Below are positions 1 through 39,764 of a stretch of 39,764 bases of DNA, in pieces. A program made the position numbers and the translations under genes. Each line of letters opens with the position of its first letter. Position 1 is the stretch's first letter. This stretch comes from an uncultured bacterium (GTDB lineage: Bacteria; Abyssobacteria; SURF-5): assembly GCA_964607485.1 (NCBI GenBank), contig CAZSKP010000041.1, positions 1 to 39,764 on the forward strand, given 5' to 3'. The notes beneath the pieces were generated by a model, which did no database searches, was not told where the DNA came from, and saw only the letters and a list, made by a program, of their open reading frames with translations.

Positions 1-488
1 ACCTTGACCTCTGCGCCGCCATCCTCGAGCACATCAATACGAGTGAGAGTTTTCCCGGTTGCGGAAACCTGTCCCGCGGGGAAAGTAAGGATGAACGTTT
101 CAGCCGGGGAGAAATCCCTCGCGATTCTCAAATACGCCCGGCCACTGTCCATTCCCACGACTTTCTCATCGCCTATCTCGATAACGGCGACCCGTGTGCG
201 CTCACCGATGCGGAATACAATGTCGCCCTCGAACTGTGTCTCGACCATGCCGGTTTCGTTGGTCTGAAGCAAGTCGCCCTCTTCGACTATCAGGTTGGGT
301 TCGGCATAACTCCATTCCACGTCGTCTTTTCCGAGGATAAAAGCTTCATCCAAGACCTCGCTCAATCGAGCCACAGGAGGGGCCTCATCTGCCAGTGCCG
401 TCGTCGGCAGAAACAGAGCCAAGACAAGAGCCACCGTCGGCACAATTGCGCTGAACCGCCATTTGGCGTATGTAATGGCACTCATCAT
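1..488 (-). CDS. FecR-domain-like exported protein (5' part; runs off window start)
   Basis: Not in the ORF track. I translated it by hand from ATG at 488, which has a GAGGAGG RBS: MMSAITYAKWRFSAIVPTVALVLALFLPTTALA-DEAPPVARLSEV...WSYAEPNLIVEEGDLLQTNETGMVETQF...FRIGERT. Signal peptide plus FecR-like 'GD.L.T...G..E.QF' pattern, with no stop before position 1. Confidence 0.7.
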   Translation of the reverse strand, partial: MMSAITYAKWRFSAIVPTVALVLALFLPTTALADEAPPVARLSEVLDEAFILGKDDVEWSYAEPNLIVEEGDLLQTNETGMVETQFEGDIVFRIGERTRVAVIEIGDEKVVGMDSGRAYLRIARDFSPAETFILTFPAGQVSATGKTLTRIDVLEDGGAEVK

Positions 489-694
489 CAATCCCTCCTC
501 GGGAAACATCTTCTTTCTAATAGGCCTTCGTTGTTTAAACGTCATTCCCTCTCTGTGTTAGTCGATCCGACCGCTTGAAATATTCAATCTTGCCCTTTGA
601 ATCCTATGCCCTCCCCACGAGGGGTCGGCAGAGGGAAGAAACTCGTCCGCAATCTCGGTCGGCCGGAGGGATGCGTACATCCCATCCTATTATT

Positions 695-723
695 TTGACA
701 TTCGAGAGAAAGAAAGGTAAAAT
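695..723 (+). promoter_or_regulatory. sigma70-type promoter for the sulfatase-like gene
   Basis: TTGACA-N17-TAAAAT, about 80 nt upstream of the GTG at 803. Confidence 0.7.
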
Positions 724-802
724 TTGAATTCATTCCGAGATATTCCTCCCGTTTTCTCGGTCATTTCCGTTGGTCAGGTTTTGTTGAAGTTGGAGATTTA
801 GC

Positions 803-2749
803 GTGAAGGACATTGAAGGTAAAGAGGGCTCCAGTCCGGAAGGACTCAGAAGCAGGTTCCAAAAGCATGGACCGCTGTGGGCAGGAGTTTTGTGGGCTGT
901 GATGGTGCTCCTGTTCGTGTTGAACTGGAAGAGCCTGAACACGTTTCTCAATCCCAAAGAAGAACTCCCGCCGGAGCCATTCGGAGACATCGGCCTACCG
1001 ATTTACGGAGAACGCGAGGCCTCTCAGGTCATGCTGGGCAAGAGGGGGTCTGCACGTGAAGCGGTAAAGTACACAATGCAAGGCGAAAGCGGCGCCGAAG
1101 TGGAGGTCGGCGTGGTTCGGGTCGACAACAGACACAGTGTCGAGGGCGACTATGTCTTGCGCGTTTACGAATTGACAGGGAAGAAAAAGAGGAAATTGCT
1201 CGAAAGAACGGGGGATTTTCCGATAAATTCCTGGATGCTTTTCCGGACAGATGAGAAGCCGGAAGGCCTGGACGACGGCGCGACGGAAATTCTGTATGTA
1301 TTGAAGCCGAAGGGCATCAGAGGAAAAATCGCCTCACTGATTGGAAGAGCGAAGGGCGAGGATTACCTCAAGGATTTCGCATTCCTGGCCCCAAACGTGT
1401 TGAACCGAAGGAAATTGGGCGAGCGGAATGTGATATTGCTTTCGTTCGACACGCTGCGAGCCGATCATCTGAGCGCCGACGGATACACGAGGCCGACCAG
1501 TCCGAACCTCGATTTGTTCGCCCGCCGGGGCGTCCTCTTCACGCAGGCGATAACGTCCGCTCCATGGACCATCCCGGCCCATTACAGTTTATTCACCGGG
1601 CTGTATCCCTCTGCCTACTCATCCGGACCCGGCGGATTGTGCTACACCTGCTATGCGGACAAGGTGATGGCGGACATCATGAAGGAGAACGGATACTATA
1701 CCATCGGAATAACCGCGGGAGCGGCCATAGCGCACGCTTTCGGGTTCAATCATGGCTTTAACCGCTACCTGGAATTCAACAGCCTCGGCAACGCGAGCAA
1801 TCCAAACCTGCCATGGAAACACGAAGACGGCACCCGGAAAATCTTCCAGAGCGCGATGAATTGGCTTGAGGACAATCACGACATCAAGTTCTTCATGTTC
1901 ATACACAATTATGAATGCCATGATCCGTACGAAGACACTCGTTTTATGGAGCAGGCGAACAACGGCAGCTTTATCGAACAGAGGAAAGCGCTTTACGATG
2001 GCGATATAAGACGCGCAGACGATTTCTTCGGCCGACTGGTGGAACAACTCAACTCACTTGATTTGCTCTCGAACACGATCGTCGTCGTCATGAGCGACCA
2101 TGGGGAGGATTTCTACGACCACTTCAGCGAAGAAGACAAAATCCGTCGCAAGTTTAACGAAAAGGTTCCCCAGATTTCGACCGTGGACCACGGGCACTCA
2201 GTTTACGACGAGATAATCAACGTTCCCGTCATTTTCTACCGCCCCGGGCTCCAGCCGAAAAGATCGGTCATCGAAAACCAGGTTCGCGTAATCGACGTGA
2301 TGCCCACAATACTGGATTATCTAGGCATTTCATATGACGGCCCGCTTCAAGGGATAAGCCTGCGGGGATTGATCGAGACGGGGGAAAGGTCGGCCGATCC
2401 GCCGGTTCTCAGCGAATTCACAGAATTCGGACCCGAACAAAAATCGGTGAGGATGAACGGATACAAGTACATCTACACGGCGAATCCGGCAAAAAATGCC
2501 GTGTATCCCAATATTCCCAGGTACGCCCTGTTTGACCTGAGAAAAGACCCCGAAGAAAAGAACAACATATACGCCCAGAATAAGGATCTGGCAGAAAAAT
2601 ACCATAAAATATTGGAAGAAACCGAGGAAGAATCACGTGCGATCAGGAACGGATTTCTACAAGGCGCTCAGCCAGCGGAGAAAGAGAAGGCGGCGGAACT
2701 GCCGCAAGACGTCGTTGATTCTCTCAAGGCCCTCGGATATATTCAATAA
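803..2749 (+). CDS. membrane-anchored sulfatase-like hydrolase/transferase (alkaline phosphatase superfamily)
   Basis: N-terminal TM helix; NVILLSFDTLRADHL, YTRPTSPNLD, WTIPAHYSLFTG, SDHGE, DHGH, LFDLRKDPEEKNN motifs; C-terminal LKALGYIQ. Confidence 0.85.
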   Translation: MKDIEGKEGSSPEGLRSRFQKHGPLWAGVLWAVMVLLFVLNWKSLNTFLNPKEELPPEPFGDIGLPIYGEREASQVMLGKRGSAREAVKYTMQGESGAEVEVGVVRVDNRHSVEGDYVLRVYELTGKKKRKLLERTGDFPINSWMLFRTDEKPEGLDDGATEILYVLKPKGIRGKIASLIGRAKGEDYLKDFAFLAPNVLNRRKLGERNVILLSFDTLRADHLSADGYTRPTSPNLDLFARRGVLFTQAITSAPWTIPAHYSLFTGLYPSAYSSGPGGLCYTCYADKVMADIMKENGYYTIGITAGAAIAHAFGFNHGFNRYLEFNSLGNASNPNLPWKHEDGTRKIFQSAMNWLEDNHDIKFFMFIHNYECHDPYEDTRFMEQANNGSFIEQRKALYDGDIRRADDFFGRLVEQLNSLDLLSNTIVVVMSDHGEDFYDHFSEEDKIRRKFNEKVPQISTVDHGHSVYDEIINVPVIFYRPGLQPKRSVIENQVRVIDVMPTILDYLGISYDGPLQGISLRGLIETGERSADPPVLSEFTEFGPEQKSVRMNGYKYIYTANPAKNAVYPNIPRYALFDLRKDPEEKNNIYAQNKDLAEKYHKILEETEEESRAIRNGFLQGAQPAEKEKAAELPQDVVDSLKALGYIQ

Positions 2750-2844
2750 AAGATTACGAACACGCGGAGAATACTTATAGACGAACGCGGGAAGCCCCAT
2801 ACCCGCTTATCGCGTGAGTCCCTCCATCTTCGCCCGAAAACGTC

Positions 2845-2873
2845 TTTACAATACTGGAAAACCGAGTTAGAAT
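2845..2873 (+). promoter_or_regulatory. sigma70-type promoter
   Basis: TTTACA-N17-TAGAAT upstream of the CDS at 2927. Confidence 0.5.
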
Positions 2874-2926
2874 CTGTACCGACCATACGTCCGGATATAA
2901 CCGGATATAGAGGAGGTCGGCAGCCG

Positions 2927-3535
2927 GTGCTTGTCGGAATTTTGGCGGATAGTCACGGCGACGCGGCCATGCTCCACAAGGGTATCGAGGCCCTCAAGGG
3001 GCGCGAGGCCGGGATGCTTATCCATCTGGGCGACGTGGCGGATACGCTCAAGCTGGAGAGCGTTGACGAATGCGTGGAGCTGCTCATCCGAAACGAGATA
3101 TCCGGCGTCATGGGCAACCACGAATATTCGCTCGTGATGCATCACTTCAAAAGGTACCCCGACAGGTTCTCAGAAGCGACAAAGCAGTATGTTCGCTCCC
3201 TGCCGCAGCGGCTCGAGATGTTCGGCGTGTGCTTCACACATTTTTCTCCCGACGGCGGAGCATACGGCCTGTTCGCTGCGACGGATGATAAGAACTACGA
3301 AGGAACCCTGCGCAACTCCGCATGGCCGGTGCTGGTGAACGGGCATTCGCACGAGCCCCGCATATACCGCCAGTTGGACGGGATAGTCCAAAACATGACG
3401 TTTGACCTTGACGCCCCCTTCGAATTGGACGACGGGGCGCGCTATGTGCTGACCTGCGGCGCCCTCGAGGACAGGTATTGCGCGCTGTTCGATTCCGAGG
3501 CGCGCAGCTTCGAGGTCATTCTCCTGCGAGGCTGA
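2927..3535 (+). CDS. calcineurin-like metallophosphoesterase family protein
   Basis: DSHGD, HLGD, GNHE, TH and GHSH metal-binding motifs; GAGGAGG upstream. Confidence 0.85.
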   Translation: MLVGILADSHGDAAMLHKGIEALKGREAGMLIHLGDVADTLKLESVDECVELLIRNEISGVMGNHEYSLVMHHFKRYPDRFSEATKQYVRSLPQRLEMFGVCFTHFSPDGGAYGLFAATDDKNYEGTLRNSAWPVLVNGHSHEPRIYRQLDGIVQNMTFDLDAPFELDDGARYVLTCGALEDRYCALFDSEARSFEVILLRG

Positions 3536-3579
3536 GGAAGCGTCGCGCATTTGCGCTCACGGGTGTCCATCTGCCTTTA

Positions 3580-3608
3580 TTGACACGCCGGGGGTTCTCT
3601 TATAAAAT
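3580..3608 (+). promoter_or_regulatory. sigma70 promoter of tRNA-Arg
   Basis: TTGACA-N17-TAAAAT ending 15 nt before the tRNA. Confidence 0.75.
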
Positions 3609-3622
3609 AGTGTCGGGACTAA

Positions 3623-3698
3623 GCGCCATTAGCTCAGCCTGGATAGAGCACAGGCCTCCGGAGCCTGGTTGTCGGGGGTTCAAATCCCTCATGGCGCG
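3623..3698 (+). tRNA. tRNA-Arg (anticodon CCG)
   Basis: Cloverleaf: acceptor GCGCCAT/ATGGCGC, D-arm GCTC..GAGC, anticodon stem CAGGC-CT-CCG-GA-GCCTG, T-loop GGTTCAAATCC. CCA is not encoded (GCCC follows). Confidence 0.97.
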
Positions 3699-3714
3699 CC
3701 CATAGGTTTCATTC

Positions 3715-3752
3715 GGGTCGGACACTTCGGAAACTGGGAGAGCGTCCGACCC
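3715..3752 (+). terminator. hairpin after the tRNA, possible terminator
   Basis: GGGTCGGAC...GTCCGACCC 9-bp inverted repeat followed by AAGTCTTTT. Confidence 0.45.
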
Positions 3753-3792
3753 AAGTCTTTTACAAGGAAGCGAATAAAACACTTCACGTTAT

Positions 3793-3916
3793 TGTCATCC
3801 TGAACGAAGGGCCACAGGTCCAAGTGAAGGATCTCATGTTCAACCCGAAGCTACCTCATACTTCGAGATTCTTCGCGGAGTTTATCCTGAGCAAAGCCGA
3901 AGGACTCAGAATGACA
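3793..3916. repeat. palindromic REP/MITE-like element, family A (TGTCATYCTGA...TCAGRATGACA)
   Basis: Terminal inverted repeats and internal AAGGATCTC/GAGATTCTT arms; a related inverted copy lies at 7248-7370. Confidence 0.8.
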
Positions 3917-4074
3917 ACGATTTGCTGCTCCGAGTAGAAAGTGCCCGCCGCGTCTCATCCTATCAGATGTCCCAACATGTTGCCCCATCAGATGTTCCAA
4001 CTCTTGTCTGCGCGCCTCTGGCACCCTGAACCCGGAAGGTACATACTCTTATAATTAGTAAGGAGGTGTTGAAC

Positions 4075-4635
4075 ATGGCGATAAAGCAAGCGCAGAAAAT
4101 AAATGGTATCGACGTGGACGCGGTGAAACAGGTGATGCAGGAGGTCTCCGAGGACTCCGCAAAGGGGAAGGTCAAGTTTCGTGTCGCCACGTCATGGAAA
4201 GACGGCGCGAGGTCCGACACCCGCGTCGCATCCTACTGGCTCGGAGGGAACCAGATCAACAGGAAGTTCACGATTCCCGTCGATGAGCCGGCGGAGCTGG
4301 CGGGCGGCAACACGGCCCCTAACCCTCAAGAAGTCCTGATGGCGGGCCTCAACTCGTGCATGCTGATCGGCTACGTGACCGGCTGCTCGATGAAGGGCAT
4401 TGAGCTCAAGAAACTGGAGATCGAAACCGAGGGCGAGCTGGACTTGCGCGGTTTTCTCGGTCTGGACGAATCCGTCAAGCCGGGTTACGATGAGATTCAT
4501 TACACCGTTCGCATAAAGGGAAACGGAACGAAGGAGCAGTTCCAGGAAATTCACGAGACGGTGATGGCCACGTCTCCGAATTTCTACAACGTCTCTCACC
4601 CAATCAAGCTGGTGCCGAAACTGGTTGTCGAATAG
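4075..4635 (+). CDS. OsmC family protein
   Basis: DEPAELAGGNTAPNPQEVLMAGLNSC and GELDLRGFLG motifs; AGGAGG RBS 8 nt before ATG 4075. Confidence 0.9.
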   Translation: MAIKQAQKINGIDVDAVKQVMQEVSEDSAKGKVKFRVATSWKDGARSDTRVASYWLGGNQINRKFTIPVDEPAELAGGNTAPNPQEVLMAGLNSCMLIGYVTGCSMKGIELKKLEIETEGELDLRGFLGLDESVKPGYDEIHYTVRIKGNGTKEQFQEIHETVMATSPNFYNVSHPIKLVPKLVVE

Positions 4636-4659
4636 GCGACTTTCATGTCAAAAGCGGTC

Positions 4660-4699
4660 GGGATGCGTTCAAAGCGTTTCGGCGTTTTGAGCGCATCCC
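4660..4699 (+). terminator. long stem-loop downstream of the osmC-like gene
   Basis: GGGATGCGTTCAAAGCG-loop-CGTTTTGAGCGCATCCC, a 17-bp stem with G-U pairs. Confidence 0.5.
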
Positions 4700-4968
4700 A
4701 CGGCCGATGCGCTGGAGCGTTGGCAAGCACATCCCGCGACGCTCTCTCTAATGCCTCGCGTTTTCCAAGACTGTGACGCTTCTTCCCGTCTTCGCTTCCG
4801 AGTTTCTTGAAAAACCAAAGCCGCTCTGGTATGTTTATTCCGGTTTTCATCAGTACAGTTTCGTTTTTCATTGACTTGATATGTCAAACGTCCCCCCTGC
4901 CGGAATATAGAGCATGAAGAAAGAGGTGCATTCTCCCCCGGTCAGTGAAGCCGAGTGAGGAATCGCTC

Positions 4969-5859
4969 ATGCGCATCCTGATGATATTCATAGACGGCCT
5001 CGGTGTGGGGACGAACGACCCCTCAAGAAATCCGTTCGCCGCGCTGCCGTCGCGGATTTTCACGGACTTTCTCGACGAGCCCCGCTCGGCGGTTGTACAC
5101 GCCGGCCTGGCGCTGAGGGCCGACGCATCGCTGGGCGTCGAGGGGCTCCCTCAGAGCGCGACCGGCCAGACCACGCTGCTCTCGGGCGTCAACGCTGCCG
5201 CCGCTATCGGACGCCACCTGAACGGATTCCCCACGAAGAAGCTGCGGGAGATTCTGCACGAGCACAGCATCCTGAAGAAGCTCACGGAGCGGGGATTGCG
5301 GGCGGCGTTCATAAACGTTTTCAATCCGCTTTTTTTCGAGGCGCTCGACAAGAACCTCCCGATGCGCAATTCGGTGACGACGGTCGCCAATATGGCCGCC
5401 TCGCTCCCGTTTTTCGGAGTCAAAGACCTCCTTGAGCGACGGGCCGTTTATCAGGACTTCACGAATCGCGTGCTCATACAGAAAGGGTTCGACGCGCCCG
5501 TCTTCACGCCACGGGAGGCGGGCGAGATACTGGCGCGCGCAGTCCCGCGGTACGATTTCTGCCTGTACGAGTATTTCCAGAGCGACGTGGCAGGTCACTC
5601 GCGGGACCGGCTCCGGGCGACCGAGGAGGTAAGGAAACTCGACGAATTCCTGCTGGCGGTCCTCGAAGGCTCCGACCTCGGCGAGACGTCCATCGTCCTC
5701 ACGAGCGACCACGGCAACCTCGAAGACCTGTCCACTCCTAAACATACGTCAAACCCCGTTCCCGTGCTGCTTTGGGGCGAATTGGCGGCCAATCCGCCGA
5801 AGATAGATTCGCTGCTCGATATCGTCCCGCTGCTCATGAAGTGTCTGGCTCCCGCCTGA
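4969..5859 (+). CDS. metalloenzyme (phosphopentomutase / iPGM-like, alkaline phosphatase superfamily)
   Basis: IFIDGLG, GLPQSATGQT, DVAGH, TSDHGN and HTSNPVP motifs; start chosen at the ATG after GAGGA. Confidence 0.8.
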   Translation: MRILMIFIDGLGVGTNDPSRNPFAALPSRIFTDFLDEPRSAVVHAGLALRADASLGVEGLPQSATGQTTLLSGVNAAAAIGRHLNGFPTKKLREILHEHSILKKLTERGLRAAFINVFNPLFFEALDKNLPMRNSVTTVANMAASLPFFGVKDLLERRAVYQDFTNRVLIQKGFDAPVFTPREAGEILARAVPRYDFCLYEYFQSDVAGHSRDRLRATEEVRKLDEFLLAVLEGSDLGETSIVLTSDHGNLEDLSTPKHTSNPVPVLLWGELAANPPKIDSLLDIVPLLMKCLAPA

Positions 5860-5905
5860 TTTTCTTACCCGGTCCCCGGCAACGCCGCTCGGAGCGCCTG
5901 CGGCC

Positions 5906-5934
5906 TTGACATTATTGACGCATCGCGTTAGAAT
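5906..5934 (+). promoter_or_regulatory. sigma70-type promoter
   Basis: TTGACA-N17-TAGAAT upstream of the CDS at 5995. Confidence 0.7.
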
Positions 5935-5994
5935 AAAAGAGGGTGAGAAACGCCTGCAAATTGGGCGGGGGGGGGAGAAAGGGAGGAGAGAAAC

Positions 5995-6540
5995 ATGAAG
6001 GCGCCGAAGGCTTTGAGGAACGCCTGCTATGCAGGAATTGGAGTGATCGAGTTCTCGCGCGAGCAACTTTCGGATTTTCGAAAGGGTCTCAAGGATTCGC
6101 TCAACGATTTCGTAGAGCGAGGCGAGCGCCTGGACGAGAAAGAGGACAGCTTGTTTAGAGCCCTGCTTGCAGCCCTCAGAATAAGGCCGAGGGTTCCATC
6201 CGCCAGTCACGTGAACGGCATCATCCCCGGCTACGACGACATGACGGTCACCGAGGTGATCGACCAGATAAAGAGACTCCCGATGAAGCAACTGGAAACG
6301 ATCAGGGAGTACGAATATCACAACTTCAATCGCATCCGGATACTCCGGCAGATCGACAAGGAACTGGACGAGGTCCGAATCATTCCCGACTACGACACCC
6401 TCTCCGTGGGGGCGGTCCTGGAGCGGCTCGACGACCTGAGCCCTCAGCAACTGGCCGCGCTGAAGGACTACGAGAAAGGCCATCGCAACCGCACCACAAT
6501 CATCAAGGCGATAGAGCGTCACCTGGCAAAGGCGGCCTGA
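5995..6540 (+). CDS. hypothetical protein with phasin-like N-terminus and two tandem ~48-aa helical repeats
   Basis: GGAGGAG RBS; N-terminal 'YAGIGVIEFSREQL...FVERGE'; repeats IPGYDDMTVTEV...YEYHNFNRIRIL and IPDYDTLSVGAV...YEKGHRNRTTII. Confidence 0.7.
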   Translation: MKAPKALRNACYAGIGVIEFSREQLSDFRKGLKDSLNDFVERGERLDEKEDSLFRALLAALRIRPRVPSASHVNGIIPGYDDMTVTEVIDQIKRLPMKQLETIREYEYHNFNRIRILRQIDKELDEVRIIPDYDTLSVGAVLERLDDLSPQQLAALKDYEKGHRNRTTIIKAIERHLAKAA

Positions 6541-7057
6541 GGCGTTCCGCCTCCTGTCTCGTCAGAACGCGGTAGGCGGGACGATTATATCTTCTATACG
6601 AGTCTGAATGGTGCAGCGGCGGAAAGCCCTTTTCGCTCGCGAGCCGCGTCAGCTTCTCATAGTCTTCACGCTCGAAACTTCCCGAAAGACCCTTCAAAGA
6701 ATTTCCCACCTGCTCCCAAAGACGACGCAACTCCTCCGGGCTGCGGCTGAATGTTCCCGCCGAGCGCTTCAACGCCTCCGCAATGCGCGCCGGGGCGATT
6801 CCCTGCTTTCCTGCCACGCGCAGATTGAGGCGGCACGCCCGCGCATCGACCGAGATCGGCTCCAACAGCGGTTCCTCGAATTCGACAACGGGAGTCTGCA
6901 TCTCATCGAGGATCGCTTGCTCCGACGCCGCCGGGCCCAGGTGCTCCGGCCCGAAGACCGACTGATGAACAAGCTTGTAGATGTCTCTCAGCTCGACGCC
7001 CCTGTGCAGGCGGAGATGATAGTCAATGAGTTCGACCAGGTTTCCGAATGTATCCAT
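6503..7057 (-). CDS. conserved hypothetical protein
   Basis: Protein-like ORF (DIYKLVHQSVFGPEH; PPLHHSDSYRRYNRPAYRV). Start taken at MDTFG; it converges on and overlaps the 5995-6540 gene. Confidence 0.7.
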   Translation of the reverse strand: MDTFGNLVELIDYHLRLHRGVELRDIYKLVHQSVFGPEHLGPAASEQAILDEMQTPVVEFEEPLLEPISVDARACRLNLRVAGKQGIAPARIAEALKRSAGTFSRSPEELRRLWEQVGNSLKGLSGSFEREDYEKLTRLASEKGFPPLHHSDSYRRYNRPAYRVLTRQEAERLRPPLPGDALSP

Positions 7058-7155
7058 TGCGCTCGCCACACAACCGTTGTCTTGTCCGCGAGAGAGAAAC
7101 TTGCACAGCCAGTTTATCACGTACCATTTTGCCGGGACAATCGCCTCCGACCGCT

Positions 7156-7184
7156 TTGACAATTGCGGCCGGATTTGCTATATT
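7156..7184 (+). promoter_or_regulatory. sigma70-type promoter (extended -10)
   Basis: TTGACA-N17-TATATT with TGn before the -10. Confidence 0.55.
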
Positions 7185-7247
7185 TGGCCCGACGACGCGT
7201 TGCTATTAGTCGGAGGGGGAAGCGATCGTCATTCTGTGCGTTCAATC

Positions 7248-7370
7248 TGTCATTCTGAGGGAGCAAAGCGACCGAAGAATCTCAAATCGCCCGGCAGCTC
7301 CGGCCTAAACATGAGATCCTTCACTTGGGCCTGCGGCCCACGGGTGTGAGACCCTTCGTTCAGGATGACA
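7248..7370. repeat. palindromic REP/MITE-like element, family A (inverted relative to 3793-3916)
   Basis: Its reverse complement reads TGTCATCCTGAACGAAGGG...CCAAGTGAAGGATCTCATGTT...GAGATTCTTCG...CTCAGAATGACA, matching the first copy. Confidence 0.8.
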
Positions 7371-7426
7371 AGAATGCGTTGTACTTCACGCTCTTCGTGG
7401 CATAACCACGATTGGGAGATTTCCCA

Positions 7427-7606
7427 ATGAGAATTCTTTATATCGCAATCGCGGCGTTTGCCGCGACAACGCTGCTGGCAGCCTGCGCCCCGACGAGGCC
7501 GCACCCCGACTATCATCGCGGCCAGCACGATGTGTACAAGGATACGCATACGACCGAGACGCACATCGAGCGGAGGCCCGTAGGCGAAGAATTCATCGTG
7601 GAATAA
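7427..7606 (+). CDS. small putative lipoprotein (59 aa)
   Basis: GGGAG RBS; signal MRILYIAIAAFAATTLLAA-C with LAAC lipobox. Confidence 0.7.
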   Translation: MRILYIAIAAFAATTLLAACAPTRPHPDYHRGQHDVYKDTHTTETHIERRPVGEEFIVE

Positions 7607-7608
7607 GG

Positions 7609-7667
7609 GGGACTGTCCCAAGAATTACGGGCCGAGCCTGTCGAGGCCGTAGATTCGGGACTGTCCC
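7609..7667. repeat. stem-loop bounded by two GGGACTGTCCC palindromes (REP-like)
   Basis: GGGACTGTCCC at 7609-7619 and 7657-7667 with an inner TACGG/CCGTA stem. Confidence 0.55.
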
Positions 7668-7738
7668 CATCGCGAAACACCCGTGGTTGAATTATCGGAC
7701 AGGTTCACCGTCTCGACGTTAGGCGTTCGCACAGTCAC

Positions 7739-8137
7739 ATGAAAGCCGAAAAGAAAATACGCGTGCTCGTTGCCAAGCCCGGCCTCGACGGCCACGACCG
7801 CGGCGCGAAGGTCGTCGCGGCGGCCCTGAGAGACGCGGGCATGGAGGTGATCTACTCCGGCCTGCATCAGACGCCAGAGATGGTCGTCGAGACAGCCATC
7901 CAGGAAGACGTCGACATCATCGGGCTCTCGGTCCTTTCCGGCGCGCACATGACCATCTTCAGGAAAGTGAAGGAACTGCTCCGCTCGCGCGGCGCAGACA
8001 ACATCATCCTCACCGGCGGCGGCATTATCCCCGAGGAAGACCAGCGCGAACTGCTGGATTCCGGCGTCGCCGCGCTGTTCGGCCCCGGCAGCACCACCAA
8101 GGAAATCATCGACTTCATCCGCACCGCGTGCTCGTAA
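7739..8137 (+). CDS. cobalamin-binding subunit of methylmalonyl-CoA mutase / acyl-CoA mutase (C-terminal domain)
   Basis: [15 protein letters not shown] (DxHxxG), [19 protein letters not shown]. Confidence 0.92.
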
Positions 8138-8196
8138 CGCTCCGCGCCTTCTCCGGCAAATTCCGAAAACCTACCGTTAATGATAGTGTGGTGTTC

Positions 8197-8294
8197 TGTC
8201 ATTCCCGCGCAAGCGGGAATCCAGAACGTTTCGGTGATGCCTAGATTCCCGTTTTCACGGGAATGACAAGGGGAGCGCGGGAATGACAAGGGGA
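8197..8294. repeat. palindromic element family B (TGTCATTCCCGCGCAAGCGGGAATCC...GATTCCCGTTTTCACGGGAATGACA) with duplicated right end
   Basis: Nested inverted repeats at 8197-8268; CGGGAATGACAAGGGGA repeated at 8258 and 8278. Confidence 0.8.
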
Positions 8295-8317
8295 AGAGAC
8301 CTCATGTTCTTGCAAAA

Positions 8318-8434
8318 AGAGATCCTTCGCTTCGCTCAGGATGACATGGTGGGGAACAGTGCGGATGACATGGAGGGGAACAGTGCGGATGACACGGTGT
8401 GGGACAGTGTTGATGACATGGTGGGGGACAACGT
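8318..8434. repeat. half family-A element followed by a 4 x 24-bp tandem repeat
   Basis: AGAGATCCTTCGCTTCGCTCAGGATGACA, then units GGATGACATGGTGGGGAACAGTGC starting at 8339, 8363, 8387 and 8411 (degenerating). Confidence 0.8.
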
Positions 8435-8470
8435 TCTTGCCGGTTTCAAGGGCTTCGAAGAAAGAGGAGC

Positions 8471-10855
8471 TTACTGCATAAACTTGAAGACGGCTTGGTA
8501 GTAGTCGTCGTACACGTACAGGCTGCCGAGAGAATCGACCGCAATTACCTCGGGTTCTTTTAGCGGCTCGTCCTTGCCCACCTTCAGCGCTATTTCCATC
8601 AGGAACCTGCCGTTCGCGTCGAACTTCGCGACGGTGTCCCGGTCGGTCAGCAACACGTACACGAAGCCGAGCCTGTCGGCGGCGAGATCGCCCACCTTGC
8701 CGAACTCGCCCGGTTCCTTGCCCTTTCCGCCAAGCGTCTGGATTCGCTTGCCCTCGGCGTCGAACTTGTACACCACGTACTGCGACGGGTCGGACACGTA
8801 TATGGTTCCCTGTCCGTCAACCGCGACGTGCGCGGGGCGCTTTATCTCGTTGGTGGAGCGGGCGTCGGACGAGGTGAGCGGGACGATCTTCTTCAACTCG
8901 CCGTCGCGCGACAGGATGAACACGGCCTTGCGCCTGTCGTCGAGAATGTAGATGGAGCCGTCCTTCTGTATGTCGATGTCGATGGCGTCCTTCAGATTGC
9001 CGGCCACGTCCTCGCCGGCCGTCAGGAGCTTGTCGAACGCGCCCGTGCCGGTGAAACGCTGGATGCAGCTCGTTCCGCTGTCGAAGATGTAGCAGTTGCC
9101 CTCGCCATCGACGCCGATGCGCACGGGCTTCTGAAACTGTCCCTCGTACTTGCCTTTCTCGCCGAATCTTCCCCGCAGCCACCCATGCCGGCCGAACCTC
9201 TTCACCTGCGCCACTGAGCTGTCGAGCACAAACAGGTTGCCGTCGTCGGTGGCGGCGATGCTGGGCACCTTGCCGAAGTTTTCCTCGCCGAGTATCCCGC
9301 GGAGCGCGCCGGTCGAGTCGAACTCCCACACGCTCGCGTTCGCGGTGCCAATCAGCGTGCGGCCGTCCGAGCCGACGGCCATCGAGGTCGCAACGGGCCC
9401 GCTGGAATCCTTTCCTTTGATGGAGCCGATGTGGGTCTTCAGCTTGCCGTCGGCGTCCAGCTTTCTGACGCTCCCCGCCTCGTTGTCGAGCACAAAGACG
9501 GAACCGCCCCGGCGGTCGGTCAGTATCTCGCCCGAGTCTCCCTCCATGGGGCAGGGATAGCCGGCGCGAAAGCGGAAAGCGCGGTCGAACGCAAGAATCT
9601 CGTCCTTGTCCGAATCGAGCACGTACATGTCTCCGAACTTGTTTGTCGCTATCGATACGGGGCTCACGAGTTGTCCCCGGCCGGTACCCTGCGGGGCGAA
9701 CAAGAGCACAAAGCGCCCGTCCTTGTCGATTGCCACCACGTGGCCCTCGGCCGAGTCGGTGACGAGCATGTCGCCGGCGGGAGTGACCTCCAGGCTGGAG
9801 GGCGAATCAAGCAAAAAAGCCTTTCGGTTGGAGCTATCGAAGACAGTGTCGATGGAATTGCCGTTCGTGTTGAGCCTGTCGAGCGTCTTGTGCGATATGT
9901 CGAGCACGTGCACGACGCCCCCGTCGCCGAGCCGAATCTTCGAGGGGGAGATGCCGAATCCGGAGCCGCCGTGTGTGAGGTCGATCGCTCCGAGGCGGAC
10001 ACCGGCGGGGCTGATTGTGCGAATGAGATTGCTCTTCGCGTCGAGCACCCACATGTTGTCACGATCGTCTATCTCGACATCGGTCACTTCGCCGAACTGC
10101 CATGCGGCCTTGCTGTTGCCCCCGACTGCGGACACGAGGCCATACGGGTCGCTCTCTGCGACGGGCGACACCTCCATCGCCACTTCGCCCCGTGCGCTTC
10201 CGCCCTTTCCATCGTCCACGCGGACGGAGATTTCGTAGGCCCCGGCCTTTTCGGGCGCGACCCACTGCATGACCGGCGACGCGTCGCTCAGGCGGAGCAG
10301 CGTTCCGCCGGTTGCTTCGGCGGAGTAATGGAGCGTGTTTCCTTCATCGTCCACCGCCTCGACATATATGCCGACCTCATGGCCGGGCTTCACCTTCTGT
10401 GAATCGGCCGCGAGCGAGACTATTCTCGGAGAGGTGTTCGGCAGTTTTCCGACCTCATCGCCCACGCTGACGGCGGAATCGCCGAATTCTTCCAGAACGA
10501 CGGCCTGAGCCGAATCCCCGTCGAGAGAGCTGATCCGCACCTTTCCGACGCGCGCCCAGGTGACCTTCACGATCACACCGCCGACGTGGATGACGTCGCG
10601 CTTCTGGTACACCCACAGCTCCTCCTCGCGTCCGAATTGCATGCCCGGCTGCAGGCTGAGGCCGACCTCGCCGTCGGCGCGCGACACGACCGTGCCGGCA
10701 AAGGCCTCGGGATGTATCTCCTCAGCTCGCGCGTTCGCGCCGGCAACGAGCAGCATCAGGAGCGAGAGCAAGAAGGAAAGAAGGCTGCGACCAAACTTAG
10801 CGGGAGTGGTGAGAGGAAGCAGTCCCGTCGGGCGGGGAGAGTTGTTCGCCGTCAT
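8471..10855 (-). CDS. secreted NHL-repeat beta-propeller protein with an Ig/PKD-like domain
   Basis: Signal peptide ending ARA-EE; 'WVAPEKAGAYEISVRVDDGKGG' Ig-like segment; many NHL repeats (GQLVSPVSIATNKFGDMYVLD, GQFQKPVRIGVDGEGNCYIFD). Start overlaps the kinase stop (ATGA). Confidence 0.85.
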   Translation of the reverse strand: MTANNSPRPTGLLPLTTPAKFGRSLLSFLLSLLMLLVAGANARAEEIHPEAFAGTVVSRADGEVGLSLQPGMQFGREEELWVYQKRDVIHVGGVIVKVTWARVGKVRISSLDGDSAQAVVLEEFGDSAVSVGDEVGKLPNTSPRIVSLAADSQKVKPGHEVGIYVEAVDDEGNTLHYSAEATGGTLLRLSDASPVMQWVAPEKAGAYEISVRVDDGKGGSARGEVAMEVSPVAESDPYGLVSAVGGNSKAAWQFGEVTDVEIDDRDNMWVLDAKSNLIRTISPAGVRLGAIDLTHGGSGFGISPSKIRLGDGGVVHVLDISHKTLDRLNTNGNSIDTVFDSSNRKAFLLDSPSSLEVTPAGDMLVTDSAEGHVVAIDKDGRFVLLFAPQGTGRGQLVSPVSIATNKFGDMYVLDSDKDEILAFDRAFRFRAGYPCPMEGDSGEILTDRRGGSVFVLDNEAGSVRKLDADGKLKTHIGSIKGKDSSGPVATSMAVGSDGRTLIGTANASVWEFDSTGALRGILGEENFGKVPSIAATDDGNLFVLDSSVAQVKRFGRHGWLRGRFGEKGKYEGQFQKPVRIGVDGEGNCYIFDSGTSCIQRFTGTGAFDKLLTAGEDVAGNLKDAIDIDIQKDGSIYILDDRRKAVFILSRDGELKKIVPLTSSDARSTNEIKRPAHVAVDGQGTIYVSDPSQYVVYKFDAEGKRIQTLGGKGKEPGEFGKVGDLAADRLGFVYVLLTDRDTVAKFDANGRFLMEIALKVGKDEPLKEPEVIAVDSLGSLYVYDDYYQAVFKFMQ

Positions 10856-13173
10856 TCCATCGCGCATATTTTCCACATGTCCTCCGATTTTTTCCGCAGG
10901 GTCAGCGTCTGGTCAGAGTCCAACAGCGTTATCGAGCCTCCGGTCTGTGCAAAGAATCCGCTGATGCTGAGGTGAAGATCTACGAACACCTCGTTATCGG
11001 TGCGTCCATGTATCTTAATATCGGAGAACGCAACAGTCAAGTCGTCAAACTCTTTGAACAATTTTTCAGCGTTGGAGCGCTGCTTCTTGAAAAAGTCTGG
11101 GACGCCTTCGTCCAGCATGGAGGTGAGCAGCTCGATATTTTCGTTCTCGAATGCGGCCTTGAACCTGACGAGCATGTCCTGCACCTGCTTCACCAGGAGC
11201 GAGTTTTTCGCGAGTCTGAGCTTTTCGAGGTATGCCGGCGTGTCCGGGTCGAGCGAAATAGCGCGTTCGTATGCCGCCGCCGCGTTCGCAAAATCACCGG
11301 CGTTCATGTGACTGTCTCCGGCGATGACGCTCTGAAGGGCCGCGAACTGAGGCGTCATCGTCATGGTCGCCTGGAAACGCGAGGTCTCATCCTTCTTGCA
11401 AACAAGCTTGCGTTTGACGGACTCGTATCCATCCTTTCGGAGGGACACCTCATAATTGCCGACCTCCAGCCGCTTGAGTAACAAGGGGGTGGTTCCCTTG
11501 AACGCGCCATTCAGCAGGACGTCGGCCCCGGCGGGTTCCGAGCCGATGCTGAGCGCGCCGAACTTGGGTTTTTCGATGAGATTGAGCGATATCCGCAGGC
11601 TTTCATCCGGCTGAAGCGTGATTTCCTTTTGCAGATTCTCATACCCGTCGAGTTTCAGTGCGACGGTGTAGCCGGCGGGGCGAAGCTCGGAGACCTCGAG
11701 GGGAGTCTTGCCCTTTTTCGTCCCATCAATATACACGACGGCTCCAGGCGGTTCCGAATCTATCGAGATGGAGCCCTTCGGATTCAGCGCCTCCTTTGCC
11801 GCAACGAAGTCGTGAAACACCTGCGGCGGATTCGACGCGTCGGCCGAGATTTCCTCGGAATGGTCGGGATAGCCTTCGAGTTTCATGGCAAGCATGTGTT
11901 TGCCGGGAGCGACCTCGGGAATGGTCAGAGGCGTCGTGCCCCGCGATTCGGAGTCGAGAAACACTTCGGCGCCTGCCGGCTTGGAGCCTATTTGCACGTT
12001 GGCCCGTTGCGGCTTTTGCGCGGCCTCGGCCTCGGACTGCACGGTGATGGCATGCGCCATTCCGAGCCCGCCCTCTATCGGCTTCGCTGGTTGCTCCGGC
12101 GCCGGAGAGGCCGCCGGCTTTTCATCCTTGGAGAGAAGGTGCTTCATCGCTTCGATACGCTGCCCCGCCCCGTTGCTCAGGACGAAAGAGGTCGAGAACA
12201 CAACCGCGCAGACGGCCACCAGGCTGGCAAAAGCGAGCGTGGGCCAGCGCGTCCGATGTCCATTGACGTGTGAGATGAAATCCCGCGCATCCTGCGAGCC
12301 ATTTCCGCGCGCCTCTCCCGCGGGGGAATCGGCAAAAGCCGGGTCTGCGTTTTCTTTTGTGAGACTCGCTATCTCCTCCAGAAAGGCCGGAATGTCCGGG
12401 TACCTTTCCTCGGGATTCTTCGCCAGCATCTTGGAAATTATCGTCTGAATTCTTTCGGGAATCCTGTTCTTGAACTCATCGGGAAATTCCGGAACGTCGA
12501 ACAACTGTTTCTTGATTGTCTCGGCGGGCGAGTTGCCGGAGAAGGGCGGCTTTCCGGTCAGCATCTCGAAGAACACCGCGCCGAGCGAGTATATGTCGGA
12601 CCTGTGATCCAGGACTCCTTCACCACACTGTTCGGGCGACATGTACTGGGGCGTGCCTATGAATCCCATGGTCTCCTGCGATGTTTCCTCGGAAAGCACC
12701 TTCGAGACCCCGAAATCGGTGACCAGCACTCGACCGGAGGATTCCATGAGAATGTTCGCGGGTTTTATGTCCCTGTGGATGACATCCATCTTGTGAGCGT
12801 AGTTGACGGCGCGGGCAATCTGCGAAATGTAGGTAAGCGCGGCATCGGGCTCAAGCGGGCCATCCCTTCTTATGACTTTCGACAACGACTCGCCGTGAAC
12901 ATATTCCATCGCGAAGAACGGCAAGTCTCCATGGCTGCCGACGCTGTATATCTGGACGATGTTCGGATGGCGCAGCCGCGCCATGGCTTTGGCCTCGCGC
13001 CTGAATCTTTTCACAAAATCCGGACTGTCTATGAATCTGGAGTGCGGTATTTTGAGGGCGACGCTGCGCTCGAGCTCCTTGTCGGCCGCCAGGTACACGG
13101 AGGACATGCCGCCCCGGCCGATGAGCTCGATGATCTGGAAATTACCAACTGTCAAGCCTATCAAACTGTCCAT
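10852..13173 (-). CDS. Hanks-type Ser/Thr protein kinase, transmembrane, with extracellular PEGA domains and a TPR-like helix pair
   Basis: GRGGMSSVY, VALK, HRDIKPAN, DFG, GTPQYMSPEQ, SDIYSLG; TM segment; three PEGA repeats (S.P.GA.V..dG...G.TPL). Confidence 0.93.
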   Translation of the reverse strand: MDSLIGLTVGNFQIIELIGRGGMSSVYLAADKELERSVALKIPHSRFIDSPDFVKRFRREAKAMARLRHPNIVQIYSVGSHGDLPFFAMEYVHGESLSKVIRRDGPLEPDAALTYISQIARAVNYAHKMDVIHRDIKPANILMESSGRVLVTDFGVSKVLSEETSQETMGFIGTPQYMSPEQCGEGVLDHRSDIYSLGAVFFEMLTGKPPFSGNSPAETIKKQLFDVPEFPDEFKNRIPERIQTIISKMLAKNPEERYPDIPAFLEEIASLTKENADPAFADSPAGEARGNGSQDARDFISHVNGHRTRWPTLAFASLVAVCAVVFSTSFVLSNGAGQRIEAMKHLLSKDEKPAASPAPEQPAKPIEGGLGMAHAITVQSEAEAAQKPQRANVQIGSKPAGAEVFLDSESRGTTPLTIPEVAPGKHMLAMKLEGYPDHSEEISADASNPPQVFHDFVAAKEALNPKGSISIDSEPPGAVVYIDGTKKGKTPLEVSELRPAGYTVALKLDGYENLQKEITLQPDESLRISLNLIEKPKFGALSIGSEPAGADVLLNGAFKGTTPLLLKRLEVGNYEVSLRKDGYESVKRKLVCKKDETSRFQATMTMTPQFAALQSVIAGDSHMNAGDFANAAAAYERAISLDPDTPAYLEKLRLAKNSLLVKQVQDMLVRFKAAFENENIELLTSMLDEGVPDFFKKQRSNAEKLFKEFDDLTVAFSDIKIHGRTDNEVFVDLHLSISGFFAQTGGSITLLDSDQTLTLRKKSEDMWKICAME

Positions 13174-13461
13174 TCGGTCCACCGCCCATATTGAGAACCA
13201 CGTGGAGCACATTTAACCGCTCCTAATGTGAGCAATAATTATGCCGCCCTTGTACGGCGTCCGTCTGAAGGAGATAAAGCGTTTCGTATCAAGGGTATCC
13301 GACAACACGGCCCGGCCCGAAAAGGCGCTCGATGTGCGCGTTTATATCGGGGAAAGAACAAATTTCGAACACAAAGGCGAAAAAGGTAATCCGGAGTGGG
13401 GCGCACACGTCGTCATGCGAAACACCCAACCTCATGCCGCGCGCCTTGACATTCCGGCAAC

Positions 13462-13490
13462 TTGCAAAATATTTTTTCAGACGTTAGAAT
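13462..13490 (+). promoter_or_regulatory. sigma70-type promoter for the FHA-GGDEF gene
   Basis: TTGCAA-N17-TAGAAT. Confidence 0.45.
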
Positions 13491-13564
13491 AGCTTTGCAA
13501 GCGGAGCCGTTTTTCGGTGTCCCATTGTACCGTCTTGACTCAATACCTGCGAAGACCGAACCAC

Positions 13565-14473
13565 ATGCCTGAGCGAAAGACCATTATCGATTCCGGTAAC
13601 CCGGGGAAAACTCCCGAGGAGAGACGGCCGAGCCTGATAGTGCTGGCCGGGCGCGATTTCGGCCGTCAGTATTTCCTTCCCCGGGGCGAAACCGCGATAG
13701 GGAGAGACGAGGATTGCGCCATCCGCCTCAATGATGCCCGCGTGTCGAGGAAGCACGCCAAGATAATCGGCGACCCGGGCGTTCAATCCGGGCCGTATTT
13801 CAGAGTCATCGATCTTGGCAGCAGCAACGGGACCTTCCTGAACGACGAGCGAATCAAGGAGGCCGTGCTCAGCGACGGCGACAGAATACGCATCGGATAC
13901 ACAGTTCTCAAATACGCGATCCGCGACGTTGTCGAGATAGAATACGAGGATAAGATTTACCGAATGGCCACCACCGACGCGCTCACGAGGCTTCTCTCGC
14001 GCGAATATTTTTTGCAGCAATACAGCGACGTCTTTCACCGTTCTGAGCGCTACGAGCGTCCGTTCTCCCTCATGATGATTGACATCGACAACTTCAAATC
14101 CGTGAACGACACGCACGGGCATCCCGTTGGCGACATTGTGCTCGAAGGGCTCGGCAGGATGGTCATGGATGTCATTCGACACGAAGATATCGCGGCGCGT
14201 TACGGCGGAGAAGAGTTCGTCGTCCTCTTGCCGGAGACCAAACCCGACGACGCTCGTCATCCCGCCGAGAGGCTTCGCAGAAGTCTTGAAGCCCACACGT
14301 TCAAGGCGGGTGAAAAACTTTTTTCCGTTACCGTCAGCATCGGCATAGCCGGATATCCTGATGATGCGAGCACGATGAACGAGCTGCTGGAAAGGGCCGA
14401 CAGCGCGCTGTACGCGGCCAAGAAGTCGGGCAAGAATTCGGTTCGGGTGTTTCAGTCTAAAGCGAAAGAGTAA
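13565..14473 (+). CDS. FHA-domain diguanylate cyclase
   Basis: FHA motifs GR...VSRKHA...SSNGT; GGDEF domain with DIDNFKSVNDTHGH, RHED I-site and GGEEF. Confidence 0.93.
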   Translation: MPERKTIIDSGNPGKTPEERRPSLIVLAGRDFGRQYFLPRGETAIGRDEDCAIRLNDARVSRKHAKIIGDPGVQSGPYFRVIDLGSSNGTFLNDERIKEAVLSDGDRIRIGYTVLKYAIRDVVEIEYEDKIYRMATTDALTRLLSREYFLQQYSDVFHRSERYERPFSLMMIDIDNFKSVNDTHGHPVGDIVLEGLGRMVMDVIRHEDIAARYGGEEFVVLLPETKPDDARHPAERLRRSLEAHTFKAGEKLFSVTVSIGIAGYPDDASTMNELLERADSALYAAKKSGKNSVRVFQSKAKE

Positions 14474-14502
14474 AGATTCGAAACAATACCCGGGGAACGA
14501 AG

Positions 14503-15285
14503 ATGGCAGCATCGGTCCGCGAGCTTGTGCTGAATGAGACACGCGCGTACGCCGTGTTCGGAAACGGCCGGCTGACCGACCACCGCTTCGCCGTTTCGCT
14601 TGTGTGCGATGAGTTGCCGGACCTGAGATTCAACCGCGCGTACGTCGTCGAGCCGGCGCACCTTGCATCCGAATCTCTCGAGGAGATATCGAGAGATTTT
14701 CTGTCGGTCAGACTGCCGCTTCGGATGGACATCTTCCTGCCGATTCCGCCAGAGACTCAATCGCTGCTCGAACGAAAGGGTTTTGAGCTGACCGAGGACC
14801 ATGCCTCTGAGATGGTTCTAGGGAGGTCGTCGTCGGCGCTCATGAGGAACCGGGCGGTGAAGGTGGAGATGTTGACCGAGCGCTTCCTGGACCCATTCAA
14901 CACGATAATGCTCAAAGCCTTTGGGCCACCCTCCGACGTGGTCGCCACGCTGCGCTCCATCCTGCGGCGTACCGTTCCCCGCGCGCTCGAACACAGGGGA
15001 GCCGCGCTGTATCTCGCGTTCCTGGGGTCCGAGCCGGTCGGAACGCTCTACCTTTTCTCACAGGGCGGCGTGGGCGGCGTGTACAATCTGGCCGTCGAGC
15101 AGTCGGTTCGAAGACAGGGCGTGGCGACGACGCTCATGCTTCAGGCGATCGAGGATTCCAGGGCGGCCGGAAACCAAACGCTCTGCCTCCAGACGCGCGT
15201 CGGCTCGTTTCAAGAGCGGTTTTTCGAACGACTGGGCTTCTACACGGTGGCACGTCGCAAGAGGGCGGTTCGGGGTCAGGTATGA
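14503..15285 (+). CDS. GNAT family N-acetyltransferase
   Basis: VYNLAVEQSVRRQGVATTLM acetyl-CoA motif A; FFERLGF. Confidence 0.85.
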   Translation: MAASVRELVLNETRAYAVFGNGRLTDHRFAVSLVCDELPDLRFNRAYVVEPAHLASESLEEISRDFLSVRLPLRMDIFLPIPPETQSLLERKGFELTEDHASEMVLGRSSSALMRNRAVKVEMLTERFLDPFNTIMLKAFGPPSDVVATLRSILRRTVPRALEHRGAALYLAFLGSEPVGTLYLFSQGGVGGVYNLAVEQSVRRQGVATTLMLQAIEDSRAAGNQTLCLQTRVGSFQERFFERLGFYTVARRKRAVRGQV

Positions 15286-15806
15286 TTACATTGTTCAAGG
15301 AAAGACACAAGAAGAGCATGAGGCGGCTGGACGCGCTCTTTCCCGTCGTCGTGTTTCTGTTGTCGACGGGGCTTATTTTCGGTTGCTTGACGGACGGCGG
15401 TTCTTCGCAGGCAAGCGAAAGCGGCAAGCCGCTCGAGCTGACGCCCGCCGACATTTCCGGCGTCAGAGCCGACAGCGTGCCTGCGGGAGAATACGTCTTC
15501 AACAGTTCAGGTGAGTGGAGCGACTTCTGGTCGAAGTATCACGCGACGCCCGCTCCGGAACTTGATTTGCGCACGTTCACGCTCGTGGCGGTTTTCCTCG
15601 GCATGAAACCGAATCCGGGTTACTCCGTAAAGATAGCGGGCGCCACCGAGTACCGGAACGAGGTCGTCGTCGATGTCGTAGAGTATCTGCCCTCGCCGGA
15701 GCTGAGGTACATTCAGGTTGTCGTGTACCCCTACGACGCCGTCCTCATCCCCAAGACGAGCAAGAAGATTCGTTTCGAGGTGTCCAAAAAAACGGAGCGG
15801 CCATAG
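15282..15806 (+). CDS. PrcB C-terminal-domain lipoprotein
   Basis: LIFGC lipobox; VAVFLGMKPNPGYSVKI...QVVVYPY pattern. The start may instead be MRRLD at 15318. Confidence 0.7.
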   Translation: MITLFKERHKKSMRRLDALFPVVVFLLSTGLIFGCLTDGGSSQASESGKPLELTPADISGVRADSVPAGEYVFNSSGEWSDFWSKYHATPAPELDLRTFTLVAVFLGMKPNPGYSVKIAGATEYRNEVVVDVVEYLPSPELRYIQVVVYPYDAVLIPKTSKKIRFEVSKKTERP

Positions 15807-15848
15807 CGCTCGGTCGTCCACGCGTCATGAGCGCATCGGAACAAGGAC

Positions 15849-17363
15849 TCACGGCGCCGCTCCCGTGTGGCACTCGTTGCAGCTCATCTCCCGCCATGCT
15901 TCCCCGATATCCACGGGGTGCTTGAATTCGACCCCCTTCAGAGATTCGGCGACTTCCTTTCCGCTCCCCTGGCTGATGATGATATGGCACGCGTCGCAAT
16001 CCCTGATCACTACCTGGCCCGCCTTGGTCTTATGCTTTTTGTCATGGCAGCGGAAGCAGCCCTTCCACATCAGATGCCCTATATTGTCGGGATACACGTC
16101 CCACCTCACATCCATTTCGGGAAAGAAGTTGTTTCGATAGATATTCCCCATCTCGTCCACAGCGGCTTCTATCAGGGTGCGTTTGTCCTCGTACAAACCG
16201 GGATATTTCGACTTGTAAAACGCCTTGAGTTCATCCGCCATCGTCTGCAAAGCGAGAGGGGTCGTTTCGTACTCTCTTGACAACAGGTCTACCACCTGGG
16301 ATTTGAGGTAGGGAAGGTCTCTATCCAGCCTGCCCGTCTGCAACGAAATGTTAACGGCCTCCATCGGGGACCGGAATATGTGCGTAGGACGGTCGTGGCA
16401 ATCGATGCAGTCCATTCTTCGAATCTCGTAGGCTTCGGGATTTTTCTCAAGGGGTTCATCTTCCGATTCGAAGACTGTCACCGTTCCATTCTCATCCGTC
16501 TTGCGAATCCATGCGATGTTTTGCCGCTTCTTGTCCGTGGCGATGTATTCGATCTTATTCTCTATGCTCATGTGCCAGTGGATTCCCCCCACGGCGGCGA
16601 ACGTCGGGTCGCCGCCGCCGACTTTAATGAGCAGTCTGATGGTCCAGGGCGTATTCTCTTCATCGGGGAGGAAATGGTGGTTTTCTTTCTCCACGGCTCC
16701 GTAGAACTGTTTGGGCCAATGACACTGTTCGCATGTTTCCTGGGCCGGACGCAGGTTCTTTATCGGGACGGGAATCGGACGGGGGTATTTGTCGAGAAAC
16801 GTCGCGTACACCTGATACATCCCCGACAGCTTCGACCGAACAAACCATCCCGCGCCCGGACCAATATGGCAATCCACGCAGGCGACCCTCGCATGGGGCG
16901 AGTTGCTGTATGCCGTAAACTCCGGCTTCATCACGTGGTGACATGTCTTGCCGCAGAAAGTGACGGAATCGCTGAAATGATACGCCCGATACGATCCAAC
17001 CGAGCTCAGCAGCAGCAGGCCGACGGATGCCACTGCGATCCAGATGAGCGTGCGTCTGTTTTTCGGCGAGTTCAAATCAAGAGTGGGAAAAAGCGGCATC
17101 GCTTCGGGATGCTTCAGATGTACCCTGCGGCGTCTCAGCATTGCGCCCACGATGACGAGCACCAGCCCAATAACCAGGAAAATCGGAAGCACGAAGTAGG
17201 TGATAATGCCTGTGTAAGGGTTGGCGCCGCCCGCCAGGAAATCGAGCACAAAAAATAACACAATGAGAAACAGCGCAGCGCCGCACACTATGAGACCGGC
17301 GATACTAATCCTGTTTATGAGCAGAGATTTCCTGGTGCGTTTAGGCTGTGAATTCGAAGTCAT
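15849..17363 (-). CDS. ImcH-like inner-membrane multiheme cytochrome c (NapC/NirT-type N-terminus, 3 TM, 7 heme motifs)
   Basis: Three N-terminal hydrophobic helices; CGKTCH, CVDCH, CEQCH, CIDCH, CFRCH, CDACH, CNECH; 504 aa. Confidence 0.8.
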   Translation of the reverse strand: MTSNSQPKRTRKSLLINRISIAGLIVCGAALFLIVLFFVLDFLAGGANPYTGIITYFVLPIFLVIGLVLVIVGAMLRRRRVHLKHPEAMPLFPTLDLNSPKNRRTLIWIAVASVGLLLLSSVGSYRAYHFSDSVTFCGKTCHHVMKPEFTAYSNSPHARVACVDCHIGPGAGWFVRSKLSGMYQVYATFLDKYPRPIPVPIKNLRPAQETCEQCHWPKQFYGAVEKENHHFLPDEENTPWTIRLLIKVGGGDPTFAAVGGIHWHMSIENKIEYIATDKKRQNIAWIRKTDENGTVTVFESEDEPLEKNPEAYEIRRMDCIDCHDRPTHIFRSPMEAVNISLQTGRLDRDLPYLKSQVVDLLSREYETTPLALQTMADELKAFYKSKYPGLYEDKRTLIEAAVDEMGNIYRNNFFPEMDVRWDVYPDNIGHLMWKGCFRCHDKKHKTKAGQVVIRDCDACHIIISQGSGKEVAESLKGVEFKHPVDIGEAWREMSCNECHTGAAP

Positions 17364-17396
17364 CGCACTTCCTTTCGGTTTTCCTCCTAATCCCCT

Positions 17397-18230
17397 TCAC
17401 TTGAAGCCCCTTATTTTATCCGATGTGTCAATCAGCTTCAACACTAAACACTTGGTCGCCCCTCCAGCCTTGATGAATTCGGACATATCGAATTCGTGCA
17501 CGACGTATCCCCTCGATTCGAGAGCCGGCCGCAAGCCCTTAGAGCCGCCCCGCGCCTGGATGTAATGGTTCCCCACGACGACCGCGTTGCACACGAATTG
17601 CTCCGCCTCTTCCCCGCTCACCTCGATCCGGTCGGGGAAGTTCGCCTCGATGACCTCGAGCGCATATGAATCGAACGCCCCCGGATAGTACACGACGCTC
17701 TCCGCGCTCAGCGGACAAAAGCACGTGTCGAGATGATAAAACCTCGGGTCGACGAGCTCGAGCGACACGATGCGCACGCCCAGCAACTCCGCAACCATGG
17801 CATGAGCGTTCACGTCCGACCTGATGAGATAGCCCGCGTAAGCGTTCTCATCGTCCGCGAACAACACGTCGCCTTCGCCCTCGAAGTGGAGGTTGTCCGG
17901 TAACGTGTGGACCGAATAGCCGTTTTCCTTGAACCATGCGTCGTAGTACCGGCTCTCGCCCCTCCGCTCCTCGGCGCGGAAATTGCTCGAAATGAACTTT
18001 TTGTTCATGGCCAGCCCGGCGTTTGCCGTGAACACCATATCGGGCAGTCCGGGAACCGGCTGGATGAGCTTGACATTCAGCTTCAATTCCGTCGAAAGGA
18101 ACCCGTAAAGCGCCTCCCACTGCTCGCGCGCGAGCCGTCGGTCGGCCTGGCGCTCCAGGCTCATCCACGGATTGATCTCGTATTCGATCCCAAAGTGATC
18201 GGCCGGACACATGAAGAAAGTGGATTTCAT
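17397..18230 (-). CDS. amidinotransferase / arginine dihydrolase-like (ArgZ N-terminal domain homolog)
   Basis: YEINPWM, PGLPDMVFTANAG, FEGEGD, FYHLDTCF and EFIKAGGATKC (guanidino-modifying pentein Cys-His-Glu). Confidence 0.85.
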   Translation of the reverse strand: MKSTFFMCPADHFGIEYEINPWMSLERQADRRLAREQWEALYGFLSTELKLNVKLIQPVPGLPDMVFTANAGLAMNKKFISSNFRAEERRGESRYYDAWFKENGYSVHTLPDNLHFEGEGDVLFADDENAYAGYLIRSDVNAHAMVAELLGVRIVSLELVDPRFYHLDTCFCPLSAESVVYYPGAFDSYALEVIEANFPDRIEVSGEEAEQFVCNAVVVGNHYIQARGGSKGLRPALESRGYVVHEFDMSEFIKAGGATKCLVLKLIDTSDKIRGFK

Positions 18231-18251
18231 GGAAATCGGGTTTGCGTCGGC

Positions 18252-19475
18252 TCACGCGGGCGAAATCCTCAGCTCGCCGCAAAGCTCGCGCAGAAAGGAC
18301 TCCGCATCGGTCACGACGCCCAGCGCCTGAAACGAGCCACGGTCGGCCAGCTTGGTCACCGTCGCCGGATTGATATCGACGCACACCGTCCTCACCGTCG
18401 CGGGGAGCAGGTTTCCCACGGCGACCGAATGAAGCGTCGTGGCAAGCATGAGGGTCACGCCGACCCCCTTTATCAATCTTCTCATTCCGCGCTGCGCTTC
18501 TATCACATCGGTGATGACGTCCGGCAGCGGGCCGTCATCGCGTATGGAACCGGCGAGGAGAAAGGGGATGTTGCGCTTGACGCACGCATGCATGATCCCT
18601 CTCGTGAGAACTCCCTGCTCGACGGCCTGCCTGATGCCGCCGCATTTCCTGATGGTGTTGATGGCGCGCATGTGATTCTCGTGTCCGTGTTCCGCGGGTA
18701 TCCCCTTGTCCAGATACACGCCGAGGGAGGTTCCGTACAGGGCGTACTCGATGTCGTGGACGGCCAACGCATTCCCCGCGAAGAGCACATCGACATAACC
18801 GGACTCTATCAGGCGGACGAAATTCGACACCGCGCCCGTGTGCACAATAGCCGGCCCGGCGACGACCAGTATTTTCTGGCTACGATAGCGCGCATCTTGA
18901 AAGAATCGGGTGATGTCCCTCACCACGGCGCCCTTCGGCTTCTCCGTGGATACGGCGCTCGACATGAAGCTGAAAACATCTTCTTTCGAGGGGCGTTCTG
19001 TCGGCGCGACTTTGACCCCACGGTGTCCCACCGCGAGGAGGTCGCCCTCTGAGACTTCGCCGATGGGGACGCAGGCGGCGTGCGTGCGGTCGGCGGAGAC
19101 GCGAATGCCGCAATCCATCTCCGGCCCGGCCACCTCGACCCACCGGCCGTCGAGCCGTATGAACGTCCGCCGGTTTGTCGTCGAGTAGAAGCCGTCGGGA
19201 AACACGCCGTCCTTCTCGACCTTTCTCAGCTCGCAGTCTTTTTCATCAACGAGCGTTGCGCCATGCTGCCGTATTCTCTTGAGCACTTTTTCGAGCGTGG
19301 CCTCGTCTTTCGCCGTGAGCCGTATGCGGGCGTAGGTCGGGTCATCCCTCTTCTTGCCGACGCTCAGGTCCTCGATGGTGAAATCGAGCTGGTGCTTCAC
19401 GATGTCGTCCAGAATCTTCGGGAGGAGAAGCGAGTCGATGATGTGACCGGATATCTCGACGGTTTCGCTGTACAT
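18252..19475 (-). CDS. TIGR00300 family protein (LOR/SDH-like; ornithine cyclodeaminase of ArgZ/AgrE C-terminal type)
   Basis: GHIIDSLLL, PDGFYSTTN, FSFMSSAVSTEK, GNALAVHDIE, LAGSIRDDGPLPD, LHSVAVGN, VTKLADRGS. Confidence 0.9.
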   Translation of the reverse strand: MYSETVEISGHIIDSLLLPKILDDIVKHQLDFTIEDLSVGKKRDDPTYARIRLTAKDEATLEKVLKRIRQHGATLVDEKDCELRKVEKDGVFPDGFYSTTNRRTFIRLDGRWVEVAGPEMDCGIRVSADRTHAACVPIGEVSEGDLLAVGHRGVKVAPTERPSKEDVFSFMSSAVSTEKPKGAVVRDITRFFQDARYRSQKILVVAGPAIVHTGAVSNFVRLIESGYVDVLFAGNALAVHDIEYALYGTSLGVYLDKGIPAEHGHENHMRAINTIRKCGGIRQAVEQGVLTRGIMHACVKRNIPFLLAGSIRDDGPLPDVITDVIEAQRGMRRLIKGVGVTLMLATTLHSVAVGNLLPATVRTVCVDINPATVTKLADRGSFQALGVVTDAESFLRELCGELRISPA

Positions 19476-19478
19476 CGC

Positions 19479-22463
19479 CTACAATTCCTCCAGCGGCGCA
19501 AAGCCGTGGCGCATGACGTTCTCGGTGACGGTCTGCGGAAGCATGAACTGCAACAGGTAATCCGGCCCTCCCGCCTTCGAGCCGATGCCGGACATCTTGA
19601 ATCCTCCGAACGGCTGGTGCCCGACTATCGCGCCCGTGATCTTGCGGTTAATGTAAAGGTTGCCGACCATGAAGCTGCGCCGCGCCAGCTCGATGTGCGC
19701 CGGCGTCCTCGAATACAACCCTCCCGTGAGGCCGTAGGACGTATCGTTGGCCACCCGCAGCGCCTCCTCGAAATCCTTGCATTTCAACACGGCCAGCACC
19801 GGCCCGAAGATTTCCTCCTGCGCCAACGCGCTCTCCGGGGCGACATCGGCAAACACGGTGGGCCCGACGTAGAAGCCGTCCTTCAGGTGCGACACGTCGG
19901 TTTCGAGCAGGCACCGCGATTCGCGCTTGCCCATATCAATATAACGCAGAACCTTCCCGAGCGCTTCTTCATCTATGAGCGGCCCGACCTGTGTCGCCGG
20001 GTCTTCGGCTGGCCCCACCCTGAGGCTCCTCGACGCCTCGACCAGACGGGGCAGGAAACTGTCGTGGACGCTTTCCAGAACGATGGCCCTCGACGCCGCC
20101 GAACACTTCTGGCCCTGGTAGCCGAATGCCGAGGCGACCACGCCCAGAACCGCCTGGTCGATGTCGGCGCTCTCGTCCACGATGACCGCGTTCTTCCCCC
20201 CCATCTCGGCCACCACCCTCTTAATACCCCGCCGCGAGGGATGCTCGGCGGCCAGCCGGTTGATGCGCTCGCCCACCTCGCGCGAGCCCGTGAACGCAAC
20301 GAAATCGACATCCGGACTCTTGACGAGATATTCGCCGATTGTCTCACCCGGGCCGGGCAGGAGGTTGACGACGCCCGGCGGAACGCCGGCTTCCTCGTAT
20401 ATCTGCATCAGACACATCGCGACGACCGGCGACTGTTCCGCCGGCTTTATGACGACAGCGTTCCCCGCCACGACCGCGGCGGAGGACATGCCCGTCAGGA
20501 TCGCGAGCGGGAAGTTCCACGGCGCAATGACGGCCCCCACCCCACGGGGTCGATAGACGTACTCGTTCCTCTCTCCCGGCAGACGGACGGTGGAGGGGTC
20601 GGCGCTGAGACGAATCATTTCGCCGCCGTAGTATCTGAGATAATCGATCGCCTCGGCGACGTCGGCGTCGGCCTCGCGCCAGACTTTGCCGACTTCGTAC
20701 ACCTCGAGCGCAGCCAGCTCGAAGCGTCTGCGGCTCATCAGGCTCGCGGCGCGGAAGAGCGCTTGGGCGCGCTCGCGGGGCGGCATACGCCCCCACGCTT
20801 CCAGGGCTGCTCGCGCGCGCTGCAGGGCGCGGTCGGCGTGCTTCGACGAGGCCTGCGCAACGCGTCCGACGACCTGGTCCTTGTGGGACGGATTTATCGA
20901 GTCCGCCGTCTCCGCCGTTTCCAGCTTCTCGCCGCCGATGATTATCGGACACGAAAAACCCAACGCCTGCCGCGCCCCGTCAAGCGCCGTTCTCATCCGC
21001 TGACGGAACGTCTCTCTGGAGAAATCGGCGACGGGCTCATTCACGAACGCTCTGTCTTCGCGCACAGATGGTCCGGCGGCCAGGGCTTTCTTTTTCCCGG
21101 CGTCGGCGGAGAGGGCCTCAGCGGGGTTCCGAAGCAGTTCCTCCGGCGACATGCCCATGAAGAAATCCTGACGCAGGAAGGACTCGTTCGAGGTGTTCTC
21201 CAAAATCCTCCTGACGAGGTAGGCGATTCCCGGCAACAGTTCGCCGAACGGAGTGTAAACCCTCAGGGGGTAGTTGGTCTTCAGGATCGCTTTCTTGATG
21301 GGGTCGCCCATGCCGTAGAGCATCTGGAATTCCAACTGCGACGGTTCGATGCCCAGCGACTCGGCGCAGGCCATCGCGTGCGCGACGCTCCTGATGTTGT
21401 GGCTGCCTATCGCTGTTCTGACCGTGGGGAAATGCCCCAGCAGGATCTCCGTGAGACGCTCGAAGCCGGCGTCGGTCTCCGCCTTCGAACCGAACACGGG
21501 CGTCGGCCAGCCCATCTGTTTCGCGTGGATGGTCTCGTAGTCCCAGTATGCGCCCTTCACCAGCCGGACGGTGACCGGACTCCCCCGGCGCTCCAGCCAG
21601 TCGAGCAGCTCGCGTACTATGCGCTCGGATTCGCGAAGATATGCCTGCACGACGATGCCCGCACGGGTAAAATCGCGAAATTCGTCCTCGTCGAGAGACT
21701 CTCGGAATATTTCCAGCGTCAGCTCGCAACGTTCATATTGCTCCATGTCAACATAGACGAACGCGCCGACCTCCTTCGCCACGCGGAATATCTCCCTGAG
21801 CCTCCGCTTCACGGCTTCCTTGCTGCCGGCGTCGTTGACGGGGTCGAACTGCGAGTACAGCGAGGAGAGCTTGAGCGAGATGTTCGGCGCGTCGCCGGCG
21901 GGGGCTTCCGATTCGAGCTCCTTCCACCCAGCCGATAATTGGCGGAGGGCGTCGATGTATGCGTCCATGTATCGGCCCGCCTCGGTCTCGCTCACGACGG
22001 CTTCGCCGAGCAGGTCGAGCGTGAATGTCATCCCTTGGCGCCGGATTTCCTTCAAGACTTCGAACGAATCCTCGATGTTCGCGCCCGCGATGAACCTCCG
22101 CGCGATTCTCATCATCATCGCTCGGGTCTCGTGCGAAAAAACCGACCGGGTGAGCGGCATGGGGCTGGACAGGTCGATTCCAATCCGCAGAAACGCCGGA
22201 AAGGCCCTTTCGGAACGAGGAAAGTACTGGCGCAGGTGGCTCACAAGCTGGCGAGAGGTGCGCAACGACGGGAGGACATCGACGAACCGAAGCAGTTGAG
22301 TCTTCATGGCCTCGTTCTTCATGCACCATTCAAGAATCTGATTCTCCCACCACTGCGACTCTAAGATCGAAAGGGTCTTTTCCTCGACATCGGAAAACAG
22401 CTCGAATCCGATCGCTTTCGTTCGCAATTCCACTTGTTTACCGTCCAGAGAAGGTGAGCGCAT
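19479..22463 (-). CDS. putA: bifunctional proline dehydrogenase / glutamate-semialdehyde (P5C) dehydrogenase
   Basis: PRODH motifs DLLGE, VRLVKGAYWD, FQMLYGM, YLVRRILEN; ALDH motifs PWNFP, EMGGKN, GQKCSA, EEIFGP; 994 aa, with no N-terminal RHH domain evident. Confidence 0.96.
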   Translation of the reverse strand: MRSPSLDGKQVELRTKAIGFELFSDVEEKTLSILESQWWENQILEWCMKNEAMKTQLLRFVDVLPSLRTSRQLVSHLRQYFPRSERAFPAFLRIGIDLSSPMPLTRSVFSHETRAMMMRIARRFIAGANIEDSFEVLKEIRRQGMTFTLDLLGEAVVSETEAGRYMDAYIDALRQLSAGWKELESEAPAGDAPNISLKLSSLYSQFDPVNDAGSKEAVKRRLREIFRVAKEVGAFVYVDMEQYERCELTLEIFRESLDEDEFRDFTRAGIVVQAYLRESERIVRELLDWLERRGSPVTVRLVKGAYWDYETIHAKQMGWPTPVFGSKAETDAGFERLTEILLGHFPTVRTAIGSHNIRSVAHAMACAESLGIEPSQLEFQMLYGMGDPIKKAILKTNYPLRVYTPFGELLPGIAYLVRRILENTSNESFLRQDFFMGMSPEELLRNPAEALSADAGKKKALAAGPSVREDRAFVNEPVADFSRETFRQRMRTALDGARQALGFSCPIIIGGEKLETAETADSINPSHKDQVVGRVAQASSKHADRALQRARAALEAWGRMPPRERAQALFRAASLMSRRRFELAALEVYEVGKVWREADADVAEAIDYLRYYGGEMIRLSADPSTVRLPGERNEYVYRPRGVGAVIAPWNFPLAILTGMSSAAVVAGNAVVIKPAEQSPVVAMCLMQIYEEAGVPPGVVNLLPGPGETIGEYLVKSPDVDFVAFTGSREVGERINRLAAEHPSRRGIKRVVAEMGGKNAVIVDESADIDQAVLGVVASAFGYQGQKCSAASRAIVLESVHDSFLPRLVEASRSLRVGPAEDPATQVGPLIDEEALGKVLRYIDMGKRESRCLLETDVSHLKDGFYVGPTVFADVAPESALAQEEIFGPVLAVLKCKDFEEALRVANDTSYGLTGGLYSRTPAHIELARRSFMVGNLYINRKITGAIVGHQPFGGFKMSGIGSKAGGPDYLLQFMLPQTVTENVMRHGFAPLEEL

Positions 22464-22537
22464 AGGGACTCAGATTACCCCGCGTTCTTGAAGAATCGAT
22501 AGCAAGATGAAGCGCAGAAGACGAGTCACAAGATTGA

Positions 22538-22566
22538 AGTCTAACAAAGAATTCTTCCCGCGTCAA
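22538..22566 (-). promoter_or_regulatory. sigma70-type promoter of the putA operon
   Basis: Minus strand TTGACG-N17-TAGACT with a TGn extension, 75 nt upstream of the start. Confidence 0.55.
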
Positions 22567-22686
22567 TTCGGGCGTTCGGGCGGGACCTCAGAATGACAGG
22601 CGAGCGGGGACGTGCCGCAAATTCATTCAATAAGATACTGGTGGATGGTCACAATCGCGTCTTGTGCATATAGACGCATGATGTAC

Positions 22687-22714
22687 GTAGGGGCGCACGG
22701 CAGTGCGCCCCTAC
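22687..22714. repeat. GTAG-type REP palindrome
   Basis: GTAGGGGCGCACGGCAGTGCGCCCCTAC. Confidence 0.8.
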
Positions 22715-22746
22715 AAGAGCTCACAAGAACAAGGTTGAAAAATGGC

Positions 22747-23829
22747 TCAGTGTTTCTTGAACGCCTCGCCGTGCTTGAGCTGTTTGAGGCTGGCCTCGAA
22801 ATCGAATCCCGTATAGACGGGGCAGCGCTCGTTGTGGCAGCGGAGGCAGACCTCTTTATCGGGAATCACCAGGCCGTGGCGGAAGCATTCGTCCCTGACG
22901 TCGTGGACGTCCAGTATCTTGGCCTTGGCCATCGTCTCGACGTAGCTGTAGCCCCACCCGTGACACATCTCGCACTGCACGCCTGCCAGGCCTTTGCGCG
23001 TGGGGTCGTCTATCTCGTAGCCGCCGGGCGCATGCAGGCCGGTTGCATGACATTCGAGGCATCTCTCGTCGCGGACGGGGTCGTCGGAGAATTTTTTTGC
23101 CAATTTCGTTTCGAGCACGGAGAAGGCGTTGATGTGCTTCACGATGACCCACGTCATCGCGGATTCGTCGGTCTTCACGTGGCAGAACGTGCATTTCTCC
23201 AGGCCGATGTACTCGCACTTGCTCTCCTTCTTGCCGTGCTTGATCATCTTCACCGCCTCTTCGAAATTGAATCCATCGAAGACAGGGCACTCCTTGTTGT
23301 GGCACTTGCGGCATGTCTGCTCGTTGGGTATCACGAGGCCTCTGCGGGTGCACTCCTTTGTGTCCAATTCGCGCTCTTGCGGCAAGGCGCGGGCCATTTC
23401 GCCGCGGTAGAGCTCGCCGGGCCCGTGGCACATCTCGCACTGCACGCCCTCAAACTCCTCCGCCATGGCCATGCGCAGCACATCCTCCGTCTGGACGGGG
23501 TCGGAAATCGTGCCGGTGATGTGACATTTCAGGCATTTGGGGTCTTCATCGGGGTTGTCCGAATATTTCTTGGCTTCGGGAGTGCGCAGGACAGCGAGGG
23601 CATTGGCGTGCTTGGTGATGGCCCACGTTCTGAGCGAATCGTCGAGGCGAACGTGACAGAAGGCGCACTTCTTCACGCCGACATAGACGCACGCCTCAGC
23701 TTTTTCCTCTTTTTCCGTTTTCTCCGGTTTCTCCTCCTGCGCTGCCTTCTCTTCGGCACAGGCGCTGGTAATAAGAAACAGCAGCGCGAATACCATGCAG
23801 GCGATACCGACCCACTTCTTCCCACGCAT
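22747..23829 (-). CDS. octaheme cytochrome c with two tandem cytochrome c554-like tetraheme domains, probable lipoprotein
   Basis: GGAGG RBS; signal ending ITSA-C; CAFCH, CLKCH, CEMCH, CRKCH | CTFCH, CLECH, CEMCH, CLRCH; Y(V/I)G..kC..CH and GVQCE.CHG motifs. Confidence 0.88.
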   Translation of the reverse strand: MRGKKWVGIACMVFALLFLITSACAEEKAAQEEKPEKTEKEEKAEACVYVGVKKCAFCHVRLDDSLRTWAITKHANALAVLRTPEAKKYSDNPDEDPKCLKCHITGTISDPVQTEDVLRMAMAEEFEGVQCEMCHGPGELYRGEMARALPQERELDTKECTRRGLVIPNEQTCRKCHNKECPVFDGFNFEEAVKMIKHGKKESKCEYIGLEKCTFCHVKTDESAMTWVIVKHINAFSVLETKLAKKFSDDPVRDERCLECHATGLHAPGGYEIDDPTRKGLAGVQCEMCHGWGYSYVETMAKAKILDVHDVRDECFRHGLVIPDKEVCLRCHNERCPVYTGFDFEASLKQLKHGEAFKKH

Positions 23830-23907
23830 TGCCAAGACCTCCCGTCTCAGTCCGCTCGCCCCTCCGGGCCGGGGACCGACCGTTCGGGCAAGCTTCTGTG
23901 TAAGTTT

Positions 23908-24105
23908 TTACGCACCGCTTGCGGTCTTACCTTTATCTTTGTGCCCCTCGGCGTGTGCGGCGCCGCCGCCGTTGAACGTGTCAACAATCGACTTGGCGAC
24001 GGCATACACGATGCTGGTCGTTATGGTAATCAGCACCGCGTAAAAGACGCCGAAGAATATCATATGGCCGGTGTCCCAACTAAACTCAAATATCGTAGGC
24101 CACAT
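23908..24105 (-). CDS. small single-pass membrane protein (65 aa)
   Basis: GGAG RBS; FEFSWDTGHMIFFG plus a hydrophobic helix; co-oriented directly after qrcD. Confidence 0.7.
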   Translation of the reverse strand: MWPTIFEFSWDTGHMIFFGVFYAVLITITTSIVYAVAKSIVDTFNGGGAAHAEGHKDKGKTASGA

Positions 24106-24166
24106 TATATATTCACTCCGTCTTTCCTAAAATACTCTGGCAATCCTTCAACCTTTTCTTGCCTCT

Positions 24167-24196
24167 TGTAGGGGCGCACGGCCGTGCGCCCCTACA
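24167..24196. repeat. GTAG-type REP palindrome
   Basis: TGTAGGGGCGCACGGCCGTGCGCCCCTACA, a perfect palindrome and near-identical to 22687-22714. Confidence 0.85.
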
Positions 24197-24228
24197 TCTG
24201 TGCCCATCAATATGGTTGTGACCATTTT

Positions 24229-25455
24229 CTAACCATTAAGCTCCGGTTCGCGCGGAAACAGGTGCAGGTATCGATACGCGAGCGAGAAGACAATCACGCC
24301 ATATCCCACCACCGCCGCAACAATCGACCATTCTTGCCAGGTCGGCGTGTACACCACGAATTTTTCAAAGGGCATCACGGGAATCGCCAGCGTCTGGATG
24401 GTAATGGAAAAGCGATTGATGACAATGCCCGCACACGTGAACAGACAGCCTATCACAAGCCAGAAATCGTTGTCCCGTGCCTTTGGTATCAACAGAATGA
24501 CTGCCGGAACCAGCCCGAAGAGGTAGAATTCGCAGAACAACAGCCACAATCCATACGGCGCCCGGTAGAAGCTCGTAAACCTGAATCCCTTCTCGGGCGC
24601 GGTGAAGTTCGCCCAGTAGATGGTGTCGGCGGCCTTGAGAACCAGGTAAACGCTGAGCAGGATGGCCGACAGCTTCGCGAGCTTGGAGAGGGTGGACCTG
24701 CTGACCAGTCGGCGGCGCGTCAGCTTCTGAGTGGTCCACACGACCAGCGTCGTCAACGCGGGGCCGGAAGCGATGGCCGACAATATGAACAAGAAGAACG
24801 TCCAGGGCCAGATCGCGACGCCGGTGCGATGCGAGAAGGGCCGCGCAAACAGGACGCCGAACATCCCCCCGAGCGAGCCCTGGTGGAAGAATGACAGGAA
24901 TGTGCCCACCAGTGCGAACACAACCATGATGCCGTGCAAATTCTCTCCCACGTATTTCAGGAACGGTATCTCGCGCAGTTTTTTGTTTTCGGCAATCAGA
25001 GGAACAAACTCGATGGTCAACACGAACAGGTAGAGCGTGATGCAGAAGATTACCTCGGTCAGCATCGAATGCACGTTGGCGTGCCAGAAGCTGAAATAGC
25101 CTCGCAGCGGCTGGCCGATGTCAACCGTCAACATGCCGATGGCGCCGCTGTAGCAGATGAACCCGATGACCACTGCCGCGCCGATCAGTTCCTTCAGCGA
25201 TTCGACGCGGAGGACGTAGTACAGGAACCCGCTGAAAAATGCGCCCGCCCCCAGCGCGATGACCGCGAGGTCGACCGTGATCCACAAGCCGAAGATGAAA
25301 TAGTTGTTCATCCCCGTCTGATTCAGCCCCTTGTACAGACACAGGAACGCCCCGTAAAGTCCCCACAGAAGGAGCAGCCCCCAAAAGGACAGCCACAGGA
25401 GGAACTTAGGCGTCGAGCACCTTTTCAGTTCCGGTAACTCGTGTCCCGAACTCAT
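24229..25455 (-). CDS. qrcD: menaquinone reductase integral membrane subunit (NrfD/PsrC family)
   Basis: About 10 TM; GLWITVDLAVIALGAGAFF, DIGQPLR, HSMLTEVIFC, SFFHQGSLGG, YTPTWQEW; last gene of the qrcABCD order. Confidence 0.88.
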   Translation of the reverse strand: MSSGHELPELKRCSTPKFLLWLSFWGLLLLWGLYGAFLCLYKGLNQTGMNNYFIFGLWITVDLAVIALGAGAFFSGFLYYVLRVESLKELIGAAVVIGFICYSGAIGMLTVDIGQPLRGYFSFWHANVHSMLTEVIFCITLYLFVLTIEFVPLIAENKKLREIPFLKYVGENLHGIMVVFALVGTFLSFFHQGSLGGMFGVLFARPFSHRTGVAIWPWTFFLFILSAIASGPALTTLVVWTTQKLTRRRLVSRSTLSKLAKLSAILLSVYLVLKAADTIYWANFTAPEKGFRFTSFYRAPYGLWLLFCEFYLFGLVPAVILLIPKARDNDFWLVIGCLFTCAGIVINRFSITIQTLAIPVMPFEKFVVYTPTWQEWSIVAAVVGYGVIVFSLAYRYLHLFPREPELNG

Positions 25456-25479
25456 GACGTAACTGTCGACTCCTTGCGG

Positions 25480-26256
25480 TTATAAGGAATGCGCCGGGTG
25501 CAATTCCAACGCGTCATTATCCGCCCATCTCCTGATCCAGTCGTGCGAGCTGAGGTAATAGACTTTAGGCTGGGTGTTCAGCTTCTCCAGCAGCCTGAAC
25601 GCCCGCGCGCTCTTGGCGAGGCCGGCCACTTCGTACTCGGCGTCGTTCAGGTCGCCGAAATGCATCGCCTCGACCGGACAGGCCTCCACGCACGCGGGAA
25701 CGTACTCGCCCTTCTCCAAGCGGCTCCGGCCTTGCTTGTGCGCCCTGTTCTTGGCCTTTATGTATCGATGAGAACAAAACGTGCACTTCTCCACCACGCC
25801 GCGCATCCTGGGAGCTACGTCGGGGTTGAGGTATTGCACAGTGTCGGCGGGCCAGACGGGGTCCCACCAGTTGAAACACCGGACCATATAAGGGCAGGCC
25901 GCCATGCAGTAGCGACAGCCGATGCAGCGGGTGTTTATCTGGTCCACGAGCCCCGTGCGCTTGTCGTAGTTGGTGGCGCTGGCGGGACAGACCGAGACGC
26001 AGGGGGTGTGCCGGTCACATTGCATGCAGGGGCGCGGGATGTGGGCCACGCGTATGTTGGGATACTCGGCACCGTTGGTGATCTTGTAAATGCGCAGCCA
26101 CGCGATGTTGCGCGACTTATCGCTTTCGTCGGCCCTGAACGGGACGTTATTCTCCATGTGGCAGGCGACTGCGCAGTTGCCGCAGCCGGTGCACCTGTCC
26201 AGGTCTATTGTCATTCCGTACCGAATGACCGATTGTCGGGGAGAATCCTCACTCAT
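25480..26256 (-). CDS. qrcC: menaquinone reductase iron-sulfur subunit (NrfC/DmsB family)
   Basis: CTGCGNCAVAC, CMQC..PCVSVCP, CIGCRYCMAACP, KCTFC..ACVEACP; PRMRGVVEKC. Confidence 0.88.
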   Translation of the reverse strand: MSEDSPRQSVIRYGMTIDLDRCTGCGNCAVACHMENNVPFRADESDKSRNIAWLRIYKITNGAEYPNIRVAHIPRPCMQCDRHTPCVSVCPASATNYDKRTGLVDQINTRCIGCRYCMAACPYMVRCFNWWDPVWPADTVQYLNPDVAPRMRGVVEKCTFCSHRYIKAKNRAHKQGRSRLEKGEYVPACVEACPVEAMHFGDLNDAEYEVAGLAKSARAFRLLEKLNTQPKVYYLSSHDWIRRWADNDALELHPAHSL

Positions 26257-26263
26257 ACGTTCC

Positions 26264-28657
26264 TCACGCTCTGGTTATTTTGCCGGGAGTCGCCCACCAG
26301 ACGGGCAGTCCGCTGACGGGATCGCTCTTCGCTTCGAGAATCCGGCGCGCATCGACGCCCTTGTCTCGCAGGAACTCGTCGTAGGCGGTGTGGCCGAAGC
26401 CGAGCGGAATCAGCACGACTCCCTCGCGGACGCCTTCAAAAGTGTGCAGCCTCACCCTGACTTTCCCCCGTGGCGACTCCAATATGACGGTGTCCCCTTC
26501 CTGCAGGTTTTGATACAGGGCGGTGATGGGGTTTATGCGAACAAACAGCTCATTCTTCGAGAGCACCCTGTCGCTGAGTTGCTTAATCAAGAACGGCGGT
26601 GTGTCCTTTCCGTCGTCGGCCACGAGGAGCATGTCCTCGGGCATTATCATCAGGTCGAAGCCCTCGCGACTCAACTCCGGCTCGTTGTAATGAGGCATGC
26701 ATTTCACGTCGTCCGTAAAATGGAAAGCGGTCGTGAGCTGCCTGCTGAAGAACTCGAATTTGCCGCCGGGGTTTTTCAGCACTTCCTCAGGGCTTCCGCG
26801 CCCGAGGTCGGGGTCGAACCAGCAGTTGTTCTCCAGGAGTTCTCTCCACATCGAAGAGAACGAAGGGTACTTCGCGGGCCTGGAAACAGCCGAGATCCGA
26901 CCTTTTTCTTTCACGGCGACGGATTCGGGAGAGGCTATCATTCCTCTGCCGGCCTGATGCAGGCCCTTCGCCCTCATCTCCAGCACCGTCTGCATGCCGG
27001 TCCAGGGGAACGACTCGGCTATCGTCCCGCCCAGTCTTTTCGCGAGAGCAATCAGAATATCTCCGGCATTTTTTGTCTGATACGACGGATTTATAAGCGG
27101 ACGGTTCACGTTATAAACCGGATACGGCAGCTCCGGCGCCGCAAACTGGTCGTCCCACCTTTCGACAGAAGTAGGCAAAGGGAGCACCAGGTTCGCCCCG
27201 GCCGCGCTCTCGTCCATGCAGCACGAGAAGCTGACAATGAACGGAACCTTCTCGAAGATTTCCTCGGCCGTCTCACGCTCGGGCAACGCGTAATAAGGGT
27301 TCGCTTCGTGAATGAAGAGCACCTTTATGCCGTCCGCCTTCAGGTTACCGGGGAGAGATGGGGAGAAGGGGTACGTGGCGCTGCCCGCTTCGTCGAGCCG
27401 CTCGACCGCATACCCGCGCGCGGCCTCTTCGTCCATCACAACCGGCGGAAGAGGCGCGACGGGCGGCTGGCGCTTCACGCCGACTCCGCCCGGCCTGTTG
27501 ATATTCCCCGCGAGAGCGTTGAGGCTGTGGACGGCCATCAGCTCATACAAGTTCGAGAAGAGGTCGCCGCCGCCCCGCCCGGCGACGGCCAGCGCGGGCC
27601 TGGTCGTCGCAAACTTTTGCGCGAGGCTCTCGATCTCTTTCGCCGGCACCGTCGTCATCTGTTCGACGGACTGGGGCGAGTAGCTCGCGAGCACCATCGA
27701 TTTGAACCCCTTGTGCGTTTCCCCGTCGGGGCCTTTCCAATCCTCAAATCCGAAGCAGTGCTTATCCACGAACTCCTCGTCGTACAGCCTGTCCCGTATC
27801 AGCACATGGGCCAGCCCGAGTGCGAGCGCGGCTTCGGCGCCCGGCTTGATGGGGACCCACTGCGAGGCCTTCGAGGCCGTGGTCGAGAGATTCGAGTCAA
27901 CCTGCACGATCTCCACCCGGTCGGAATCCGATTCGGCGAGCGACGAGGCGTAAGCTCGGTACATCCTGCCCCACGTGCCCCATCCCTCCAGCAGGGCGCA
28001 TCCGAAGCTGAGGATGAAACGGGCGTTTTCGAAATCGTAGGCCATGTCGCCATCGACGCCCTGCATGAGCTTGAGTGTCATGTTTCGAGCGTCCCTGCCC
28101 GAGCTCATTCTCACGAAATTTCGCGAGCCGACTGCGTGGAGGAATCGCTCGAACAGCCGGTTCACCGTTCTGTCGCAGCCGTTGGTGATACACGCGAGGG
28201 CATGAGACTCGTTGGCGGCGCGAATCTGCTCGATCTCACGCGCGACCTCTTCGATCGCCTCCTCCCATGAGAGCGGCTCCCACTTGGGGTCATCGTGCGT
28301 GCCCGTTCGTTTCAGCGGTTGTGTGATGCGAGAGGGGCCATACACCATCTGGAGTTCGGCCGTGCCCCGGGGACACAGCAGGCCCCGGTTGACCGGGTGG
28401 TGTTCGTCGCCGTAGATTCGGACCAATCGGTGGCCCAGCTTGCGCACCTTGGTTCCGCACCCGCCGTCGCACATGCCGCAGACACTCTTCTCCAGAGAAG
28501 GCTCACCGTGGGGCGGAACGGGAACCCACGGCCAGTTCTGTGTCCACCTGGCCAGGTCCCTGATCAGATGCCAGGGCGCGGGCGAAGACATGAACCCGAG
28601 CGTGCCCCCTCCCGCGAAGGCCAACGCCTTGAGAAATAGCCTGCGATCAACTTTCAT
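26264..28657 (-). CDS. qrcB: menaquinone reductase molybdopterin-oxidoreductase-like subunit
   Basis: Tat signal DRRLFLK; SPAPW..WTQNWPW; CGMCDGGC...CPRG Fe-S motif; DMSO-reductase-family fold motifs; lies between the multiheme and Fe-S genes. Confidence 0.87.
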   Translation of the reverse strand: MKVDRRLFLKALAFAGGGTLGFMSSPAPWHLIRDLARWTQNWPWVPVPPHGEPSLEKSVCGMCDGGCGTKVRKLGHRLVRIYGDEHHPVNRGLLCPRGTAELQMVYGPSRITQPLKRTGTHDDPKWEPLSWEEAIEEVAREIEQIRAANESHALACITNGCDRTVNRLFERFLHAVGSRNFVRMSSGRDARNMTLKLMQGVDGDMAYDFENARFILSFGCALLEGWGTWGRMYRAYASSLAESDSDRVEIVQVDSNLSTTASKASQWVPIKPGAEAALALGLAHVLIRDRLYDEEFVDKHCFGFEDWKGPDGETHKGFKSMVLASYSPQSVEQMTTVPAKEIESLAQKFATTRPALAVAGRGGGDLFSNLYELMAVHSLNALAGNINRPGGVGVKRQPPVAPLPPVVMDEEAARGYAVERLDEAGSATYPFSPSLPGNLKADGIKVLFIHEANPYYALPERETAEEIFEKVPFIVSFSCCMDESAAGANLVLPLPTSVERWDDQFAAPELPYPVYNVNRPLINPSYQTKNAGDILIALAKRLGGTIAESFPWTGMQTVLEMRAKGLHQAGRGMIASPESVAVKEKGRISAVSRPAKYPSFSSMWRELLENNCWFDPDLGRGSPEEVLKNPGGKFEFFSRQLTTAFHFTDDVKCMPHYNEPELSREGFDLMIMPEDMLLVADDGKDTPPFLIKQLSDRVLSKNELFVRINPITALYQNLQEGDTVILESPRGKVRVRLHTFEGVREGVVLIPLGFGHTAYDEFLRDKGVDARRILEAKSDPVSGLPVWWATPGKITRA

Positions 28658-28699
28658 CCGCGACCGTTCCTTCAACTCCCACCGGCATCGACCGGCCCG

Positions 28700-29335
28700 C
28701 TATTTGTGACATATGAAACACGCCGTGCTTACTCCCCTGGCTCGATGGCACTTGGCGCATTCGTCCATTCCCATCGTGCCCCACACGTTTTCCTCTTTCC
28801 TTCCAACGAGCGCGCTCATGTTCATGGATGCCTCGGAATCGTAAACGACGTAACTGTATTTCGTGATACGGTTGATCAGGTATTTGGTCGGATGCCTGGA
28901 GAGCCCCTGGGGCCCGTGGCAGGTCTCGCAGGCGAGCCCCGCCTCTTTGACATGCGATGAATGTGAGAACGAAACGCACTGTGGCTGCCTGAAGTAGAGG
29001 CCCCACTTCACTTCCCTGTTCTTCTGTACGTATTCCGTTACAAATTGTCTTTCCGTCGGGGATTCTCCCAGCACTTCGCTGTGACAGTTCGCACAGACCT
29101 CAAGGGTCGGAATTCCCGACCAGCTTCCGTCCGCATAGAAGAAGTGACAGGTCTCGCACGAGATGCCGACATCCTTCCCGTGCTTCACATGGCTGAAATC
29201 GACCGGCTGCTCATGCTTGGCGTACATCAGCGCCGGCACAAAGTACCTTCCCACAAAGTGGAAAACCACAAATCCGGCCAGAAACACGGCGAGCGTGATC
29301 GATGAGTTTTTCCTGGTTTGCGAAACTTCACTCAT
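28700..29335 (-). CDS. qrcA: menaquinone reductase multiheme cytochrome c subunit (pentaheme)
   Basis: N-terminal TM; QPVDFSH; CETCH, CANCH, CETCH, CAKCH, CFICH. Confidence 0.87.
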   Translation of the reverse strand: MSEVSQTRKNSSITLAVFLAGFVVFHFVGRYFVPALMYAKHEQPVDFSHVKHGKDVGISCETCHFFYADGSWSGIPTLEVCANCHSEVLGESPTERQFVTEYVQKNREVKWGLYFRQPQCVSFSHSSHVKEAGLACETCHGPQGLSRHPTKYLINRITKYSYVVYDSEASMNMSALVGRKEENVWGTMGMDECAKCHRARGVSTACFICHK

Positions 29336-29565
29336 TCCAGACTTTTCCCTTTTGCGCCATCACGTTTGCCATTCGACGGTGGAGAAACCCGCCGAGACTC
29401 ATCCGATGGTATCGCGACGATAAGAATTTTTCTCTCCGCCCCTCGTTATGCGCAGGGGGTGACAAGCGGCGGAGACTCTCAGGATGGCCGGCGACCAAAT
29501 TGCCGGTGTTGCCAACTGCCTGAATAGACTCATTGCCATCGCATCACACTCGTTCTTCTTCTCTG

Positions 29566-30960
29566 TCAATCGCGTCTTGTTTCTCGGCCCGGCGGTCCGG
29601 CTTTTCCCGCCTCCTCCAAATCGGTCGGCTTCTTTCCGCCTCTCTTCAGCAATGAAAACAGTGTAGGTTTCTTCCGAAAACGTGTCGCGAAAACCATAAT
29701 GCCGCCGGCGACGATACCCAGGCAGACCAGGCCGCCGAGCGACCAAAGCGCAGCGGTCCTGATGCGACGCAGATTCTCAAAATCAAGGTCTCCCGTATCG
29801 ACATGAATCTTGGCCTGAAGTAGCTCGGCGGTAGGATTGGGGTGACAGTTCGGCTTGCCGCACGTTTCCCGCAAATGCGAAGGGTTTATTGAAGATTCCG
29901 GGTCACTCGGCGGGAGAATATCGTGATAGCCGTGACAGCTCACGCACGTGGCCACCGATACGATTCCGAGGTCTTTGCCCATGCCATGGTCGCTCTTTTT
30001 GAACGTGGACACTTTGTTGGTCAGGATATTGTACTTGCTCATCTTGGTCACGTCGTCGTGGCAGCTTGCGCAGGTGTATGTGACATGCAGGGCCGAGACG
30101 CTCGATTCGGGATTCCACGGAGCCGCTATCTTGTGCTCGCCGTGACAGTCGGCGCATGTGGGAGCATCCACTATGCCTTCCTTGAACGCCCTGCCGTGAA
30201 AGCTTCTGCTGTAAGCGTGGTATTCGTCCAGATGACATCTGCCGCACGTGCGGGGCTGATGCGGTTTCAGGTCGGCCTCGCCGTTGCCCTGAATGTCGTG
30301 CACGCCATGGCAATCGGTGCACACGGCCGCCAGCGTCACCAGCCCATCTTTGAAGAGCGCCTTTCCATGCACGCTCTGCTCGTACTCCCTGTACGGCTGT
30401 TCGGCGTGGATGTTATGTTTCAGGACCATCTGCATGTTATCGTGGCAGACGGCGCAGGTGCGCGGGATATTCGCGCGATAAATAGTGGATTCCGGGTCGG
30501 ACGCGGGCCTGATATTATGCTTGCCGTGACATGTCGGGCAGGTGGCGACGTCGGTATCGCCCCTCTCGAGCGAGGCCCGGCCGTGGACGCTGGTCTTGTA
30601 CTGCTGCATGGGGGTGAAGTTCGGGGCGCCGTCGGGATTGCCCTTGTAATGGCAGGACGTGCAGTTGACATCCTTGAGCGTTTTCAGATGAGGAACTTTC
30701 TCATTGGGCGTCGGAGTTTCACTGGCGTCCACATGACAGTCGGTGCACTTGAGAGAGGCGTGTATGGACTGGGAGAAAACCTTCGGGTCGACATAGATCA
30801 GTTGGCTGCGGGCCGTCGCTTCGTCGCCGTGACAGGCGAGGCACGCGTCGTTACCCTGCTGTGTCGCATCCTGGGCCCAGCCCGGAGCGCCGCCGGTCGC
30901 GAGCAAGGCCGCCGCAATTCCAAACGCCACGCAGGTCAGTTTTCCGGTCCTATCTTTCAT
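29566..30960 (-). CDS. multiheme cytochrome c (10 CXXCH + 1 CX4CH) with a C-terminal membrane anchor
   Basis: Signal peptide; repeated Y..SVHG/C..CHG.H.I/P.TC..CH units; final CGKPNCH; C-terminal hydrophobic helix followed by RFRKK. Confidence 0.88.
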   Translation of the reverse strand: MKDRTGKLTCVAFGIAAALLATGGAPGWAQDATQQGNDACLACHGDEATARSQLIYVDPKVFSQSIHASLKCTDCHVDASETPTPNEKVPHLKTLKDVNCTSCHYKGNPDGAPNFTPMQQYKTSVHGRASLERGDTDVATCPTCHGKHNIRPASDPESTIYRANIPRTCAVCHDNMQMVLKHNIHAEQPYREYEQSVHGKALFKDGLVTLAAVCTDCHGVHDIQGNGEADLKPHQPRTCGRCHLDEYHAYSRSFHGRAFKEGIVDAPTCADCHGEHKIAAPWNPESSVSALHVTYTCASCHDDVTKMSKYNILTNKVSTFKKSDHGMGKDLGIVSVATCVSCHGYHDILPPSDPESSINPSHLRETCGKPNCHPNPTAELLQAKIHVDTGDLDFENLRRIRTAALWSLGGLVCLGIVAGGIMVFATRFRKKPTLFSLLKRGGKKPTDLEEAGKAGPPGRETRRD

Positions 30961-30980
30961 GAGTCGTAACAAGCCGGCGC

Positions 30981-32639
30981 CTAAGCCCCGGCTCCCTTTT
31001 CGGCTTCCGTTTTCGATTCCCCGACTACCCCTCCGAGCGACGCGGGAAGCAGGATGGAGAAGACCGTCCCTTCGTTCAGCACGCTCTTAACAGAAATCGA
31101 GCCGCCGTGTCTTTCGATAATCGAGAGCGCCACGGCCAGCCCCAGGCCAATCCCGCTGTCGTCTTCCTTCGTGGTGAAGAACGGCTCGAAGATGTGCCGA
31201 GCCGTTTCATCGTCCATCCCGACGCCGTTGTCCTGAACAGAAATTTCGACCGCCTTCGCGGAGGGCAGATATTTGCAGGCGATCTTCAGGATACCCTCGT
31301 CCACTATGGCGTCGCATCCATTTATCAGTATCGCGAGCAGCACCTGTTTGATTTTTTGCGAATCGCAATTTATCGCGGGTATGCCGTCGCCGAGTTGCAG
31401 TTGCAGTTCTATGCCCCTGAGGGTAATCAGGTGGTCTATCAGCAGCGTGGATTCGCGGACGATATTGCAGATGTCGTTAGGCGAAAGGACGAGGTCGGAC
31501 TGGCGCGAGAACTGGAGCAGGTTCTTCACAATCTCGCCGCATCGCAGGGCTTCGCTCATCATCATGTTAATGATTTCTTTGCTCTTCCCGTAGCCGTTCT
31601 CGGAGAACGTGTTGTTGTCCATTCGCTTCATCAGAAGCTTCGCGTAGGCGACGATGCCGGCCAGCGGATTGTTGAGCTCGTGCGCGACAACAGCCGCGAG
31701 CCGCCCGACCGAGGCCATCTTCTCCGCCTGCAGGATCAGCTCGTTCGCCTTCTGCAGTTCCTGCGTCTTGTCCGCCACACGGTCTTCGAGGCTTTTCGTC
31801 CACTCGGTGATTTCATCCTGGGCCTTCTTGAGGTCGCGCGTCATGCTGTTGAAGGAGCTGGCGAGAAGCCCCAGCTCATCCGAAGACTTCGTATCGATGA
31901 CGTAATCCATGTCGCCCATCGCGATGCGCTTCGTGCCGGTTATGAGTTTCTTGACCGGGCCGTAGATCATCATCCAGACGAATCCCGCCGACACAATCGA
32001 AACGGCAATCATGATGACGAGCAGATTCATGACGATGTTTCTCTGATATTCGGCTATGCTTTCGTCCACCTTGGCGAGCGAGAGGTTGATGTCGAACACG
32101 CCCAGAACTTTCTTGGATTCCGGATGCACGTGGCAGGGGGCCGTGTAACAGTCCGGCTCGTTTTCGATCGGTTGAATGAGGCCGAGCAAGCGCTCGCCGC
32201 GTCCGATCCTGAATATCCTGGCCCGGTCGGGACGGGAGAGTTTCGTCAGCGGCTGTTCGCGCGTATGGCAGGCGTAGCATGCTTCGGCCTTCTTATCTAC
32301 GTACGTGTTCAACTCGTGTTCGTCGGTCGAAAATGTGATCTTGCCCTCTTTGTTGAGGATTCGTATCCTTCTTATGCCCGGCTCGTCGCCCAACTGGTTT
32401 ATCATGTGGTAGAGCTCGTCCCGGCGGTTCTTGAGCATCGCCAGTCTGGTGCTTCTCTTCACGATGTCGCCCACTCCTTGAGCGCTGGTCAACACCAGTC
32501 CTTCGAGGTGTTTGCGGCTGTGTTCGACGTTGATGAAACCGAACACGCCGAAGATGACCACCACGCTGCCCACCACGCAGATGATAAGCTTGATGGTGAG
32601 GCTGCCCGATATGCTGAACATTCTCTTGACGAGATTCAT
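30981..32639 (-). CDS. HAMP-domain sensor histidine kinase with a periplasmic heme-c-binding sensor domain
   Basis: 2 TM; CYACH and CYTAPCH in the periplasmic loop; HAMP; AHELNNPL H-box; DNGVGM, FEPFFTTK, GLGL. Confidence 0.92.
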   Translation of the reverse strand: MNLVKRMFSISGSLTIKLIICVVGSVVVIFGVFGFINVEHSRKHLEGLVLTSAQGVGDIVKRSTRLAMLKNRRDELYHMINQLGDEPGIRRIRILNKEGKITFSTDEHELNTYVDKKAEACYACHTREQPLTKLSRPDRARIFRIGRGERLLGLIQPIENEPDCYTAPCHVHPESKKVLGVFDINLSLAKVDESIAEYQRNIVMNLLVIMIAVSIVSAGFVWMMIYGPVKKLITGTKRIAMGDMDYVIDTKSSDELGLLASSFNSMTRDLKKAQDEITEWTKSLEDRVADKTQELQKANELILQAEKMASVGRLAAVVAHELNNPLAGIVAYAKLLMKRMDNNTFSENGYGKSKEIINMMMSEALRCGEIVKNLLQFSRQSDLVLSPNDICNIVRESTLLIDHLITLRGIELQLQLGDGIPAINCDSQKIKQVLLAILINGCDAIVDEGILKIACKYLPSAKAVEISVQDNGVGMDDETARHIFEPFFTTKEDDSGIGLGLAVALSIIERHGGSISVKSVLNEGTVFSILLPASLGGVVGESKTEAEKGAGA

Positions 32640-32761
32640 CCTTTTGCCTTATCCGGGGAATACCGTCTCGCGTAACCTGCGCATTTTTGGCGGGGTGGTT
32701 ACAAAGAGGGTCTCACATCTGTTGATTTCGACTATTGTTATGAGGTCCAATCCCGCCAACA

Positions 32762-32790
32762 ATTTTACTAAATTTATCCTGTGCGGTCAA
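32762..32790 (-). promoter_or_regulatory. sigma70-type promoter of the histidine kinase gene
   Basis: Minus strand TTGACC-N17-TAAAAT. Confidence 0.6.
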
Positions 32791-32870
32791 GCAACCCCTG
32801 GGGTGACCCTCTCGATCGTCTCCCGAAACGGTTCCCGAACATTCAATAAGGACCTTCCCAGCCGAGAGAA

Positions 32871-34073
32871 TTATCGAGTCAACAGTTCCCGGCTGCCCGT
32901 CCCGACATCGTGTTGAGGAACAAGATACCTGAGAGCTTCGGCGGACTCTTCCCTTTCTTTCTCCTCAGGAAACACGGGCAGATACTTAACGGCGGCTCCG
33001 AACAGCGCGAAGCCCCCGGCCACGAGAAACAGCGTGGCCCCTATCTCCATCCACGACGGGAAATACTCGACTCCGGACGAACGCATCATCCCGGTTATGC
33101 TCACGTTCAGCCTGTTCAGCACAAACCCCAGAACGACCATGACGGACGCGATGAAGAGGCCGCCCTGGCTCTCACGCAATCTCCTGATGCTCAGAAGCGC
33201 AAACGGCGCCAGAACGCCCAGCCCCATCTCGAGCAGAAACATCTTGCTCTCATGGCTCCCGTCGAACAACAGCCCCAGCGCCTGCCTGTTGTACAAGTCC
33301 TTCACTTTCAGCACGAGGTAAACCGCCAATATGACCAGAATGACCCGGCCGATGCTGCGCAGAAGGTCCAGCTCGAGCCTCCTCTTGAACGCGCGCCGGC
33401 TCAGGTATGATTCGAATATGACCATCGAGAAGCCCGTCGCAACGGCCGACGTGAAAAACATCAGCGGCAGAATCGGCGTGTACCACAGCGGATGCAGCCG
33501 GCCGGGAGCTATCAGGAACACCGTGCCGAGCGAGGACTGATGAAGCGTGGACAGTATGAATCCGACTATCACAAGCGGGATCGTGATCGACTTGATGATT
33601 CTTACCGGCCTCTCCCACTTCAGGCGCTTGAACAGCATCGGACTGAACTCGAGCGATAGTACGGTTGTGTAAAGCGTCACGCACCACGCCACCTCGAACA
33701 TGACCGAATGCGGGTTCCACATGATGATCGGATGCCAGATGCGGTATGGCCGGCCTATGTCGAATATCAGGCCCGCGTTCACCATCAGATAGCCCAGAAA
33801 CGCGCTCAGCACCGCCGCGGGGAGAATCGGCTTGTATTTCTTGATGTTGAACACGTGCACAATCAGCGTGATGGTGAACCCGCCGGCCGCCAGTCCGACT
33901 CCGCACAGCACGTCGAAGCCGACCCACAGGCCCCACGGGACTTTATCGCTCAGGGCGGTGGACGCGCCCAATCCCTTGAAGAACCTGATGTAGCTGATAT
34001 ACAGCCCCATCGCGAAGATTATCCCGAATACCACCCTCCAGAACGTGATACGAGGCATCCATTTCCGGTTCAT
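32871..34073 (-). CDS. HybB/HmcC-like NrfD-family integral membrane subunit
   Basis: PWGLWVGFDVLCGVGLAAGGF, DIGRPYRIWHP, SVMFEVAWC, STLHQSSLG, YFPSWME; start at MNRKW. Confidence 0.88.
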   Translation of the reverse strand: MNRKWMPRITFWRVVFGIIFAMGLYISYIRFFKGLGASTALSDKVPWGLWVGFDVLCGVGLAAGGFTITLIVHVFNIKKYKPILPAAVLSAFLGYLMVNAGLIFDIGRPYRIWHPIIMWNPHSVMFEVAWCVTLYTTVLSLEFSPMLFKRLKWERPVRIIKSITIPLVIVGFILSTLHQSSLGTVFLIAPGRLHPLWYTPILPLMFFTSAVATGFSMVIFESYLSRRAFKRRLELDLLRSIGRVILVILAVYLVLKVKDLYNRQALGLLFDGSHESKMFLLEMGLGVLAPFALLSIRRLRESQGGLFIASVMVVLGFVLNRLNVSITGMMRSSGVEYFPSWMEIGATLFLVAGGFALFGAAVKYLPVFPEEKEREESAEALRYLVPQHDVGTGSRELLTR

Positions 34074-34125
34074 TTTGCTTGCCTTTCCACCTTTCACAGG
34101 CCCGTTCAACGACCAATCCCGCCGG

Positions 34126-34932
34126 TTAATTCTTCTTGAAACGGTCGAGGAAGCGCCGCAGACTTTTCTGAGATTCGATTCCGTCCATGCGGTCGCGCTC
34201 GGCCTGTTTGATTCGTTCATCCTCGAGCGTCATGCGGCGGTTGATTATCCAGGCGACCCCGCCGAGGAGCGTCCCGCCCACAAGCACGAAGTCGGGAATC
34301 TTCGAGAGCACCGACCACGTGAGAAGCGGAAGGGGCTTCTCGATGAGGTCCGACTTGAAGCCGATCTGCTCGAACGGCACGGCCGCAAGGTAGAGCATCG
34401 ATGTGCCCCCCACCTCGCGCTCGCCGAAGATGTGGTCCTGATAGTCGCCGGGGTTCTCCGCGATTCTCCTTCGCGCCTCGGCCAGGAGCTCGCTCCTCTC
34501 GCCGAACGTCGTGGCGCCTGTGGGGCAGGCCTCGGCGCACGCCGGCTGCTCTCCGACAAGCACGCGGTCGTAACAGAACCAGCATTTTCTCACGCGTGGC
34601 AGCGCGCTGGCCCATTCATACGTGGGCATCTGAAACGGGCAGGCCTGCATACAGTATCTGCAACCGATGCATTTATCTTCGTTATAGACCACCGGCCCTT
34701 CTTCCAGTTTCTTCAGCGCTCCGACGGGGCAGACGGAGGCGCAGGCCGGCTCGACGCAGTGCATGCACATCTTGCGCACAAAGTAGTCGCCTCGTTCGAA
34801 TACCTTGGTGAACTTGCAAGCGGAGAGGTCAGACTCGTCGCATTCGGGCAGGTTGTTCTTCTCACGACACGCATCCTCGCATGAGAGACACCCTATGCAC
34901 CATGTCGTGTCTATCAGCATTCCCTTCCTCAT
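34126..34932 (-). CDS. HybA/FdnH-like 4x[4Fe-4S] protein with a C-terminal TM anchor
   Basis: CIGCLSCEDAC, CMHCVEPACASVCP, CIGCRYCMQACP, KCWFC..ACAEACP; GEREVGGTS; C-terminal TM; no Tat leader. Confidence 0.9.
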   Translation of the reverse strand: MRKGMLIDTTWCIGCLSCEDACREKNNLPECDESDLSACKFTKVFERGDYFVRKMCMHCVEPACASVCPVGALKKLEEGPVVYNEDKCIGCRYCMQACPFQMPTYEWASALPRVRKCWFCYDRVLVGEQPACAEACPTGATTFGERSELLAEARRRIAENPGDYQDHIFGEREVGGTSMLYLAAVPFEQIGFKSDLIEKPLPLLTWSVLSKIPDFVLVGGTLLGGVAWIINRRMTLEDERIKQAERDRMDGIESQKSLRRFLDRFKKN

Positions 34933-34954
34933 CTAGCCTATCCTCCAATCGGAT

Positions 34955-35668
34955 CTAGGAGTTTTCCAGGAATCGTTCCCTGAACAGTTTCCACGCCTCA
35001 TCGTCAAGAGTCTCGAGCAGGTTGTCGAGCGCAAGAGCGCCGTCCTGCATGGTGACGCCGACCGTCTGAAGCCTCGGCATCTGCGCCGCCACCAGTTCCT
35101 GCAGCCGGAACAGTTCGTCGTATATCCATCTGACCGCCTCTTCGGCGACCTTCAAAACCTTCAGGTTGGCCGAAAGGTTGCTCGGACGCACCTTGCAGAC
35201 CCAGCCGGACGAGTCCAGGTCGCGACGCCGCGACAGCGTGTCGTTCACGGAGCTTACGATGCCGTCGATCGGTGCCACGAACTCGGCCACCCGGCTTCCC
35301 TGCCGGACCGCAAACAGCTTTTCCCCCTGGCGCACGCTCCGGCCCATCGCCGGCAGCTCGACCTCGTCAACCCTTCCTATCGCCTTTCGCGCAAAGGCAT
35401 CCAGCCCGATCTCGGCCTCGCCGGATTCCGCTATGGCGGCCCAGCTGTGGCCTCGATGCAGGAACGCATTCTTCGGGGGCGCAATCCCGAAATCTCTCAG
35501 GCAGTCAACCATCCGTGCGTAGTTTGCCGGAAGGTGCGATGCCTCCCCAATCGGATCGGGCATGAAGAATCCGTACACCTCCCCGCCTCTCCTGTGCTCG
35601 ATAAACTGAATCGCTATCTCCACTGCCAGGAACGCCAGTATTATGCCGACGATAGCCAAGGGAACCAT
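34955..35668 (-). CDS. membrane-anchored GcvH-like (glycine cleavage H fold) protein 3
   Basis: GGAGAGG RBS; N-terminal TM; HRGHSWA, IGLDAFA, APIDGIVSSVN, GWV; C-terminal MQDGA. Confidence 0.8.
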   Translation of the reverse strand: MVPLAIVGIILAFLAVEIAIQFIEHRRGGEVYGFFMPDPIGEASHLPANYARMVDCLRDFGIAPPKNAFLHRGHSWAAIAESGEAEIGLDAFARKAIGRVDEVELPAMGRSVRQGEKLFAVRQGSRVAEFVAPIDGIVSSVNDTLSRRRDLDSSGWVCKVRPSNLSANLKVLKVAEEAVRWIYDELFRLQELVAAQMPRLQTVGVTMQDGALALDNLLETLDDEAWKLFRERFLENS

Positions 35669-35705
35669 CCTTACCTCTCCTTTCCAGTACAACGGGGGTG
35701 TGTAT

Positions 35706-36440
35706 TCATCTGCCGGATTTTTCCGGTTCGGCCGTGAAAGCGCGAATGACGAGCTCGTGCCAGTCCGCAGCTTCCATGCGGTCGGCCAGACCCTCTTCGG
35801 GCAGGCCGCCGTCCTGAAACACCATGCCCAGCTCACCGCTGAACATGGACCTGAGCTGCATCGCGGATTCTTCCATCCACTTCGTGGCAGCGGAACCGCG
35901 AAGAAGGTTGCGGAGATTTCGCCCCAGGTCCTTCGGCCTGACCATCACGAGCCAGCCGCGGCCGTAGGGTTCCTCCGAGAGAAGCTCGGGCGCGCCTGCC
36001 GCCTGCTCGTTCACGGCCACAACCTCTCCGTCCAGGGGAAAAGCCATGTCGAGGATTTTCCCCTTTCGGCTGAGGGTCCAGCCTTTCGCTCCCTGCTTGA
36101 CGTTCTCGCCCACGCTCGGCAGCGTCACCGAGGTCGGCCGGCCGAACAGCTTGCTGGCAAAGTCGTCGATTCCGACCAGCGCCGTGCCCGACTCCTGCAC
36201 CGCCACCCACGCGTGGCCGGGATGATAATGGAGTGAACCCGGCAGAGAGTAGCCCTCCACTCGGGGGATGGCCGGGGCGGAGGCTTCCAGCATCGGTCCT
36301 TCCGGAGCCGGCCTCAGAAGAATTCTTGCCCTCACGAATTCGGCGAGGCTGCTCGAACCGACCAGCACCGCGAGCGTCAGGCCCGTGAGAATAAGGAACG
36401 CCAGCCCCAGCATTGCGAATGGTAAAACAATGGGAATCAT
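35706..36440 (-). CDS. membrane-anchored GcvH-like protein 2
   Basis: N-terminal TM; YHPGHAWV, VGIDDFA, PLDGEVVAVN, PYGRGWL; C-terminal FQDGG. Confidence 0.85.
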   Translation of the reverse strand: MIPIVLPFAMLGLAFLILTGLTLAVLVGSSSLAEFVRARILLRPAPEGPMLEASAPAIPRVEGYSLPGSLHYHPGHAWVAVQESGTALVGIDDFASKLFGRPTSVTLPSVGENVKQGAKGWTLSRKGKILDMAFPLDGEVVAVNEQAAGAPELLSEEPYGRGWLVMVRPKDLGRNLRNLLRGSAATKWMEESAMQLRSMFSGELGMVFQDGGLPEEGLADRMEAADWHELVIRAFTAEPEKSGR

Positions 36441-36494
36441 TTCGCCCTCTCCTTATTGGGGTGCCTTACAGCCAGGACATTGGATTTACCATTC

Positions 36495-37241
36495 TCACTG
36501 TTTCACCGGTTCGACCATGAAGATGCGACTCGCGAGCTCGCGCCAGTCGGCAGCTTTCAACTGGTCGGCCAGACCCTCTTCCGGCAGGCCGCCGTCTTGA
36601 AACACCGGGCCCAGCCTGCCGCTGAACATGGACCTGAGCTCCGTCGCGGATTCTTCCATCCACTTCGAGGCGACGGAACCGCGAAGGAGATTGCGGAGAT
36701 TTCGCTTCAGGTCCTTCGTCTTGACCATCACGAGCCAGCCTCGGCCATACGGCTCCTTCGAGAGAAGCTCGGGGGTGTGTGCCGCCAGCTCGTTCACCGC
36801 AATCACCTCGCCGTCCAACGGGAACACCATGTCGAGGTCTTTCCCGCCACGACTGAGAGTCCATCCCTTTTCGCCCTGTCTGAACCGCTCGCCCAGTCTC
36901 GGCAGTGCGACCGAGCTGGGTTGACCGAACAGTTTGGCGGTGAAGTCGTCGACCCCGATGAGGGCCGTGCCCGACTCCTGCACCGCCACCCACGCATGAC
37001 CCTGATGGTAATGCAGCGACTTCGGCAGGGCGTATCCTTCGACGCGGGCCGTGGCGTTGCCAAGCTCGGGCAGGATTGCAACCGTGGGGGCGCGGGCCAC
37101 CGTCGGGTCGGCCAGCGCGGCGCTTCCTAGAATCGGCCCCTCCACCGCCGCCTTCGAGAGAAACCTCTTCTTGATGAACTCCGAAAGGTAGCCGATTCCA
37201 ATGAATACGGCGAACGTTAAAACTGCCAGGATGAGGGGCAT
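36495..37241 (-). CDS. membrane-anchored GcvH-like protein 1
   Basis: AGGAGG RBS; N-terminal TM; YHQGHAWV, IGVDDF, PLDGEVIAVN, PYGRGWL; C-terminal FQDGG. Confidence 0.85.
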   Translation of the reverse strand: MPLILAVLTFAVFIGIGYLSEFIKKRFLSKAAVEGPILGSAALADPTVARAPTVAILPELGNATARVEGYALPKSLHYHQGHAWVAVQESGTALIGVDDFTAKLFGQPSSVALPRLGERFRQGEKGWTLSRGGKDLDMVFPLDGEVIAVNELAAHTPELLSKEPYGRGWLVMVKTKDLKRNLRNLLRGSVASKWMEESATELRSMFSGRLGPVFQDGGLPEEGLADQLKAADWRELASRIFMVEPVKQ

Positions 37242-37335
37242 GCCCAATTCCCTCCTTTGTCCTTTGCCGACCGCTCTCGGTTGCGGACCCTCGCCATTTT
37301 CTCCTCCTTGCACGTAATTCCGCCGCCTATATTAG

Positions 37336-37350
37336 GCAATTTACCTGCCA
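37336..37350 (-). promoter_or_regulatory. sigma54 (-24/-12) promoter of the gcvH-like/hybAB-like operon
   Basis: Minus strand TGGCAGGTAAATTGC matches TGGCACNNNNNTTGC spacing (GG-N10-GC), 95 nt upstream of the start codon. Confidence 0.7.
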
Positions 37351-37648
37351 AATTCGGAGCGCGATGGCCCGATATTGTAACTCATTGTCAAACCATATGT
37401 TACAAATGCACCGACCAAACCCCGAACACCTGCTGCGATTTCCTGCATTTGTTGCGTTTATCATCACATTGCAGAACCTTGTCATTCACAAAGACTTAGT
37501 GTGATGCGTTTCGCAATACCACATATTGCAATAGTCAACAGGTGCGCGGCGGGGTCTCTTCGGGGCAAATAGAGATTGAAAACGGAACACTTGCGCGGAC
37601 TTTAAGAGAGAGGAAGGCGAATATGCAGCGAATTTATGCGAGCACGTA

Positions 37649-38779
37649 TCAGGCTGTTGACAACTTCTTGGAAAAACGTTTCGTGACGGCTTTCTGCGTC
37701 TCGGCGAGACTCATGTCGATTACCGTTCCACATGCCGTGGCGACGACGATTATCAGGCAGAAAATGATATACCGATTGCCAATCCCCAGTCCGCTCAACA
37801 GTTCGTAGGCCGGTTTCAGCATGGGGGCATGAAAAAGAAAAATACCGAGCGAGTGTCTTCCCAAAAGGTCGAGACCGTTCATCACAAGAGAAGATAGACG
37901 TTGAACCACTCGCCATAAAATCAAGAAGAGGGATATTCCGATGACCGTGTCGGAGATGGCGGTCGTCGGTTTTGAACAATGCAACAGGATGCCGCAGAGA
38001 TAGAGCGGGATCGCAAGCCTGTACAAAAGGCTAATCCAATTCTCGCTCCTCCTCCTGATATGGAAGGCAAACGTTATGCCGAACACAAACTCGGCCAACC
38101 TGCACCCGAAGAAAGCGCCAAATGCGAAGTAGGGGTGAAATCGGTCGATGTAGTAAATTCCGGCGAGCCTGAAGAAGACGGTGACCAAAACGGAACAGAG
38201 AAAGATTTGTGACGGGCTCCAGCGGTCGAAGAGTCTGATAAGGAACGGGAAAACCAGGTAAAACTGAAACAGCAGCCCGATATACCAGAGCGGGCCGTTC
38301 AGCCCGTAAAAGAATTCCGGAAAGAAGACATGCAGACCAAAGACCTGCAACACCATCGCCAGTGCAGAGGTCGCGGGAACGTATGTGTAATAGAGATTTG
38401 TGCCCTGCAAGACCATGAAGACAACGAAAAGGCTGAGCCAGTACATGGGCAGAATTCTCTCCGCCCGTCGGAGGTACCACTGACGCAGCTTGATTCCCTT
38501 CTTAAAGAAAGAAAGGGTCAGGACCAAACCGCTCGCTATTATGAAAAGGTGGACACCCTGGTATCCGGAGCCGCCAATGATGCTCATGACCGCAATGACC
38601 ATGTCTTTCAGACTATGGAGTGGCGGGATCAGTTCGGAGATGCTCGGACGGAACTGTGGATAGACGAGGCTAAAATATGTGTCGAAGAATTGCCGGGTCA
38701 AAGGGAGGAGTCCCATCGTATGGAAGGCGACAATCAGCAGAATGGCCACGCCTTTGACGGCATTGATTCTCCTGTCCAT
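37649..38779 (-). CDS. acyltransferase family 3 (OafA-like) membrane protein
   Basis: KGVAILLIVAFH, GVHLFIIASG, RRAERILPMYW, LWYIGLLFQFYLVFP, SLGIFLFH; about 10 TM. Confidence 0.88.
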   Translation of the reverse strand: MDRRINAVKGVAILLIVAFHTMGLLPLTRQFFDTYFSLVYPQFRPSISELIPPLHSLKDMVIAVMSIIGGSGYQGVHLFIIASGLVLTLSFFKKGIKLRQWYLRRAERILPMYWLSLFVVFMVLQGTNLYYTYVPATSALAMVLQVFGLHVFFPEFFYGLNGPLWYIGLLFQFYLVFPFLIRLFDRWSPSQIFLCSVLVTVFFRLAGIYYIDRFHPYFAFGAFFGCRLAEFVFGITFAFHIRRRSENWISLLYRLAIPLYLCGILLHCSKPTTAISDTVIGISLFLILWRVVQRLSSLVMNGLDLLGRHSLGIFLFHAPMLKPAYELLSGLGIGNRYIIFCLIIVVATACGTVIDMSLAETQKAVTKRFSKKLSTA

Positions 38780-38888
38780 CCCGGTATCTTAGCGTAATAC
38801 GCCCGAAGTAGGCAAACCTTGAGGAATTCGCTTAACGTCGCGACGTCCCGCTCTGCCCGAATGCGCCGTCCCGGCAATCCTTCCCGAG

Positions 38889-39764
38889 CTATTCCGAGTC
38901 TTCCGACAGCCCCGGCAGTTCGAGCTTGGCGGCTTCGGGCGAGGAAAATTCGGCGCTTGTTATGTGAGGCGTGATGAAGATGACCAGTTCGCGCTTGTCG
39001 CGGGATTGATTGAGGTTTCGAAACGGGATTCCAAGGATGGGAATATCCCCGAGGATGGGCACTTTGCGGATCGACTCGGTATCCTCGCGAGTGGCCAGGC
39101 CCCCTATGGCGATCGTCTGACCGTCGCGCACCATGACCACGGTGGTGGCGCGGCTCTGGGACTTCACGGGAACGCGGATGGTGTTCGTGACAGCGCCGCC
39201 CTCGTTCGGAATGATGGTCGTGTCGAAAAACTCGTCTCTCGCAAGAGTGCTGACTTCCGGCCGCACATCCATCATGATATAGCCTTCGTCATTGATGTGG
39301 GGGACCGTTTCGAGGATGATTCCGATGTCGAGAAATTGAATGTCCAGAGAGGTGGCGGTGCCGCGCGAGTTGTACTTGGTATTGGCGTACGGCTCAAGCG
39401 TTGAGACCTCGAAACGGGCCGGATGCCCGTCGAGCACAAGAATGCGGGGACGCGACAGCGTCCTCGTGGAGCTGTCCTGTATGAGCGCTTCGATGGCGGC
39501 GCTGAAGTCGGAGCCGGGGATAATCTGTGCGGGCGTGATAAGGTTCCCCGCCGCGTCGAACACGGCCGGTATCGTCTGAGTGGGTGTGCCGAATGCGATG
39601 CTTCCGGTAGAAGGCGTGTCGGTCGAAGTTCTCCCCGCGTTGATGTTGAAGACGGCGTCGTGGTCGCCGCCCGCATACCCGAGCCGCAGCTCCCACTCGA
39701 TGCCGAGCTCTTTCAGCTTTGCCGAGGAAACATCCAGGATGTCGGCCTCGATCAGAACCTGAGG
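38889..39764 (-). CDS. secretin (GspD/PilQ/RcpA family), C-terminal part; starts beyond window end
   Basis: Frame open to the window end (PQVLIEADILDV...LGIEW); TLSRPRIL, GIILETVPHI, DGQTIAIGGL, KVPILGDIPILGIPFR, ELVIFITPHI. Confidence 0.9.
   Translation of the reverse strand, partial: PQVLIEADILDVSSAKLKELGIEWELRLGYAGGDHDAVFNINAGRTSTDTPSTGSIAFGTPTQTIPAVFDAAGNLITPAQIIPGSDFSAAIEALIQDSSTRTLSRPRILVLDGHPARFEVSTLEPYANTKYNSRGTATSLDIQFLDIGIILETVPHINDEGYIMMDVRPEVSTLARDEFFDTTIIPNEGGAVTNTIRVPVKSQSRATTVVMVRDGQTIAIGGLATREDTESIRKVPILGDIPILGIPFRNLNQSRDKRELVIFITPHITSAEFSSPEAAKLELPGLSEDSE

Follow-up and report, generated by a model that had tools for sequence, protein, structure and literature searches.

Membrane-anchored H-protein-fold subunits without the lipoyl lysine as possible adaptors of an Hmc-type quinone module

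The closest described relatives of the operon analysed here are the Hmc complex of Desulfovibrio (HmcABCDEF), the HybA/HybB pair of hydrogenase-2, and stand-alone modules of a C-tailed ferredoxin, a HybB-like oxidase and a cytochrome c, which are covered in part of a bioRxiv preprint (10.1101/2023.11.02.564894). Ten-helix NrfD proteins usually pair with cytochromes or with cofactor-less subunits (PMC6303296). For the carrier fold, the points of reference are GcvH and LbpA; the latter is characterized, in the portion of the source drawn on here, by a conserved Lys together with a pair of Cys close to the termini (10.64898/2026.10.01.755906).

Here, we describe an operon on the minus strand of contig CAZSKP010000041.1 from an uncultured bacterium, whose 39,764 nucleotides we refer to as the window. 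Three H-protein-fold genes, H1 to H3, head an Fe-S/NrfD gene pair. Their products probably act as adaptors rather than as lipoate carriers: with a probability of roughly 45%, we read them, from sequence and gene context, as cofactor-free cytoplasmic adaptors that would link an Hmc-type menaquinone module to its own two-component system. The operon is widespread and apparently undescribed, as no account of an H-protein/NrfD operon was found in the literature searched. The features are as follows:

37336..37350, minus strand: putative sigma-54-type -24/-12 promoter motif, 95 nt 5' of the H1 start
36495..37241, minus strand: H1, class I H-fold protein with a membrane anchor and no lipoyl lysine, 248 aa
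35706..36440, minus strand: H2, class I H-fold protein with a membrane anchor and no lipoyl lysine, 244 aa, 65% identical to H1
34955..35668, minus strand: H3, class II H-fold protein with a membrane anchor and no lipoyl lysine, 237 aa, groups with helix-receiver-H fusions
34126..34932, minus strand: Tat-less HmcB/HybA-like 4x[4Fe-4S] protein, anchored at its C terminus (NCBIfam HmcB, 256 bits)
32871..34073, minus strand: HmcC/HybB-like NrfD quinone subunit (NCBIfam HmcC, 324 bits; PF03916)
30981..32639, minus strand: sensor histidine kinase (HAMP, HisKA, HATPase) whose periplasmic part bears the haem motifs CxxCH and CxxxxCH
29566..30972, minus strand: membrane-anchored periplasmic cytochrome c with 10 CxxCH motifs, a likely candidate redox partner
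24229..29335, minus strand: qrcABCD (context only)
22747..23835, minus strand: c554-type cytochrome with 8 CxxCH motifs (context)

Ribosome-binding sites precede H1, H2 and H3, and the gaps from H1 through H2, H3 and the Fe-S gene to the NrfD gene are 54, 37, 22 and 52 nt, in line with a sequence-only reading of the window that had the H genes lead into the pair at gaps of 22-54 nt. The same reading had noted the lack of catalytic genes, and a profile scan of 32 window ORFs indeed found no gcvP/T/L, lipoate ligase, sHdr, hydrogenase or formate dehydrogenase catalytic subunit, and no shdr or lipS/slpl genes beside the H genes. A Mo-bisPGD-family QrcB (NF041783, 456.7 bits, cut-off 440) is encoded 4 kb downstream, within qrcABCD.

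All three H proteins match PF01597 in profile searches (E 1e-18 for H1, 1e-21 for H2 and 5e-15 for H3), and each carries a single hydrophobic helix at its N-terminal end (Kyte-Doolittle 2.3-2.7), with basic residues behind it. The AlphaFold2 model of H2 (pLDDT 89, pTM 0.78) superposes on GcvH at 1.1-1.4 Å, with a structure search giving Z 20.3 and an rmsd of 1.3 over 131 aligned residues. Together, these results confirm the earlier call of three consecutive membrane-anchored H-fold genes. Gap-free alignments to solved GcvH chains place Gly, Gly and Ser (SRGG in H1, SRKG in H2, RQGS in H3) under the lysine of the ESVK motif, exactly as first proposed; the hairpin lysines lie at +1 in H1 and at -1 and +1 in H2, one residue off the canonical column, and are missing from H3. 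The (F/M)QDG motif of the C-terminal extensions reads FQDGG, FQDGG and MQDGA.

Could the H proteins still carry lipoyl or other acyl groups on the neighbouring lysine? A lysine is found at +1 in 53/108 close homologues, the seed genome encodes lipA and one LplA/LipB/BirA-family protein, and two soluble relatives retain E-x-x-K. However, the H3 hairpin has no lysine at all, the +1 position is Arg in 40/108 of the same homologues, and the glutamate at -3 is kept in only about 9% of 403 family domains (weighted). In the part of a study of an E2 lipoyl domain used here, a lysine shifted by one residue was not lipoylated (PMC6270654), and 4/5 genomes with the cassette have a separate, high-scoring GcvH elsewhere. 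We consider such modification very improbable. A lysine occupies the lipoyl column in only 17/403 domains, which favours the suggestion of a non-lipoylated, membrane-anchored H-fold family. The window proteins score 48-86 bits with the GcvH models (TIGR00527 / NF002270; cut-off 116-117) and 26-32 bits with GcvH-like TIGR03077 (cut-off 144), and gcvP (PF02347) was not found in the seed genome, which is 97.5% complete.

The family is large: more than a thousand of its protein clusters (1150 representatives at E up to 1e-30, true GcvH possibly among them) bear the database name glycine cleavage H protein, which leads to over-calling of glycine cleavage and lipoate use in anaerobe genomes. An Atlas search likewise gave only clusters of this name. 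The three genes had been taken for like paralogues, which they are not: H1 and H2 are duplicates of one old class and H3 belongs to another. An AU test with 37 selected rows, in which the group had been chosen in the light of a first tree, rejects a single local triplication (p 0.0005). Relatives of H3 carry a receiver domain, and in five loci a helix-receiver-H gene of this group directly precedes the Fe-S gene. Receiver-H fusions and cytochrome-helix-H fusions (P0132, P0173) suggest a cytoplasmic H domain, across the membrane from where the Fe-S domain is expected. In relatives, a locus can hold as many as five H genes, and soluble, Cys-rich H proteins adjoin the kinase. A tandem two-H protein (P0107) folded with a pTM of 0.55 and undefined packing between the domains, which is uninformative on H-H pairing. 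In an H-fold match on another contig of the seed genome (C34), a TGA considered for selenocysteine is a normal stop.

H73, H76, D92 and D210-G211-G212 are 91-97% conserved across the 403 domains, and H73, D92 and the QDGG tail differ from the GcvH residues in the alignment. Co-evolution in this set recovers the core contacts, while the last helix couples weakly, near noise, to residues 111-133. These residues could form a cytoplasmic docking or ligand site in place of HmcE/HmcF, with His-x-x-His, Asp and QDGG binding a metal or metabolite or recruiting a cytoplasmic redox enzyme, so that the module would be the output for an unknown donor. The lack of hmcE/F beside the operon and a fusion of three H domains with an FAD/CCG oxidoreductase (P0110) fit this idea, but no conserved cytoplasmic enzyme emerged from the 82/202 neighbour representatives scanned, and a cofactor motif through which electrons might pass is missing from the anchored proteins. 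We regard it as improbable.

The Fe-S protein has 16 invariant Cys. Its best NCBIfam match is HmcB (cut-off 420) and that of the NrfD subunit is HmcC (cut-off 550), both scoring below these cut-offs; HybA and HybB are second, with 205 and 298 bits. The earlier description as a HybA/HybB-like module is therefore right about an NrfC/NrfD-type pair, but the better scores are those with HmcB/HmcC. Likewise, the module does lack a catalytic subunit, and this is unsurprising, because the pair is closest to the HmcB/HmcC subgroup, which normally works with cytochromes. The NrfD subunit keeps D54, Y95, D105, E127, Y135, E142 and H178 at the spacing of D70, Y110, D120, E142, Y150, E157 and H199 of QrcD, matched by spacing and through the window's own QrcD, not through the D. 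vulgaris sequence itself; it thus retains residues spaced like the quinone-site and proton-path residues of QrcD. No Tat signal was detected in the Fe-S subunit, and one missed upstream is excluded by an in-frame TAG directly 5' of the ATG. As no export partner was identified either, assembly of the module on the periplasmic side is left unexplained.

In 41 paired loci, from few independent lineages, an N-terminal extension of the HmcD type accompanies Fe-S proteins that have a Tat signal and is missing where they lack one. The HmcD model NF045712 matches the anchor in 19/42 class I proteins (best E 5.8e-6), all below its 34-bit cut-off. In the window, the anchors of H1-H3 do not match this model and score no better with an HmcD-type profile than control helices, and a likeness to HmcD is not detectable. 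A complex prediction of H1, NrfD and the Fe-S subunit from 42-row alignments scored 0.00 in two runs in which the controls did not fold, and gives no evidence either way. In relatives, the resemblance to HmcD, the order of the genes (B-C-D) and the match between extension and Tat signal would suit purely structural or assembly subunits: the anchor would pack on NrfD like HmcD and the H domain would be a stabilizing cap or chaperone, possibly maturing the Tat-less Fe-S subunit, with the two-component genes only controlling transcription. Anchored H proteins also accompany NrfD modules with no haem kinase found nearby, as in a second cluster in five Terriglobales genomes and in G114. This explanation, which we think unlikely but take seriously, leaves the receiver-H fusions, the kinase-adjacent soluble Cys-rich H proteins and the loci with as many as five H genes unaccounted for.

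The survey of gene neighbourhoods showed that the linkage of anchored H genes to NrfC/NrfD-type genes is conserved, as the sequence-only reading had anticipated, and neither of the outcomes that it gave as refuting was observed. Among 71 unselected Acidobacteria-class genomes, the H protein and the NrfD orthologue occur in the same 14, with 56 having none; the genes are side by side in 13/13 of those other than the seed, and the kinase sensor is present in 13/14. In a second sample of 61 genomes, six encode an anchored H protein of full length, in every case next to the same NrfD type, and 7/16 kinase-sensor genomes have no H match at threshold. The kinase-less modules and these H-less kinase genomes indicate that H and kinase are separable. 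The stronger claim from the first sample, that H goes with the module rather than with the kinase, is weakened by an adjacent kinase without CxxCH (G059) and further H genes by kinases (G043, G034). Among 80 fetched loci, 45 have hybA/B-like genes and 35 an H gene alone within 10 kb; a haem kinase is found in 33 and archaemetzincin in 27 of these 45, many contigs being short. Stand-alone H genes in Terriglobales are not a separate system, as 5/5 genomes tested carry the NrfD-kinase cluster elsewhere.

Some H proteins adjoin the kinase on other contigs (L157, L158, G119), and in 7/7 family loci examined, the receiver-H fusion represented on contig C34 of the seed genome, at positions 11130-11912, follows a homologous kinase after dsrMKJOP, with no HmcBC pair beside it. 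Such cases would be expected if the H proteins were two-component accessories only, a membrane-tethered scaffold for kinase, receivers and archaemetzincin that makes no contact with the quinone module and is co-transcribed because the system regulates it. We find this distinctly unlikely, since anchored H genes adjoin the NrfD gene far more regularly than the kinase gene and occur with NrfD where no haem kinase was found.

The conserved unit further includes the kinase with its haem motifs, a sigma-54 activator and a metalloprotease, archaemetzincin. The CxxCH and CxxxxCH motifs are kept in 43/44 and 41/44 kinase homologues; a periplasmic sensor CxxCH is a trait of sCache_heme (PF11845), and the kinase has it, yet its sensor region matched no Pfam family at E 0.01, PF11845 included, and Atlas neighbours gave Cache-like leads only. 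Orthologues of the activator (81%) and of archaemetzincin (75%) are encoded on another contig of the seed genome (C5), the activator gene at positions 38497-39843; in the locus survey, activators were tallied as REC, with their identity established on examples. The 10-CxxCH cytochrome follows the kinase in 5/5 relatives with sufficient contig, and qrcABCD follows the operon in 3/6 informative family genomes. The motif GGCA-N6-TTGC, which we take to be a putative sigma-54-type -24/-12 promoter, stands before the first H gene in the window and in 6/6 relatives, hence in 7/7 family loci (genome background 0.009 per 330 nt), and outside the family in 6/37 and 4/18 loci. Scans for sigma-70 promoters and terminators gave chance levels.

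Under the adaptor reading, sigma-54 would transcribe the operon, and the Fe-S and NrfD subunits would form an Hmc-type menaquinone oxidoreductase whose electron partners are multihaem cytochromes of the periplasm instead of an enzyme of its own. H1-H3 would be single-pass accessory subunits without lipoate, whose H-fold and QDGG tail present a protein-binding surface to the cytoplasm; class I (H1, H2) would take the place of HmcD, and class II (H3) would be the form that carries a receiver domain in other phyla. Judging by genomic context, the H proteins may couple the module to the haem-sensor kinase and the sigma-54 activator, for example by phosphorylated receiver-H proteins docking on the module, or by the module tuning the kinase. 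A bolder version, which we offer tentatively and consider rather unlikely, has the cofactor-free fold serve as a module for signalling. Its anchored, receiver-fused and soluble Cys-rich forms would pair and so connect the haem-sensing two-component system with the redox state of an electrogenic conduit from menaquinone to cytochrome, with phosphorylation gating the conduit, feedback on the sigma-54 promoter and archaemetzincin resetting the switch. Some ten phyla of anaerobes would then share a regulated respiratory complex and a class of signalling domain that are both new. If the adaptor reading is true, a cofactor-carrier fold has been turned into a signalling or docking domain, giving a testable handle on the role of HmcD-type subunits and on the post-translational regulation of Hmc-type quinone modules. 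Archaemetzincin proteases gain a concrete candidate context.

Finally, we would like to place the operon among the known systems. With GcvH, the H proteins share the barrel-sandwich fold (rmsd of the model 1.1-2.2 Å to solved GcvH and GcvH-L chains). Unlike GcvH, LbpA and GcvH-L, they lack the lipoyl Lys and the -3 Glu, add a membrane anchor and a helical QDGG tail of about 50 residues, and have no gcv or shdr genes nearby; the two-Cys signature of LbpA is likewise missing from H1 and H2, which contain no Cys. NF045810 (GcvH_rel_desulf), another catalogued GcvH-like family distinct from GcvH, is a weak match (22-33 bits, cut-off 150), and its 167-position model has neither anchor nor tail. The module resembles Hmc in its C-tailed 4x[4Fe-4S] protein and NrfD subunit of the ten-helix group, in a multihaem cytochrome rather than an enzyme as partner and, in relatives, in an HmcD-like helix after the NrfD gene. 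It differs in its sub-threshold scores, in a 10-haem cytochrome instead of the 16-haem HmcA, in the absence of HmcE/HmcF from the window, in the fusion of the small-helix subunit to an H-fold domain, in its Tat-less subtype, and in having its own haem kinase, sigma-54 activator and archaemetzincin. Hydrogenase-2 offers only the second-best matches; the window has no HybO/HybC, PF00374 was not found in the genome (97.5% complete), and where a genome with the cassette does have a genuine hybOABC operon (L139), that operon contains no H gene and its HybA bears a Tat signal. The stand-alone modules (10.1101/2023.11.02.564894) are likewise hydrogenase-independent Fe-S/NrfD pairs by c-type cytochromes and include a signal-less variant. 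In the part of the preprint considered here, however, no conserved flanking genes are reported, its section 11 does not mention H-fold proteins, and the signal-less variant follows a Tat-bearing FeFe hydrogenase, whereas the operon described here has no hydrogenase in its window and is headed by three H-fold genes.

The three consecutive H-fold genes described by the sequence-only reading are real: all match PF01597, none reaches the GcvH cut-offs in profile scores, and when they are aligned without gaps to solved GcvH chains, the lipoyl-lysine column is occupied by Gly (H1), Gly (H2) and Ser (H3), as had been proposed. From H1 through the NrfD gene, the intergenic gaps are 54, 37, 22 and 52 nt.

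The H array and the genes downstream of it
36495-37241, minus strand: H1, PF01597 match
35706-36440, minus strand: H2, PF01597 match
34955-35668, minus strand: H3, PF01597 match
34126-34932, minus strand: Fe-S gene (4x[4Fe-4S])
32871-34073, minus strand: NrfD gene
30981-32639, minus strand: haem-motif kinase
29566-30972, minus strand: 10-haem cytochrome

The predicted structure of H2 (pLDDT 89) superposes on GcvH, from which it differs by an extra N-terminal helix and a helical tail; the loop around QDGG in this tail is of low confidence. Among the 403 H domains in all proteins and loci collected, Lys occupies the lipoyl column in 17 and E-x-x-K is kept in two; judged from these residues, lost lipoylation is a trait of the whole family. 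Two anchor-less members (L075:968-1984 and L082:9085-10011) retain E-x-x-K at the hairpin and may be still lipoylatable intermediates. In the source genome (97.5% complete), PF01597 gave just four matches, each lacking the lipoyl lysine, and gcvP was not found. The genome does contain lipA, so the case for non-lipoylation rests on sequence rather than on absent machinery. A separate high-scoring GcvH is found elsewhere in four of five other cassette genomes. With lipA present, the H proteins could be imagined as carriers on a shifted Lys, yet this is very improbable: according to a review (PMC6270654), shifting the Lys of an E2 lipoyl domain by one residue abolishes lipoylation, a rule that we would extend by analogy to the H-fold.

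The linkage of the H genes with the Fe-S/NrfD pair, also anticipated, proved to be conserved. At least part of the array occurs in six of ten other genomes of the phylum, always upstream of the Fe-S/NrfD pair. When species genomes were scanned, 557 of the 602 candidate stretches held up; the best 80 of the 557 were analysed, and their titles name Bacteroidota, Calditrichaceae, Ignavibacteria, Syntrophales, other deltaproteobacteria, Planctomycetota, Gemmatimonadota, Eisenbacteria, Krumholzibacteria, Latescibacterota and Acidobacteria. With genes labelled by custom profiles verified on examples, 45 of these best 80 loci have the pair within 10 kb; these 45 include at least two H-fold genes in 40, the haem kinase in 33, archaemetzincin in 27, a soluble Cys-rich H protein in 19, a multihaem cytochrome in 16 and receiver-H fusions in five. 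The remaining 35 of the best 80 are mostly Terriglobales with a single H gene; such genomes carry an NrfD-kinase cluster elsewhere (5/5 examined) and a second H/Fe-S/NrfD cluster without the haem kinase.

Two unselected samples were counted as well, without p-values because related genomes are not independent. Among 71 genomes of one Acidobacteria class (70 drawn plus the seed), the H protein and the NrfD orthologue (at least 54% identity) share the same 14; their genes are adjacent in all 13 other than the seed, and the kinase sensor was found in 13; the neighbouring kinase of the fourteenth lacks the haem motif. One further genome has only an NrfD paralogue (45%), and 56 have none. The pattern is looser among 61 genomes of another phylum, with matches to H in 13, NrfD in 18 and the kinase sensor in 16. 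Full-length anchored H, found in six, adjoins the NrfD gene in all six and also the kinase in five; seven genomes have anchor-less H matches only, seven kinase-bearing genomes have no H match and 12 NrfD-bearing genomes no anchored H. The anchored H thus travels with one NrfD subfamily; its association with the kinase is less strict. A solely structural or assembly subunit would suit the former tie and leave receiver-H fusions aside, and seems rather unlikely; a mere kinase scaffold would suit those fusions and not the looser tie to the kinase, and is less likely again.

The idea of three like paralogues holds for H1 and H2 (65% identical) and fails for H3 (31-32% to both). In a quick tree (147 rows) and a careful one (37 rows; supports 93/88 and 85/96), H1 and H2 fall in a clade containing forms encoded directly 3' of the NrfD gene, and H3 in a separate clade with helix-receiver-H proteins; one joint group of all three was rejected in the 37-row tree (p-AU 0.0005). 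Within the source genome H1 and H2 are sisters (96/90), and in the relatives copies at the same position (first or second) tend to cluster; gene conversion between H1 and H2 (window 35706-37241) is possible. An HmcD model matches the anchor in 19 of 42 members of class I (H1, H2 and relatives; best E 5.8e-6, under cut-off), and its signature is not detectable in the anchors of H1-H3 themselves. The matching relatives share the gene order B-C-D with the hmc operon, as given in bioRxiv 10.1101/2023.11.02.564894. In class II (H3 and relatives), a receiver precedes the H domain in five loci, directly upstream of the Fe-S gene and thus in the position of H3; the one such protein checked in full, from locus L053, combines a hydrophobic helix with the phospho-acceptor Asp. 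An H domain serving as docking site for a ligand or enzyme, in place of HmcE/F, we regard as doubtful.

The redox core had been called HybA/HybB-like. These models match, in second place: the Fe-S gene scores best with HmcB and the NrfD gene with HmcC, all under cut-off. Downstream on the same strand follow the haem-motif kinase, the 10-haem cytochrome, qrcABCD and an 8-haem cytochrome. The claim that no catalytic subunit is present stands as an observation. Among the 82 longest of 202 neighbour representatives (at least 150 aa), scanned against NCBIfam at E 1e-60, there was no hydrogenase or formate dehydrogenase subunit (one QrcB, one HdrA, otherwise unrelated housekeeping genes), and PF00374 was not found in the source genome. 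What changes is its weight: according to Duarte et al. (PMC6303296), the partners of ten-helix NrfD proteins are the cofactor-less QrcB/ActB or the cytochromes HmcA/DsrJ, and by this analogy a missing catalytic subunit is to be expected. The window's NrfD has residues spaced like the quinone and proton-path residues of QrcD, and the partners in relatives are all of cytochrome type (10-haem, 4-haem, mono-haem, trihaem fused to NrfD, NapC-like, Rieske/cytochrome b). We infer a menaquinone-cytochrome c conduit, which may run in either direction.

Several related arrangements were seen. In L147:1416-9417, the H/Fe-S/NrfD module runs on into a NapC-like cytochrome, a Rieske protein, cytochrome b and a 9-haem cytochrome; a 504-aa NapC/NirT-type cytochrome at window 15849-17363 has the Pfam pattern of the 499-aa gene after the NrfD gene in L147-L149. 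Beside it, window 17397-22463 encodes putA followed by split argZ-like genes (ornithine cyclodeaminase, arginine dihydrolase), a predicted arginine-to-glutamate route. The source genome has a second Hmc-like operon without an H gene (L002:6898-11914, contig C39; CCG protein, Tat-less Fe-S subunit 50% identical to the window's, NrfD-cytochrome fusion) and two qrcABCD operons (window 24229-29335 and L003:6942-12079 on contig C26; QrcD 80%, QrcB 58% identical), the window's QrcB retaining an N-terminal four-Cys motif.

Basic residues follow each anchor of H1-H3 and none precede it; the natural fusions P0132 and P0173 run from a signal-peptide cytochrome c through an anchor helix to the H domain, and others link H to receivers. 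The H domain would therefore be cytoplasmic, on the opposite side from the NrfD quinone site, and so no stand-in for a periplasmic catalytic subunit. P0107 is a tandem two-H anchored protein, and in P0110 (1391 aa) three H-fold domains share one chain with an FAD-linked oxidase and a CCG iron-sulfur domain. A Tat signal is missing from the Fe-S protein in the window, in 6/6 relatives and in the Acidobacteria examined; in most other homologues it is present. The C-tail of the Fe-S protein resembles exported forms, and a search for a carrier partner for its export found none. NrfD residue 127 (equivalent to QrcD E142) is Glu in 9/9 Tat-less and Leu in 31/33 Tat-bearing loci; the quinone site may not be alike in the two subtypes.

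A GG-N10-GC motif, which we take to be of sigma-54 type, lies 95 nt upstream of H1, and 6/6 relatives have one ahead of their first H gene, against a background in the source genome of 0.009 per 330 nt. Outside the relatives it is enriched, not general (6/37 vs 0.3 expected; 4/18 vs 0.2 expected). Three relatives encode a sigma-54 activator and an archaemetzincin after the cytochrome; the orthologues of these two in the source genome are on contig C5. Kinase sensor homologues carry CxxCH in 43/44 and CxxxxCH in 41/44. The sensor has no Pfam match, so identity with sCache_heme is not established; the accessible text of the sCache_heme paper (10.64898/2026.02.01.703092) mentions neither GcvH, glycine cleavage nor NrfD (a further sCache_heme reference is 10.64898/2026.05.25.727664). 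On contig C34, after dsrMKJOP, a homologous kinase is followed by a receiver-H fusion, an order seen in 7/7 family loci examined. There (L001:9579-11912), the receiver is fused to a lysine-less H-fold, and an atypical kinase-like gene precedes it together with the haem-motif kinase, a layout repeated at the end of dsrMKJOP in six relatives (L044-L049). No dsrA scored above cut-off in the whole genome despite dsrMKJOP, which may reflect an assembly gap.

Our preferred, still tentative reading (probability roughly 0.45) is that H1-H3 are cofactor-free cytoplasmic adaptors: they would sit on the cytoplasmic side of the Hmc-type module and connect it with its cognate two-component system. Gene context and fusions are what would set this adaptor role before the structural, scaffold and docking ones. 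The open literature searched on GcvH with NrfD, anchors, response regulators, archaemetzincin or Lys loss held no description of the cassette; gene tables in supplements or subscription journals may list such loci. Three papers naming HmcD were found, and LbpA and GcvH are covered by PMC10332631 and 10.64898/2026.10.01.755906. For the H-fold family and its role there appears to be no earlier description, and the redox core that they accompany is a version of a known type.
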